A stretch of DNA of 62,632 nucleotides from a virus (IMGVR_UViG_3300029319_009000:1-62632), one strand, 5' to 3'; shown: positions 1-62,632, counted from the stretch's first letter. The notes: generated by a model from the sequence alone, not told the origin. A program made the numbers and translations.

Positions 1-152
1 TCAGCGTCAGCTTCTTCTTCGGCAGCGTCAGATTCCTCTTCGGCAGCCTCTTCTTCAGCCACTACTGCTTCAGCACAGTCTGCGGCTTCTTCTTCTTCAT
101 GGCATCCAATCATGCTAAACACTAGCATGGATGCAATAATCAAGTTTTTCAT
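1..152 (-). CDS. Partial lipoprotein with acidic Glu/Ala-rich N-terminus (runs off window edge)
   Basis: Not in the ORF track; manual translation from ATG at 152 gives MKNLIIASMLVFSMIGCHEEEEAADCAEAVVAEEEAAEEESDAAEEEADA..; AAGGAG RBS at 161-166; signal peptide ending in lipobox-like MIG-C. Confidence 0.75.
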   Translation of the reverse strand, partial: MKNLIIASMLVFSMIGCHEEEEAADCAEAVVAEEEAAEEESDAAEEEADA

Positions 153-166
153 TAAAAATTCTCCTT

Positions 167-1126
167 TTAAAAATTAAAGCTATTGATAAACTTTTGTAAG
201 TATGCGTCTTCCGACGACATTAGCCTTGCGGCTTTTTTCCTCTTCAGGAATTCCTTTTTCGGCATTTCGCCGACATCACTATACGGAAATACATCCACTT
301 TGTAAACCTCCGCATCATATTTTATTAAATTTTGTATAAGAAACGAAGCTTTCTCCTCGGCATCAGAATCTAAAGCTACATAAACTGGCGTGTCGTTCAA
401 AATAATGCTTTTAAACAATTTTGATTGTTCCTTTAAAGACGAACCCAATATGGGTACCGAATTCTTCCCAGCTACTATAGCATCAAATACACCCTCTGTC
501 AAGGTTAAATCTTCGCACCAGTCAATATATAGTTCATTAAAAATTATCTTACTCTTTGAAGTGGGAGGATTCATGTATTTTCTCCAATCATCTTGGTAAG
601 TTCTGCCAATAAAATAGTTACAGTCGCCATTCTCATTGAAAGAAGGGACGATAATTCTACCAGCATATTCACCACTGTTGCAGAATCCAATTTTCCAAAA
701 CAAAATGTCACTTTCATCAATCCCTCTTTTAAGCAGGTAGTTTTTTGCTGCCTTTGCCTGCAAGGTGTTATTCTTGTTGGCTAATGATACGAACTCTTCA
801 GGCAGATTTACAACAATTTCTTCTTCCAATTCTTCTTGGGGGAAAATGCTCTCAATGATTGAGTCAAACTCAAGGAGATCTATGCCATCAACCAACTCCC
901 GCCACTTGCTTTTATTCTCGTAAGTGCCGTATTTCTTTACCAATCGGTAAATATTGTTGCCCCTGTAATCACATATCCAACACTTAAACACATTTTTGTC
1001 TAAATTTACACTGAGTTTCTTTTTGTGGTGGTTGCACTTAGGACAATTGAAAAGATATTCTTGCCCTGTTCTGTTGTATCTTCCTAGGAAGTCTTTAAGA
1101 ACTGTTATCTTTTCGCTGCTTGACAA
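167..1126 (-). CDS. dnaG: DNA primase (DnaG / T4 gp61-like; Zn finger + TOPRIM)
   Basis: CPKC...CWIC zinc ribbon, GRIIVP, KYMNP, TEGVFDA and ALDSD TOPRIM motifs. Confidence 0.9.
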   Translation of the reverse strand: MSSSEKITVLKDFLGRYNRTGQEYLFNCPKCNHHKKKLSVNLDKNVFKCWICDYRGNNIYRLVKKYGTYENKSKWRELVDGIDLLEFDSIIESIFPQEELEEEIVVNLPEEFVSLANKNNTLQAKAAKNYLLKRGIDESDILFWKIGFCNSGEYAGRIIVPSFNENGDCNYFIGRTYQDDWRKYMNPPTSKSKIIFNELYIDWCEDLTLTEGVFDAIVAGKNSVPILGSSLKEQSKLFKSIILNDTPVYVALDSDAEEKASFLIQNLIKYDAEVYKVDVFPYSDVGEMPKKEFLKRKKAARLMSSEDAYLQKFINSFNF

Positions 1127-1634
1127 GTTCGCACCCTGCTTTTGCTATTACAATACTGTCGGCAATGTCGTAGTATTGAGGCTTAATATTGCCTGATTTT
1201 GTGTACTCTACTACAAAGTGAGGCTCGTTGTCAAGTAAAAACTGAACAACCACCTGTTTCGCCTTTTGACCCTTGGGGACAGTGATGCCGCACACCTTGC
1301 GAGCAGATGTGGCTGCTACATGTTCTGGTTTGAGTCCTAGCTCTCTGTAACAGAGGTAAGACACAACCCCGTTGAACGAGGATAGGGTTGATAATGTTTT
1401 GGCTGATGAGAAACCTGAGCGGAACATTTGAAGGGATTGCTCAATAAAAATGTGGGTTATGTTGTATTCTCGCTGAATATCCATTAATTCGCCTTGAACT
1501 TGGTTGTATTTAGCGAATATATCTTTGTACTTGTTTTTGTTTCTTAGATCTAATGCATATGTTTTTATTATAGAGCCATTGTCTATAATAGTTAGACCAA
1601 TAATACTAGTTGAAATATCTAATCCTAAAATCAT
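1095..1634 (-). CDS. ruvC: RuvC-like Holliday junction resolvase
   Basis: N-terminal ILGLDIS, IFIEQ and C-terminal DIADS acidic motifs of the RuvC/RNase H fold; 179 aa. Confidence 0.85.
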   Translation of the reverse strand: MILGLDISTSIIGLTIIDNGSIIKTYALDLRNKNKYKDIFAKYNQVQGELMDIQREYNITHIFIEQSLQMFRSGFSSAKTLSTLSSFNGVVSYLCYRELGLKPEHVAATSARKVCGITVPKGQKAKQVVVQFLLDNEPHFVVEYTKSGNIKPQYYDIADSIVIAKAGCELVKQRKDNSS

Positions 1635-1640
1635 TTAGTT

Positions 1641-1669
1641 ATTATAGTAGATAAATTAGGGAATGTAAA
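1641..1669 (-). promoter_or_regulatory. Sigma70-type promoter for ruvC-primase, probably giving a leaderless mRNA
   Basis: Minus strand TTTACA-17 nt-TATAAT, with ATG (1634) 6 nt downstream and no SD. Confidence 0.65.
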
Positions 1670-1670
1670 C

Positions 1671-1699
1671 AAAAAAAGCAGCCCCCGAAAGGGCTGCTT
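1671..1699 (-). terminator. Rho-independent terminator ending the structural operon
   Basis: 9-bp stem AAGCAGCCC/GGGCTGCTT with 6-nt loop, followed by a T-run on the minus strand, just downstream of the 1735-2340 ORF. Confidence 0.85.
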
Positions 1700-1734
1700 C
1701 TTGTTTTGATGGTTTAGGAAATATTTATGCGATA

Positions 1735-2340
1735 TTACGCATTTCCTCCAAGGGTCGCAAATTCAACTGTGAATGTCACTGCACCAGCAGTATATGCGTT
1801 ATCCGACTCAGATGCCAACAATGTTACATGAACTTCGCCAGCAGCATCAAAATAAATTGCCTTAGAACCAACAAAAGCCAGCCTTGCATTTCCGCCGAGC
1901 AGCGTGTGCACTCCGTCTATTGTACTAGTTCCAGTACCTGCTGCCACAGAAGTTCCAGCGGTTGCTAATGAATCTGCATCAAGAGACACAATTTGCGCTC
2001 CCTCTGCGGCTGTACCTGCTTTGATACCAAGCGTCACTGCTCCAGCATTTCCGGGGGAATCATAAGCCAAGCCTGTGTGAACCTGCACTGAAACTTCTCT
2101 GATAACCGATTTTGCAGGTATGTGAATTGCACCAGACAAAACTTTTTGTCCATTTCCTGCGCCTGTTGTAACATCAACTTTTTTCGTTACAAAATTAAGT
2201 CCGTTAACATATTTTCCACTAGCATTAGTGTGTGATTGAATTCCTGTTACTGTCATATCGCCGCTAACTGTTGTAGCGCCAGTGATTGTTGTGGCCCCGT
2301 TTAATTCAACGGGTCCATTAAAAGGTAATTTATCTGCCAT
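1735..2340 (-). CDS. Putative virion structural protein (fibre/decoration-like)
   Basis: 201 aa, Gly/Ala/Thr/Val rich, N-terminal beta-repeat-like GATTITGATTVSGDMTV; AGGAG RBS; last gene of the structural block. Confidence 0.5.
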   Translation of the reverse strand: MADKLPFNGPVELNGATTITGATTVSGDMTVTGIQSHTNASGKYVNGLNFVTKKVDVTTGAGNGQKVLSGAIHIPAKSVIREVSVQVHTGLAYDSPGNAGAVTLGIKAGTAAEGAQIVSLDADSLATAGTSVAAGTGTSTIDGVHTLLGGNARLAFVGSKAIYFDAAGEVHVTLLASESDNAYTAGAVTFTVEFATLGGNA

Positions 2341-2415
2341 TTTATTATTTCTCCTATAGGTTTAAAATGTTTTATTTATTAATTAACATGCATGTTAGGG
2401 TATAACCCAACGAAA

Positions 2416-2423
2416 TAAATAGT
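2416..2423 (-). promoter_or_regulatory. CTAnTTA motif (candidate phage late promoter)
   Basis: ACTATTTA in the intergenic region upstream of 1735-2340. Confidence 0.55.
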
Positions 2424-2473
2424 TTATAGTTTGCGAAAATGCCCTTTTACTTAGTCACACTTTAGCTTTGCTA

Positions 2474-3637
2474 TTATATATCAAGTTTTAATTTAAATGT
2501 CAAGTCTCTTTGTTCGGTTTTTTTAACTGGTGTGGCTAGCTTGGCTATAGCAATAAGATTTCTGTGTTCATCATAAATGCCAATCTTAGAAATGTAGGTT
2601 TCTTTGCTGAACATTGGCGGTTCGTCACCATAAGAAGAGCTTACAATATTCTTAATTTCAGCAGATGGGTCTTCTATATAATAACTTGACCCAGTTGTTT
2701 GAGACGCTTGTCCATAAGTGATATATGTTGGATTATTTGAGTGATTAATCATGCCTTTTGGGGCATTAGCAAACATTGTTACAACTTGTGTTCTTGTTGT
2801 GCCCCTAAAGTCCAATGACCAAGCAGATTTTTGACTTGGTATTGTTACGCCATCTTGTGCTCCGACACCAAAATAACGCCACGAAGGACTCAATAAGGTT
2901 GTGCCATTATATTTTTCGGTGTGGGTTCCACCTGATAGGTCCCACGATCCGGTCAAAATTAAGAAACCTTCGTTGTAGAGTGACACGCCAGCCACTGAGC
3001 CTGAACCGGGGCTTCCTTCTGGTCCTGTTTGGATTAGTTCTCCGTTTTGTCTTTCATCCTTAAGAGTTCCGATAAGAACACCAGAAACATAGAAATTAAG
3101 CTCTAATGATCCTTTTTTTATTTGAGAGCCATAGAAAATAGAGGGGATGCTAATCAGATTGACATCTTGCTCGCCCTTGTTCCAACCATCGCCCAAATCA
3201 GATGTATAAGCATAGTGTGGGCTGTTTGTTTTATAATAATTTGTAGTATTTTTAAGTGCTTCTATTTTATCCCTAGAAGTACCGTTGTAGTAATTTCTAG
3301 TAATACTGGCAGACATATTATATGAGCCAACTATGGTTTCCCCATAATCCATGTCATTAAAATCTGAATCGGTTACAGTTTTAAATGAGATTAAGGTTCC
3401 ATTTTTAACCAAAAAGGGGTGTATGAGTCCATCGCTTGGTCTATCAACATTATACTCATAAAGACTTAAGTTTCCAACCGGGACATGGTTTATGGGCTGT
3501 CCTTCTGATATGCTTCCGCTGCTAGATGGGTGAGCATTGTAATATACTTTTTCATCATATACATAAAAAGAAGTTTTTGGAAATGTTTTGATTGTATTTC
3601 TGATTACATCGTCTTGACCGAATGGGTAATATGGCAC
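2474..3637 (-). CDS. Virion protein with C-terminal tail-collar (P2 gpH N-domain/DUF3751-like) motif
   Basis: C-terminal ISKIGIYDEHRNLIAIAKLATPVKK; paralogous to 3654-4811; GGAGG RBS and GTG start. Confidence 0.6.
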   Translation of the reverse strand: MPYYPFGQDDVIRNTIKTFPKTSFYVYDEKVYYNAHPSSSGSISEGQPINHVPVGNLSLYEYNVDRPSDGLIHPFLVKNGTLISFKTVTDSDFNDMDYGETIVGSYNMSASITRNYYNGTSRDKIEALKNTTNYYKTNSPHYAYTSDLGDGWNKGEQDVNLISIPSIFYGSQIKKGSLELNFYVSGVLIGTLKDERQNGELIQTGPEGSPGSGSVAGVSLYNEGFLILTGSWDLSGGTHTEKYNGTTLLSPSWRYFGVGAQDGVTIPSQKSAWSLDFRGTTRTQVVTMFANAPKGMINHSNNPTYITYGQASQTTGSSYYIEDPSAEIKNIVSSSYGDEPPMFSKETYISKIGIYDEHRNLIAIAKLATPVKKTEQRDLTFKLKLDI

Positions 3638-3653
3638 AGGCGAAACCTCCTGC

Positions 3654-4811
3654 TTAATAGTCCAATCTAACCCTTAAGGTCAACTCTGTGTCTGGAGTTT
3701 TCTTAAGGGGTTCAGAAACTTTTGCTACCGCCAACAACTCATTATCAGCTGAATAAAGACCAACAGTTGTAATGTATGAGACTGGCTGATCTAGGCTGCT
3801 GTTTTTAACCCTGATTTGGCTTTGTGTGGCAGCGTCATTGCTAATATAGGTCGGGTTTGAACTGTAATTGAATTCACTGTGACCTGCTCTAGCAAAATAA
3901 ACCGTAGAATTTAGTTCTGTTGTGTTATTGAATGTAACGCTTTTAATTCTATTTCTAATCGCATCAGCAGACCCAGAGATTGATGATCCAGTCATAAAAT
4001 TTAATCCTGCGCCTCCGGCATCACCCGCAAATTTCTCAAGGGGATTGCCTAAACGAACGCTACCACTAGCGTTATTTATAATTCCTCCGTCTGCTTCATC
4101 TAGGAAAACAGAGCCAGATATAACAGCGACTCCTGCTTGATAAAAAATCAAGCCACAAGGGATGCCATGGTGGTGATACTTAAGTAATGGTGTTGTTCCG
4201 TGGAACAAATTTGATGCAGTAGCATATAAAATACCATATTCTCCTGCTGGGGAATTTACCTTGTAGCCTGTGGAGCCGCTCAAATCTCTAATTGAAAAAC
4301 TTTTCTCAAAGGTAGTCCCGTCAAAAGTGACAGCAGAATCTACGCCAAGCTGTAAATCGAAAGAACCTTTTTTGATCTCATCTTTTTGCAAAAGTCTAGC
4401 AAAATTTAAAAAATAACACTCTCTTAGCTTATCGCCACCCGAAAGGTCTCCGTCTTCATCAAACTCTCTAATGGAGCCTGTGTGGTCATGTCCTACCAAA
4501 AGCTGCGCCATTTGATTGTAAATATTGATTTTATCAGCGTTTTGTGTATTTGTCGAGGAGGACAAATTGGAGACGTTTGAGTACCCAACGGTGATATCGA
4601 AAATGTGGTTTGCAGAAGAACTTAAATAAGGATAATCATATACAGACTGAAACAGTCCGTGTGAGTAATTCTTAATGTTTGTCTCTGTGGTAGAACTTCC
4701 CTGATTGTAAGTACCAGAAACAATAGAACCAGTAATTGGAATTGATTCATGTAGTAATGTTCTTGTTGTTGTTACATCGTTATTTAAAAAACTTTTAAAA
4801 CTTGTTGCCAT
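3654..4811 (-). CDS. Virion protein with C-terminal tail-collar (DUF3751-like) motif
   Basis: C-terminal YITTVGLYSADNELLAVAKVSEPLKK; shares IKKGS and NPTYI blocks with 2474-3637. Confidence 0.6.
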   Translation of the reverse strand: MATSFKSFLNNDVTTTRTLLHESIPITGSIVSGTYNQGSSTTETNIKNYSHGLFQSVYDYPYLSSSANHIFDITVGYSNVSNLSSSTNTQNADKINIYNQMAQLLVGHDHTGSIREFDEDGDLSGGDKLRECYFLNFARLLQKDEIKKGSFDLQLGVDSAVTFDGTTFEKSFSIRDLSGSTGYKVNSPAGEYGILYATASNLFHGTTPLLKYHHHGIPCGLIFYQAGVAVISGSVFLDEADGGIINNASGSVRLGNPLEKFAGDAGGAGLNFMTGSSISGSADAIRNRIKSVTFNNTTELNSTVYFARAGHSEFNYSSNPTYISNDAATQSQIRVKNSSLDQPVSYITTVGLYSADNELLAVAKVSEPLKKTPDTELTLRVRLDY

Positions 4812-4835
4812 AGTATTTTACCTGTATTTTAGTTA

Positions 4836-5783
4836 TTATACTTTCTTCTTAAGGAAAGTAATTGGCACATCTAATCTGTACCCTGTTGTTGCACCAGTTA
4901 TCCTAACACTTGAATCGATTCTATAGAAGTTTTGAGCACCGGCAGAGTTAAAATTCAAAGAATCCTCAGTTCCCAAAAGTGTGAAAAGGTATGTGGAACT
5001 ATTCAGTTCAATTGAGGGGTTAATTCTAAATTGTATCCTTGTCCCCCTCGCCCCTTGAAGCGGGGTGTCCGAAGAACCATTGAGGGAAGTTACTAGTGCA
5101 GAATCAGTTCCAAAGCTATATGATGCTATGTTATCGTCATCTAAAAATGAATAAGCTTGTATTACACTTTGACTATCCGCAATTGATCCAAGCCTATTGT
5201 CAATCTCTACAATGTATTGCGTTTCTTTTAGTGTAGGATCAATTGTAAAATTCTTATTTACCGCATTGTTGTTTATCCCTTGATCAACCAATATTGACTT
5301 TGGATCAGTCTGATTTGTTGCTGTATCTGTATTGGAAAGAAATATCCCGTTGTTTTTTAAATTAAAATCTCCAAAAACTTTATTGTCCCCAGTGAACATT
5401 TGGTCTGTTTGAGAATCAACAGAAACAATGTAGCTATTGGCTGTGTCTGTTTGAGGACTAAGTGTTGTTCCTACCGTATTTTGATTTATCAACATCGAAG
5501 GCATGTAAAAAAGATTAGTCTTTGGAATGGATAACAATCTACTTTTCATTGTAGAAGTGTTATTTGTTAAAGCTTCGATAATTGGAGTTTTTAAAATTTC
5601 GATGTCAAAATAAGCAGAGCCATTCGCAGCGTCCAAATCATATTTTGAATAATCAATTTCATCATCTGCAAAGGCGTACTTTACAATCTTAAAAGACCCG
5701 TCTCCTCTTGCCAATCTTGCTCTGCCAGCGTCAGTAAGGACAGCATCCAAAATAATATCTCCACTGTTATCTAAAAAAGCCAT
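4836..5783 (-). CDS. Virion protein with N-terminal tail-collar (DUF3751-like) motif
   Basis: N-terminal VLTDAGRARLA..FKIVKYAFADDEIDY resembles the start of P2 gpH-type tail fibres; AGGAG RBS. Confidence 0.55.
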   Translation of the reverse strand: MAFLDNSGDIILDAVLTDAGRARLARGDGSFKIVKYAFADDEIDYSKYDLDAANGSAYFDIEILKTPIIEALTNNTSTMKSRLLSIPKTNLFYMPSMLINQNTVGTTLSPQTDTANSYIVSVDSQTDQMFTGDNKVFGDFNLKNNGIFLSNTDTATNQTDPKSILVDQGINNNAVNKNFTIDPTLKETQYIVEIDNRLGSIADSQSVIQAYSFLDDDNIASYSFGTDSALVTSLNGSSDTPLQGARGTRIQFRINPSIELNSSTYLFTLLGTEDSLNFNSAGAQNFYRIDSSVRITGATTGYRLDVPITFLKKKV

Positions 5784-5816
5784 TTATTTTCTCCTAAAAT
5801 GTGTATATTGCCTTTA

Positions 5817-5841
5817 TAATTAGTCTTTTGATATAAATAGT
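5817..5841 (-). promoter_or_regulatory. Two tandem CTAnTTA motifs (candidate late promoters)
   Basis: ACTATTTA (5834-5841) and ACTAATTA (5817-5824) upstream of 4836-5783. Confidence 0.55.
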
Positions 5842-5871
5842 TAAGTTTTTTTGTTTAACTCATTTAAATTA

Positions 5872-8800
5872 TCATTCAAGGTCATCCGAAGTAATCTCTG
5901 GGTAATTGTATTCGACGAAACCATTATCACCACAAGATGGAATATTCTGATTTACGGTTTCTGTTCTCATTTTAAATTTGATATTTAAATCTACAGCTTT
6001 TCCAGTGTGTTTCGATTTAATCCTAAATTTAAATTCTTTAGAGTCATCCCCTGCCGCAAGATGTTGTTTAAAATTAAAAATTTTATCCTCCTTCTCTCCC
6101 AATACAATATTGTTGTTAATAGTTTCGACCGCAGAATCTGCATCTTTTAAACCTTTCCCACCGCTTATAGTAGACTCAGACATATTTAATGTATTTTGCA
6201 ATGGAGCTGGATCTATCTTTAGATATCTCTTAAAAGGTTTTGATTTTATTTGCTTTAACTCCTGTGGTGGTGTGTAAATAGAAATTACCGGATAAGCCAC
6301 ACCTGAGTTTTCTACCATTTCCACTTGATAAACGGGAGATGGGTTTGACGGATTTTCGTGTACATCTATAGATCTAAATAAATAATAATACTTTTTATTC
6401 TGCTCAATAGTATCTGTATATGAGCTTTGCTTTTTTGCATCTATTTTAATTCTTTGAAGTACAAGATTACCGACGGTATGCGGAGGTGTTTCCGTTTTGT
6501 AAATTTCATATCTTATCGGATGATCATCTGTTTTAAACATTAATCTTGGCTCAACATAATATTCAAGTGGATACTGCTTTCCCGGCGTGTAGGGAGCGGA
6601 GAAGGCGGATGCTTTTAAAATATCTCTACCTTGTGCTTTTCTAATGTCTAAAAATTTTGAATCGTCTTGTTCGAGCAACGGGACAGGGATCAGCTCTCTG
6701 TCTACTGATCCGGGATAAAAATTAATCTTAACCTTGTTTTGTTCGCCATTTAATGGTATTATATCCACCTCTGGTGGTGTTGGAGGTGCATCACTTATCG
6801 CCACCACTTTCTTGTGAATTGGTATTTCTACTAATTTAACGTCTGGTTCGCATATCACATCAAAAATTGCCAAATTCTCTTCATACATCTCTCCCATGGC
6901 ATATGTTCTTTGTGTAAAAAATACGTTCGAACCATATTTTTCATTTTTTGTTGGGTCTGCGGCGGAACCCTTCAATTGACCATTGTATACAAGATCAGCG
7001 CTTTCATCGCCGAAGTATTCAAAGTCGCGCTTGTTTGCAGTTTCAAGAATGCTTAAAAAATATTTCGCTTTCGGGGTCTGCGCTTGGAAAATTTCTATTG
7101 CATCGTCCTCTGCTGATTGTTGAAAGCCCGGAATATTGATCTCAGTTTCCGTACCAAACGTCGTGGATTCGCCTTCAGTAGTTTCTTCGAGGTTTTGTAA
7201 GCCAGTAGTAACAGTGTTATAGAGATCCGTGTCTTCTGGTATTGGAAGGTAACCGTAATTGTCTGTCCAAGGAGCATCTTTATAAAGATAATTTTCAAAT
7301 TGAAAGCCGTATTTTGTCCCAACAACTATTTGATACGCATATACAATATATTCGTACTTTTTACCATATTTCACTTGTGTATCAATGTATTTGATAATAT
7401 CATCATCTGTATCTTTCTTTACAAACCAAATATTTTGCAACACAGGACCCTGCGCCTCGTGGCTGGCTTCTTCAAGGACTGCTCTTTTTTCAATTCTATA
7501 AAATAGCGTTTCGTCGTATGCTTGTATGCCTTGGAGGATTTTGTCATAGTTTCTAAATCTCTCTTCTACACTTTCTGCATATTCATCACTAAAGTTAACG
7601 ATCTGACTATTCATAACTTGGGACGCGAGGGCGTTTGTATTTCCGGGAGCGCCACTTGAGTTCACAATATTAAAAAATACTTTAGAAGAGGCATTTGCTG
7701 TTACAGGATCCCAAACATATTCTTTCCACAATTGATTGTCTTCGGAGTTTTTGTCACTATAATATTTAAGATATTGATCGACCCATTCATTTAAATTAAA
7801 TTCTCTAACTAATTCTCCAAATCCGATGCTTCCGTCTGTTTCGTCGTCCCCGACAATCGGGGAATCCCCCACTGGAGTTGTTTCGCTGTCAATAACAAAT
7901 GTTGCCGTTGTTTCGGTTGGTTTGACATATTTTATAAATTGATTTTTACTAACGAGAGTATAAATGTTATTGGCACATATCTTTGCGCTTGTCTGACCCG
8001 TTGCGCCTTCGCCTAATTCGACATATTTATTATAACCTGTCGTGTCGTATGGGTCGTAATATCTCATCCCTCCCGGAATGGCATTATCAAGTTTAAATCC
8101 TATCACTTCTTCTTTACTGGGAAAGATATTAGTATTTTGCTTAGTGTAGTCAAAAAAATTAGATATTAAAGTTCCCATTAGCCTTTTTGTTATTCCGGGA
8201 TCATTAAAAACGTTACTAAACACATTTTTCTTATCTGTTCTAAATTCTATATCTATGTAAAAAGGGAATTGATTTTTTAAGGAGTCAAAAGCCATCACAT
8301 CTTCTTTTTTGATAGAATTAAAAAGAATATTAAAGTACTCTCGAATTCCGGCTTTTTGACTTAAAGGTTCATCACCACCGGCAGCAGGCGCAAGACCGGG
8401 TAATCCACAATTTAAAATTTTATAACCAAGATCTTCAAATTTAAACTTTGAAAAATCGTTCTCTGTATTTGGCTTTGCGCTTATTAATGTTTCGGCTGTT
8501 TCGCCAATTTGATTTTTCTGTATTCCAACATCATAAATTGATGGATAGAATGTCTCTGGTATTTCGTACAAACTATCTGAGCCGATAACATTCACTTCGC
8601 CTTGTTTAGTTGACTCTTCATAGTACCTTGAATAGTAATTATAAACAGGTGTTATCTCAACATACTCCTTAGTGCCGTCTTCGAAACCAGCAAATGTCAT
8701 CGCTTTGGACGACATTGGAAGATTCATTGCAAAATGGCTGTCAAAATACCTTCCTTCCCTATTCAAAACATTTGGGTTATAAATAGACTCGCCTGTTGTC

Positions 8801-10176
8801 GATATCGTTACATTTACATATTCCGGGTACCTATATGTTTTAAGGTCAAAATCATAGAAAGCATCTAAATTGCTTTTCACAATAGTTTGGTTAAAGGTAT
8901 ATAAGGAAAATGTTTCCCACATATTAGTTGCAACTTCTTTAAACAACTCAGTATATACATCATCACCCTCTTCTACGACTGTATCGTTCCAAGTTTGGAA
9001 GCCATGTAGTTCGTTAAATTTTCCTGCGGGGTCAAATATTGTCCCGGATTTTTTCAAAACACTATTGTGGTTCCAATTCAGGGGAACGTATTCAAATTCG
9101 CCAATGTCTACGTAGTCTGTTGGAGGAAAACGCAATTCTAAACCTGCTGGATCTGGTATTTGGTCTAGTAGGTATTCTAAACGCGGTATTTTTCCTTTTG
9201 GAATGCCGTTATCATCTAGGTCTTCATTGATTAGATCGGATTCCATCAGTAGAAAATCAGTTTCGATTCCTCCAGCTCCTCCGCCAGAGCCGACCTCTCC
9301 CTGTGCCTGTTCCATCAATTGTTGCAATTCATCGCAAGAGATTCCCAGACTCATGGCGAGGTCTGGGTCGCATTCAAAGACACCATCAGGGTCGCTGGCT
9401 GCTTGGCTTTCCATAGCTTCCATATTTTCCAATGCAGCTTGTACTAGTTTTAATTCACCCTTGAGAATCTCAATGATAGCTTTTATTTTAATAACCTCTG
9501 GTAGATCGTCTTTTGTTATGATATTGTCACCGTAGAAGGTCTGTTCATATTTCTTCTTAATGTCGCAGAACAAAGAAATCATTGAAAATCTATTTTGAAT
9601 TAAATCACCATCAGAAAACTGCAACAATACCCTTGTTGCCTTTCTTCGCATATCAAGGGTATCAGCGTATGAACCTGCTGGCCATATCTCTGGGTCATTG
9701 AAAAACTCAGTTGCTGGACCTGTAGACGTTACACAATAATTCTGTATTGAAGGTACTTGTTGTTTATAATTGGTTGGAAAAGAAATTGTGTTGCCTTGGG
9801 CGGTTTCGTCGCCTAGCCATGCGAAAGCCGGGGTATTGCTATCCTTAGCAGTGTAGTAATATGCCAAAGTCCCATCATTGTCAGGCGTATATCCCCAAAA
9901 TTTACCAATTGATTGGCGAAAAGGGTCTAATTCACTTCCTTTTTTTATATACAAACCGCCGAACGCGGATGCGGGAGCGTTTTGCACTCTAGTATCTGAC
10001 TTGAATACATGTTCAATATAAATGTTCTGTTTGTCGGCATCGGCAAAAGCCCAGTTGTTTCCATTTTTAATCAAAATTCCAGTCTTATCTGGGACTGGAT
10101 AATATATGTCACTATTATACAGCCGCTTTTGGATCGAATAATCATTTTGGAGTTCTTTGAGATACTTGCTTGTCAT
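5872..10176 (-). CDS. Large hypothetical virion-module protein (1434 aa), possible FnIII-like segments
   Basis: Long ORF inside the structural block; YIDTQVKYGKKYEYIVYA and YTDTIEQNKKYYYLFRSID resemble FnIII strand motifs. Confidence 0.5.
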   Translation of the reverse strand: MTSKYLKELQNDYSIQKRLYNSDIYYPVPDKTGILIKNGNNWAFADADKQNIYIEHVFKSDTRVQNAPASAFGGLYIKKGSELDPFRQSIGKFWGYTPDNDGTLAYYYTAKDSNTPAFAWLGDETAQGNTISFPTNYKQQVPSIQNYCVTSTGPATEFFNDPEIWPAGSYADTLDMRRKATRVLLQFSDGDLIQNRFSMISLFCDIKKKYEQTFYGDNIITKDDLPEVIKIKAIIEILKGELKLVQAALENMEAMESQAASDPDGVFECDPDLAMSLGISCDELQQLMEQAQGEVGSGGGAGGIETDFLLMESDLINEDLDDNGIPKGKIPRLEYLLDQIPDPAGLELRFPPTDYVDIGEFEYVPLNWNHNSVLKKSGTIFDPAGKFNELHGFQTWNDTVVEEGDDVYTELFKEVATNMWETFSLYTFNQTIVKSNLDAFYDFDLKTYRYPEYVNVTISTTGESIYNPNVLNREGRYFDSHFAMNLPMSSKAMTFAGFEDGTKEYVEITPVYNYYSRYYEESTKQGEVNVIGSDSLYEIPETFYPSIYDVGIQKNQIGETAETLISAKPNTENDFSKFKFEDLGYKILNCGLPGLAPAAGGDEPLSQKAGIREYFNILFNSIKKEDVMAFDSLKNQFPFYIDIEFRTDKKNVFSNVFNDPGITKRLMGTLISNFFDYTKQNTNIFPSKEEVIGFKLDNAIPGGMRYYDPYDTTGYNKYVELGEGATGQTSAKICANNIYTLVSKNQFIKYVKPTETTATFVIDSETTPVGDSPIVGDDETDGSIGFGELVREFNLNEWVDQYLKYYSDKNSEDNQLWKEYVWDPVTANASSKVFFNIVNSSGAPGNTNALASQVMNSQIVNFSDEYAESVEERFRNYDKILQGIQAYDETLFYRIEKRAVLEEASHEAQGPVLQNIWFVKKDTDDDIIKYIDTQVKYGKKYEYIVYAYQIVVGTKYGFQFENYLYKDAPWTDNYGYLPIPEDTDLYNTVTTGLQNLEETTEGESTTFGTETEINIPGFQQSAEDDAIEIFQAQTPKAKYFLSILETANKRDFEYFGDESADLVYNGQLKGSAADPTKNEKYGSNVFFTQRTYAMGEMYEENLAIFDVICEPDVKLVEIPIHKKVVAISDAPPTPPEVDIIPLNGEQNKVKINFYPGSVDRELIPVPLLEQDDSKFLDIRKAQGRDILKASAFSAPYTPGKQYPLEYYVEPRLMFKTDDHPIRYEIYKTETPPHTVGNLVLQRIKIDAKKQSSYTDTIEQNKKYYYLFRSIDVHENPSNPSPVYQVEMVENSGVAYPVISIYTPPQELKQIKSKPFKRYLKIDPAPLQNTLNMSESTISGGKGLKDADSAVETINNNIVLGEKEDKIFNFKQHLAAGDDSKEFKFRIKSKHTGKAVDLNIKFKMRTETVNQNIPSCGDNGFVEYNYPEITSDDLE

Positions 10177-10203
10177 TTTCGTTTACCTTAAAATGCAACA
10201 CAT

Positions 10204-13200
10204 TTAATACAAATTATTATTTCCAGCACTTGTCATGTTATCTGTAGCTTGCCGCATCGGAGTCATTTGTCTGTTTTGATTTGTTTGTCTGTTTTGATTT
10301 GTTTGCCTGTTTTGCATCGGTGTTGCTCGATCTAGAGCCTCGGCAATTCCCATTGGCACCATTTGGGCTATAGATCTGTTTCTACTAAAACTCTCAGATC
10401 TTCTTCCAGTGTATCTAGGGACATTCATGATGCTGGGGTTTTGCATTTTGTTTCTTGTTGCCAATATAAGTCTCGTATTTCCATTGATGTATACTTGCAT
10501 ATCTCTTGGCTCTTCAACAACCCCGCTTACACTGTTCGCTTCACTATTATTATTTATTGCAAAATTAATAACAAAATGTTCATTGTAAATTGGCATATTT
10601 AAAAAATCATACTCTTTTATACCATAAAGTTCTTTTTGATATGGAATCATTCTGCACATAATATTACCACCACGCCCTGTGAGAACTTTCCAAGCATCAT
10701 TTGTCATTTCTTGCCATATTGGATTATTAATATCTGAATTATCATATCCTATTAAATATTCCACTTTAACAATCTTTTTGAAATTTAAAATAAAAAATGA
10801 CAGAAATTCTGGTGTTTGGTAGAAAACCTTATTTTTTTCAATTGGCTTTGAATCTGCAATCAAAAAATCTTTTGCATCCAAAGGAGAAACTCTTTCTTGG
10901 CTGACTTGGTATTCATAAGCCTCGGGTTTTCTAGCTTGAAGCTGGTTTTTTAAAGATTCAAACGATGGATTGTTCAGCTTTTTTTCATAATCCAAATGCA
11001 AAAACAGTGCTTTTACATGATTTGGCGCTCTTTTTAGGGGAGAGTTTGAATATTCATATAAGTTATCTTGCTTTCTTTTTTCGATCCAATCAGAAAATTC
11101 TCTATATACTTCTTTTGGGTTTGTGTAATAGTCCCACTTTGAAGATGAATCACTAAAAACATTAAAATACTTTTGCTGAATGATCGTTAAAAGCATAGTA
11201 GTTATATCTGCATTAGATTTTGAAATATCTTGCCCACTTTTTGTTTTAATCGATACTTGATTATTAGCCATTAAATAAGATGTGTCATATTTCATTTCAC
11301 TATTTATGTCTTTTCTGGCAAATTTGCTCCTAGTTCTGCCTCTAGCATCTTCATTGTTCACACTAGAATCAAAATCTTGTGTATTTAAAGCGTTGTATCT
11401 AACAATATTTAAAAAGGCATTGTTGGCTAAGTCAATATCTGAATTTAACGAACCATTGTTCAAGATTTTTTGTGATTTAGAATTATTAAAGTTAATTACA
11501 GATGGGCTTAAATATGCGTATTTTGTAAATCCTACTGAGTCTGCTGGATTCAATATGTTTTCGTCTTTGTGTATTGCTATATTTTTTTGCATATCATTAG
11601 TGTCAACAACTGCACTCGGCATTTCTGGGAATAGCCTTGATGTTTCTAAAGAAATCCTATTGTCATATTCAATCGCTGTTAATGTTTTTAGACCCACAGA
11701 AACATTAGCATCTTCTTTTGCAGTGTCGCCTAGAGACAAAAAATCGTATCCAGTTAAATGATCGATATTTGCATTTATCTTTGTTTTAAATTTATGATCA
11801 ATCGTATAACTTCTAGCCTTTCTAGAGTTTACATGCACAGATTCTACTCCTAATGAATCTGTGTTTTTTTGATATTTTATTGTAGAATTACGAACATTTA
11901 AAATTTTTCTATAAATATCTTCCATCGCCTTAAAGGCAATATCAACACCAGTTGGGTTTCCAAATTCAACAGAAGAAATTGTTGTTAAGAATGAAAACAA
12001 ATCAGCTTTTCTTTTATCACTTTTAAATGATACAAATTTTTGTAAAATATAAAAAAATTGATATATTTTATTATATGAAAATCCTGCTCCAAACATATTA
12101 TTTAATGTTGAAATTCCAGCTTGATTAAACCTATTTGTATTCGAATTAAATAAATTTTTACTTTTCTTACTGCATACAACATAATCGTTATAGCAATAAG
12201 AATCTACCTGATCATACAAGATTCTCTCTATACTTCTTAGCCTATCGTCTAGCCAAGTCGATATTGGATCGTCCATTGTTGCTTCTACAGAAAACACGTA
12301 CTCTCCACTTTTTGGAGTTCCAATATCTGTGCCAGTGTAACACTTTATGGCATTAGACAGGTAGTTATCTAAAAGTGGCAAATCTACATCTATCTCACTT
12401 ATCGAACCAACAGGGATAGAAGTTTGTGAATCTATCTGTGTTTTTGACAGCAGCCTTCCATTTTTTTGGTCCGTAGTGTTAACAACTAATTTAGCCTCGT
12501 CATTTTTTATCGGTTCGTTTAAGTCTATAGTGGGATGAGTTCTATTGTGTTCTAAAATTCTGTGCCTATAAATTTTAAGATCTTTTATTATTTTTTTATT
12601 TAAGATTTCATTTAGACCATTGCCACTATCGCCATGCATTAAATGATTAGCTAGACCGGGGAGATTTGTGTTTTGAGCTATCGCTTCAGCTAAATTAAAT
12701 GAAAAACTAAATCTAGTATTACCAGATCCATCCATACCAAGATACATTTCTCCAAAAACACTTTTACCTTTTGAACCAAACATAGAACTATCAACATGAG
12801 AATAATCAAAATCTATTTTTTTTATTTCTTCCAATTCCCTATAATCTTGTATTATATTGTTTGAAAGATATGATACAGTCAACTTTGGTCCCATATCTTT
12901 CCCCGGTTCACCAGCCATATATCCTATGTAACCATTTGGACCGGGGTTTTCTGGTCCATGATAGTGAACTGCGCCGTTCCAAATTGATGCAGAAGAATAG
13001 TCTTTTCCTATAACTCTCCCGGCACTGTCTTTTAAATCTGGGAATGGTATCTCGTTCCCATTTCTAACATCGGTATTATTAACGTAAAATACCTGATTAA
13101 TGCTTTTAACAGAACCATTCTGTATGACATTTTGACCTGTAATTTCTCCTAGCATCATTTTGTCAAAAATAACAGGTCTTTTGTTGCGGCGTCTCCCGGA

Positions 13201-13782
13201 TGCTCTACCTTCCCCCATCATTTCAGATTCATCTATATAGACATATGCAAAATATGCCAAATGATTTGTTTTAGTTCCCCCAGCAACTTCCTTTACGTGT
13301 GTTGTAAATTTATATGGAAAGCAATACGATTTTTGCCCTCCTCCATAATTTTTTACTTCTATAGTGTTATTGCTTATTTGATAATTCGATGGCTTATTGC
13401 CTTCATATTCTGTAGCTTGCTTAGTTATAAATGTTAGCCCTTCATATCTTTTAGCTTCTAAAAGACCACCAGACTTAATCCACTCAGTAGGATTAGAAGT
13501 TATCTCTTCTGTCAAAGAAGGGTCTGTGCTCTGAATTAGCCGTATTTTTCTATTTTTTGATTGATTATCATTAACCATAAAAGAGTAAGCTTCAAGAGAC
13601 CTTCCATCAAGCGGCACCTCAATCATTAATGTCAAATCAACTTGCATAACTTCAGAGTTATTAACTTCACTCAAAGTTGAATCTAAGCCAGTTTTTATAT
13701 ATGGATTATCAGATTTAAGGCTAGTATCCGCACCTTGTCTCATAACAATGCTTAAGAAATCAACTTTTGGTAACATCAACAT
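10204..13782 (-). CDS. Large hypothetical virion-module protein (1192 aa)
   Basis: Long ORF overlapping the stop of the upstream gene; no family recognised. Confidence 0.5.
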   Translation of the reverse strand: MLMLPKVDFLSIVMRQGADTSLKSDNPYIKTGLDSTLSEVNNSEVMQVDLTLMIEVPLDGRSLEAYSFMVNDNQSKNRKIRLIQSTDPSLTEEITSNPTEWIKSGGLLEAKRYEGLTFITKQATEYEGNKPSNYQISNNTIEVKNYGGGQKSYCFPYKFTTHVKEVAGGTKTNHLAYFAYVYIDESEMMGEGRASGRRRNKRPVIFDKMMLGEITGQNVIQNGSVKSINQVFYVNNTDVRNGNEIPFPDLKDSAGRVIGKDYSSASIWNGAVHYHGPENPGPNGYIGYMAGEPGKDMGPKLTVSYLSNNIIQDYRELEEIKKIDFDYSHVDSSMFGSKGKSVFGEMYLGMDGSGNTRFSFSFNLAEAIAQNTNLPGLANHLMHGDSGNGLNEILNKKIIKDLKIYRHRILEHNRTHPTIDLNEPIKNDEAKLVVNTTDQKNGRLLSKTQIDSQTSIPVGSISEIDVDLPLLDNYLSNAIKCYTGTDIGTPKSGEYVFSVEATMDDPISTWLDDRLRSIERILYDQVDSYCYNDYVVCSKKSKNLFNSNTNRFNQAGISTLNNMFGAGFSYNKIYQFFYILQKFVSFKSDKRKADLFSFLTTISSVEFGNPTGVDIAFKAMEDIYRKILNVRNSTIKYQKNTDSLGVESVHVNSRKARSYTIDHKFKTKINANIDHLTGYDFLSLGDTAKEDANVSVGLKTLTAIEYDNRISLETSRLFPEMPSAVVDTNDMQKNIAIHKDENILNPADSVGFTKYAYLSPSVINFNNSKSQKILNNGSLNSDIDLANNAFLNIVRYNALNTQDFDSSVNNEDARGRTRSKFARKDINSEMKYDTSYLMANNQVSIKTKSGQDISKSNADITTMLLTIIQQKYFNVFSDSSSKWDYYTNPKEVYREFSDWIEKRKQDNLYEYSNSPLKRAPNHVKALFLHLDYEKKLNNPSFESLKNQLQARKPEAYEYQVSQERVSPLDAKDFLIADSKPIEKNKVFYQTPEFLSFFILNFKKIVKVEYLIGYDNSDINNPIWQEMTNDAWKVLTGRGGNIMCRMIPYQKELYGIKEYDFLNMPIYNEHFVINFAINNNSEANSVSGVVEEPRDMQVYINGNTRLILATRNKMQNPSIMNVPRYTGRRSESFSRNRSIAQMVPMGIAEALDRATPMQNRQTNQNRQTNQNRQMTPMRQATDNMTSAGNNNLY
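10267..10314 (-). repeat. In-frame 18-nt tandem repeat encoding QNRQTN x2.7
   Basis: QNRQTNQNRQTNQNRQ near the C-terminus of the 1192-aa ORF. Confidence 0.85.
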
Positions 13783-14876
13783 GGCTCCTTATCATCATTG
13801 CTTGGAGTGTCATAGACGCTCTGCATTTGTTGTGAAATAGTAATATTTTCTTGTATTTCTTCGTCAACCATAACATCTAAATAATATTCAACATTGCTGG
13901 TTGTCTGGGGTGATCCAAATTCCGGGTTATCAAATAAACTTTCATTGGCTTGTTCTTTTTTCATAAAATAGAGTGGTCTTAAATTTTCCGTAAGTCCGGG
14001 AGTGTTGGGGGTGATCCAGCCTGCACCTTCGATTACTTCATAAACTTCAATATCAAAATTTTCGTTTTCAAATATAGAGTTTAATTCTCCAACATCTACA
14101 AGAATGTGTTCTTTTTCTACTTTTATGTACGAGTTGTCTGGGAAAGTATATATATCTACACTAACGTCTTCTTGGCTTTCTGGTGCCGGAGCAGGCTTAA
14201 TTTTTATGTCATAAACTGCCTCGACATCTATTTGTGGTATTTGTAATAGACCTCCAGCTCCCGTATAAAGCTCTTGTCCATCCTCTGAGTTTAGGTTTGT
14301 TATCTCTCCGCTATGGAAGTTTAATTTCCAAGCTGGGGCTTTGGAAGTGTTATGTTCGCTCGTTCCCATGGGCAGACCCATGTTGTGGTAATTGTCAATG
14401 CTGGTTGGAGGCGCTTGCAAGATTTCATCTATTGTGTCGTCAACATTGAAGTGATAGATGATTAAGGACTGGTATGCTGTCCCTCCACCTTCGAGCGGTA
14501 TCTCTTTGAGGATCGGGGTGAGGTCATCCGCCTGTAAGAAACCATCGACCAGTTCTCCACTATCTAAAGAAAGAATCTGCTTTTCTTTGTTGATCCAAGA
14601 TTCAACACCAGCATAATTATATTGCACCTCTGTTCTAATTGCATTTCTAATCCTGTCAGAAGTATCTACAGAATTCTCTAATGCTGTAGAGGTAATGGAG
14701 TCCCCGTTGCCTTTTTTTGCCATTCCATTAGTTGACATATATTCGCTGTCATACACGACATCATCGTCAAAAAAAGCATAATAAGCAGGTTGAAATGTCC
14801 CACGAGACATTAAGCCCTTGCCATATTGTGTCATTTGCAGTTCTAAAACTTGTTCTTTTCTATCTAAAAATTTCAT
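13776..14876 (-). CDS. Hypothetical virion protein, N-terminus paralogous to 4836-5783
   Basis: MKFLD..MTQYGKGLMSRG.F...YYAFFDDDVVYD aligns by eye with MAFLD..LTDAGRARLARG..F..KYAFADDEIDY. Confidence 0.55.
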   Translation of the reverse strand: MKFLDRKEQVLELQMTQYGKGLMSRGTFQPAYYAFFDDDVVYDSEYMSTNGMAKKGNGDSITSTALENSVDTSDRIRNAIRTEVQYNYAGVESWINKEKQILSLDSGELVDGFLQADDLTPILKEIPLEGGGTAYQSLIIYHFNVDDTIDEILQAPPTSIDNYHNMGLPMGTSEHNTSKAPAWKLNFHSGEITNLNSEDGQELYTGAGGLLQIPQIDVEAVYDIKIKPAPAPESQEDVSVDIYTFPDNSYIKVEKEHILVDVGELNSIFENENFDIEVYEVIEGAGWITPNTPGLTENLRPLYFMKKEQANESLFDNPEFGSPQTTSNVEYYLDVMVDEEIQENITISQQMQSVYDTPSNDDKEPC

Positions 14877-14882
14877 ATGTCA

Positions 14883-14890
14883 TAAATAGC
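14883..14890 (-). promoter_or_regulatory. CTAnTTA motif, 6 nt before ATG
   Basis: GCTATTTA-TGACAT-ATG(14876). Confidence 0.55.
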
Positions 14891-14915
14891 CGTTATTTTT
14901 CTTTTTATTAGTGAA

Positions 14916-17900
14916 TTATCGCTGCTTTTCTTGGTTTCCCTTTACGGAGGTAGTTGACCAGTTAACTTGATCTCTTTCTTTTACCTCTTGGCTCACTTCT
15001 CTTCTCTCACTTTCTTCATTTTTAATTCTATCTTCCAATCTTGGGTCATCTTGGTCTCTTGGGTCAAGTTTTGTCGGCTCAAAAGTAATTGAAGTCTCAA
15101 TTTTGCCCAATTCTACGAGCGAAAAGAAGTCATACGGCCAGTTGTAACTGTATGTTAGCTGCTTGCCAGACACACCAAGCTTTCCTTTTGGATCTAACTC
15201 TGACAAACCGAAGCCTTTGTTGTCATCTTGCGTCAAAGAAGCACCAAAGTAGTTGTTTTTACCTCTTTGCTTTACCTTGAACACCATCCATCTAATATCT
15301 TTCGGAAATATGGACGATCTTGTTGTATCATCGTCATCTTTGGCAGATAAAACCTTTGGATCGACGCCAAAAAACTCTAAATTTGGTCCAGTTAAGAAAG
15401 GATGCTCAATAATTGACTCTGATTCTTCTGCTACTAATGAAATATCCGGCATTAAGTTCTGCCAAATGTAAGAAAGATCTTGTTTTGTAAGTTTGTGATT
15501 AAAATCGAAGATATACATAACAAAAGGATCTACTTCTTTATTGTTAACAAAATCCAAGTGAGGAGGAATAACAAACTTTTTCATTTTTTGAATCATATCT
15601 GTAATAGAAGTTCTCTTAATATCCTCTGTGATTCCGGGGAAATCACCTTTTTTAACAGCCAAGCCTTCTTTTTCAAGGTTATTTAACTGAGTCGCAAACG
15701 CTTTCTTTGGAATATTTACTTTAGTTCCATCCGTATTGATTGGGATTGCAACAATCGCCTCACTAATCACTTTGCTTTCCGCTAATTGACCAACTCTTTT
15801 CTTTTTGATATCAAATCCGCAAACATCAGCTAAAGATCCAGTTGTAGGAATTGACAAAGTTCTATCTGCCCCCGCCCTGCCAGATACACTAATCTTTGCA
15901 GGACCACGATCTCCACCTGCGGTCCCTTTCGGCTCTGCTTCTGTGGCATTAGTTATTTGCTCAAATGGATTTTTAATTTGCAAGAAAATACCGGCGTTTT
16001 GCTCCGGTATTTGTCCAAAAGTTCTCCACATACCAGTTGTTAATTCTCTTTCGTTTCCATCGCCGTCTCTGTATGTATTCAATATATTGTGGTTTGAAAA
16101 ATCTAAAGTGGGACATTCAAACTTTGATTCAATAATCCAAACATCATTTTCTGTATTATCTGGTTCGACAATGCTGTTTGGCTTATAAGACACTGATCCG
16201 TCGTCTCCAAACACAGGAATGTAAGTTGTTTTCTTTTGTCCTGTTCTTTGGAAAAGATTAACGGAAGAATTAACCTGCATTTGATTTAAAAACGCAGAGG
16301 CATACTGCACCCTGTATGATGAATTCTCTAAAAATCTTCCATTTGAATTTTCTCCAAAATTAAGATACCTTGTCTCTATCTCGGCAGAGGACAAAATTTC
16401 TGATAGTGTGAACTTGTCAGAGTCTCCCGGCTCCATATCTCTTAATGCATGTGGTCTAAAAGCAACCCTAGCAACAGATGTCCCGTAAAAGTATGGAGGA
16501 GTGTATGGGGCTGGTGCTGGGTCCTGTAATGAATCGAGCTGTTTATCCTGATGTGTACCCATATCAGCGAAAGGATATCTAGGACTAAAGTTTGGTCCAT
16601 AATGCATGCCACGAGCGCCAACAGAAGATGTGTACTGTCTTAAGGAGGCGGGTCTGGAGGATGCAGTGATGTATGTGCTTACATTAAAAAGATTATCTGG
16701 TCCTTCATACATTTTGAAGCCATCTGTTTTTGACAGGACTACATCTAAGAAATATGTCGTGCCAGAAACCATGGTTTTAAAATCTTTTTCTGGTTTAGAT
16801 ACAAAAGTTGTGACCTGCTGATCTTCTAAAAAGAAATCAACTGTCTCTGCCATAAAATTACTCATGGCTAAATTATACCTACTATCAAATTCACCTTTCC
16901 AAGCAAAATTTGGAGTGGGTCTACTGTATCCAGCATTGCTATACCAAGATTTAAATTCTTCTGATCCAGATATATAGTTATCTGCTGCGCCAGAGCCGTA
17001 ATGCACCAGAGTGCTGTATCTTCTAGCCTGATTACTTTGTCCCAAGTCTGCATTCAAATAATTTGGCCATATGTGATACAAAGACGCATCGGGTCTATCT
17101 GCAAGATTTTGTATAGTATTAGGATTAAAAACTGGCAAATGCTTCTCCGGTGATATCAAAGCTTCAAATGGCAATCTATAATCTGGGTGAAAATGTGCGT
17201 ATCCTCCTGCTCTGAAGCCGTATGCAGAATTTATTGCCTGAATGCCTGACAAGGATGGGTCCAATGGTAGAGGTATTTTTTCTTCAATTGATCCTGTAAT
17301 TACCGGCCAATCAACAGCGATACCAGACTTAATGGTATTAAACATAATGCCCGGAGCAAAGAATGGCTGTATCAAAGAAGCTAACTGCTGAGTCTGTTGG
17401 TCACTATCAACGCTAGATTTATTATCGTAGTTTCCTGTCAAGTGAGGTCCATAAGAAGAAGAAAACAGTTGCCCAAGCTGAACTGTTCTTAGAGCAGGAT
17501 AAAATCCTTGGTATGGTAATAGCTTTTTAATTCCCTTACATTTAATCTTTATTTTTGAAGGGTTAAGCATTGTATTTTCTTTTGATACAGAGGTGTTAGT
17601 ATGATCATCAGCAAAGACATCAAAGTGCTTCATAAAATCTGTATGTGAGTAAATTCTATAGAACTCTTCATTAAGACTTGTGGCATTTTCGGAATCTGCA
17701 CTAGCTGTAATTGAAGTGCTAGCACCAATCAAATCTACAAACTTTCTATTTGCTGCTCCAAAGCCTTGCTTTAAATAGTATTCTATGTGATCAGAAATTC
17801 TAAACTCTGGGATTACCGTGAAATCTTTTCCTATTCTTCTAATATCATTTGAATAATCATCATAGGAATCAAACCAAGGATTTCTACTTGCTGTTATATT

Positions 17901-20900
17901 TGCTGTCCAATTAGGAATAAGGCTCATGTGTGCTATAGTATAATTTGACCCAGATTGATTTGGATCGTTACCAGACAAAGCGAAGTTCGGATATTCATAA
18001 CTAAGTGATGCACTAATTGGAGATGTTCCATTTAGCGTTGTTGAGTAAGATGTGTTTAGACCTTGGACTGGCACTCTGTACAAATTATAGATCCAATTGT
18101 TGTAAGAAAGCTCTCCGTTTAATGACTTTAATGATATGCTTGCTGGTAGGTTTAGCGAACCCTCACCTTTACCAGTAATTGTTGTTCCGCTAAGAAATCC
18201 GTCTGCACCAGTTGGGGCGATATCAACAACAGGATAGTGAGCATCTAAAGGCCAGCAACTTAAATCAATTACATTTTCATATGATGTGGTTTTAAATGTC
18301 CCTACATCAATCGGGCTTCCAAAAGCACTGGTGGCGAGTCCAATAGATCTAAGCCTGTCAATTGGGTTATCTCGCCAAAAAGTTCTTGCTTCTCCAGATG
18401 CTCTATTGAAATCATCAGATCCACTAGCCTCTCCATAATTTTCTCTCATTCTGGTTTTTGCCAAGAATGTGTAAGATTCTCTAGGATAAACAACTTCTTT
18501 ATATGTAAATGATGGAACCCACCTAATTGGGTTGGCTCCGGGCACTAAACCTCCATTTTCGTTATTGATATAAATTCTTTTTAGATCATCGTAAACTTGC
18601 TTTGCGTATTCTGGCTCGAATCCTAAGATATCAGTAAGGCTATCAAATACCCCTTGGACTCCAGCAGTGTTTGTCATAGTAAAGTAAGCTAAATTATTAG
18701 CATAACTGCTGTCAATAATGATTTCTTCTCCACCCGTCCCATCTTCTTTTTGGTAATTCCAAAGCATAACTTGGTGTCTTAGTGGCTTAAACTTGGAGCT
18801 TACTGGTGGCTCAATATAGGATACAAGTGTTTTTGGATAAAGAAATTGCTGCGTTCCTTGATCATTTGTTATTAATGTTTGTGTTTCTTTAACAACAGAT
18901 AATCTGTTGTTCTTTCTCATATCTTTTACAATTGGATTATCTGCTTGCCTTACTTGTTTCCAAGATGGAAAGCCACTAGCACCGTTTAAGTTAAGGTTAA
19001 TAGAGTTTAAAAGAAGACCCGTGCTAATTTCTGCGTTTGCTGCAAAAAGATCCGTAGAAGAAGTTGCTTCAATTAAGTTCGATCCAGTTGTTAAAGTTTT
19101 CAATATATTTGAATTTAAACCTACAAAATCAACTGGTATTATTTCTCCACTAGATTGATGTGCTCCAGTTATACTCGCACTAACAAATGTAATATCTGTT
19201 GATGCTAGCGATGCATTTGAATTGTTTGGTTGTTCGTATCCAAAAATAACATTTGTTGCAGAAGCCGTCACCCAAGAATACTGCATATCGCTTTGTGGGA
19301 TCATATGCTGAACAAAGGCGTTGTCATAGACTGTACCAGTTGAAAATACACCACCTGTTTCGACAATTCTTTTTGCTGCGTTTCTTTGGGTTTTGTGAAA
19401 CGAAGCAATACCTACTCCGTCAATTCCCGCTCCGCCAGAAAACTTTCCGTTTGATGCTGCGGCTGCTGCGCCTTCTATTGTATAGTTATCCACATTGCTA
19501 ACAATACTTGTATTTCCGCCAGAGCCTGCCGTATTTTGAGTTATTGTTAAGACATATGAATTTGTAGCATATGATACTGTTACCTTTGAAGCAATAGTGC
19601 TAGCCTCAATAGAAGTTTTTAAATTATCTAGACCATGCTGAGATCCGCCACGAGAAAAAAGTGTCGCACTGGTTGTTGATCCATCGCATGTAAATGTTGC
19701 AAATGCCCCGTCAGTAGTAACAATAGTCAATGATCTGCCTGCGGTGGGGGCATTAGTTGCTGTAATTGTTGTTGAAGCAGCGACTGATTGCCCTCCAAAG
19801 GGAGAGTGGTTTTTTAACATCTCTCTTAAAGGTGATCGAACGGCTAAGTTTCTATATGGTAAAGCGTTATATACGGAAAAAGTCTCAGATTCTGCATCTA
19901 AATAACCCGCTCCCATGGTATCTGGTCCACCCGGAGAGCTAAATCGATTTACAAAAATGTGTTTATTTGTCCCTCTATCTGGGACTGTTCTGTCATACAG
20001 TCCACTTATAGGTGCAGAAGCAACAGAAGAGGTGCTAATACCATCATTTTCTACAAAATATCTATTATTTATAGCACGATCTGGTATTTGTATGATTTCA
20101 TAATCATGTGAATAATTTCCTAAAGCTATTGTGCTTCCTAAATCATTTGTTGTTCCTGCTAAACCGGGATTGTTTGAACTAGTTATATTTTTAATATTTT
20201 TAATATTTACAGGACTTTTCGCTATGTGATCCCTAGAGTACCCTGCTCTTGGATATCCAGCAGCTATTGCAGATGGATTGTAAATTACAAAGTAGGTTTC
20301 TCCTAAGAGTTCAGTTGTTGTTGTATACCACCCCTCTTGCCTTGTTGTAGCGAGACCTATGTTTATACCCGTATGTCTATATTGATAGCCCCCAACATGT
20401 TGCTCTGTAAATGGACCCTGTGCGGGTATTTCTTTAGTCTCTAAATAATAATCTTGCAAATGTTGAGAGGTCTTAAAATAACCTGTTGGGTCTGTATTTT
20501 GACTTCCAACAGACGAAGTATAGAAAACTACTGGAGAGGTTAATCTCCCTGAGAATGCGGTTGTGCTATCTGTGCCTCTTTGGGTAGCGAATTCTGGCTT
20601 AAATTTATAATTTGGATTGACTTTTAAAGTATCATTAGTTATAACATCTTTTGCGAATGTAGTAGTATTTGTTTTTAGATTATTGTTTGTCAAAGGGGCA
20701 GTTTCTGCAAAGATAAATTGTCTTCTATTGAGATCTCTTCTTAAGCCAATTTTGTCTACACTAAGACGAGCTGGTGCGAATCTATTCCTATTATATGCTT
20801 GAACAGAAGCAGAAAATATTAACCCCTTACTGCTATCAACACCAGAGTCGCCGCTGGATAGTATTTCCTCCCTTTGTGCTCTGTATTTCCACCATTCAGT

Positions 20901-21362
20901 GTTGTCTTGTTGGTTACTATCAAACCCTCCAGAAAATACACCATTAGATGCCGCACTAGAAGCTCCTCCAATCGTATAATTGTTTAGATTGCTAGTCACA
21001 ATTGTATTTCCAGCAACGCCTGTTTTGTTTTGGGTTATAGTTATAACAAATGGACCGCCGCCAGAACCTGCGACTGCACTGACTGTGACTTTAGATGCGA
21101 TTGAGCTAGACTCAATAGATGTTTTTAAGTTGTCTAGTCCGTGCTTGGAGCCTCCCCTTGAAAACAATGTAGCGGTGGTAGCACTTCCATGACAAGTAAA
21201 TTCTTGTGATGATCCGTCAGAGGTTCTAATGGTAATTTTTGTTCCCGCCGTTGGAGCATTGGTAGCCGTAATGGTTGTTGATGCCCCAATGCCATTAGCG
21301 CTTGGAGGGGTCGGTGCATGTCTATATCTCCATCCTTGAGCTTTGTTTGATTTTCTACCCAT
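14916..21362 (-). CDS. Giant virion/baseplate-associated protein (2148 aa) with a duplicated ~120-aa domain
   Basis: Long ORF coupled (TAATAATG) to the gpI-like gene; internal duplication; Ser/Thr/Gly rich. Confidence 0.6.
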   Translation of the reverse strand: MGRKSNKAQGWRYRHAPTPPSANGIGASTTITATNAPTAGTKITIRTSDGSSQEFTCHGSATTATLFSRGGSKHGLDNLKTSIESSSIASKVTVSAVAGSGGGPFVITITQNKTGVAGNTIVTSNLNNYTIGGASSAASNGVFSGGFDSNQQDNTEWWKYRAQREEILSSGDSGVDSSKGLIFSASVQAYNRNRFAPARLSVDKIGLRRDLNRRQFIFAETAPLTNNNLKTNTTTFAKDVITNDTLKVNPNYKFKPEFATQRGTDSTTAFSGRLTSPVVFYTSSVGSQNTDPTGYFKTSQHLQDYYLETKEIPAQGPFTEQHVGGYQYRHTGINIGLATTRQEGWYTTTTELLGETYFVIYNPSAIAAGYPRAGYSRDHIAKSPVNIKNIKNITSSNNPGLAGTTNDLGSTIALGNYSHDYEIIQIPDRAINNRYFVENDGISTSSVASAPISGLYDRTVPDRGTNKHIFVNRFSSPGGPDTMGAGYLDAESETFSVYNALPYRNLAVRSPLREMLKNHSPFGGQSVAASTTITATNAPTAGRSLTIVTTDGAFATFTCDGSTTSATLFSRGGSQHGLDNLKTSIEASTIASKVTVSYATNSYVLTITQNTAGSGGNTSIVSNVDNYTIEGAAAAASNGKFSGGAGIDGVGIASFHKTQRNAAKRIVETGGVFSTGTVYDNAFVQHMIPQSDMQYSWVTASATNVIFGYEQPNNSNASLASTDITFVSASITGAHQSSGEIIPVDFVGLNSNILKTLTTGSNLIEATSSTDLFAANAEISTGLLLNSINLNLNGASGFPSWKQVRQADNPIVKDMRKNNRLSVVKETQTLITNDQGTQQFLYPKTLVSYIEPPVSSKFKPLRHQVMLWNYQKEDGTGGEEIIIDSSYANNLAYFTMTNTAGVQGVFDSLTDILGFEPEYAKQVYDDLKRIYINNENGGLVPGANPIRWVPSFTYKEVVYPRESYTFLAKTRMRENYGEASGSDDFNRASGEARTFWRDNPIDRLRSIGLATSAFGSPIDVGTFKTTSYENVIDLSCWPLDAHYPVVDIAPTGADGFLSGTTITGKGEGSLNLPASISLKSLNGELSYNNWIYNLYRVPVQGLNTSYSTTLNGTSPISASLSYEYPNFALSGNDPNQSGSNYTIAHMSLIPNWTANITASRNPWFDSYDDYSNDIRRIGKDFTVIPEFRISDHIEYYLKQGFGAANRKFVDLIGASTSITASADSENATSLNEEFYRIYSHTDFMKHFDVFADDHTNTSVSKENTMLNPSKIKIKCKGIKKLLPYQGFYPALRTVQLGQLFSSSYGPHLTGNYDNKSSVDSDQQTQQLASLIQPFFAPGIMFNTIKSGIAVDWPVITGSIEEKIPLPLDPSLSGIQAINSAYGFRAGGYAHFHPDYRLPFEALISPEKHLPVFNPNTIQNLADRPDASLYHIWPNYLNADLGQSNQARRYSTLVHYGSGAADNYISGSEEFKSWYSNAGYSRPTPNFAWKGEFDSRYNLAMSNFMAETVDFFLEDQQVTTFVSKPEKDFKTMVSGTTYFLDVVLSKTDGFKMYEGPDNLFNVSTYITASSRPASLRQYTSSVGARGMHYGPNFSPRYPFADMGTHQDKQLDSLQDPAPAPYTPPYFYGTSVARVAFRPHALRDMEPGDSDKFTLSEILSSAEIETRYLNFGENSNGRFLENSSYRVQYASAFLNQMQVNSSVNLFQRTGQKKTTYIPVFGDDGSVSYKPNSIVEPDNTENDVWIIESKFECPTLDFSNHNILNTYRDGDGNERELTTGMWRTFGQIPEQNAGIFLQIKNPFEQITNATEAEPKGTAGGDRGPAKISVSGRAGADRTLSIPTTGSLADVCGFDIKKKRVGQLAESKVISEAIVAIPINTDGTKVNIPKKAFATQLNNLEKEGLAVKKGDFPGITEDIKRTSITDMIQKMKKFVIPPHLDFVNNKEVDPFVMYIFDFNHKLTKQDLSYIWQNLMPDISLVAEESESIIEHPFLTGPNLEFFGVDPKVLSAKDDDDTTRSSIFPKDIRWMVFKVKQRGKNNYFGASLTQDDNKGFGLSELDPKGKLGVSGKQLTYSYNWPYDFFSLVELGKIETSITFEPTKLDPRDQDDPRLEDRIKNEESERREVSQEVKERDQVNWSTTSVKGNQEKQR
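19431..19778 (-). repeat. Copy 2 of the ~120-aa duplicated domain
   Basis: ASTTITATNAPTAG...TLFSRGGSQHGLDNLKTSIE...ITQNTAG..GNT.I.SN...FSGG. Confidence 0.9.
20925..21284 (-). repeat. Copy 1 of the ~120-aa duplicated domain
   Basis: ASTTITATNAPTAG...TLFSRGGSKHGLDNLKTSIE...ITQNKTG..GNT...SN...FSGG. Confidence 0.9.
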
Positions 21363-21364
21363 TA

Positions 21365-32200: not shown

Positions 32201-34054
32201 TGCCCCAGCAAGCAAAGCCTGACAGTTTAGTTGAAGAAAGACTTTTATAAGAGAATATATCAGGCTGTCTTTGGCTTCTTTTACAATATTCTTTCCAGCG
32301 TCTTTTATTCCCTGTAAGAGATTGAATGTGGGCATTGCCCAGTCTTTGAATGATAGATCAAACAGCTCTTTCCAGCTATCTCCGTCACCAACTATTCCAA
32401 ATAGCCATGCCCAGCCCCAATCGCCAAGGTCGTCGAATTGACCGGAACCACCGGGACCATCAGGTATGCCAGCTAATGGGGGTACGCTACCTCCCTCGTC
32501 TTCAATATCATCATTGCTTTTTTCTATAAGTTCACATATAAAAGTAATAAAATTTGCTACATCTGCCCCATACATAAATTGAGAATTTCTTAACTCCATA
32601 GATTTAAGCTTAAACGCTTCTAAAGATTTACTAGAACTGTAGCAGTTAAAGCCTAGACTGTTTTCCCCTTCTCCATCAAGTATTAATCCAAACTGTTGTG
32701 CCATTGACCCTAAAAATAAAGCCGCGCTTATGGCAATACCAAGCTGTTCTTGTTGTACTGGGGTTAAAAGGGGCTTTTCTTCAACTGGAACCACCTCTAT
32801 TACTGGTACTGGGTCTATGCAATACTCTTCAGACAAAAAATCTGTTAGAACTGGTTCTGGTAAGGAACATAGCTTTTGGTGATTTAAAAACAAATGCCCA
32901 AACCTTGGCTCGTTAAAAGGGTAGCTAGTTTTAACCAAACTTAAACCAGTAGATAATGTTGTTTTTTCGCCAGAGTTGTTGTAATAATATACTGCTAGTA
33001 AATTATAATTTCCATCATTTGAAAAACAAATCTCTATTTTTTTATATTTTGGATCAGCAGTGCATGCATCTTCTGAGGCAGCTTGGTTTGATGTCGAGCC
33101 CAGATCAATACCATTTGCTTCTAATAAAAACTTTATTTTATTGATTCCCTCACCCTGCTTTTGCATCTCATTTATAAAATCAAAGTTAGTGACTTTAATG
33201 TTTGATTGTACATATTTTTTATATAGATCTATTAAGCATTGGAATATATCGTCTCTTATTCCATTTAAGTCCTCGATGCTGTTCGCTGGAATGGTAATAC
33301 AATAATTATCATCAACTGATTCAGGCTCTGCGGGTATATTTCTCTCTTTCAGCCACTCAATGTATATAGCAGGTATTGTTACTAGCATCATCAATTGAGA
33401 TCCGGGTCTCGTACTGAGGTAATATTCTTTCACATAACAGCTTTGTAAGCCTTGTTTAAAACCATTTTGGGAGTATACAGTTCCCGCCCCCGACCCCGCA
33501 CTATAATTAAGGTCAAAATACTCATACATATAAGCAATTGCCTCTGTTTTTGCCTCATCCTTTTTGTCCTCCAATGTCCCATCATCTATACATGTATACG
33601 GCAAAGTTACAGTGAACCACCACTCTCCATTCCCGGAGTGGTAGTAGGGAGATGTGCTGTTCATCCAAGTTTTGGAAGGAGCTAGAGCTTCCTCTAAAGC
33701 CGTTAGTGTTTTCAGGCTAACATCTGATTTTGGGAGTATTGGCTTTATAAGCAGAGAGTCTTTTACTAAATGCTGCGTCAAAACATAGCCTATAGTTTGA
33801 CCATACCTAACGTATGACCAGACACTATTTCCCGTAACCCATTCCCTGAGCATTGTGACAGATTCACCTTCCGTGATAGTGCTCTTAACGGCAGATGATA
33901 AAGAGGGTTTTTCATATAAATTAACAACTTCAAGTGGGGTTACATCCTCCACCGAACCTACAATATCTTGCCCCTCTTCATCGTATTTTTTGGGAATTGT
34001 GGAGACTGTGTGAGTTGCTCCATTTATGTTTTCGTAGTTTAAGTTCTGTGTCAT
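29261..34054 (-). CDS. Large protein (1597 aa) with N-terminal SH3b-like domain and hydrophobic segments
   Basis: VNLYEKPSLSSAV..ITEGESV...WSYVRYGQTIGYV SH3b pattern; hydrophobic LGIAISAALFLG and ALLAGAATLGVIGVAAYLI. Confidence 0.55.
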   Translation of the reverse strand: MTQNLNYENINGATHTVSTIPKKYDEEGQDIVGSVEDVTPLEVVNLYEKPSLSSAVKSTITEGESVTMLREWVTGNSVWSYVRYGQTIGYVLTQHLVKDSLLIKPILPKSDVSLKTLTALEEALAPSKTWMNSTSPYYHSGNGEWWFTVTLPYTCIDDGTLEDKKDEAKTEAIAYMYEYFDLNYSAGSGAGTVYSQNGFKQGLQSCYVKEYYLSTRPGSQLMMLVTIPAIYIEWLKERNIPAEPESVDDNYCITIPANSIEDLNGIRDDIFQCLIDLYKKYVQSNIKVTNFDFINEMQKQGEGINKIKFLLEANGIDLGSTSNQAASEDACTADPKYKKIEICFSNDGNYNLLAVYYYNNSGEKTTLSTGLSLVKTSYPFNEPRFGHLFLNHQKLCSLPEPVLTDFLSEEYCIDPVPVIEVVPVEEKPLLTPVQQEQLGIAISAALFLGSMAQQFGLILDGEGENSLGFNCYSSSKSLEAFKLKSMELRNSQFMYGADVANFITFICELIEKSNDDIEDEGGSVPPLAGIPDGPGGSGQFDDLGDWGWAWLFGIVGDGDSWKELFDLSFKDWAMPTFNLLQGIKDAGKNIVKEAKDSLIYSLIKVFLQLNCQALLAGAATLGVIGVAAYLISQVEGDDDDETLAEKKSDALNPSPADLLVKDYGAENCNAIIQESIKVSPESYDKFIVEKFLRCGVFIPSDMLTLPRQYLDGVSSMISPVEMLALLRGSSSIVVLESIRKYTQQQFPTIFDSINTQSKVSNLFVCLGEETTPQAIAKVEEKMKEKALDSDYCVSVAEKLKDIMKNKCPNPEAYDSIYQKEFGSNVEMYQELITLIDDQCSNVSLKLYNNPETGEKGLLNSINGKLGGQEKSNDSMASTLLGPAKTTGMIESELIISGSEYQSNLEQVADSYTDNLLIAYTPVFTSENHGTATGYKHNKKLVDDAYDNQRPTYRLRPNGENYIYDSAKTKYTGQGVYYYFKNPELPSYVQTLIDNNENYNFSQNVLKLSQNQAAFYAMIDNYFKNNSNWATDGSKKSSDGSPVPYGVFIELLDTAQDFFFRTIFQVMIERYARKVGYAWQGDQTNVLNAYSQALSNNFDNILNYEQAKKECTKYFDAAEYDNPNDTSTIGPKQYSMLNGIFYTYARLHIVEYLAMIMPFYEVFEFKAGGVEQTLEELFPEFVSSYIKEKMLQGLPSGYQTHANNTYDFIKKRMSYQIKEYTGSTRAFDYYIETNYKSVLNAFNSAMNQVPSNLKKSKNWLQTENFIYSRNEGLEVHKHAGSYNLFNAISTSWGNSDLIGKKAFTDTSNEPYSLFADGRYAKFRNGMFFIQNYFYLTAKADYVDKLYLRGTLNKEHLDELNDIFTSKMISQGSLINICEGPVRIGARLCFGVAYSKDDKTMEGDIKARAKELFLNYQSPGGKGTLGSSNNFYISSKKQLALQKSIICVDGKDIDFIKIAASSEYPSGKMEANEQFGDDVGTTYEYDGSNSDYSMVIPIFNVEQDLNKAMSWSDFHGAFAKGNPEDTYFKDLNNDLINSNQYNALIKNCFSPENMVHFNAISGLRTTSLLNKENYVQTKNLLVSNMQTIVNVKSIYKTIS

Positions 34055-34071
34055 TTGTAAATCCTAAAATT

Positions 34072-35007
34072 CTAGTTAGTCTTATTGAATCTACTTAATA
34101 TATACTTAGATCCACCCGCAGTTAAATAGTCTGCATCTGTAAACGTCATGTTCATTATTACTGCCAAATGCATTGGAATATCCATAATACCTAGTTGTGC
34201 GGCATCTGCTGCTGCGGCTGCTGCCAGTTCTACTGAGGGGGCTGCGACTCCGGGTCCAGCGGGTGAAGCGGTTATGTGTGTGTGGGCTGCCAATGTTGCG
34301 TCGAGCGCGAGTTGTTTTTGTGCAAGAGAGTCTATTGCATTTGCCAATTCTCCAATGTGAGCTTGAATTTCTTGCAAACAATGTACCAAATTATTACCCT
34401 TTACCATTGGCTGTAGTCCGTATTTTATGTTACCAGCTATTAAATCAATCCCGTTAATTCTTGTAATTTTCCCGCCCAGTGAATTATTTTTATCAGTTGC
34501 AGTAACTAATTTAATACCCTCCCTAGCGATAACACGGACTGCATCGGCTTTTATTCCAATTGCTGATTTTCCGGTTGATCTTCTTACTCCGGTGGCTGAT
34601 TTAATACTAAAATATTCATCTATATCCGCTTTTTGGCTTATATAAATTCTTGCGGCGTCTTTTTCGAAGTCATTATCAACATAATTATCGTCCCCTGCCT
34701 CATCTTTCATCGGCTTACCATTGAAGCTTCTCCCCACAACTATATCAATTGCTCCGGCTCCAGTGTGACCCATACTTCCGTAACCTGAATTCAAACCAGC
34801 ATTTCTGTCCCTCCCCATGACAATCCATTGATTATTTTTTGGCTGTCCTTCTGCCAAGATTACTTCATTGGGGGCTTTTCTGTAGTTTGGAACTGGTTCT
34901 ATTAAATTATCACCTAAAATTCCTCCAGTAGAAACGGCTTCTTCCTGTGTAATATTGTTTAGCTTATCTTGTATATTTTTTGGGAATTTACTTATATCAT
35001 AACTCAC
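34072..35007 (-). CDS. Putative baseplate central spike protein (C-terminal HxH tip)
   Basis: Beta-strand-rich middle, then coiled coil and AAHTH, as in gpV/gp138-type spikes; located in the baseplate cluster. Confidence 0.6.
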   Translation of the reverse strand: MSYDISKFPKNIQDKLNNITQEEAVSTGGILGDNLIEPVPNYRKAPNEVILAEGQPKNNQWIVMGRDRNAGLNSGYGSMGHTGAGAIDIVVGRSFNGKPMKDEAGDDNYVDNDFEKDAARIYISQKADIDEYFSIKSATGVRRSTGKSAIGIKADAVRVIAREGIKLVTATDKNNSLGGKITRINGIDLIAGNIKYGLQPMVKGNNLVHCLQEIQAHIGELANAIDSLAQKQLALDATLAAHTHITASPAGPGVAAPSVELAAAAAADAAQLGIMDIPMHLAVIMNMTFTDADYLTAGGSKYILSRFNKTN

Positions 35008-35032
35008 TTTATCAGCCTCTCTTTTTGCACAC

Positions 35033-35830
35033 TTATGTATAGACTACTGGTGTTGCGACTTGTCCCTGCTCATTGGGGTTTGGATCATTATGTTGACCAG
35101 CAGCGGGTATGGTAGAAGTTTCATCTCCCACCTGTATTCCCGCTACTGGACCGAAATTTGAAGATGCATTACCCACTATCCTAGTTGTCGAAGGATACAG
35201 ACCATGATCAGAATTTAGCGGTCCTATGTAACATCCCCCCTGCTGGGTTACTCTGTTTGTAAAGTCAACAATAACTATGTCACCAATTTTCGGTAATCCA
35301 GTTCCCCTTGTTTGCGAAGAGAATCCGACAAACTTAGGGTACATACTAATAATATTATTATCTATGCTATGCCTATCCAGTTCGGAGTTTAATGAAATTT
35401 CATTTTTTTCTTTTGGTTTAGCTGCTGTTTTGGGGATGGGTAGATGCGGGTGCAATTCTGGTATTCTGACTCTTATAACAAATTGAGTAGACTTTGCGGA
35501 GGTAGGGGAGTTTGTTGCCGTGTGGATTCTCTCTAGGTCGCTTTTGCTTCCAGCTTGTTCGCTTCCTTTAGAATCAACCCGCAACACAACACCTCGATAT
35601 GGACCAGATATTGCAATAATAGGACTTCTTCGCTCGGAAGCTTTTCTTGCTTGAACAAAAAAATTTGGCTGCATGCCCATTTCTTGCATGTGTTCAAATG
35701 AGTCAGATGTTGATATAAAATTATTCAAAACTCCATATGGAATATTTAAGTTATCATACTCAGACTTGTCTCCTATCTCATCTACACTTAGTCCCACTGA
35801 GCCCGTTACTTTCTGATTGTTTCCAGTCAT
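35033..35830 (-). CDS. Putative gp5/gpV-like OB-fold baseplate protein
   Basis: YRGVVLRV, IRVRIPELH and LPKIGDIVIVDF motifs typical of the gp5 N-terminal OB fold. Confidence 0.6.
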   Translation of the reverse strand: MTGNNQKVTGSVGLSVDEIGDKSEYDNLNIPYGVLNNFISTSDSFEHMQEMGMQPNFFVQARKASERRSPIIAISGPYRGVVLRVDSKGSEQAGSKSDLERIHTATNSPTSAKSTQFVIRVRIPELHPHLPIPKTAAKPKEKNEISLNSELDRHSIDNNIISMYPKFVGFSSQTRGTGLPKIGDIVIVDFTNRVTQQGGCYIGPLNSDHGLYPSTTRIVGNASSNFGPVAGIQVGDETSTIPAAGQHNDPNPNEQGQVATPVVYT

Positions 35831-36114
35831 TATCCCGTCTCCTTAATCAAGTCAAACAATTCTTCCTTGTCTTTGGTGCTCAATTCTTCAGATCCATCCG
35901 TCTTTTTCTGAAGGAGTGCACTGACCTTAACGAGTTGTTCGTTTGATCTTTGTAGGGTTTCAACATATTTAGCAGCAACAACGCCGACTTTTTCCTTGCG
36001 TTCGTCGTCTTTTTTCATGTATTCCATCAACTCCATCAATAGAGTTGTAGTAATAGCCCTGTCACTTCTTATGTTTTTGATTGCTTCGTCAATATAGGAT
36101 TCTAAATCTTTCAT
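35830..36114 (-). CDS. Hypothetical helical protein (94 aa)
   Basis: ORF preceded by ACTAATTA 6 nt upstream; TAATG coupling to the next gene. Confidence 0.6.
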   Translation of the reverse strand: MKDLESYIDEAIKNIRSDRAITTTLLMELMEYMKKDDERKEKVGVVAAKYVETLQRSNEQLVKVSALLQKKTDGSEELSTKDKEELFDLIKETG

Positions 36115-36120
36115 AATATA

Positions 36121-36128
36121 TAATTAGT
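36121..36128 (-). promoter_or_regulatory. CTAnTTA motif at the head of the baseplate operon, 6 nt before ATG
   Basis: ACTAATTA-TATATT-ATG(36114). Confidence 0.58.
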
Positions 36129-36134
36129 GCTTAA

Positions 36135-36815
36135 TTATATTTCTCCACGATTCCATTTCTTTTTAAATACCCTATATCTAACTCTCATTTTGTTTAAATT
36201 ATTAACGACTTGTTTTGTGTTTAAGCCTGTAATCTCTCTGATGTAAAAGTAGATTGCTTTTTTATTGTAGATGTCGATGCAATCTGGTGAAGACAATAGC
36301 ATGCGAATTGCTTCATACACTTTTTCTTCATTAGGCTTCATTGTAATTGCCTTTTCCCAATGATTTATTTCTTTCCACAGATGAGTCCAAAATTCTTTTT
36401 CTACCCTCTTAGAATAATATTCGTTTTCAACTGTTAATTTTGATAAATCTATGTTTTTTGGCAGGTCGTCTATCTGCACTTCTCTTTGATTGCTTTGATT
36501 TGTTTTTCTTACCTTGTGAATAAACCAGTTCTTTGTAATTACTGAGAAGTATGAAAAGGCTTTGGATCCTTTATTTGGATCGTATTTATCCAAAATAGTT
36601 GTAAGCCAAATTTTACACTCGTCCTTGAGGACATCGATGTTTGGAAGGTTTGTAAACCTGTAGGTATAAATAATCTTGTCCACCATCTCGCTGAAGGCTG
36701 GCTCGATGTATTCTATGTAAAGCTCTGTTCTTATTTTAATATCGTCAGTTCTTGCATACTGTACGATTGCATCTTCGTGGACTTGTGTGAAATATAGGTT
36801 CTTTTTTTTAGTCAT
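36135..36815 (-). CDS. Phage RNA polymerase sigma factor (sigma70 family / gp55-like)
   Basis: Region-2-like KYDPNKGSKAFSYFSVITKNWF; C-terminal HTH-like IREITGLNTKQVVNNL. Confidence 0.8.
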   Translation of the reverse strand: MTKKKNLYFTQVHEDAIVQYARTDDIKIRTELYIEYIEPAFSEMVDKIIYTYRFTNLPNIDVLKDECKIWLTTILDKYDPNKGSKAFSYFSVITKNWFIHKVRKTNQSNQREVQIDDLPKNIDLSKLTVENEYYSKRVEKEFWTHLWKEINHWEKAITMKPNEEKVYEAIRMLLSSPDCIDIYNKKAIYFYIREITGLNTKQVVNNLNKMRVRYRVFKKKWNRGEI

Positions 36816-36816
36816 A

Positions 36817-37125
36817 TTATTCTAAATCTATCTCTTGTACATTATCCGACCTCTCTTCTACTAGATTGTATATGTCGCTAAATTCTTTTATATGTTCTGT
36901 TATTTGCCTAGAGTGGATAATTAATTCTTTAATAGTTGGCTCACCATAATACATTTCCATTTCATAAAGACTTTGTACATGCATCTGGTATGAGGAAAGA
37001 TCCTCAATAAGGTTACCCATATTGTCTGATACTATCAATAAATTGCCGAGCATTTTCCTTATGTACCACAAAAGCAGCAAATTTGCTCCGACTGATAGTA
37101 TCAATAAAAATATAAGTAAGCTCAT
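36817..37125 (-). CDS. Hypothetical membrane-anchored protein
   Basis: N-terminal hydrophobic helix LLIFLLILSVGANLLLLWYI. Confidence 0.6.
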   Translation of the reverse strand: MSLLIFLLILSVGANLLLLWYIRKMLGNLLIVSDNMGNLIEDLSSYQMHVQSLYEMEMYYGEPTIKELIIHSRQITEHIKEFSDIYNLVEERSDNVQEIDLE

Positions 37126-37361
37126 TTATATTCTTCCCTTGCCTCTTTTTTGTCTGCCCTCAATTGTTCTTTGGCATCCTCAATGTGTTGCTTTACAATT
37201 TTTCCAGCAGAATTTGTTTTAAGGTATGTAGGCATTGACGGAACCCTTGTTAGACCACCGTCTGCGCCACATACTTTGCAGGTAGTTTCTATGCTACTCA
37301 TTGAATGAAATGCTTCAAAATGCTCATCACATTCTTCACAATAATAACAATAAGTCGGCAT
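37122..37361 (-). CDS. FmdB-family zinc-ribbon protein
   Basis: MPTYCYYCEEC...CKVCG pattern. Confidence 0.8.
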   Translation of the reverse strand: MPTYCYYCEECDEHFEAFHSMSSIETTCKVCGADGGLTRVPSMPTYLKTNSAGKIVKQHIEDAKEQLRADKKEAREEYK

Positions 37362-37362
37362 A

Positions 37363-37566
37363 TTACTCCTCTATTCCCCCTACCTCTTCAACACCCATCT
37401 TTACTAGCGGGGGATTTTTAACAAAAAGCTCTGCTTCGCCGTCCTCAGTTTCTGCTGCCGCAACAAACTCAAAACCTTTGAGGACTGGGACAATATCTGA
37501 TTGTTCCAAGAGGCTTTTTTGAAGAGCCATCATTACGGCTCCAACTGCTTGATCTGATAAATTCAT
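37363..37566 (-). CDS. Hypothetical protein (67 aa)
   Basis: Start reassigned to ATG 37566 (AGGAG RBS; ATGA overlap with the gmd stop). Confidence 0.6.
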   Translation of the reverse strand: MNLSDQAVGAVMMALQKSLLEQSDIVPVLKGFEFVAAAETEDGEAELFVKNPPLVKMGVEEVGGIEE

Positions 37567-38537
37567 TGTTTTAACTCCTTTTGCCATTTTTCTATCATTT
37601 CTTCTAACATTGTCTCAAATGTATATTCTGGTTTCCATCCTAAAATTTCTCTTGCCTTACTAGAATCACCTTTTAAATATTTTAATTCTTCAGGTCTCAT
37701 AAATTTTGGATTTTGCACAACATAATCTTTGTAATTCATTCCTAGTTTTTGAAATACAACTTCGCACAATTGTCTAACCGAATGAGTTTCACCTGTTGCA
37801 ACAATAAACTCGTCTGGTGTTTTGTGATTAATGATCTTGTGCATTGCCCGAACATAGTCCTTTGAATGACCCCAGTCTCTGTAGGAGTCCATATTACCAA
37901 GCTCAAGCTTATCTTGCATTCCGTTTTTAATCATTACAGCCGCTTTAACAACCTTGTTAGTGACAAAGTTTGTCCCTCTTCTAGGAGACTCATGATTAAA
38001 CAAAATTCCATTGCAAGCATGAAGACCATAAGCTGCCCTATAGTGCCTGACCAAATTAAAACCCATGACCTTTGCACACCCATATGGGCTGACCGGTGTC
38101 ATTGGTGTTGTCAACCTCTGAATTCCATCGTCGTCTACAGAATTCCCAAACATTTCAGAAGAACTAGCTTGATAGAATTTTGCCTCTGGGCATGTATCTT
38201 TATACACTTCTAATATATTTAAAACACCCAGAGCATTTGTTTGTATTGTAAATGATGGCATATCAAAACTAACCCTTACATGACTCATCGCAGCCAGATT
38301 ATATATTTCATCAGGTTTAACTTGATTGAAGATTCTATACAGCGATGGAACATCTAACATGTCTCCATAAAAAGTATAGACATCATCCGATATGTGATTG
38401 ACTCTAGAATTTTGATTTTCTGCTACGGAGTGTCTCCTCACAACTCCATAGACATCATATCCAAGGGATAAAAGGTGTTCAGACAAATAGCTACCATCTT
38501 GACCGTTTATACCAGTTATTAAAGCTTTTTTTCCCAT
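37563..38537 (-). CDS. gmd: GDP-mannose 4,6-dehydratase
   Basis: ALITGINGQDGSYL, YNLAAMSHV, QASSSEMFG, SPYGCAK, LFNHESPRRG, RDWGH. Confidence 0.96.
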   Translation of the reverse strand: MGKKALITGINGQDGSYLSEHLLSLGYDVYGVVRRHSVAENQNSRVNHISDDVYTFYGDMLDVPSLYRIFNQVKPDEIYNLAAMSHVRVSFDMPSFTIQTNALGVLNILEVYKDTCPEAKFYQASSSEMFGNSVDDDGIQRLTTPMTPVSPYGCAKVMGFNLVRHYRAAYGLHACNGILFNHESPRRGTNFVTNKVVKAAVMIKNGMQDKLELGNMDSYRDWGHSKDYVRAMHKIINHKTPDEFIVATGETHSVRQLCEVVFQKLGMNYKDYVVQNPKFMRPEELKYLKGDSSKAREILGWKPEYTFETMLEEMIEKWQKELKQ

Positions 38538-39254
38538 TTATTTTCCTTGTTTTTTGCAAACAAAAATAATCCTATGATCTTTTTCAGTTGCTGTGCTGTT
38601 AAAATCTCTGAAATTATATATGCCTTCTACACTAACATTGTTTTGCTTCATTAATTCAATCAATAATTTAGGAGACCACAAAGTAGTAAATATTTCAACT
38701 TCCTTTTCATCATATGATATCACAGTTTTACACAAAGATTCAATTAAATTTATATTAGTTTTATAAATTATTTTTTTGTCACCTACAAGCTTTTCTGAAT
38801 ATGCGTGTGGCTTATCTATAGAACAAGCTATACTATTCCAGCAATCAAATATAATTTTCCCTTCTTCTTCTAGCATGTTTGCACAATCTTCAAAGAAGCA
38901 AGACAATTCTTTTAAGTTATCAATGTGATTAACGATATTGAACATTGCTATGGCTGCGTCATATTTTTTATTTTTTTTAAAATGATCTTTAAGAGATTCA
39001 CAGTGAAAAGATAAATTTTTTGTTTTGTTATATTTTTCTCTTGCTTTGTCAATCATGCCACAAGATATATCTATTCCCGTAATAGATCTCTTTTGATTGC
39101 TCGCTAATATACTTGAGTGCACACCGGTTCCACATCCAATATCTAATATTTCTATTCTTTTTCCCAAAACAGATTCAATAAATTTACACTCTCTATCGTA
39201 ATCTTTGGAAGAATATAAGAAATCATAGTCATTCGACACTTTATTGTAGTCCAT
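38538..39254 (-). CDS. Class I SAM-dependent methyltransferase (possible sugar N/O-methyltransferase)
   Basis: ILDIGCGTG motif I, GIDIS motif II; lies between the aminotransferase and gmd. Confidence 0.88.
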   Translation of the reverse strand: MDYNKVSNDYDFLYSSKDYDRECKFIESVLGKRIEILDIGCGTGVHSSILASNQKRSITGIDISCGMIDKAREKYNKTKNLSFHCESLKDHFKKNKKYDAAIAMFNIVNHIDNLKELSCFFEDCANMLEEEGKIIFDCWNSIACSIDKPHAYSEKLVGDKKIIYKTNINLIESLCKTVISYDEKEVEIFTTLWSPKLLIELMKQNNVSVEGIYNFRDFNSTATEKDHRIIFVCKKQGK

Positions 39255-40350
39255 AATAGTCTCTTATTGTTTTGCAAACATATTCAACCTTTTCGTTGTC
39301 CATGGAGGGATACGAAGGAAGACATATGCCATTCTTGTACAACTTAACAGAAGTTTGCATATCGCCATCTAAGTACCCACGACTATCATCTAATTTTGAA
39401 AAACAAGGCTGCAAATGCAGAGGATAAAAAAATGTTCTAGTTTCTATATTGTTTTTTTCCATATGATCCATAAGCCCTTGCCTTCCATTGCTGTCTGTTA
39501 TGGCAACTCGGAAAGGAACATGATTTGATCCTTTTTCTGGCTGGTGAATCTTTATTTTTTCTATATCTTGTAAATTATTTTTGTATATTTCTAATATCTC
39601 TAGTTTACGATCTATGATTTGCGGAAGCTTACCAAACTGGGCGATCCCTATAGCAGCCTGTATATCTGTTATTCTAAAATTAAATCCAATTTCTGGGTGT
39701 ATAAATGAGCCTCGATTTATCCTTCCTTGGTTCCGAATGTATAACAATTTTTCGTATGTTTTTTCATCATTGGTGCAAACAAATCCCCCCTCACCTGTAG
39801 TAATTGTTTTGTCTGCAAAAAAAGAAAAGCTTCCAACATGACCCAAGCTTCCGCAGTGATCTCCCTGCCAGTTTACACCGATGGCTTGAGCTGCATCTTC
39901 TACTATTTTTAAGCCATTTTTTTCTGAAAATTCTTTTATTTTTTTCATATTTGCACTTGTACCATATATGTGTACAGGCATAATCGCTTTGGTTTTTTCA
40001 GAGATTTGTCTTTGGGCTTTTTCTAGATCTATGTGGAATGTTTCCTCCTCAACATCCACAAATACAGGTGTGGCTCCAGTCATTATAACAGAATTAGCAG
40101 ATGCAATAAAAGTAAAATTAGGAACTAAAACTTCGTCTCCGGGTCCAATGTTCAAAGATCTTAAAGCCATATACAAAGAGAGTGTTCCATTGTTTGCAAA
40201 AACACCGTATTTGCACCCGATTAAATCCAGTAATTTATCTGAGAATTCTTTGCATAACTTTCCTTCAGTTATCCACTTTGTATCAAAACATTGCTGTATT
40301 GCTTGATACTCTTCCTGCCCTATTGATGGTTCAAATTGAGAAACTCTCAT
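39241..40350 (-). CDS. per: DegT/DnrJ/EryC1/StrS PLP aminotransferase, probable GDP-perosamine synthase
   Basis: NGTLSL, FTFIASAN, PVHIYG, EDAAQAIG, SFSFFADKTITTGEGG (PLP Lys); two genes from gmd. Confidence 0.88.
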   Translation of the reverse strand: MRVSQFEPSIGQEEYQAIQQCFDTKWITEGKLCKEFSDKLLDLIGCKYGVFANNGTLSLYMALRSLNIGPGDEVLVPNFTFIASANSVIMTGATPVFVDVEEETFHIDLEKAQRQISEKTKAIMPVHIYGTSANMKKIKEFSEKNGLKIVEDAAQAIGVNWQGDHCGSLGHVGSFSFFADKTITTGEGGFVCTNDEKTYEKLLYIRNQGRINRGSFIHPEIGFNFRITDIQAAIGIAQFGKLPQIIDRKLEILEIYKNNLQDIEKIKIHQPEKGSNHVPFRVAITDSNGRQGLMDHMEKNNIETRTFFYPLHLQPCFSKLDDSRGYLDGDMQTSVKLYKNGICLPSYPSMDNEKVEYVCKTIRDYYGLQ

Positions 40351-40353
40351 ATT

Positions 40354-41001
40354 TTATGCACCTCTTTTATTATAATACGACCCAACAGTAAACGACTTTC
40401 CTGTTGTTGCTGAAGTTTTTGAATACTTTTCATCGTACTTACTTACTGGCAATACTCTGAAGTCTATTGAAACTCTGGTTGTACCTGTCGTATTTATTTT
40501 GTTTCCGTGGCGAAGGGTGCCTCCACTAAACTGAAATATGTCTCCGTGTTTCATTGTGATTGGTTTATAGTCGCCAGCCATTGGTGCACTCTCCACCCAA
40601 ACTGCGTTTGTATCGTAACAGTCTGTTAGTGGTAAAATAAAATTATGCTCTCCTTGGGGGTGATTGTACCCTTCTTGTGTGTCAACATGAAACTCTGGTG
40701 TTGCCCAATTATTAACTAAGTGAACCCTTAGTGTTGGCATTTTTTGAAAAACAAAATCTTCACCAACTATTGGAAATATCACTTCTTCAATAATATTGTT
40801 GTATATACTTAAAAGACTTCCCTCTGATCTAAGATTTTGATAGAATCTATCATGCAAAATAGTGTCAGAGTTGTTACTCATATCAAATTTATCAAACGAA
40901 TATTCTTTGTGAAGATTGTCCAAACTGTTAGTGGTTTGAAATACCTTTTGCATCTCTTCGTACAATCCATACGCTTTTGCATTAAAATTGTGTATCTTCA
41001 T
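40354..41001 (-). CDS. 2OG-Fe(II) oxygenase-fold protein (StrG-like)
   Basis: PTLRVH, FHVD (HxD), LRHGNKINTTGTTRVSIDFR distal His and R-x-S. Confidence 0.7.
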   Translation of the reverse strand: MKIHNFNAKAYGLYEEMQKVFQTTNSLDNLHKEYSFDKFDMSNNSDTILHDRFYQNLRSEGSLLSIYNNIIEEVIFPIVGEDFVFQKMPTLRVHLVNNWATPEFHVDTQEGYNHPQGEHNFILPLTDCYDTNAVWVESAPMAGDYKPITMKHGDIFQFSGGTLRHGNKINTTGTTRVSIDFRVLPVSKYDEKYSKTSATTGKSFTVGSYYNKRGA

Positions 41002-41420
41002 TTGGCACTCTCATCAATATCCTTCTTGTCTTTTAGCATACCATAATAAGGACCATTTTTAAACTCATAAAGCCTAGTATCGTCCTCCAAGACCTCAAAG
41101 CAGTGCCCAGCATTAAAAGCTACAACACAGTCGCCAGATTTCAATACATGATCTGAGTATAGCGTGTCATCGATGTCATAGAATTTTGCGTGTATTTTTC
41201 CGTCTAAAATAACCCACGCTTCTTGTGTTTGAACAGTGTTTCTCTCTAGTGGAAGATGCTTGTGAGGTTTGAAAAAATCTGTTTTTTTTAATTTTTTACA
41301 TGATGCTTGCAAGCATTCTGTTTCTGGTGATAGGTCTTTTCTTTTTTCTTCTATAGAGTCATATTCGTTTATTACATACAATAATATACTTTTGTCAACT
41401 TTTGAAAAAAACTTTTTCAT
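40998..41420 (-). CDS. Cupin-fold protein (WbuC/sugar isomerase-like)
   Basis: PHKH..QEAWVILDG..GHCFEV..EFKNGPY metal-binding cupin pattern. Confidence 0.75.
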   Translation of the reverse strand: MKKFFSKVDKSILLYVINEYDSIEEKRKDLSPETECLQASCKKLKKTDFFKPHKHLPLERNTVQTQEAWVILDGKIHAKFYDIDDTLYSDHVLKSGDCVVAFNAGHCFEVLEDDTRLYEFKNGPYYGMLKDKKDIDESAK

Positions 41421-42292
41421 TTATTTATCACCCTCTCTAGTACAGGCCACATATTGTACCTATCTAGTATTAATTTTCTTGCTTTTCTAATATCATCAAT
41501 CCTAGATTCATAATCATCTTGTTCAATAAATTTGGCAACATCCTCAACTACCTGCTGGTGATCCTTTGTTATATCAATTTTTAAAAATGATTTTTTTGGA
41601 AAGTATTTTTCTAAGTCAGCACCACCCCAATATATGGGAACACACCACCTTAATATTGCATCTGTAAATTGAGTTCCAAAAAAGTCTCTTGCTATATCTT
41701 GGTTATCAAAAGCTAATGTGTATTTATACGAATCTAAAGCATTTGTTTTATCATTGTTATCTAGCTCTTTATTAGCATACCTAATTGGTCCATATAAATC
41801 TAGCAAATTTGGACACAAAGACATAAACTTTCCCAAAAAGTCGTGCCTTAAAACATGACCATAAGTCATTCTCTTATCGCTCTGAACACAACTTAGTATA
41901 TCACTTTTTTTTGGTGGGGTTTGTTCTTTTTTTAACTGATCATATGTAAGACCGATGCCTCCGCTGGACTTATTAGGATACCACCACTTAGTCCACAATA
42001 TATTTGTCCCATCCCAAAATGAATTTCTACTGACTTGGCTTGGAGGATAGAATTGTTGTATTTGTGGCGTCATGGCTTCTCTAGAAAAATATAATATTTT
42101 TTCTTTTTCAAACCTTTGAATTAGATGTGGATCGCACTGATCTTGGACTACCACATAGTCCGCCTCGTTTTCATCTACGGTATATGTTATATTTGACCAC
42201 ACACCACTATCGTTTGGAGATTGCTTAATGTAGTCTTGTACCATCTGTTCTGATGTGAGACCCCAATTTGGGGCAAAGTATATTTTTTTCAT
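41417..42292 (-). CDS. GT10 (alpha-1,3-fucosyltransferase-like) glycosyltransferase, divergent
   Basis: YKYTLAFDN..FFGTQFTDAILRWCVPIYWG resembles the GT10 YKF.LAFEN..Y.TEK..DA....VPIY.G motif. Confidence 0.75.
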   Translation of the reverse strand: MKKIYFAPNWGLTSEQMVQDYIKQSPNDSGVWSNITYTVDENEADYVVVQDQCDPHLIQRFEKEKILYFSREAMTPQIQQFYPPSQVSRNSFWDGTNILWTKWWYPNKSSGGIGLTYDQLKKEQTPPKKSDILSCVQSDKRMTYGHVLRHDFLGKFMSLCPNLLDLYGPIRYANKELDNNDKTNALDSYKYTLAFDNQDIARDFFGTQFTDAILRWCVPIYWGGADLEKYFPKKSFLKIDITKDHQQVVEDVAKFIEQDDYESRIDDIRKARKLILDRYNMWPVLERVINK

Positions 42293-42318
42293 TTTTATTT
42301 ATTTAATTTGGTATTAAA

Positions 42319-43116
42319 TTACTCATATAGTCTATAATGTGAGTAAGTGTTATTTAATTCAATCTCTTTTTGACCAACAAATCTATCCCATATTCTGCGG
42401 TCTTTTGTTCCGGGTGAAGGATTTAGGTCCTTTCCCCACCAACTCCTTGTTATTTTCCAATCCCTTGGCATGCAATACTTAGATATCTTAATATCAACAT
42501 CTAAAGAATTTAAATAATTCATCCAAGTATTTTCAGTATTATGAGATCTTTTAGTTTCATAAAAGTGATTATAAAATTGACAAACTTTATCAATTTTTTT
42601 ACTATCAGAAAAACACAAAATGTCGCTTGCACTACCCAAGAATACTTGACATATCCAAAGAAATTGTGTTTTTTCTATTTCATTACAAAATAAACCATTA
42701 TAGTAGATAATGTCTGGTCTACTCATAACAACTACATCATATTCAAAGTCATTATTTTTTTCATGCTCTTTTTTTAATTCATTAACCTTGTACTTGCTAT
42801 ATTGAGAGTATAGTACGCCCTCCTCACATTGATTATGAAATATAGTTTTATTAGGATTTTTAATATCTTGCTCTTCAACTAGCATATTTACCGGCTTATA
42901 TATCGATTTTATTTTATCTATATCGATTGGACAGTTGTCTACTTTTAGATATCCATCATGCCAAGTTGGGGTTTGAGGCTCTAAATAATTCCAAGTATGT
43001 ATAAACACATCACATTCATACTTGTCTTTTAAATTATTTTTTAAAAAGCTAAACGACTGATGCGTGAAGCCATAACTCCTCATATGACCAAAAAATAAAA
43101 AAGCTAATTTTTTCAT
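42319..43116 (-). CDS. Putative GT-A-like glycosyltransferase / glycan-locus hypothetical protein
   Basis: LAFLFFGHMR, DVFIHTW, YDVVVMSRPD pattern seen in polysaccharide-locus proteins. Confidence 0.55.
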   Translation of the reverse strand: MKKLAFLFFGHMRSYGFTHQSFSFLKNNLKDKYECDVFIHTWNYLEPQTPTWHDGYLKVDNCPIDIDKIKSIYKPVNMLVEEQDIKNPNKTIFHNQCEEGVLYSQYSKYKVNELKKEHEKNNDFEYDVVVMSRPDIIYYNGLFCNEIEKTQFLWICQVFLGSASDILCFSDSKKIDKVCQFYNHFYETKRSHNTENTWMNYLNSLDVDIKISKYCMPRDWKITRSWWGKDLNPSPGTKDRRIWDRFVGQKEIELNNTYSHYRLYE

Positions 43117-43559
43117 ATTATGTAATCTTCTATGCCCAAAATAAAGTCAGAACAAACTCCCGCCACACAGCTCTTTATTTGCCAATTTGCTCTTTCGGGC
43201 ATAACACATATAGAGTTTTCAGTCAAGTACTTTCCGGGATAAGTCCAAATATACCCATCACTTGTGAGCGTAGCATCATCTGTATTATGAAAAAAGCATC
43301 TTACATTATTTTTCATTAGGAATTGTAAGGCTTCTATGTTTTTACAATGACACCAAAATTTATCATTTTTTAGAAAGCTTAAATCTACTAAATGCTCAGG
43401 CATATCATGACCTAAGTATAACTTATTTTCTATTAGCCAAACATCAATTTCTACATCAAAGCCTTCTTTTAGTGCCTCCACAATGTAAGATGGATGATTC
43501 TCGTATCTTTGATTTGGACCTTTAATGTTGCCTCGATGAGATATTGATTTAAACTTCAT
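43113..43559 (-). CDS. Minimal glycerophosphodiester phosphodiesterase-like (PLC-like) protein
   Basis: ISHRGN, EN, VEIDVW, LGHD, GVCSD motifs. Confidence 0.78.
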   Translation of the reverse strand: MKFKSISHRGNIKGPNQRYENHPSYIVEALKEGFDVEIDVWLIENKLYLGHDMPEHLVDLSFLKNDKFWCHCKNIEALQFLMKNNVRCFFHNTDDATLTSDGYIWTYPGKYLTENSICVMPERANWQIKSCVAGVCSDFILGIEDYII

Positions 43560-43869
43560 ATTTGTCCCCCGGAACTGATGGAGACTTTATGCAAATCACT
43601 TCACAGTCTTCAAGAAAAACTGGGTCTGCTACTTCTCCCGGATAAACAATGAATATGTCACCAGCTACTAATTCTTCATTGCACATTTTCATCCGACCTC
43701 TTATGAGTAAATTAATTTCTGTCCCTATTTTGTGCATATGCTTTTGCCAAATTTCTCCCTTTGGGTGAACCTTGTAGCAAACTTCAAAATCTTCACTTTT
43801 AAAAGCAGTTGGTTCGAAATTACCCACAAACCAGCCTGCCTTCATGTTTTCTATTCTAAGTTTTTTCAT
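43549..43869 (-). CDS. Small cupin-fold protein
   Basis: GWFVGNFEP, HMHKIGTEIN, GDIF; start placed at ATG 43869 downstream of GGAG. Confidence 0.72.
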   Translation of the reverse strand: MKKLRIENMKAGWFVGNFEPTAFKSEDFEVCYKVHPKGEIWQKHMHKIGTEINLLIRGRMKMCNEELVAGDIFIVYPGEVADPVFLEDCEVICIKSPSVPGDKYEV

Positions 43870-43927
43870 GACTTTATATCGCTCCAATCTACATCAAAAA
43901 ATTTTATGCTCAATTGAACGGTGTTCA

Positions 43928-45115
43928 TTAAATCTTTCCCCATTTCTCAATTGCTTGATAATATTCTTCTCCGTATTCTTTATCAATACTTTGGCGCATA
44001 GCTTTTGCCCCGCCAAGAGATCCTCCGGGGTGTCCATGTATCGCACCGCCCACATTAGCCATGTAATCAACTCCAAACCTTTCGTTAATTGCATCGATCA
44101 AACCGGGATGCATTCCGCAACTAAGTGCTGGCAATACTCCATGATTAGTTAAAATATCAAGGGTTGCCTTTAAGTCTTCCTCATTATCGGACAGATACCC
44201 TCCCCACATTCCAGCATGAATAAAATCCACACCCATAAGACCAGCTAGATCACACAATACATCCCAAGCTATATTAAAGTCATGGTTTTTGTTAGTTAGA
44301 ATTTTATCTCCGCTTTTTTGAAAGTGTACAAACAATGGAAGGTCCAATTCTCTAATTGACTTATACACCCCAAGCCCACTCCAAAAGTTAATATGAACAG
44401 CATTACCGCCAAGTTCATGCACCCTTTTAACCCTATCAATGACGTGCATAGCGTCAGAGTTTATACAAACAGCATAAACAACATTCTTATCCTTAAGATA
44501 ATCCATTATCATAGGTACCCTAACTTCAATTGGACAGATGGCAGGATTAGCCATGATTTCATCTTCTTTAATGAAGTTAACTCCTCCTTCAACCATCTGC
44601 TTAACCATTTCAAGCAATACCTCTGGGGTTACTCCGATTTTTGGCTTTACAATGCCTCCAAACAAAGGCTTGTCATGACATTTAGTAAACTCTCTAATTC
44701 CACTAATTCCAAACTTAGGACCAAGGAAGTATTTTTCTTTTACTGTTTCTGGTATGTCAAGCTTTAAAAGTTGGCATTTTTCAAAGATATCAATATCTAA
44801 TTGACCGCCCATAAGCTGACATAGCAGATGTGATATGCCGTCTGTTTCAAAGTCTGTATTTACAATCGGAAAGGCTATCGTTACTTTTCCTTCTGTTAGT
44901 TTTTCTAGCTCTTCTTCATCACCAACTATCATGCAGGAATGATTTTCAAAAAGTTCATCTGTTTCCCACGAATTTCTAACATTTGGATTCCCCACAGATT
45001 GACCAACAGCTAATCCCCATGCAGCATCACGAAGTGTTGTCTTAGATTTAATATTATAATCGGCAATAATATACTTGTTTTTATCTAGATTTTCATTTTT
45101 TCTAAAAAGATTCAC
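43928..45115 (-). CDS. rlp: RuBisCO-like protein (form IV RLP), non-carboxylating
   Basis: GPKFGISGIR, GGIVKPKIG (K175/K177), NFIKEDE (K201/D203/E204), DFIHAG, GGAIHGHP.G...GA.A.RQ; several carboxylase residues substituted; no small subunit. Confidence 0.93.
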   Translation of the reverse strand: MNLFRKNENLDKNKYIIADYNIKSKTTLRDAAWGLAVGQSVGNPNVRNSWETDELFENHSCMIVGDEEELEKLTEGKVTIAFPIVNTDFETDGISHLLCQLMGGQLDIDIFEKCQLLKLDIPETVKEKYFLGPKFGISGIREFTKCHDKPLFGGIVKPKIGVTPEVLLEMVKQMVEGGVNFIKEDEIMANPAICPIEVRVPMIMDYLKDKNVVYAVCINSDAMHVIDRVKRVHELGGNAVHINFWSGLGVYKSIRELDLPLFVHFQKSGDKILTNKNHDFNIAWDVLCDLAGLMGVDFIHAGMWGGYLSDNEEDLKATLDILTNHGVLPALSCGMHPGLIDAINERFGVDYMANVGGAIHGHPGGSLGGAKAMRQSIDKEYGEEYYQAIEKWGKI

Positions 45116-45852
45116 TAGTTATTCTCCTTATCTTTTTCCAATAGAATTAGGAAGTCTTCAAGCTCTTCCGGTGTTCCCATGCCTCTCCACTCGTAGACTG
45201 GATATGGTATTACTTTACCATTTTCTACATGTATTAATTCATTATAAACTGGACAGACGTAAAATTCATTATTAAATCTAATATTTTTTCTGATCATTGA
45301 TTTAGCATTTTCAACATATGACGCTCCTGTCTTCCAATAATACACACCAACAGTCGCCAAATTACTAATAACTTGTTTTTCAGCAACTTGAGTTACATTC
45401 TTAGTATTATAGTTTATTTTTGCGTATGAATATTTTGGACTATCAGACAGGAAATATGGGATAGCACCATCGCACTCTTGTTTTCTGACAAAATTTATAA
45501 AATGATTACCATCCCAATCTATCCACTGGTCTGAATTGCAAATAAGTAATTCTTGATCATTATCAATAAATTCTTCCGCTAGAAGGGCTGTACAGGCCGC
45601 ACCTTCGGTTAAGCCATCAGTCAAAACTATTTCTACATCGGGCTTTAAATCTCTTAATTCTTTTTCAAAATATGGATATTTTTCAAGGTGTCCTTTTTGT
45701 AAAATAAAAATATATTTTCCTTCTAAATTAATATTATCTACGACTCTTTTGATCATAGGTATACCATCAACTAAAATTAGAGGCTTTGGTCTCTCAAAGC
45801 CTTCTTTCGCAAATCTACTTCCGGCTCCCGCCATTGGTATTAAAATATTCAT
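45115..45852 (-). CDS. Sugar-phosphate nucleotidyltransferase (NTP transferase / GT-A fold)
   Basis: ILIPMAGAGSRF..PKPLI, TEGAACT, NSDQ, VAEK, EFYVCPVYN, MGTPEEL. Confidence 0.88.
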   Translation of the reverse strand: MNILIPMAGAGSRFAKEGFERPKPLILVDGIPMIKRVVDNINLEGKYIFILQKGHLEKYPYFEKELRDLKPDVEIVLTDGLTEGAACTALLAEEFIDNDQELLICNSDQWIDWDGNHFINFVRKQECDGAIPYFLSDSPKYSYAKINYNTKNVTQVAEKQVISNLATVGVYYWKTGASYVENAKSMIRKNIRFNNEFYVCPVYNELIHVENGKVIPYPVYEWRGMGTPEELEDFLILLEKDKENN

Positions 45853-45862
45853 ATTATATTCC

Positions 45863-46723
45863 TTAAATCATTTCTAAAATTTCTTCTATGGTGAATTTAT
45901 CTGCTTCGGAAGAATCTTTGCCATCTTCTAGTATTTTTTCATGAAGATTTTCTCCGGGCTGAAGCCCTATTTCTTTAATTTTCAATTGTTTTCCGGGTGG
46001 TAAGTATTTTTCTGCCATGGCTTGAAGAAGGTCTCCAACGCTCATTGATTTCATTTCTGGTACGTATGGGCTGCAATTAGATGCTTTGTTCATGCACTCA
46101 AATATTAGATCTACTGCCTGATTTACTGTCCAAAAATATCTTGTCGCAGACGGGTCTGTAACGATAACCTCCCTACCTTCTTGAAGAAGTTTTTTCCATT
46201 TACATAGCACTGAACCTGTTGAGTATAGCACATTTCCATATCTCAATATTCTATATTTAATATTAGGATAATTTCTTTCAAATTGCAAGAACATTCTTTC
46301 CATTAAATACTTTGTTGCCCCGTATACTCCATTTACTTGCGCTGCCTTGTCTGTGCTAATTCCAACTACAAACTCTATATTGTTTTTGGATGACTGCTCT
46401 AATATATTTAAAGATCCCAAAATATTAGACCTTACGCACTCTCTTGTCTGAACCTCTGATATTCCTACATGCTTAAAAGCCGCTAAATGAAATATCCCTG
46501 TAACACCCTTCATTGCCTGATGCACGTCGAAAGGATCGCATATATCTCCTGTGTATATTTCTACAGTTGGAAATTCTTGCTTTAACTCAATTAATTTACC
46601 CTCATCTCGTGCAAGAACAACTACAGAGCCGCCAGAATTAATAATTCTTCGGATTAATTCTGCTCCAAGAAAACCACTTCCTCCAGTTACCAAATACCGA
46701 TTGCCTTTTTCAATATTTATCAA
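45863..46723 (-). CDS. UDP-GlcNAc 4,6-dehydratase-like SDR (PseB/CapD family)
   Basis: VTGGSGFLG, HLAAFKHV, STDKA, YGATK, RYGNV, IGLQPGENLHE. Confidence 0.88.
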   Translation of the reverse strand: MINIEKGNRYLVTGGSGFLGAELIRRIINSGGSVVVLARDEGKLIELKQEFPTVEIYTGDICDPFDVHQAMKGVTGIFHLAAFKHVGISEVQTRECVRSNILGSLNILEQSSKNNIEFVVGISTDKAAQVNGVYGATKYLMERMFLQFERNYPNIKYRILRYGNVLYSTGSVLCKWKKLLQEGREVIVTDPSATRYFWTVNQAVDLIFECMNKASNCSPYVPEMKSMSVGDLLQAMAEKYLPPGKQLKIKEIGLQPGENLHEKILEDGKDSSEADKFTIEEILEMI

Positions 46724-46744
46724 TTTATTTCACCCTTTATTGTA

Positions 46745-47527
46745 TTATTTCCTTCCAGAATCACTGCCATCTAAGTGCGATATAATTTTTTCATCATGGC
46801 TTGACCCATAGTTGTATATGCCCCATTTCTTATGGGCACTGTCAAAACCCAAAATAGAGATGTCTTTTTTATAAAAGAGATTTAAATTATATTCAACTAT
46901 TCCAGTTATTCCATCTCTATTAATTGCAGCATATTTTACCCAATCTTTTTTAAATTTATCAACTCTTAGAATATGTGGATGTGTCGCTATGCAGTCCGTT
47001 TTCATAAAATAATGATCGTTAATGTTTTGCTCTTCAACATATGTTTCCCAAAAATCCTCATCCCCAACTTCTGGGTTGTCAATATGAGCCAACTGATTTT
47101 TTCTTTTATTAAATCTAACAAAATTTATCTCGTCTGTTTTGTGCATGGCTGTTAAAAGCTTTGCAGTATCTATATTTCTTAAGAAATTCCAATCATGCTC
47201 ACAAAAAAGGACATATGGAGTAGTGCTTGAGTAAACAGCCCTAACATAGTTATCTCTTAAACCTGTATTAAGAAATCCGCTGTGCCTACATTCTTTAATT
47301 TCTATGTTCTCTATTTTTTTAAGATTCTTTATATATTCTTTGTGGTTAACATTGTCAATGTCGCTATCACAATAAACAATAAATTTGCACTCATTAATAT
47401 TGGAAAATCTTTTTCTTATAGATGATATGGTTGATTCAATGACCGCAACAGAAGGTGCAGACGGAAGAACGTGTGTTGTTATTACAACCGTTAAAAGATC
47501 TTTAAGTTTTTGGTTGTTGGCTCTCAC
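46745..47527 (-). CDS. Putative GT-A fold glycosyltransferase
   Basis: LTVVITTH, TPYVLFCEHDW (DxD-like), C-terminal HLDG. Confidence 0.65.
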   Translation of the reverse strand: MRANNQKLKDLLTVVITTHVLPSAPSVAVIESTISSIRKRFSNINECKFIVYCDSDIDNVNHKEYIKNLKKIENIEIKECRHSGFLNTGLRDNYVRAVYSSTTPYVLFCEHDWNFLRNIDTAKLLTAMHKTDEINFVRFNKRKNQLAHIDNPEVGDEDFWETYVEEQNINDHYFMKTDCIATHPHILRVDKFKKDWVKYAAINRDGITGIVEYNLNLFYKKDISILGFDSAHKKWGIYNYGSSHDEKIISHLDGSDSGRK

Positions 47528-49517
47528 TTCCTATCTCACAAATCATTCTAACATCAACTTTGTCTTTATCTTCGTTTCTGTTAATTTTCATCTTTTTTAC
47601 AACTTCTATACCAGCAAATTTTACACCAAAAAGATAAAAATGTTTAGAAGGATTGTGAATAATTTCATGTCTAGTGTCCGAATAATGCTTCTCTTCTTCG
47701 TTGTGGCAAGAAATGTCTGTACTTAAATATCCTATATTTTTTTTGTGTAAAAAATCTATATCTCTGCAATCTCTTAGCCCATATGCACTAAGGACTGCGC
47801 TTGAATCTACGCAAAAATCGCCTTTATCTTGTCTATTATCAACGATGTTTTTGTATGTTCTAAAGAAGTCATCAAACTTGTTTGTTTCTGACCAAACTCT
47901 ATAATTTAACATGTGTACACTATTTTGATTATATATACTAGATGCTATTCTCCAAGTTTCCGCTTGTGTATCATTGATGTGAACAGAGTGTTTTCCGTTG
48001 CCACATAGTTCTCTTATATTTTCTTTTAAAACATCTAAATTTGACCTATTTTCCTCTTCGACCAAAAGAGTTGCGACAACATTTCCTTCGGTAAAACAAT
48101 ATGATTTTTTTTCAATTACTCCGGGTAGACCCTGCTCTTTTGTACCAATCCAAGGTTCACCATAGTATAGGTTGTGTATGTAATTTTTTTGACCTTGATC
48201 TGTTAATTCAACAGACTTTTCATAAACAACATTTACACTTTCGTTGATCAAATCTTTGATTTTTTGAATATCGACATCATGGGATGGAAACAAACTTATA
48301 GTATAAAGATTATCTTTATTTCTGCAAAATTCTAATGCCATTTCATCGGCATAATCTCTTCTAAGACCTTCTTTAACAATGTCCTTTTTATTTAAAAAAT
48401 AATTTGCTGTGCAATCTATCTGTCCTTTTGAAATGTCAGATTCTTCAGATAAAACATTTTTACCTAATGCGATGCAAGATGCGATTCTATGAGCACCATT
48501 AATTGCTAATCCCTTAATTGTTGGAATTTTGCCATGAGATTCTTCAAAGCCATTGTCTTTTAGAGACTGTATGGTCTCTTCAAAGGATTCTAAAAAGTCT
48601 TTCTGTCCATCTTTGGGAGGATCTTTTTCTACAAAACCATTCCAAACTTCCAAATGATGAAGATATAAATCTTTTGCAAAATCTGATTGATTGTTGTTTA
48701 ATATGCTCTTTGCATAAATTGTCTTTGCTGCAATATCAAATCTGTTAAATCTAAGAAAATCACTTGCTTTTTTATAATCTTGTAGCGGCTTATATTTTTC
48801 TTTTGATCTAATTTCCTTTTCTAATTTGACCTGATATGTGTTGTCAACCTTGTGATCGTTTAGTGGATTTACAAGATTGTATGCATATAGCATGTCTTTC
48901 ACATAATGACTTTTATAAGAAGACATCTCTAACATTGGAAACATAAAAGCAAGATCCCAAGCCATTCTGTAAAAGTTTCCTTCTGTATCTAAGAAATCTT
49001 CTTTTTTAATTTTGCTCCAAAGAAAATATTTAAATGTCCTCAAGTGAGAAGAGCACCACTCTGATTCTCTAAAGGCGTTATTTCTAATAACACTCTCGGG
49101 GATTTGTCTTGCAAACTTTCCCCTTTGCTTAGATGGATATTCAATGTAACTTCCATATGTCATCCAGCATTTTTTTTGATTGTAAATGTCATTAAGTTTT
49201 GTTAAAACATCAGCACTAGCAAACCAATCATCTCCATCAAGTGTTACAATAATGTCTTCTTGTTTGGGATTAGAATATTCAATTCCATCATAAATGTTTT
49301 TTAAAGCAAAAGACTTTTCTTCTCTGTTTATTAAAACAAAGTTGTCTTTTCCCTCTATTTCTTTTTCAATAATCTCTCTTGTCGAGTCTGTCGATATATC
49401 ATTCAACAATATGCACTGATAATTTTTATATTTTTGTGCCATCACAGACCTGATGCATAATTTGATATATTTTTCTACATTATAAAATGGTATGATTATT
49501 TTAAAGTGATTCTCCAA
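47502..49517 (-). CDS. GT2 glycosyltransferase fused to additional domains (ParB/Srx-like, NDK-like, nucleotidyltransferase-like)
   Basis: IIIPFYN, NDISTD, LDGDD (GT2); INGAHRIA; KHSVHIND; DSSAVL..YGLR...DIDF and KMK..R..KD..D. Confidence 0.75.
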   Translation of the reverse strand: MENHFKIIIPFYNVEKYIKLCIRSVMAQKYKNYQCILLNDISTDSTREIIEKEIEGKDNFVLINREEKSFALKNIYDGIEYSNPKQEDIIVTLDGDDWFASADVLTKLNDIYNQKKCWMTYGSYIEYPSKQRGKFARQIPESVIRNNAFRESEWCSSHLRTFKYFLWSKIKKEDFLDTEGNFYRMAWDLAFMFPMLEMSSYKSHYVKDMLYAYNLVNPLNDHKVDNTYQVKLEKEIRSKEKYKPLQDYKKASDFLRFNRFDIAAKTIYAKSILNNNQSDFAKDLYLHHLEVWNGFVEKDPPKDGQKDFLESFEETIQSLKDNGFEESHGKIPTIKGLAINGAHRIASCIALGKNVLSEESDISKGQIDCTANYFLNKKDIVKEGLRRDYADEMALEFCRNKDNLYTISLFPSHDVDIQKIKDLINESVNVVYEKSVELTDQGQKNYIHNLYYGEPWIGTKEQGLPGVIEKKSYCFTEGNVVATLLVEEENRSNLDVLKENIRELCGNGKHSVHINDTQAETWRIASSIYNQNSVHMLNYRVWSETNKFDDFFRTYKNIVDNRQDKGDFCVDSSAVLSAYGLRDCRDIDFLHKKNIGYLSTDISCHNEEEKHYSDTRHEIIHNPSKHFYLFGVKFAGIEVVKKMKINRNEDKDKVDVRMICEIGSESQQPKT

Positions 49518-49520
49518 AGC

Positions 49521-50369
49521 CTATTCTCCTAGATACTTCAATACAATCTCAGGTATTTGTAATCTTTTTTCTTTCATTTTGTCGATGAGAGGTTTCCCCT
49601 TTAATGTGAACCACTCTTCGCTTGTTGCTCCAATTTTACTATTTGTAATAACTTTACAATCTAACATCCTTGCTTCAACAACAATCCTCGAAAGAGTCTC
49701 TAGCGTTTTTGGAAAGAATACCAGTGATTTATTCTTGTTCAATCTTGTTAAAAATTCTTGGTGCCCACAAGGCATAATCTTATCTATTTTAAGTCCTTTT
49801 GCCTTGCAATACATGATGCATCCTTCCAAGTTTTTATTTGGAATATTTGAGTACATTACAGAGCACACATCTTCTTTTTGGTCTTGTGGAATTATAATTT
49901 TCTCTAAGTGATCTAGTAATTCTTCTGACCATAAATTACCAGAAACACTGATAACATTGCCAGTTTTAATATTTTTCTCCACCACCTGCATGTGAAGCTT
50001 AGACTGACAAACAACCACCTTTGCTTTGCTGTAAAAGTCTCTATTGATTATTTGATCTTCTGGTGCCAAGTAATCTTCAAATGGAGACGGATCTCTTGTT
50101 CTGAGATACTTGTGGTCGTGCTCATAGATTATGTAAGAATAGTTTTCTTTGATATAATCTTTTACTTCTTCCGTTAGGGCAACAAAATTAGCAATAATTA
50201 TTTTTGCTTCTTTGTCAGGTAGGTTTTGAATGGTTAATCCACGGGTATGGTATTTTTTTACATCATTACCCTTATTTATTAATAACTTAATTAACTCTTC
50301 GTTATTTAGTTCTCCCCCCCCACTGATTCCATCCTCAACAAAGAAGTCGGCTAAAAAAGCGATTTTCAT
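49521..50369 (-). CDS. Putative GT-B (GT4-like) glycosyltransferase
   Basis: N-terminal GGGE, C-terminal ETLSRIVVEARML (E-x7-E). Confidence 0.7.
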   Translation of the reverse strand: MKIAFLADFFVEDGISGGGELNNEELIKLLINKGNDVKKYHTRGLTIQNLPDKEAKIIIANFVALTEEVKDYIKENYSYIIYEHDHKYLRTRDPSPFEDYLAPEDQIINRDFYSKAKVVVCQSKLHMQVVEKNIKTGNVISVSGNLWSEELLDHLEKIIIPQDQKEDVCSVMYSNIPNKNLEGCIMYCKAKGLKIDKIMPCGHQEFLTRLNKNKSLVFFPKTLETLSRIVVEARMLDCKVITNSKIGATSEEWFTLKGKPLIDKMKEKRLQIPEIVLKYLGE

Positions 50370-50828
50370 TTACTTTTCCTTATACATTCGGACATTTGTC
50401 CCAACTAGACCATCTACTAGGTCGCTAGAACTTTGAACTTTTCCGCCGCCAACACCCCAAATGAGATGGACGCCAAGTTCTTCTGCGACTGGAATTTCGG
50501 GGATATTGTCAGATGTTCTATCTCCTCCGTTGGCAAAAGCTACTTTGAAGTTGGGCCACAATGCACGAACTTGACGAAGCAAATCACAAGCAGAGTTGTC
50601 ATCATCATCAAAAGCCATAGCCTTAGAAACGCCTCGGGTGCCTTGGACCATCTCTACTCTTTCTGAGTGGGGCATGAAGATATACCCTTTCTTTCTCATT
50701 AGCCATTCATCAGAATTAACTCCGACTATAACTATTTCTGCCATCTTTGCTGATTCTTGAATCATTCGAAGGTGACCAACATGCATAGGATCGAATCCAC
50801 CGCTCAAAACCACAACATCGTAATACAT
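50370..50828 (-). CDS. HIGH-family cytidylyl/adenylyltransferase (TagD/RfaE-like)
   Basis: SGGFDPMHVGH, VGVNSD, ER, NGGDR, QSSS. Confidence 0.9.
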   Translation of the reverse strand: MYYDVVVLSGGFDPMHVGHLRMIQESAKMAEIVIVGVNSDEWLMRKKGYIFMPHSERVEMVQGTRGVSKAMAFDDDDNSACDLLRQVRALWPNFKVAFANGGDRTSDNIPEIPVAEELGVHLIWGVGGGKVQSSSDLVDGLVGTNVRMYKEK

Positions 50829-52153
50829 TACTCAAACACCTGTTCCTCTAAAGACTGGATCCATTTATCTAAATCCTCTTTCTCTTTTTCAGATTCATAT
50901 ACAGCATCCGCAAATTGTTTATATTGATTTTCATTTGTAAACTTTGCCCTAATATATTTATCCAGTTCTTTTGCTGTTTTTTTATACACACTAGGATTTT
51001 CGTATACATCTCTGATGGCAGTTTTATAACTTTTTTCAACAGGATAAGCCCATAAACAATTTTCTTCGATGACACCTTTCCAAACCGCTTGAGGTTGAAC
51101 CTTTCCCAATTGATGGTTCACTTTTGCAAAATAAGGAATCATTTTTTTATTAGATTTTTTACCCTTTTTTGTTTTTTCTGGTGCATAAAGAAAATCTACT
51201 TGACCGCTCCATCCCATAGCAATAACAGGAATTTTGTGATATGCAGCTTCAAATATTGGCAATCCAAAACCTTCTCCGTGAGCGAGATTTATAAACCCTT
51301 TAATGCTCGAATGTTGATAGAGACCATTCATTTCTTCTTCTGTCATATCTCCATGAACAAGATATACTTTGCACTTCATTCCCTGCAACCTTTCAGAACT
51401 TAAAAGGTTTTGTAATCTTTCAATGGAAAAAGTTTTATCAATATTGGATGTATTCGATATCGACGCCTTAACAATAAGACCGACATCTTCATTGTCTTTG
51501 AACTCCTCTACAAACCATCCAATAGTCGATTCAAGGTTCTTTCTGGGGCTCCACTGGGCAACGGTTAAAAAATTAAATTTAGTTTTAAATTTGTAATCAA
51601 ATTTCACCGAATTTGTTTCTTTAACTGGATAATTTACAGTTATGACCTCTGGGTGGCTTGGATTTTCTTTGTCCAACTTTAAATGTTCTACAACTTCTCC
51701 TTGTTGATTTTTAATTTCATAAGCAGTATCGTAAAATACATCTTTTGCATGGTTAGAGACAACAATAATTTTATCCATCTCTATACATTTTTGGATCCAT
51801 ACAGGAGAAGCGATATTTGTTTCGATACCAGCGGTATAGCCTACATTATATGCAGCTAATTCCCTATCCCACTCATTTGGGATTGTCACTTGCAAAGACA
51901 TGTCATACTTTTGTGGTCCGGGAATATTTTGTAGTTGAGACTCACGGATAATTGTTTTTTCTATGATAGAGTCGATCCACCTTCTTTCTTCAGTGTCTTC
52001 CCAAGTCCAACTTAATTTACCCCAGTTAGTTGGAATTACAAATATATCAAACCTTTCTTCGTGCTCTCTTAAAGACCTAAGAGCAAAGCGAGCTTGCTCT
52101 CCATACCCAGACCTACTTAGCACTGGTCCTTTTAATAAAATTCTTTTTCTCAT
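50828..52153 (-). CDS. GT4 glycosyltransferase
   Basis: SRSGYG, PRKN, HGEGFGLPIFEA; start moved to ATG 52153 (GGAG RBS, ATGA overlap). Confidence 0.88.
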   Translation of the reverse strand: MRKRILLKGPVLSRSGYGEQARFALRSLREHEERFDIFVIPTNWGKLSWTWEDTEERRWIDSIIEKTIIRESQLQNIPGPQKYDMSLQVTIPNEWDRELAAYNVGYTAGIETNIASPVWIQKCIEMDKIIVVSNHAKDVFYDTAYEIKNQQGEVVEHLKLDKENPSHPEVITVNYPVKETNSVKFDYKFKTKFNFLTVAQWSPRKNLESTIGWFVEEFKDNEDVGLIVKASISNTSNIDKTFSIERLQNLLSSERLQGMKCKVYLVHGDMTEEEMNGLYQHSSIKGFINLAHGEGFGLPIFEAAYHKIPVIAMGWSGQVDFLYAPEKTKKGKKSNKKMIPYFAKVNHQLGKVQPQAVWKGVIEENCLWAYPVEKSYKTAIRDVYENPSVYKKTAKELDKYIRAKFTNENQYKQFADAVYESEKEKEDLDKWIQSLEEQVFE

Positions 52154-53421
52154 TGTATCTCCGTAACACTCCAAGGTTTGTAATTTTTTCTAGTATCCCA
52201 AGATCCATGCTTCTCGTGGACTCCTAACATTAAGTCAACCCAAGTTTTCTCAAAGTTTTCAAAACCATAATTATTTTCAACATGAAGCCTTCCTTTTTTG
52301 CCAATCTCTTGTCTCTCTTCTCTTGTCATGTTATGTACTTTAAGAAGAGCATCAACAAAATCTTCTTCTGAAATTCTATCTTCATAAATGTATGGTACTT
52401 GTTGCGACCCGATGAGTGATTTAGAGCTAGGCTCTATACCTACGCCAAACCACTCTTTGCCATCTGTTACCTGCTCTTGTAGTCCCCCAGTCATGGTAAC
52501 AATAATTGGCGTACCACATGAAAGAGCCTCAAGTGTCCCAAGACCAAACCCTTCGGCATCAGAAATATTTACAACTACATCCGAAATATTGTACATTGCT
52601 GCCAAGTTATGTGGTGGCACTTTTTCCCTAGATAAGAGAACTTGACCTTTATCTAACCCAAAATCGCGCAAGATCATATTAAGATCTTGCCCATAAGGAT
52701 CCGCAGGATCTGTGTGCATAAGCAAGACACACTTCTTTGCTTTCTCTTCGCCGAGCTTATCTAAGAATTTAGAATACCAATGAATAAGAGTTCCACTCTG
52801 TTTTCTTTTTGCATTACGATTATTCCACATAATCACAAATTTATCGTCAGATTTAAAATATTTTTCACGTAATTCTTTTCTTTTCTCATCACTATCTAGT
52901 GGCTTAAATATACTAGAATCAACTGCATGTGGCATATAAAGTGCCTCAACATCACTTGTAGTCTGCTGTACAATATCATGCGTTACTTTTGAGATACAAG
53001 CGATGCAATCATTTGAATCATAAAACTTTTTATTATATTTTGGAGCAGGATGATTGTCCCAAACATGATAGTATACCATTGGCACTAGCGGTCTAATCTC
53101 ATTTTCCATTGACCACAACCACTCGTAAAATCTTGGATCGGTCATAAACCATAAAATGTCTGGTTTTTGAGTTCTGATTAGAGATCTAATTATTTCTTGG
53201 CTACCATAACTATCTACTGGCTGGATTAGCCAGTCTTCGCCATATGGGTCTATTTTAGAAATTTCGTAATTGTGATGTTTAATTGCACCCGCTAAAGAAA
53301 ATATTTGAAACTTTCCTGTTTTCAATAGAGCTTCGCATACATATTTTGTTTGAGTTCCGACACCCGAAGGGGAGAGAGGGTGGTCACTAATGGTAAGTAC
53401 CTTAATTTTTTTTTCTGTCAT
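52150..53421 (-). CDS. GT4 glycosyltransferase
   Basis: SDHP..PSGVG, NNRNAKRK, EGFGLGTLEALSCGTP, TGGL. Confidence 0.9.
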   Translation of the reverse strand: MTEKKIKVLTISDHPLSPSGVGTQTKYVCEALLKTGKFQIFSLAGAIKHHNYEISKIDPYGEDWLIQPVDSYGSQEIIRSLIRTQKPDILWFMTDPRFYEWLWSMENEIRPLVPMVYYHVWDNHPAPKYNKKFYDSNDCIACISKVTHDIVQQTTSDVEALYMPHAVDSSIFKPLDSDEKRKELREKYFKSDDKFVIMWNNRNAKRKQSGTLIHWYSKFLDKLGEEKAKKCVLLMHTDPADPYGQDLNMILRDFGLDKGQVLLSREKVPPHNLAAMYNISDVVVNISDAEGFGLGTLEALSCGTPIIVTMTGGLQEQVTDGKEWFGVGIEPSSKSLIGSQQVPYIYEDRISEEDFVDALLKVHNMTREERQEIGKKGRLHVENNYGFENFEKTWVDLMLGVHEKHGSWDTRKNYKPWSVTEIQ

Positions 53422-54191
53422 GGGCAGTGTTCCGTTCTGTGAAATTCACACTTACTACAAGCAAGTCTGTTTTTAATAAAATTCTTATTTTCAATATTAT
53501 AAACAGCCTTTTTCAAAAAGTTAAGAGCATTTTCAGTCTTTTTTGGACCGCTTGTTACACGGAAGATCTCAACCCTGTCTTTCTTGGCTGTTCTTTTAAG
53601 TAGTGCAAAATGAGTTTCTACCATTTTTGGGTCAACATTGTGTTTCTTTGCCCAGAAATGCTTGTAAAAAGTAAGCTGGTAGGTCATCATAGGGTCAGAA
53701 CGCTTCCTAGCATCCCACCCCCAAGAACAAGTTTTCCAATCAATCACATGATACTTGCCGTCAGGGGTCTTAATGATCAAGTCAATAAACCCTTTAAACT
53801 TTTCAATCTCTTTTGGCTGGAAGAATTCAATCATTTCCATCAAATCTTCCTCTGCTTCGACAACTTCATAGTCTCCAAAGTGGTCTTGTAATGCAGGAAG
53901 CACTTCGTCAAGGATAGGAGGACCTTGATCTTTCATTTTTTCTACTAAATCGCCCGTTTTTTCGACGTTTTCGGGCAAATTATCAAGGATTTCCTTGAAT
54001 TTTAGTTGAAAAAAGGACTTTTTGTCTTTCAAACCCTCGGTAAGCATCTTTTCACAAGAGTCATGCATCGCATTACCAAAGGCCGTAAAAGCATTACCTT
54101 GGAAGCCTTTTACCTTATCTAAGTTCATTAATTTGTGATAAAAGGGGCAAAAGTTCCAGTTTTTTGCCTCTGAGAAGCTAATGTGCGTCAT
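53418..54191 (-). CDS. PD-(D/E)XK exonuclease, Cas4/AddB-like with Fe-S cysteines
   Basis: FCP, GNAMH, GFIDLI, IDWKT, QLTFY, C-terminal CSKCEFHRTEHC. Confidence 0.88.
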   Translation of the reverse strand: MTHISFSEAKNWNFCPFYHKLMNLDKVKGFQGNAFTAFGNAMHDSCEKMLTEGLKDKKSFFQLKFKEILDNLPENVEKTGDLVEKMKDQGPPILDEVLPALQDHFGDYEVVEAEEDLMEMIEFFQPKEIEKFKGFIDLIIKTPDGKYHVIDWKTCSWGWDARKRSDPMMTYQLTFYKHFWAKKHNVDPKMVETHFALLKRTAKKDRVEIFRVTSGPKKTENALNFLKKAVYNIENKNFIKNRLACSKCEFHRTEHCP

Positions 54192-54193
54192 TA

Positions 54194-54895
54194 TTACTCC
54201 GTATTTGCTAAAGTTTCAAGCTTATTATACAATACGGGACAAATTTTTGCAAGGTAATTGTGATCTTTAAATAAAAAATATGCCTCAAATCCTCGGGCGA
54301 AGTATTCTCTTACAGAAGTGGCTGCATACGGGGAGTAAAACAAGCCATTGATATAATTTGCTAATTTTTTGTAGCCTATTTGATTACTAAAGAAGTCATC
54401 TAGTTTGGCATCATAATCTAATTCGTGAAAATTATTTTTCAACTCTGTACACTCCTCACCATTTGCTTTGAGGATTTGATATAGTCTCTCTCTTTTACCT
54501 AGAAATTCATTTTGAAGCCTGCCATCTCCATATATATGATTTGCGTACTTTTCTTCTACTGCGTGAGCAATTTCGTGCACAATATCATCAGCCATATCTT
54601 TGGCGTTATCTTGTACATTAATTACATAAATTGCACCATCTTCATAAGCAGCATTAAATCTTTTTTCGTGAAATTCCTTAAAATCTCCGACATAGATCAC
54701 ATCTACGCCAGAGGCTAGGTAAGGAGGCACACTTTTTTGTACAATATCGATTACTTGTCTAATATTACTGTGCCCGTCTAAGAAAAACAATTCAGGGCTA
54801 ATGTAGATAGGAATTGAATTAAACAAAAAATGTTCTTTAGAATTGTTTCTAGTTTTACTAGAGGACTTATTGATATATTCTTTAAGGCTGCTCAT
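54194..54895 (-). CDS. Putative zinc metallopeptidase (HEXXH zincin)
   Basis: IVHEIAHAVE plus distal YAATSVREYFA. Confidence 0.7.
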   Translation of the reverse strand: MSSLKEYINKSSSKTRNNSKEHFLFNSIPIYISPELFFLDGHSNIRQVIDIVQKSVPPYLASGVDVIYVGDFKEFHEKRFNAAYEDGAIYVINVQDNAKDMADDIVHEIAHAVEEKYANHIYGDGRLQNEFLGKRERLYQILKANGEECTELKNNFHELDYDAKLDDFFSNQIGYKKLANYINGLFYSPYAATSVREYFARGFEAYFLFKDHNYLAKICPVLYNKLETLANTE

Positions 54896-55193
54896 CTTCT
54901 TTTGTTTTGTTTAGTTCCTCTTCAACAAGTCTTTCACCAACCTCCACATCCACCATTGCTTGCTGATATCCTCGAATCCAGTTTTCTTCTGCTACAGTCA
55001 AAACAAACTCAGGGAACTCCTGCGCCATAGTATTAACAATCATTTCCACAGTCACTTCATCGTTATCTGGTTTTTCTTTTTTTCCAACATATTCAATTAA
55101 AAAAGTTTTTAATTCATTTTCTTTTTCCACTGTCTGCTGCGAAACTTCTTCAAATTTGCTTAAATCAATTTCATTAAAGTTAATCTCGTTCAT
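54882..55193 (-). CDS. Hypothetical acidic protein (103 aa)
   Basis: TAAGGAG RBS; directly downstream of the tRNA pair. Confidence 0.65.
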   Translation of the reverse strand: MNEINFNEIDLSKFEEVSQQTVEKENELKTFLIEYVGKKEKPDNDEVTVEMIVNTMAQEFPEFVLTVAEENWIRGYQQAMVDVEVGERLVEEELNKTKEDEQP

Positions 55194-55208
55194 TACTTTC
55201 TCCTTATT

Positions 55209-55285
55209 TGGTGGGCCCGCTCGGACTCGAACCGAGGACTAATCGCTTATGAGGCGACTGCTCTAACCAACTGAACTACAGGCCC
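55209..55285 (-). tRNA. tRNA with CAU anticodon, probably tRNA-Ile2 (lysidine-modified, reads AUA)
   Basis: GGGCCTG acceptor stem, GTCGC-CT-CAT-AA-GCGAT arm, GGTTCGAGTCC, encoded CCA; paired 1-72 and C4-G69/C5-G68 fit Ile2 rather than initiator Met. Confidence 0.9.
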
Positions 55286-55289
55286 GCAG

Positions 55290-55363
55290 TTGGCGATATG
55301 GGAGTTGAACCCATCTCTAGGATGCTTATAAGACACCCCCTGACTACCAGCCAGCCATCGCCA
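55290..55363 (-). tRNA. Atypical tRNA-Ile(UAU)
   Basis: Acceptor TGGCGAT/ATCGCCA, anticodon arm GGTGT-CT-TAT-AA-GCATC, T-arm ATGGG-TTCAACT-CCCAT; G at position 8, no encoded CCA. Confidence 0.72.
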
Positions 55364-55377
55364 CTAACTATAGCACA

Positions 55378-55406
55378 AATATAAAATATTATTAAAGTTT
55401 TGTCAA
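55378..55406 (-). promoter_or_regulatory. Sigma70-type promoter for the tRNA-Ile pair
   Basis: TTGACA-17 nt-TATATT ending 14 nt upstream of the tRNA 5' end. Confidence 0.72.
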
Positions 55407-55413
55407 CAAAAAA

Positions 55414-56727
55414 TTATAAAATCTTTGCTGCTAGAGTGGCAACCTTTGACCGTTCGCCCTTTTGGAGAGTAATGTGACCTGATATGTCGTGCTCTTTAAA
55501 TTTTTCAACAGCGTAGGTTAAGCCGTTGGAAGTCTCGTCAATGTAAATATTGTCTATTTGCTCGATATCACCAGTAAGAATTATTTTTGTTCCTTCCCCA
55601 ACACGGGTGAGAATAGTTTTAAGTTCGTGTCTTGTGAGGTTTTGTGCTTCATCAATAATAATGAAGGCGTTTGTGATAGAACGCCCCCGGATGTATGTGA
55701 TAGCTTCTATTTCGATGATGCCCTTTTCAAAGTACATTTTGACTGTATCCCTATCATTTCCTAGTAAAAACTCTAAATTATCTTTGATGGGCATCAGCCA
55801 TGGATCCATCTTCTCCTCTAGTGTTCCGGGTAGGAAGCCGATATCTTTGCCAAGTGGTTGGATTGGACGAGATACAATAAGCTTTTTATATTCATTATCG
55901 TCTCCTAATACTTGCTCTAATCCTGCTGCTACGGCTAGTAGAGTTTTACCAGAACCAGCTTGTCCGATAAGCGAAACTACTTCAACATCTGGGTCCATTA
56001 GAAGCTCCAATGCAAAAGATTGTTCCTTATTTCTGGCATCGATACCCCAGACATTTTCCATCTTATACATCTTTACAAGTGGATCGCTGTAGTTGTAAAA
56101 TCTAGCCAAAGCAGTTTTCTTGTCGTTTGAGTTGGATACCAGCATCACATATTGGTTTGGTTGTAGCTTTATTTCTTCTTTATCAGCGAATATTTCTTCA
56201 CCAGCATAGAATGAGTCAACAACTTGTTCATCGACAAGGTATTTTGATAGCCCTGTAAATACCTCGTCTTTGTTTTCAACTGTATCGTGTGCTACATAAT
56301 CTTCGCATAATAACCCAAGCGAATCACATTTAACACGCATATTAATATCTTGCGAGACAACAATAACTTTTTTTCTTTTATATTTTGCTTTTTCGGTCAG
56401 AGCAGTAGCTATGATTTGATTATCTGGTACGCTTAAGTCAAAGTCGTGGGGAAGACCTTCCGTTTCGTAGTGTTGTACAAAAAGTTTTCCTTTACCTTCT
56501 CCTAGTGAAACACCTTTGAAAAGACTACCCTTTGTTCTGTATACATCTAAAATACGAATAACATAACGGGCATTAAATCCTGCTCCGTCTTGTCTGGCTT
56601 TGTTTTTATCTATTTCATCTAAAACTTTAAGTGGAATGATGATGTCGTTTTCTTCAAACTGTTTCAAGCAGTTAGGATCGGATAGGAAAACGCAGGTGTC
56701 TAAGACAAATGTTTTTTTCACAGGCAT
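55414..56727 (-). CDS. phoH: PhoH-family ATPase with N-terminal PIN domain
   Basis: FVLDTCVF, VLDEID, DNQII, SQDINMR (PIN); GQAGSGKT, IGFLPG, YIRGRS, IIDEAQN, GDIEQID (PhoH). Confidence 0.93.
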   Translation of the reverse strand: MPVKKTFVLDTCVFLSDPNCLKQFEENDIIIPLKVLDEIDKNKARQDGAGFNARYVIRILDVYRTKGSLFKGVSLGEGKGKLFVQHYETEGLPHDFDLSVPDNQIIATALTEKAKYKRKKVIVVSQDINMRVKCDSLGLLCEDYVAHDTVENKDEVFTGLSKYLVDEQVVDSFYAGEEIFADKEEIKLQPNQYVMLVSNSNDKKTALARFYNYSDPLVKMYKMENVWGIDARNKEQSFALELLMDPDVEVVSLIGQAGSGKTLLAVAAGLEQVLGDDNEYKKLIVSRPIQPLGKDIGFLPGTLEEKMDPWLMPIKDNLEFLLGNDRDTVKMYFEKGIIEIEAITYIRGRSITNAFIIIDEAQNLTRHELKTILTRVGEGTKIILTGDIEQIDNIYIDETSNGLTYAVEKFKEHDISGHITLQKGERSKVATLAAKIL

Positions 56728-56779
56728 ACCTCGTATAGTAATTACTCAGAGAAAATATTAAAGTTTAAACTTTTTTGAA

Positions 56780-56787
56780 ACTAGTTA
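56780..56787 (+). promoter_or_regulatory. CTAnTTA motif, 4 nt before the protease ATG
   Basis: ACTAGTTA-AGAT-ATG(56792). Confidence 0.52.
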
Positions 56788-56791
56788 AGAT

Positions 56792-57619
56792 ATGCGAAAG
56801 AAACTTACACTATTAGCCTTTTTATTATCATTAACTATTTTTTTGCCATCCTGTGTTTCGACTAATTTTGGATTTCATATCCCAGAAGACTCTAGGGATC
56901 AATTTGTAAGAATAATCCAACAAGCATATGTTAGTATATGCGCGGAAGAAGGGTGTGTAACCAATCCTTTGAGATCTAGTGGGTCTGGTGCGATAGTTGC
57001 AGAAAGCACAAAAGGATCATACATTTTAACTGCTGGTCATGTCTGTGAATTAGAAATTGAAAATATTGTGCGAACACCAGAAATGCTAAAAGCGATAAAT
57101 GGTATTGAAGTGCACATGTCAATAGTGAATTTATCTCAATCAAAATATAAAGCACAGATAGTATCTATTGACAATAATAGTGATTTATGCTTACTTTTTT
57201 CTAAAAATTACTGGAATGAAAAAGGTCCTGCTAAAATAGCTGATTCTCCCGTATTTGAAGGAGAAAGAGTCTATAATGTCGCAGCGCCGGTTGGCATATT
57301 TTATGAAGATGTTGTTCCGTTACTAGAAGGGTTTTATATGGGAAAGGATGGTTTGAAAGCTTATTATTCAATCCCTGCTATGGGTGGAAGCTCTGGTTCT
57401 CCAATATTTAATATCAGGGGTCACTTAGTGGGAATGATTCATTCTGTCAATGTTGCATTTCCTATGGTGTCTGTATCACCAACACAAAAAGAATTAAAAA
57501 AATTCCTTGAATCAAATATAAAGGCTCACAAAAAAGAACTAGCATACCTAGAAAGAGAAATGCGTTCCAAGAGAGATATTGAGCCTCTTTGGAAATTTTT
57601 AGGTTTAGATAGGATTTAG
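56792..57619 (+). CDS. Trypsin-like serine protease, predicted lipoprotein
   Basis: Signal peptide ending LPS-C; LTAGHVC (His), DLCLL (Asp), GGSSGSPI (Ser). Confidence 0.88.
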   Translation: MRKKLTLLAFLLSLTIFLPSCVSTNFGFHIPEDSRDQFVRIIQQAYVSICAEEGCVTNPLRSSGSGAIVAESTKGSYILTAGHVCELEIENIVRTPEMLKAINGIEVHMSIVNLSQSKYKAQIVSIDNNSDLCLLFSKNYWNEKGPAKIADSPVFEGERVYNVAAPVGIFYEDVVPLLEGFYMGKDGLKAYYSIPAMGGSSGSPIFNIRGHLVGMIHSVNVAFPMVSVSPTQKELKKFLESNIKAHKKELAYLEREMRSKRDIEPLWKFLGLDRI

Positions 57620-57702
57620 TGTCGGAAGGGGGACTCGAACCCCCACGCTCTAGGAGCAACAGATTTTAAGTCTGTCGTGTCTACCAATTCCACCACTCCG
57701 AC
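57620..57702 (-). tRNA. tRNA-Leu(UAA)
   Basis: GTCGGAG/TTCCGAC acceptor, ACAGA-CT-TAA-AA-TCTGT, long variable arm, GGGGG-TTCGAGT-CCCCC; no encoded CCA. Confidence 0.93.
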
Positions 57703-57718
57703 ATTTTAATCTATACAT

Positions 57719-57748
57719 TTTATAACATTACTGTTACATCTTTGTCAA
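57719..57748 (-). promoter_or_regulatory. Sigma70-type promoter for tRNA-Leu
   Basis: TTGACA-18 nt-TATAAA with an extended -10 TGn. Confidence 0.62.
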
Positions 57749-57786
57749 GGTTTATCTTATGACAATAGCAAAAAATAAGTATAGAT

Positions 57787-58419
57787 ATGAAAAAGATAAA
57801 AAGATTTTTTATGTCTCTGCTGATAGCCTTTGCTGGCTTCTTTGGTGTAATGTTTTTTATTGTTGCCCTCAACGAAAAAAGTTTGGACAAGGATAAGAAA
57901 CCAGAACAAAAACAAACTGTCTTCAAGGTTGAGAAGGTTAAAAAACCACCAGTCAAGCCGAAAAAGAAAAAGAAGAAGGAAAGAGTAAAAAAGGCTGCGA
58001 AAGCCAAAGCACCCAAGCCAGTTATACCATCCACACTTGTGGGAGCATCCTTTGATATACCTTCCCTAGAAATAAAGGATATTGTTAGTAATGATCTACT
58101 TGGCGAGGTAGAGAACGCAAAAGATTTACTTATGACTGCTGGATCTGTCGATACAAAGCCGAGACCAAACATTTCCAATAAACCTCCTTCCTATCCTAGA
58201 CAAGCAGCGAGAGACGGTATTACAGGTAAAATAACTTTGAAAATATTGTTGAGTAAAGAAGGTAGGGTTCTAAAAAGCCGTGTTACAAAGTCTATGCCCA
58301 AGAGTGTTTTTGATGATGCTGCCCTGAAAGCAGTTGCTAACTGGACCTTTGAGCCAGCGATGTATAAGGGTCAACCTGTGAAGATTTGGATAGACCAAGA
58401 AGTTATTTTTGAGATTTGA
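57787..58419 (+). CDS. tonB: TonB-family energy transducer
   Basis: N-terminal TM helix, Lys/Pro-rich linker, C-domain YPRQAARDGITG.I.L..LL...G.V, FDDAALKAV..W.FEPA..GQPV. Confidence 0.9.
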   Translation: MKKIKRFFMSLLIAFAGFFGVMFFIVALNEKSLDKDKKPEQKQTVFKVEKVKKPPVKPKKKKKKERVKKAAKAKAPKPVIPSTLVGASFDIPSLEIKDIVSNDLLGEVENAKDLLMTAGSVDTKPRPNISNKPPSYPRQAARDGITGKITLKILLSKEGRVLKSRVTKSMPKSVFDDAALKAVANWTFEPAMYKGQPVKIWIDQEVIFEI

Positions 58420-58870
58420 GATTTTTTAGTTCTTTGTTTGCATGATTGATTATAGATTTTTGAGCAGCAACTAGTATATCATCATCGATATGTTTTGCAG
58501 TATCTCCTAAATTAAAAACAGGCTCAATCCCAAGATAGCCACATACTTGCAATTCTTCTTTTGGTAGTGACAAACTTGTGGCAGAGCCTCCATTCCCAAA
58601 ATATGTAGGTCGAGTTTCAAACAGGGCGTAAGTCACATCTCCCTCAGAATCATCAAAAGCTATAACTTTAGAAACATATTTACATTCTTCTAAAATACTT
58701 TTTCTAGTCTCAAAATCAAATAAAAGATGACCCTTATTTTTCATAACCCATTCATCACTATTTAAGGCAACAATTACTTTGCCATAATTGCTAGCATCTT
58801 TCAATAGTAGCAAATGACCGAAATGAAGTGGGTTGAAAGCACCGCTTATAAGAATCGTTTTCTCACTCAT
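58403..58870 (-). CDS. Second HIGH-family cytidylyltransferase-like protein
   Basis: SGAFNPLHFGH, VALNSDEW, AFDDS, FGNGG; paralogue of 50370-50828. Confidence 0.85.
   Translation of the reverse strand: MSEKTILISGAFNPLHFGHLLLLKDASNYGKVIVALNSDEWVMKNKGHLLFDFETRKSILEECKYVSKVIAFDDSEGDVTYALFETRPTYFGNGGSATSLSLPKEELQVCGYLGIEPVFNLGDTAKHIDDDILVAAQKSIINHANKELKNLKSQK

Positions 58871-62632: not shown

What the first reader, a model, noticed from the sequence alone, without database searches (positions are those of the whole stretch)
43113..45852. Phage-encoded RuBisCO-like protein in a four-gene module (nucleotidyltransferase, RLP, cupin, phosphodiesterase) inside a glycan locus
Seen: a 395-aa RuBisCO large-subunit homologue whose GTG start overlaps the stop of a sugar-phosphate nucleotidyltransferase. 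It is followed by a cupin and a minimal GDPD-like gene. By eye it keeps K175/K177 (KPK), the carbamylation/Mg site (KEDE for KDDE), H327 (IHAG) and the phosphate glycines. It appears to have lost E60 (AVGQSVG), N123 (QLMGG), H294/R295 (HFQK) and loop-6 K334 (MWGGY). Established: these residues are needed for carboxylation, and characterised form IV RLPs act as enolases, isomerases or (trans/de)carboxylases in methionine salvage or sugar-acid catabolism. Inference: here enolate chemistry is used biosynthetically, making an unusual (rearranged or branched) sugar/polyol phosphate that the nucleotidyltransferase activates for the neighbouring glycosyltransferases. It is not a CO2-fixation AMG.
Basis: partly seen in the sequence, partly recalled or inferred. 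Interest (0 to 1): 0.92.

Follow-up and report, generated by a model that had tools for sequence, protein, structure and literature searches.

The report
Phage RuBisCO-like enzyme paired with nucleotidyltransferase
A marine phage carries a non-carbon-fixing relative of RuBisCO that is almost always encoded next to, or fused with, a sugar-activating enzyme inside sugar-coat gene clusters, which points to an unrecognised biosynthetic job for this enzyme family.

Summary
The window is a T4-like phage fragment (IMG/VR). On its minus strand lie a PF00483 nucleotidyltransferase (NTase), a 395-aa RuBisCO large-subunit homologue (RLP) whose GTG start overlaps the NTase stop, a small metal-type cupin and a 148-aa GDPD-like protein. 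All sit inside a 16-kb glycan locus.

The enolisation/Mg site is kept (K175, K177, K201, D203, E204, H327). The carboxylation residues are replaced (E60G, N123G, H294Q, K334Y).

The RLP belongs to a monophyletic clade (support 0.999) that is separate from MtnW, OiaX-like and form III sequences. This clade occurs in phages, SAR11, Legionella, DPANN archaea and other lineages. Within 5 kb of the clade's RLPs, an NTase is present in 52 of 58 loci and in 0 of 8 outgroup loci. NTase and RLP are also found fused in both orders. The GDPD-like gene (29/58) and the cupin (20/58) are facultative.

Best reading: an enolising isomerase that works with the NTase to make an unusual nucleotide-activated sugar for surface glycans. 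It is not a CO2-fixation gene. The substrate is unknown.

Phage RLPs were already reported in 2018, with function left unclear. My searches found the NTase coupling in no paper.

The parts
45115..45852 (-). Sugar-phosphate nucleotidyltransferase (245 aa), the near-invariant partner of the RLP.
   Evidence: PF00483 4.8e-11. Family profile vs PDB: 4evw (uncharacterised V. cholerae pyrophosphorylase) 2.7e-37, then GDP-mannose pyrophosphorylases, GlmU, RmlA and HddC-like proteins; LicC only 3e-4 over the N-terminus. Within 5 kb of the RLP in 52/58 loci. Directly adjacent on the same strand in 31/56.
43928..45115 (-). RuBisCO-like protein (395 aa, GTG start overlapping the NTase stop). Member of an NTase-linked RLP clade.
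   Evidence: PF00016 111.8 bits. Best PDB match is G. kaustophilus MtnW 2oej at 1.6e-39; form III 2cwx at 2.7e-34. Every NCBIfam equivalog is far below its cut-off. Clade of 76 sequences with SH-like support 0.999. Residue map.
43549..43887 (-). Small single-domain metal-type cupin (112 aa as called; probably 106 aa from the ATG at 43869).
   Evidence: Motif G(X)5HXH(X)4E(X)6G with H50, H52 and E57 invariant. Cupin_7 sub-threshold in 4/4. AF2 plus Foldseek: 41 matches at E<=1e-3, and all listed rows are cupins, including KdgF. Present in 20/58 loci, usually between the RLP and the NTase.
43113..43559 (-). 148-aa GDPD/PLC-like phosphodiesterase-fold protein ('mini-GDPD').
   Evidence: Invariant H8-R9, E20-N21, E37-x-D39 and H51-D52, aligned to the catalytic motifs of P. 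furiosus GDPD. Foldseek top hit is GDPD 1v8e, E 5.7e-4. No GDPD hit in Pfam. Present in 29/58 loci. Also found in cyanophages S-CAM9 and S-8S56 without an RLP.
42319..43116 (-). orf265: recurrent neighbour of unknown family, probably a glycosyltransferase. Start overlaps the GDPD-like stop by 4 nt.
   Evidence: No Pfam family over threshold. Homologues in 13/58 RLP loci and 3 paralogues in the S-CAM9 locus. The ESM Atlas nearest clusters are auto-named 'glycosyltransferase family protein', score 0.97 (a lead only).
41417..42292 (-). GT10-like (fucosyltransferase-family) glycosyltransferase downstream of the module.
   Evidence: PF00852 1.3e-10. Homologues in phage loci L007 and L009.
37563..53421 (-). 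Surrounding glycan-biosynthesis locus, all on one strand and tightly packed.
   Evidence: GMD, methyltransferase, DegT, GT10-like, Polysacc_synt_2 SDR, GT2 (671 aa), CTP_transf_like and GT1.

Best explanation
The gene encodes a catalytically competent, non-carboxylating member of the RuBisCO large-subunit superfamily. It belongs to a distinct clade whose defining trait is coupling to a PF00483 sugar-phosphate nucleotidyltransferase.

Proposed mechanism (inferred): the enzyme uses the retained carbamylated-Lys/Mg2+ site and K175/K177 to enolise a keto-sugar that carries phosphate. The substrate is either a ketose mono- or bisphosphate acted on before nucleotide activation, or an NDP-linked open-chain ketose acted on after it. 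The enzyme then re-protonates the enediolate, giving an isomer or epimer.

The NTase makes the NDP-activated form. The cupin (a metal-dependent isomerase or tautomerase) and the GDPD-like phosphoesterase are optional tailoring or trimming steps. Neighbouring transferases (orf265, GT10-like, GT2; LicD in Legionella) install the product on a surface glycan.

In the phage this would be part of a host-surface or virion glycan-remodelling cassette shared with SAR11 and other cells.

Shown: the gene content, the residue pattern, the clade and the linkage. Inferred: the direction of the pathway, the substrate and the product.
For: (1) Homology: PF00016 at 111.8 bits, and PDB matches across residues 16-379.

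(2) Residue pattern over 76 clade members. Enolisation and metal residues are invariant: K157, K159, K183, D185, E186. The residues needed for CO2 addition, hydration and cleavage are replaced by other invariant residues: G38, G104, Q266, Y307. There are also clade-specific invariants H241, C333 and N43. This is the pattern of an active enzyme with a different reaction.

(3) Both phosphate sites are largely kept: P1 = G334, G356/357; P2 = K/R267 in 72/76 and H300 in 70/76. In the true MtnW used as outgroup, the P2 positions are P and L. This suggests a substrate with two anionic groups.

(4) Linkage. An NTase lies within 5 kb in 52 of 58 non-duplicate loci. It is adjacent in 31/56, and in 13 more it is separated by only a 224-345 nt gap, which is the cupin's place. 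None of the 8 outgroup RLP loci has one. Gene order is shuffled between lineages.

(5) Fusions. NTase-RLP fusions make up 8 of the 120 listed homologues (P0033 confirmed by Pfam). One RLP-NTase fusion, P0121, has the opposite order.

(6) Context is glycan synthesis in the window and elsewhere:
- a chromosomal SAR11 contig with LepA beside GT17-GDPD-NTase-RLP-NTase-orf265;
- Turneriella and Francisellaceae loci with GT2;
- Legionella loci with a divergently adjacent LicD phosphotransferase;
- DPANN loci with GMD.

(7) Precedent for a nucleotide-linked open-chain ketose: CTP + fructose-6-P gives CDP-6-D-fructose, which is then modified (PMC10918830, abstract read).
Against: - No biochemical data exist, and the substrate cannot be read from the sequence.
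- The NTase family looks more like anomeric sugar-1-P enzymes than like LicC. A ketose phosphate with a primary phosphate would be an unusual substrate for it.
- One locus with 8 kb of flank on both sides (L016) has the RLP between arginase, ornithine cyclodeaminase and a methyltransferase, with no NTase.
- The cupin and the GDPD-like gene are absent from about half or more of the loci, so the 'four-gene pathway' is not obligatory.
- NTase + GDPD-like + orf265 occur without an RLP in cyanophages, so part of the module works independently of the RLP.
- H300 (=H327) is Q in 5 of 76 members.
- Many cellular loci come from MAGs or SAGs and could include mis-binned phage DNA. A complete Pelagibacter chromosome, Legionella isolates and a Nonomuraea isolate do not have this problem.
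Confidence: 0.62

Rival explanations
1. Methionine-salvage-type chemistry. The RLP is an MtnW-like enolase, the GDPD-like protein stands in for the MtnX phosphatase, and the cupin stands in for the acireductone dioxygenase MtnD. Together they recycle methylthio-sugars, or a similar diketo-phosphate, during infection.
For: The best NCBIfam and PDB matches are MtnW-type enolases (NF007095 at 171 bits; 2oej at 1.6e-39). The triad RLP + phosphoesterase + metal cupin mirrors MtnW/MtnX/MtnD. That pathway is described in PMC6302742 (passages read); the cupin nature of MtnD is recalled.
Against: Scores are far below the equivalog cut-offs (171 vs 409; 146 vs 513.6). A true MtnW (P0199, 705 bits) lies in the outgroup, and the clade is separated with support 0.999. 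The MtnW base position (the N123 column) is Gly in 75/76. No MtnK, MtnA or MtnB-like genes appeared among the recurrent neighbours. The constant partner is an NTase, while the cupin and GDPD-like genes are facultative. The locus is glycan biosynthesis.
Confidence: 0.06
2. The RLP is a decarboxylase or transcarboxylase like the D-apiose-pathway RLPs (OiaX type). It acts on a 3-oxo-acid sugar phosphate to yield the ketose phosphate, or a branched sugar, that the NTase activates.
For: The family hit to OiaX is 131.5 bits. RLP decarboxylases exist (PMC6302742 passage on apiose RLPs). The retained Mg/carbamate site would stabilise the same enediolate. This reading is still compatible with the NTase coupling.
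Against: 131.5 bits against a cut-off of 700. The OiaX-like sequence P0216 lies in the outgroup. No kinase, dehydrogenase or other acid-sugar pathway genes recur next to the clade.
Confidence: 0.12
3. It is a true, if unusual, carboxylase: a form III-like enzyme of a nucleotide/AMP salvage route, acting as a carbon-fixation auxiliary metabolic gene.
For: The form III model scores as high as the MtnW model (170 bits). K175, K177, K201, D203, E204 and H327 are kept, which is more RuBisCO-like than most RLPs.
Against: E60, N123, H294 and K334 are all replaced, nearly invariantly, across 76 sequences. 170 bits is far below the cut-off of 497. No AMP phosphorylase or ribose-1,5-bisphosphate isomerase is among the neighbours, whereas genuine form III fusions with IF-2B do exist elsewhere (P0161, P0203).
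Confidence: 0.02
4. The RLP has no catalytic role in the pathway. It is a scaffold or regulatory subunit of the NTase, or the adjacency reflects co-transfer of a mobile cassette without a shared pathway.
For: The substrate is unknown. The cassette is clearly mobile across phages, bacteria and archaea.
Against: Metal and catalytic lysine residues are invariant in 75-76 of 76 sequences down to about 32% identity. Independent fusions exist in both orders. Linkage persists through shuffled gene orders.
Confidence: 0.05

Closest known systems
Phage 'form IV-like' RLPs of Jaffe et al. 2018/2019 (Mol Biol Evol, PMC6389311)
   Same: RLPs on IMG/VR phage contigs, some of them Myoviridae. They are highly divergent, lack several catalytic residues and group with Beckwithbacteria sequences as an outgroup to other RLPs (passages read). 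My clade also contains a Beckwithbacteria MAG locus (L024, 58% identity). This is very probably the same clade.
   Different: That paper left 'possible functionality unclear'. Its main text has 0 occurrences of nucleotidyl, glycosyl, polysaccharide or cupin. The NTase linkage and fusions, the SAR11, Legionella and DPANN members and the glycan context are added here. Its supplementary figures (gene maps) could not be seen.
MtnW / YkrW 2,3-diketo-5-methylthiopentyl-1-phosphate enolase (B. subtilis, G. kaustophilus; PDB 2oej, 2zvi)
   Same: Best sequence match in the PDB. Same fold, Mg/carbamate site and K175. Enolisation without carboxylation.
   Different: Below the equivalog cut-offs and in a different clade. 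The MtnW base Lys (N123 column) is Gly here. K177 and the P2-site residues are kept here but lost in MtnW. The genomic context is glycan plus NTase, not methionine salvage.
Rhodospirillum rubrum RLP (5-methylthio-D-ribulose-1-phosphate 1,3-isomerase)
   Same: A precedent, largely recalled, that an RLP can move a carbonyl along a ketose-1-phosphate through enediolates. The papers are cited in the reference list of PMC6302742.
   Different: Not tested here, because no labelled sequence of it was available. It works in SAM/MTA salvage, not with an NTase.
OiaX-type RLPs of D-apiose catabolism (3-oxo-isoapionate-4-phosphate decarboxylase)
   Same: Same superfamily. They act on sugar-acid phosphates through an enediolate.
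   Different: 131.5 bits against a cut-off of 700. They are catabolic and fall in the outgroup of the tree.
Form III RuBisCO of the archaeal AMP pathway
   Same: Similar score (170 bits). KPK, the K-D/E-D-E motif, the H327 equivalent and the phosphate glycines are shared.
   Different: E60, N123, H294 and K334 are replaced. There are no AMP-pathway neighbours. Not a carboxylase.
CDP-6-D-fructose / CDP-6-D-glucitol pathway of C. jejuni HS:5 (PMC10918830), and bifunctional NTase-cupin phosphomannose isomerase/GDP-mannose pyrophosphorylases (the latter recalled)
   Same: These are working analogies. An NTase activates a ketose phosphate, and a second enzyme then modifies the nucleotide-linked open-chain sugar (abstract read). 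NTase + cupin isomerase pairing also occurs in sugar-nucleotide synthesis.
   Different: No RLP is involved in either. The NTase family of the C. jejuni enzyme was not compared here.

Membership tests
RuBisCO large-subunit superfamily (Pfam PF00016) | Significant match to the catalytic TIM-barrel domain model above the gathering score | tested here: met
   111.8 bits against a cut-off of 30.1, residues 136-378; confirmed on the genome.
RuBisCO large-subunit superfamily | N-terminal alpha+beta domain (PF02788) | tested here: inconclusive
   No PF02788 hit at E<=0.01. However, PDB and NCBIfam alignments run from residue ~14-16 through the N-domain region, and 2 of the 120 listed homologues carry PF02788.
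Bona fide RuBisCO (forms I-III, carboxylase) | Complete catalytic set: E60, N123, K175, K177, K201, D203, E204, H294, R295, H327, K334 | tested here: not met
   E60->G38, N123->G104, H294->Q266, K334->Y307, R295->K267. Form III model 170 bits against 497, form I/II-type models 148 against 438 and 83 against 489.
MtnW (DK-MTP-1-P enolase) | Equivalog HMM score over the cut-off and membership of the MtnW clade | tested here: not met
   171 against 409 and 146 against 513.6. A true MtnW (P0199, 705.6 bits) lies outside the 76-member clade (support 0.999).
MtnW (DK-MTP-1-P enolase) | Catalytic Lys at the N123 position; methionine-salvage gene neighbourhood | tested here: not met
   Gly in 75/76 at that column. 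The recurrent neighbours are NTase, GDPD-like, cupin, orf265, SDR and GT2.
OiaX (3-oxo-isoapionate-4-phosphate decarboxylase) | Equivalog HMM score over the cut-off | tested here: not met
   131.5 against 700.
Phage/Beckwithbacteria 'IV-like' RLP clade (Jaffe et al.) | Divergent RLP on myovirus-like phage contigs, grouping with Beckwithbacteria sequences outside the other RLPs | tested here: inconclusive
   The window is an IMG/VR record with a baseplate wedge gene, PhoH and tRNAs. The clade contains Beckwithbacteria MAG locus L024 and is separate from the other RLPs.
NTase-linked RLP clade (defined here) | Signature GQSxGNP, GGQ, KPK, K-E-D-E, HxN, FQKSG, H-x-G-M, GGY, SCG, plus a PF00483 NTase adjacent or fused | tested here: met
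   All signature residues are present in the window protein. The NTase overlaps it by 1 nt.
Sugar-phosphate nucleotidyltransferase (PF00483) | Pfam match over the cut-off; N-terminal G-x-G-x-R NTP-binding loop | tested here: met
   43.1 bits against 21.2. 'PMAGAGSRF', with G9, G11 and R13 invariant or nearly so in 19 homologues. Substrate specificity is not testable in silico.
Cupin superfamily | Double-stranded beta-helix fold and cupin motif 1 G(X)5HXH(X)3-4E(X)6G | tested here: met
   The motif is present and invariant. Foldseek gives 41 matches at E<=1e-3, and all listed rows are cupins. Pfam is only sub-threshold (Cupin_7, E 0.011-0.00015). The His of motif 2 is not present.
Glycerophosphodiester phosphodiesterase (GDPD, PF03009) | Pfam match; full (beta/alpha)8 barrel of ~230-250 aa; catalytic His pair, Arg and metal-binding Glu/Asp/Glu | tested here: inconclusive
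   No GDPD hit in Pfam in 6/6 members. Only 148 aa. The N-terminal motifs HR, EN, ExD and HD are conserved and align to P. furiosus GDPD. Foldseek's best hits are GDPDs, but with E 5.7e-4 to 1e-2 and TMq ~0.5. The position expected for the third metal ligand appears to be H71-x-K73 (my reading; the GDPD residue roles are recalled).

The most novel reading that the evidence does not exclude
The RLP is an anabolic ketose-1-phosphate to aldose-1-phosphate isomerase. It would use MtnW-type proton abstraction next to the phosphate to form a 1-phosphoenediolate, then close the ring. This would convert an abundant central ketose bisphosphate (sedoheptulose-1,7-, fructose-1,6- or ribulose-1,5-bisphosphate) directly into a glycosyl-1-phosphate for the fused or adjacent NTase.

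The GDPD-like protein, or a HAD domain, would trim the distal phosphate. The route would bypass the usual isomerase + kinase or mutase steps.

This would be the first biosynthetic, non-CO2-fixing role for the RuBisCO superfamily. It would be a widespread determinant of surface-glycan diversity in SAR11, DPANN archaea, Legionella and their phages.
Probability: 0.15. Interest if true: 0.9.

Novelty: new variant of a known kind. Interest (0 to 1): 0.74.

Why it matters
Every RLP with an assigned function works in salvage or catabolism: methionine/MTA salvage, and apiose and acid-sugar breakdown. If this clade is hard-wired to a nucleotidyltransferase inside glycan loci, enolate chemistry from the RuBisCO scaffold has been recruited for sugar-nucleotide biosynthesis.

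The clade is abundant. More than 100 clusters at 66-95% identity were found in marine metagenomes. It occurs in SAR11, one of the most numerous bacterial groups in the ocean, and in phages. It may therefore underlie part of the surface-glycan variation that governs phage-host recognition in the sea.

It also gives enzymologists a sharply defined, directly testable two-enzyme system (RLP + NTase, naturally fused in some organisms). And it warns annotators that 'ribulose-bisphosphate carboxylase large chain' labels on viral contigs do not mean carbon fixation.

Tried and rejected
- INPHARED phages: blastn of the four-gene region and tblastn of the RLP found no match. No cultured phage in that collection carries this RLP, though the window's own record may be masked.
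- PHROGs on ten window proteins gave only baseplate wedge, PhoH and glycosyltransferase families.
- My first pairwise reading of the HMMER alignment with MtnW put H264 at the H294 position. The 163-sequence alignment shifts this by two residues (H294 = Q266).
- LicC-like phospho-alcohol NTase idea: the Legionella LicD neighbour suggested it. The NTase profile matches full-length sugar-1-P enzymes far better than LicC. It is kept only as an open alternative.
- HAD as a replacement for the RLP: rejected as a simple either/or, because the complete Pelagibacter locus has both a HAD_2-NTase fusion and the RLP-NTase pair.
- Complex prediction on RLP + NTase: verdict 'no answer', score 0.00. Not used as evidence either way.
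- The look-up of sequencing runs: no RNA holder listed. The holders are marine or estuary DNA metagenomes. Nothing can be said about expression.
- Literature: searches found no paper linking an RLP to a nucleotidyltransferase, cytidylyltransferase, O-antigen or capsule cluster. Terms included RuBisCO-like + phage; + nucleotidyltransferase + viral; + virus/form IV/metagenom; + Pelagibacter; + cytidylyltransferase; + polysaccharide biosynthesis/glycosyltransferase; SSN/genome neighbourhood; ribulose bisphosphate carboxylase + O-antigen gene cluster; RuBisCO + capsular polysaccharide + nucleotidyltransferase. The library lacks most subscription journals. Tabita et al. 2007 (PMC2168653) is not held, so its 'IV-GOS' group, which I recall, could not be checked.
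- Supplements are closed. The supplementary gene maps of Jaffe et al. may already show these neighbours.
- Rows dropped before the counts: near-duplicate phage loci L006, L010, L011, L012 and L013; ORFs under 90 aa; ORFs more than 60% overlapped by a longer ORF. This filter removed the GC-rich Azospirillum locus L054, which shows RLP, NTase, cupin and GDPD-like. It also removed an 85-aa NTase fragment at the contig edge of L025.
- The tree used only sequences of 340-520 aa and holds no form I or II sequences, because none was among the 150 best representatives.

Full report
WHAT IS THERE

The window is a 62.6-kb IMG/VR virus record, estimated 35% complete. It has a T4-type baseplate wedge gene, a PhoH gene and four tRNAs. 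Its nearest cultured relatives by baseplate protein are only 32-35% identical: Microcystis phage Mel-JY01 and Flavobacterium phages.

Nearly all genes run on the minus strand. From 37.5 to 53.4 kb lies a glycan locus. It holds GDP-mannose 4,6-dehydratase, a methyltransferase, a DegT aminotransferase, a GT10-like transferase, a Polysacc_synt_2 SDR, a 671-aa GT2, a cytidylyltransferase-like protein and a GT1.

Inside this locus the four ORFs of the finding are exactly as described:
- NTase, 45852..45115;
- RLP, 45115..43928. Its GTG shares one base with the NTase stop codon (TAGTG) and is preceded by AAGGAG;
- cupin, 43887..43549;
- a 148-aa ORF, 43559..43113, that overlaps the cupin by 11 nt and the next gene (orf265) by 4 nt.

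The layout is that of one translationally coupled operon.

IDENTITY OF THE FOUR PROTEINS

The RLP matches PF00016 at 111.8 bits. It aligns over residues 16-379 with solved RLPs and form III RuBisCOs: 2oej MtnW at 1.6e-39 and 2cwx at 2.7e-34. No curated NCBIfam equivalog comes near its cut-off: MtnW 171/409 and 146/513.6, form III 170/497, OiaX 131.5/700.

The NTase is PF00483. A profile of 19 RLP-adjacent NTases finds the uncharacterised V. cholerae pyrophosphorylase 4evw at 2.7e-37. After that come GDP-mannose pyrophosphorylases, GlmU, RmlA and HddC-like enzymes over most of their length. LicC matches only at 3e-4 over the N-terminus.

The cupin has the classical motif 1, with H50, H52 and E57 invariant. 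It has sub-threshold Cupin_7 hits in 4/4 members. Its AF2 model (pLDDT 77) has 41 PDB matches at E<=1e-3, and all listed rows are cupins, among them the small sugar-acid tautomerase KdgF. Homologues begin at its Met7, so the ATG at 43869 is the likelier start.

The 148-aa protein has no GDPD hit in Pfam in 6/6 members. Three things still point to a GDPD-like protein:
- its invariant HR / EN / ExD / HD motifs align with the catalytic N-terminus of P. furiosus GDPD, the only PDB protein its profile finds (two sequence variants, E 0.022 and 0.24);
- its AF2 model (pLDDT 86) ranks GDPD structures first, although weakly (E 5.7e-4, TMq ~0.5);
- the ESM Atlas gives GDPD as the nearest named cluster, at a score (0.84) that is only a lead.

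I accept 'GDPD/PLC-like phosphoesterase fold, much reduced', with moderate confidence.

ACTIVE SITE

I aligned 163 sequences. There were 76 clade members and 87 others. The others include a true MtnW, OiaX-like, form-III-like and DeepYkr-like sequences, labelled with NCBIfam.

Retained in the clade:
- K175 (K157, 76/76) and K177 (K159, 76/76, against 26/87 outside);
- K201/D203/E204 (K183/D185/E186, 75/76);
- H327 (H300, 70/76);
- S379, G381 and G403/404.

Replaced, by residues that are themselves nearly invariant:
- E60 -> G38 (followed by Q39, 76/76);
- T65 -> N43;
- N123 -> G104 (followed by Q105, 67/76);
- H294 -> Q266 (75/76);
- K334 -> Y307 (75/76);
- G380 -> C333 (74/76);
- a clade-specific H241 (75/76; Met or Leu elsewhere).

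R295 is K or R in 72/76.

By established RuBisCO enzymology (recalled), the retained set is the one that binds Mg2+ and makes the enediolate. The lost set serves CO2 addition, hydration and C-C cleavage. Retention of both phosphate sites, which MtnW has lost on the P2 side, suggests a substrate with two anionic groups. That could be a bisphosphate or a nucleotide diphosphate ester. This is inference.

PHYLOGENY

In a FastTree (LG+gamma) tree of the 163 sequences, the 76 sequences of this type form one clade with SH-like support 0.999. All labelled MtnW, OiaX-like and form-III-like sequences fall outside it.

Forms I and II were too distant to be among the 150 best representatives and are not in the tree.

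DISTRIBUTION AND LINKAGE

The word-index search found 2827 homologues. More than 100 clusters at 66-95% identity came from marine metagenomes, on contigs up to 193 kb. The exhaustive search over 50%-identity representatives found 1198 hits, with a sharp fall from about 40% to about 33% identity at the edge of the clade.

Eleven IMG/VR loci were fetched, representing about five independent lineages. The GDPD-like gene is present in 11/11. The NTase is present in 9/9 loci with enough flank. The cupin is present in 7/9. Gene order differs between lineages.

A scan of one genome per GTDB species returned 59 loci. The clade (>=37% identity) occurs in:
- a complete Ca. Pelagibacter chromosome and many SAR11 single-cell genomes;
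- Legionella maceachernii, L. nautarum and L. drozanskii;
- Nonomuraea rosea, Azospirillum oleiclasticum and Turneriella;
- Francisellaceae and Verrucomicrobia;
- Beckwithbacteria and other Patescibacteria;
- Woese-, Nano- and Micrarchaeota.

Over 58 non-duplicate loci, the window included, counts within 5 kb of the RLP are: NTase 52, GDPD-like 29, cupin 20, orf265 13, SDR 13, GT2 12. The NTase is the immediately adjacent same-strand gene in 31/56. In 13 more it is separated by only a 224-345 nt gap, the place the cupin occupies.

Four of the five loci that lack an NTase are cut by contig ends. One, L016, is a true exception: there the RLP lies among arginase, ornithine cyclodeaminase and methyltransferase genes. 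None of the 8 loci with outgroup RLPs (27-30% identity) has any of these neighbours.

Fusion proteins exist in both orders. NTase-RLP fusions account for 8 of the 120 listed homologues, one of them a cluster of 11 member sequences (Pfam on P0033). RLP-NTase is seen in P0121.

Cellular context is again glycan synthesis:
- a SAR11 contig with LepA beside GT17-GDPD-NTase-RLP-NTase-orf265;
- GT2 next to the Turneriella and Francisellaceae pairs;
- GMD next to several DPANN pairs;
- a LicD-family phosphotransferase divergently adjacent in the four Legionella/Tatlockia loci.

WHAT THE MODULE REALLY IS

The conserved core is RLP + NTase. The cupin, the GDPD-like protein and orf265 are frequent accessories.

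Cultured Synechococcus myophages (S-CAM9, S-8S56 and others) carry a 52-53% identical NTase as the C-terminal half of a HAD-NTase fusion. They also carry a GDPD-like homologue (41% identity, E 3e-33), two or three orf265 paralogues and a separate HAD hydrolase, but no RLP and no cupin. The Pelagibacter chromosome has both a HAD_2-NTase fusion and the RLP-NTase pair in one locus. So the GDPD-like protein follows the NTase family rather than the RLP itself.

MECHANISM (INFERENCE)

The most economical reading is this. The RLP enolises a phosphorylated keto-sugar and returns the proton elsewhere, giving an isomer or epimer. The NTase supplies or consumes the nucleotide-activated form. The metal cupin isomerises or tautomerises. 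The GDPD-like protein, or a HAD domain, removes or transfers a phosphate. The neighbouring transferases then install the unit.

Whether the RLP acts before or after nucleotide activation is open. CDP-6-D-fructose formation and its later modification in C. jejuni (PMC10918830, abstract) shows that nucleotide-linked open-chain ketoses are real intermediates.

A bolder variant is that the RLP converts a ketose-1,n-bisphosphate into a glycosyl-1-phosphate through a 1-phosphoenediolate. This is chemically allowed by what MtnW does (recalled). It would explain the retained two-phosphate site, the sugar-1-P-type NTase and the phosphoesterase accessories. Nothing tests it here.

COMPARISON WITH WHAT IS KNOWN, AND NOVELTY

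RLPs on phage contigs were reported by Jaffe et al. (PMC6389311). They found about 80 non-redundant sequences, some from Myoviridae, grouping with Beckwithbacteria, with function 'unclear' (passages read). Novel GOS RuBisCO-homologue groups were noted in 2007 (PMC1821046; passages read). So the existence of the gene is known.

None of my nine literature searches found the NTase coupling, the fusions, the glycan context or the SAR11, Legionella and DPANN members. Jaffe's main text does not mention nucleotidyl-, glycosyl-, polysaccharide or cupin. Supplements could not be read.

I file this as a new functional variant of a known kind: an RLP with a new, probably biosynthetic, context.

VERDICT

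Interest is 0.74. The finding is surprising to RuBisCO and RLP specialists, is ecologically widespread, and is directly testable with two proteins. It is not the first sighting of phage RLPs.

Noticed in passing
Protein P0167 (metagenome representative, 583 aa): A TIR_2 domain is fused to a full RuBisCO N+C homologue (TIR 3.3e-13, PF00016 9.8e-46). This is an odd pairing of a defence/signalling NADase-type domain with a RuBisCO-family enzyme.
   Followed up: no
Proteins P0161 (726 aa) and P0203 (742 aa): Fusions of an IF-2B family domain (the ribose-1,5-bisphosphate isomerase type) with a RuBisCO N+C homologue outside the NTase clade. This puts two consecutive AMP-pathway enzymes in one polypeptide.
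   Followed up: no
L014 (Synechococcus phage S-CAM9, NC_031922) 8043-8501; L015 (S-8S56) 7043-7501: The GDPD-like homologue (41% identity to the window protein, E 3e-33) is a 152-aa ORF. The records annotate only a shorter 'hypothetical protein' (locus 8214-8501 and 7187-7501), so the annotated start probably cuts off the catalytic HR/EN motifs.
   Followed up: partly
window 43869 vs 43887: The cupin ORF as listed starts at a TTG. All four homologues start at the position of its Met7 (ATG at 43869), so the protein is probably 106 aa.
   Followed up: yes
L042, L043, L031, L032, L034-L036 (SAR11 single-cell genomes) and DPANN loci L037-L049: A sub-clade (support 0.997) has two different NTase paralogues. 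In SAR11 they flank the RLP (GDPD-NTase-RLP-NTase). In DPANN one is adjacent and the other lies divergently a few kb away, often with GMD. The role of the second NTase is unexplained.
   Followed up: partly
L016 7989-9179 (uncultured bacterium MAG, 66-kb contig): A clade RLP (63% identity) with no NTase within 8 kb. It sits between arginase, ornithine cyclodeaminase and amino-acid permease genes and a methyltransferase. This is the one clear exception to the linkage.
   Followed up: partly
window 5872-10176, 10204-13782, 14916-21362, 21365-25015, 29261-34054: Five very large minus-strand ORFs (1192-2148 aa) lie around the baseplate wedge gene. They are presumably fibre or baseplate structural proteins. 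They were not scanned against any family library; four smaller neighbouring ORFs (13776-14876, 25015-26982, 34072-35007 and others) gave no PHROG match.
   Followed up: no
window 54194-54895 and 53418-54191: A 233-aa protein has a sub-threshold Pfam hit to the ATLF zinc-metalloprotease-type domain (21.1 bits against a cut-off of 27.4). It lies next to a PD-(D/E)XK nuclease (PF12705, 1.3e-17), just downstream of the glycan locus.
   Followed up: no
window 55209-55363, 57619-57702, 59510-59586: Four phage tRNA genes: Met-CAT, Ile-TAT, Leu-TAA and Arg-TCT. All read A/U-ending codons, in keeping with the 32-40% GC of the window.
   Followed up: no
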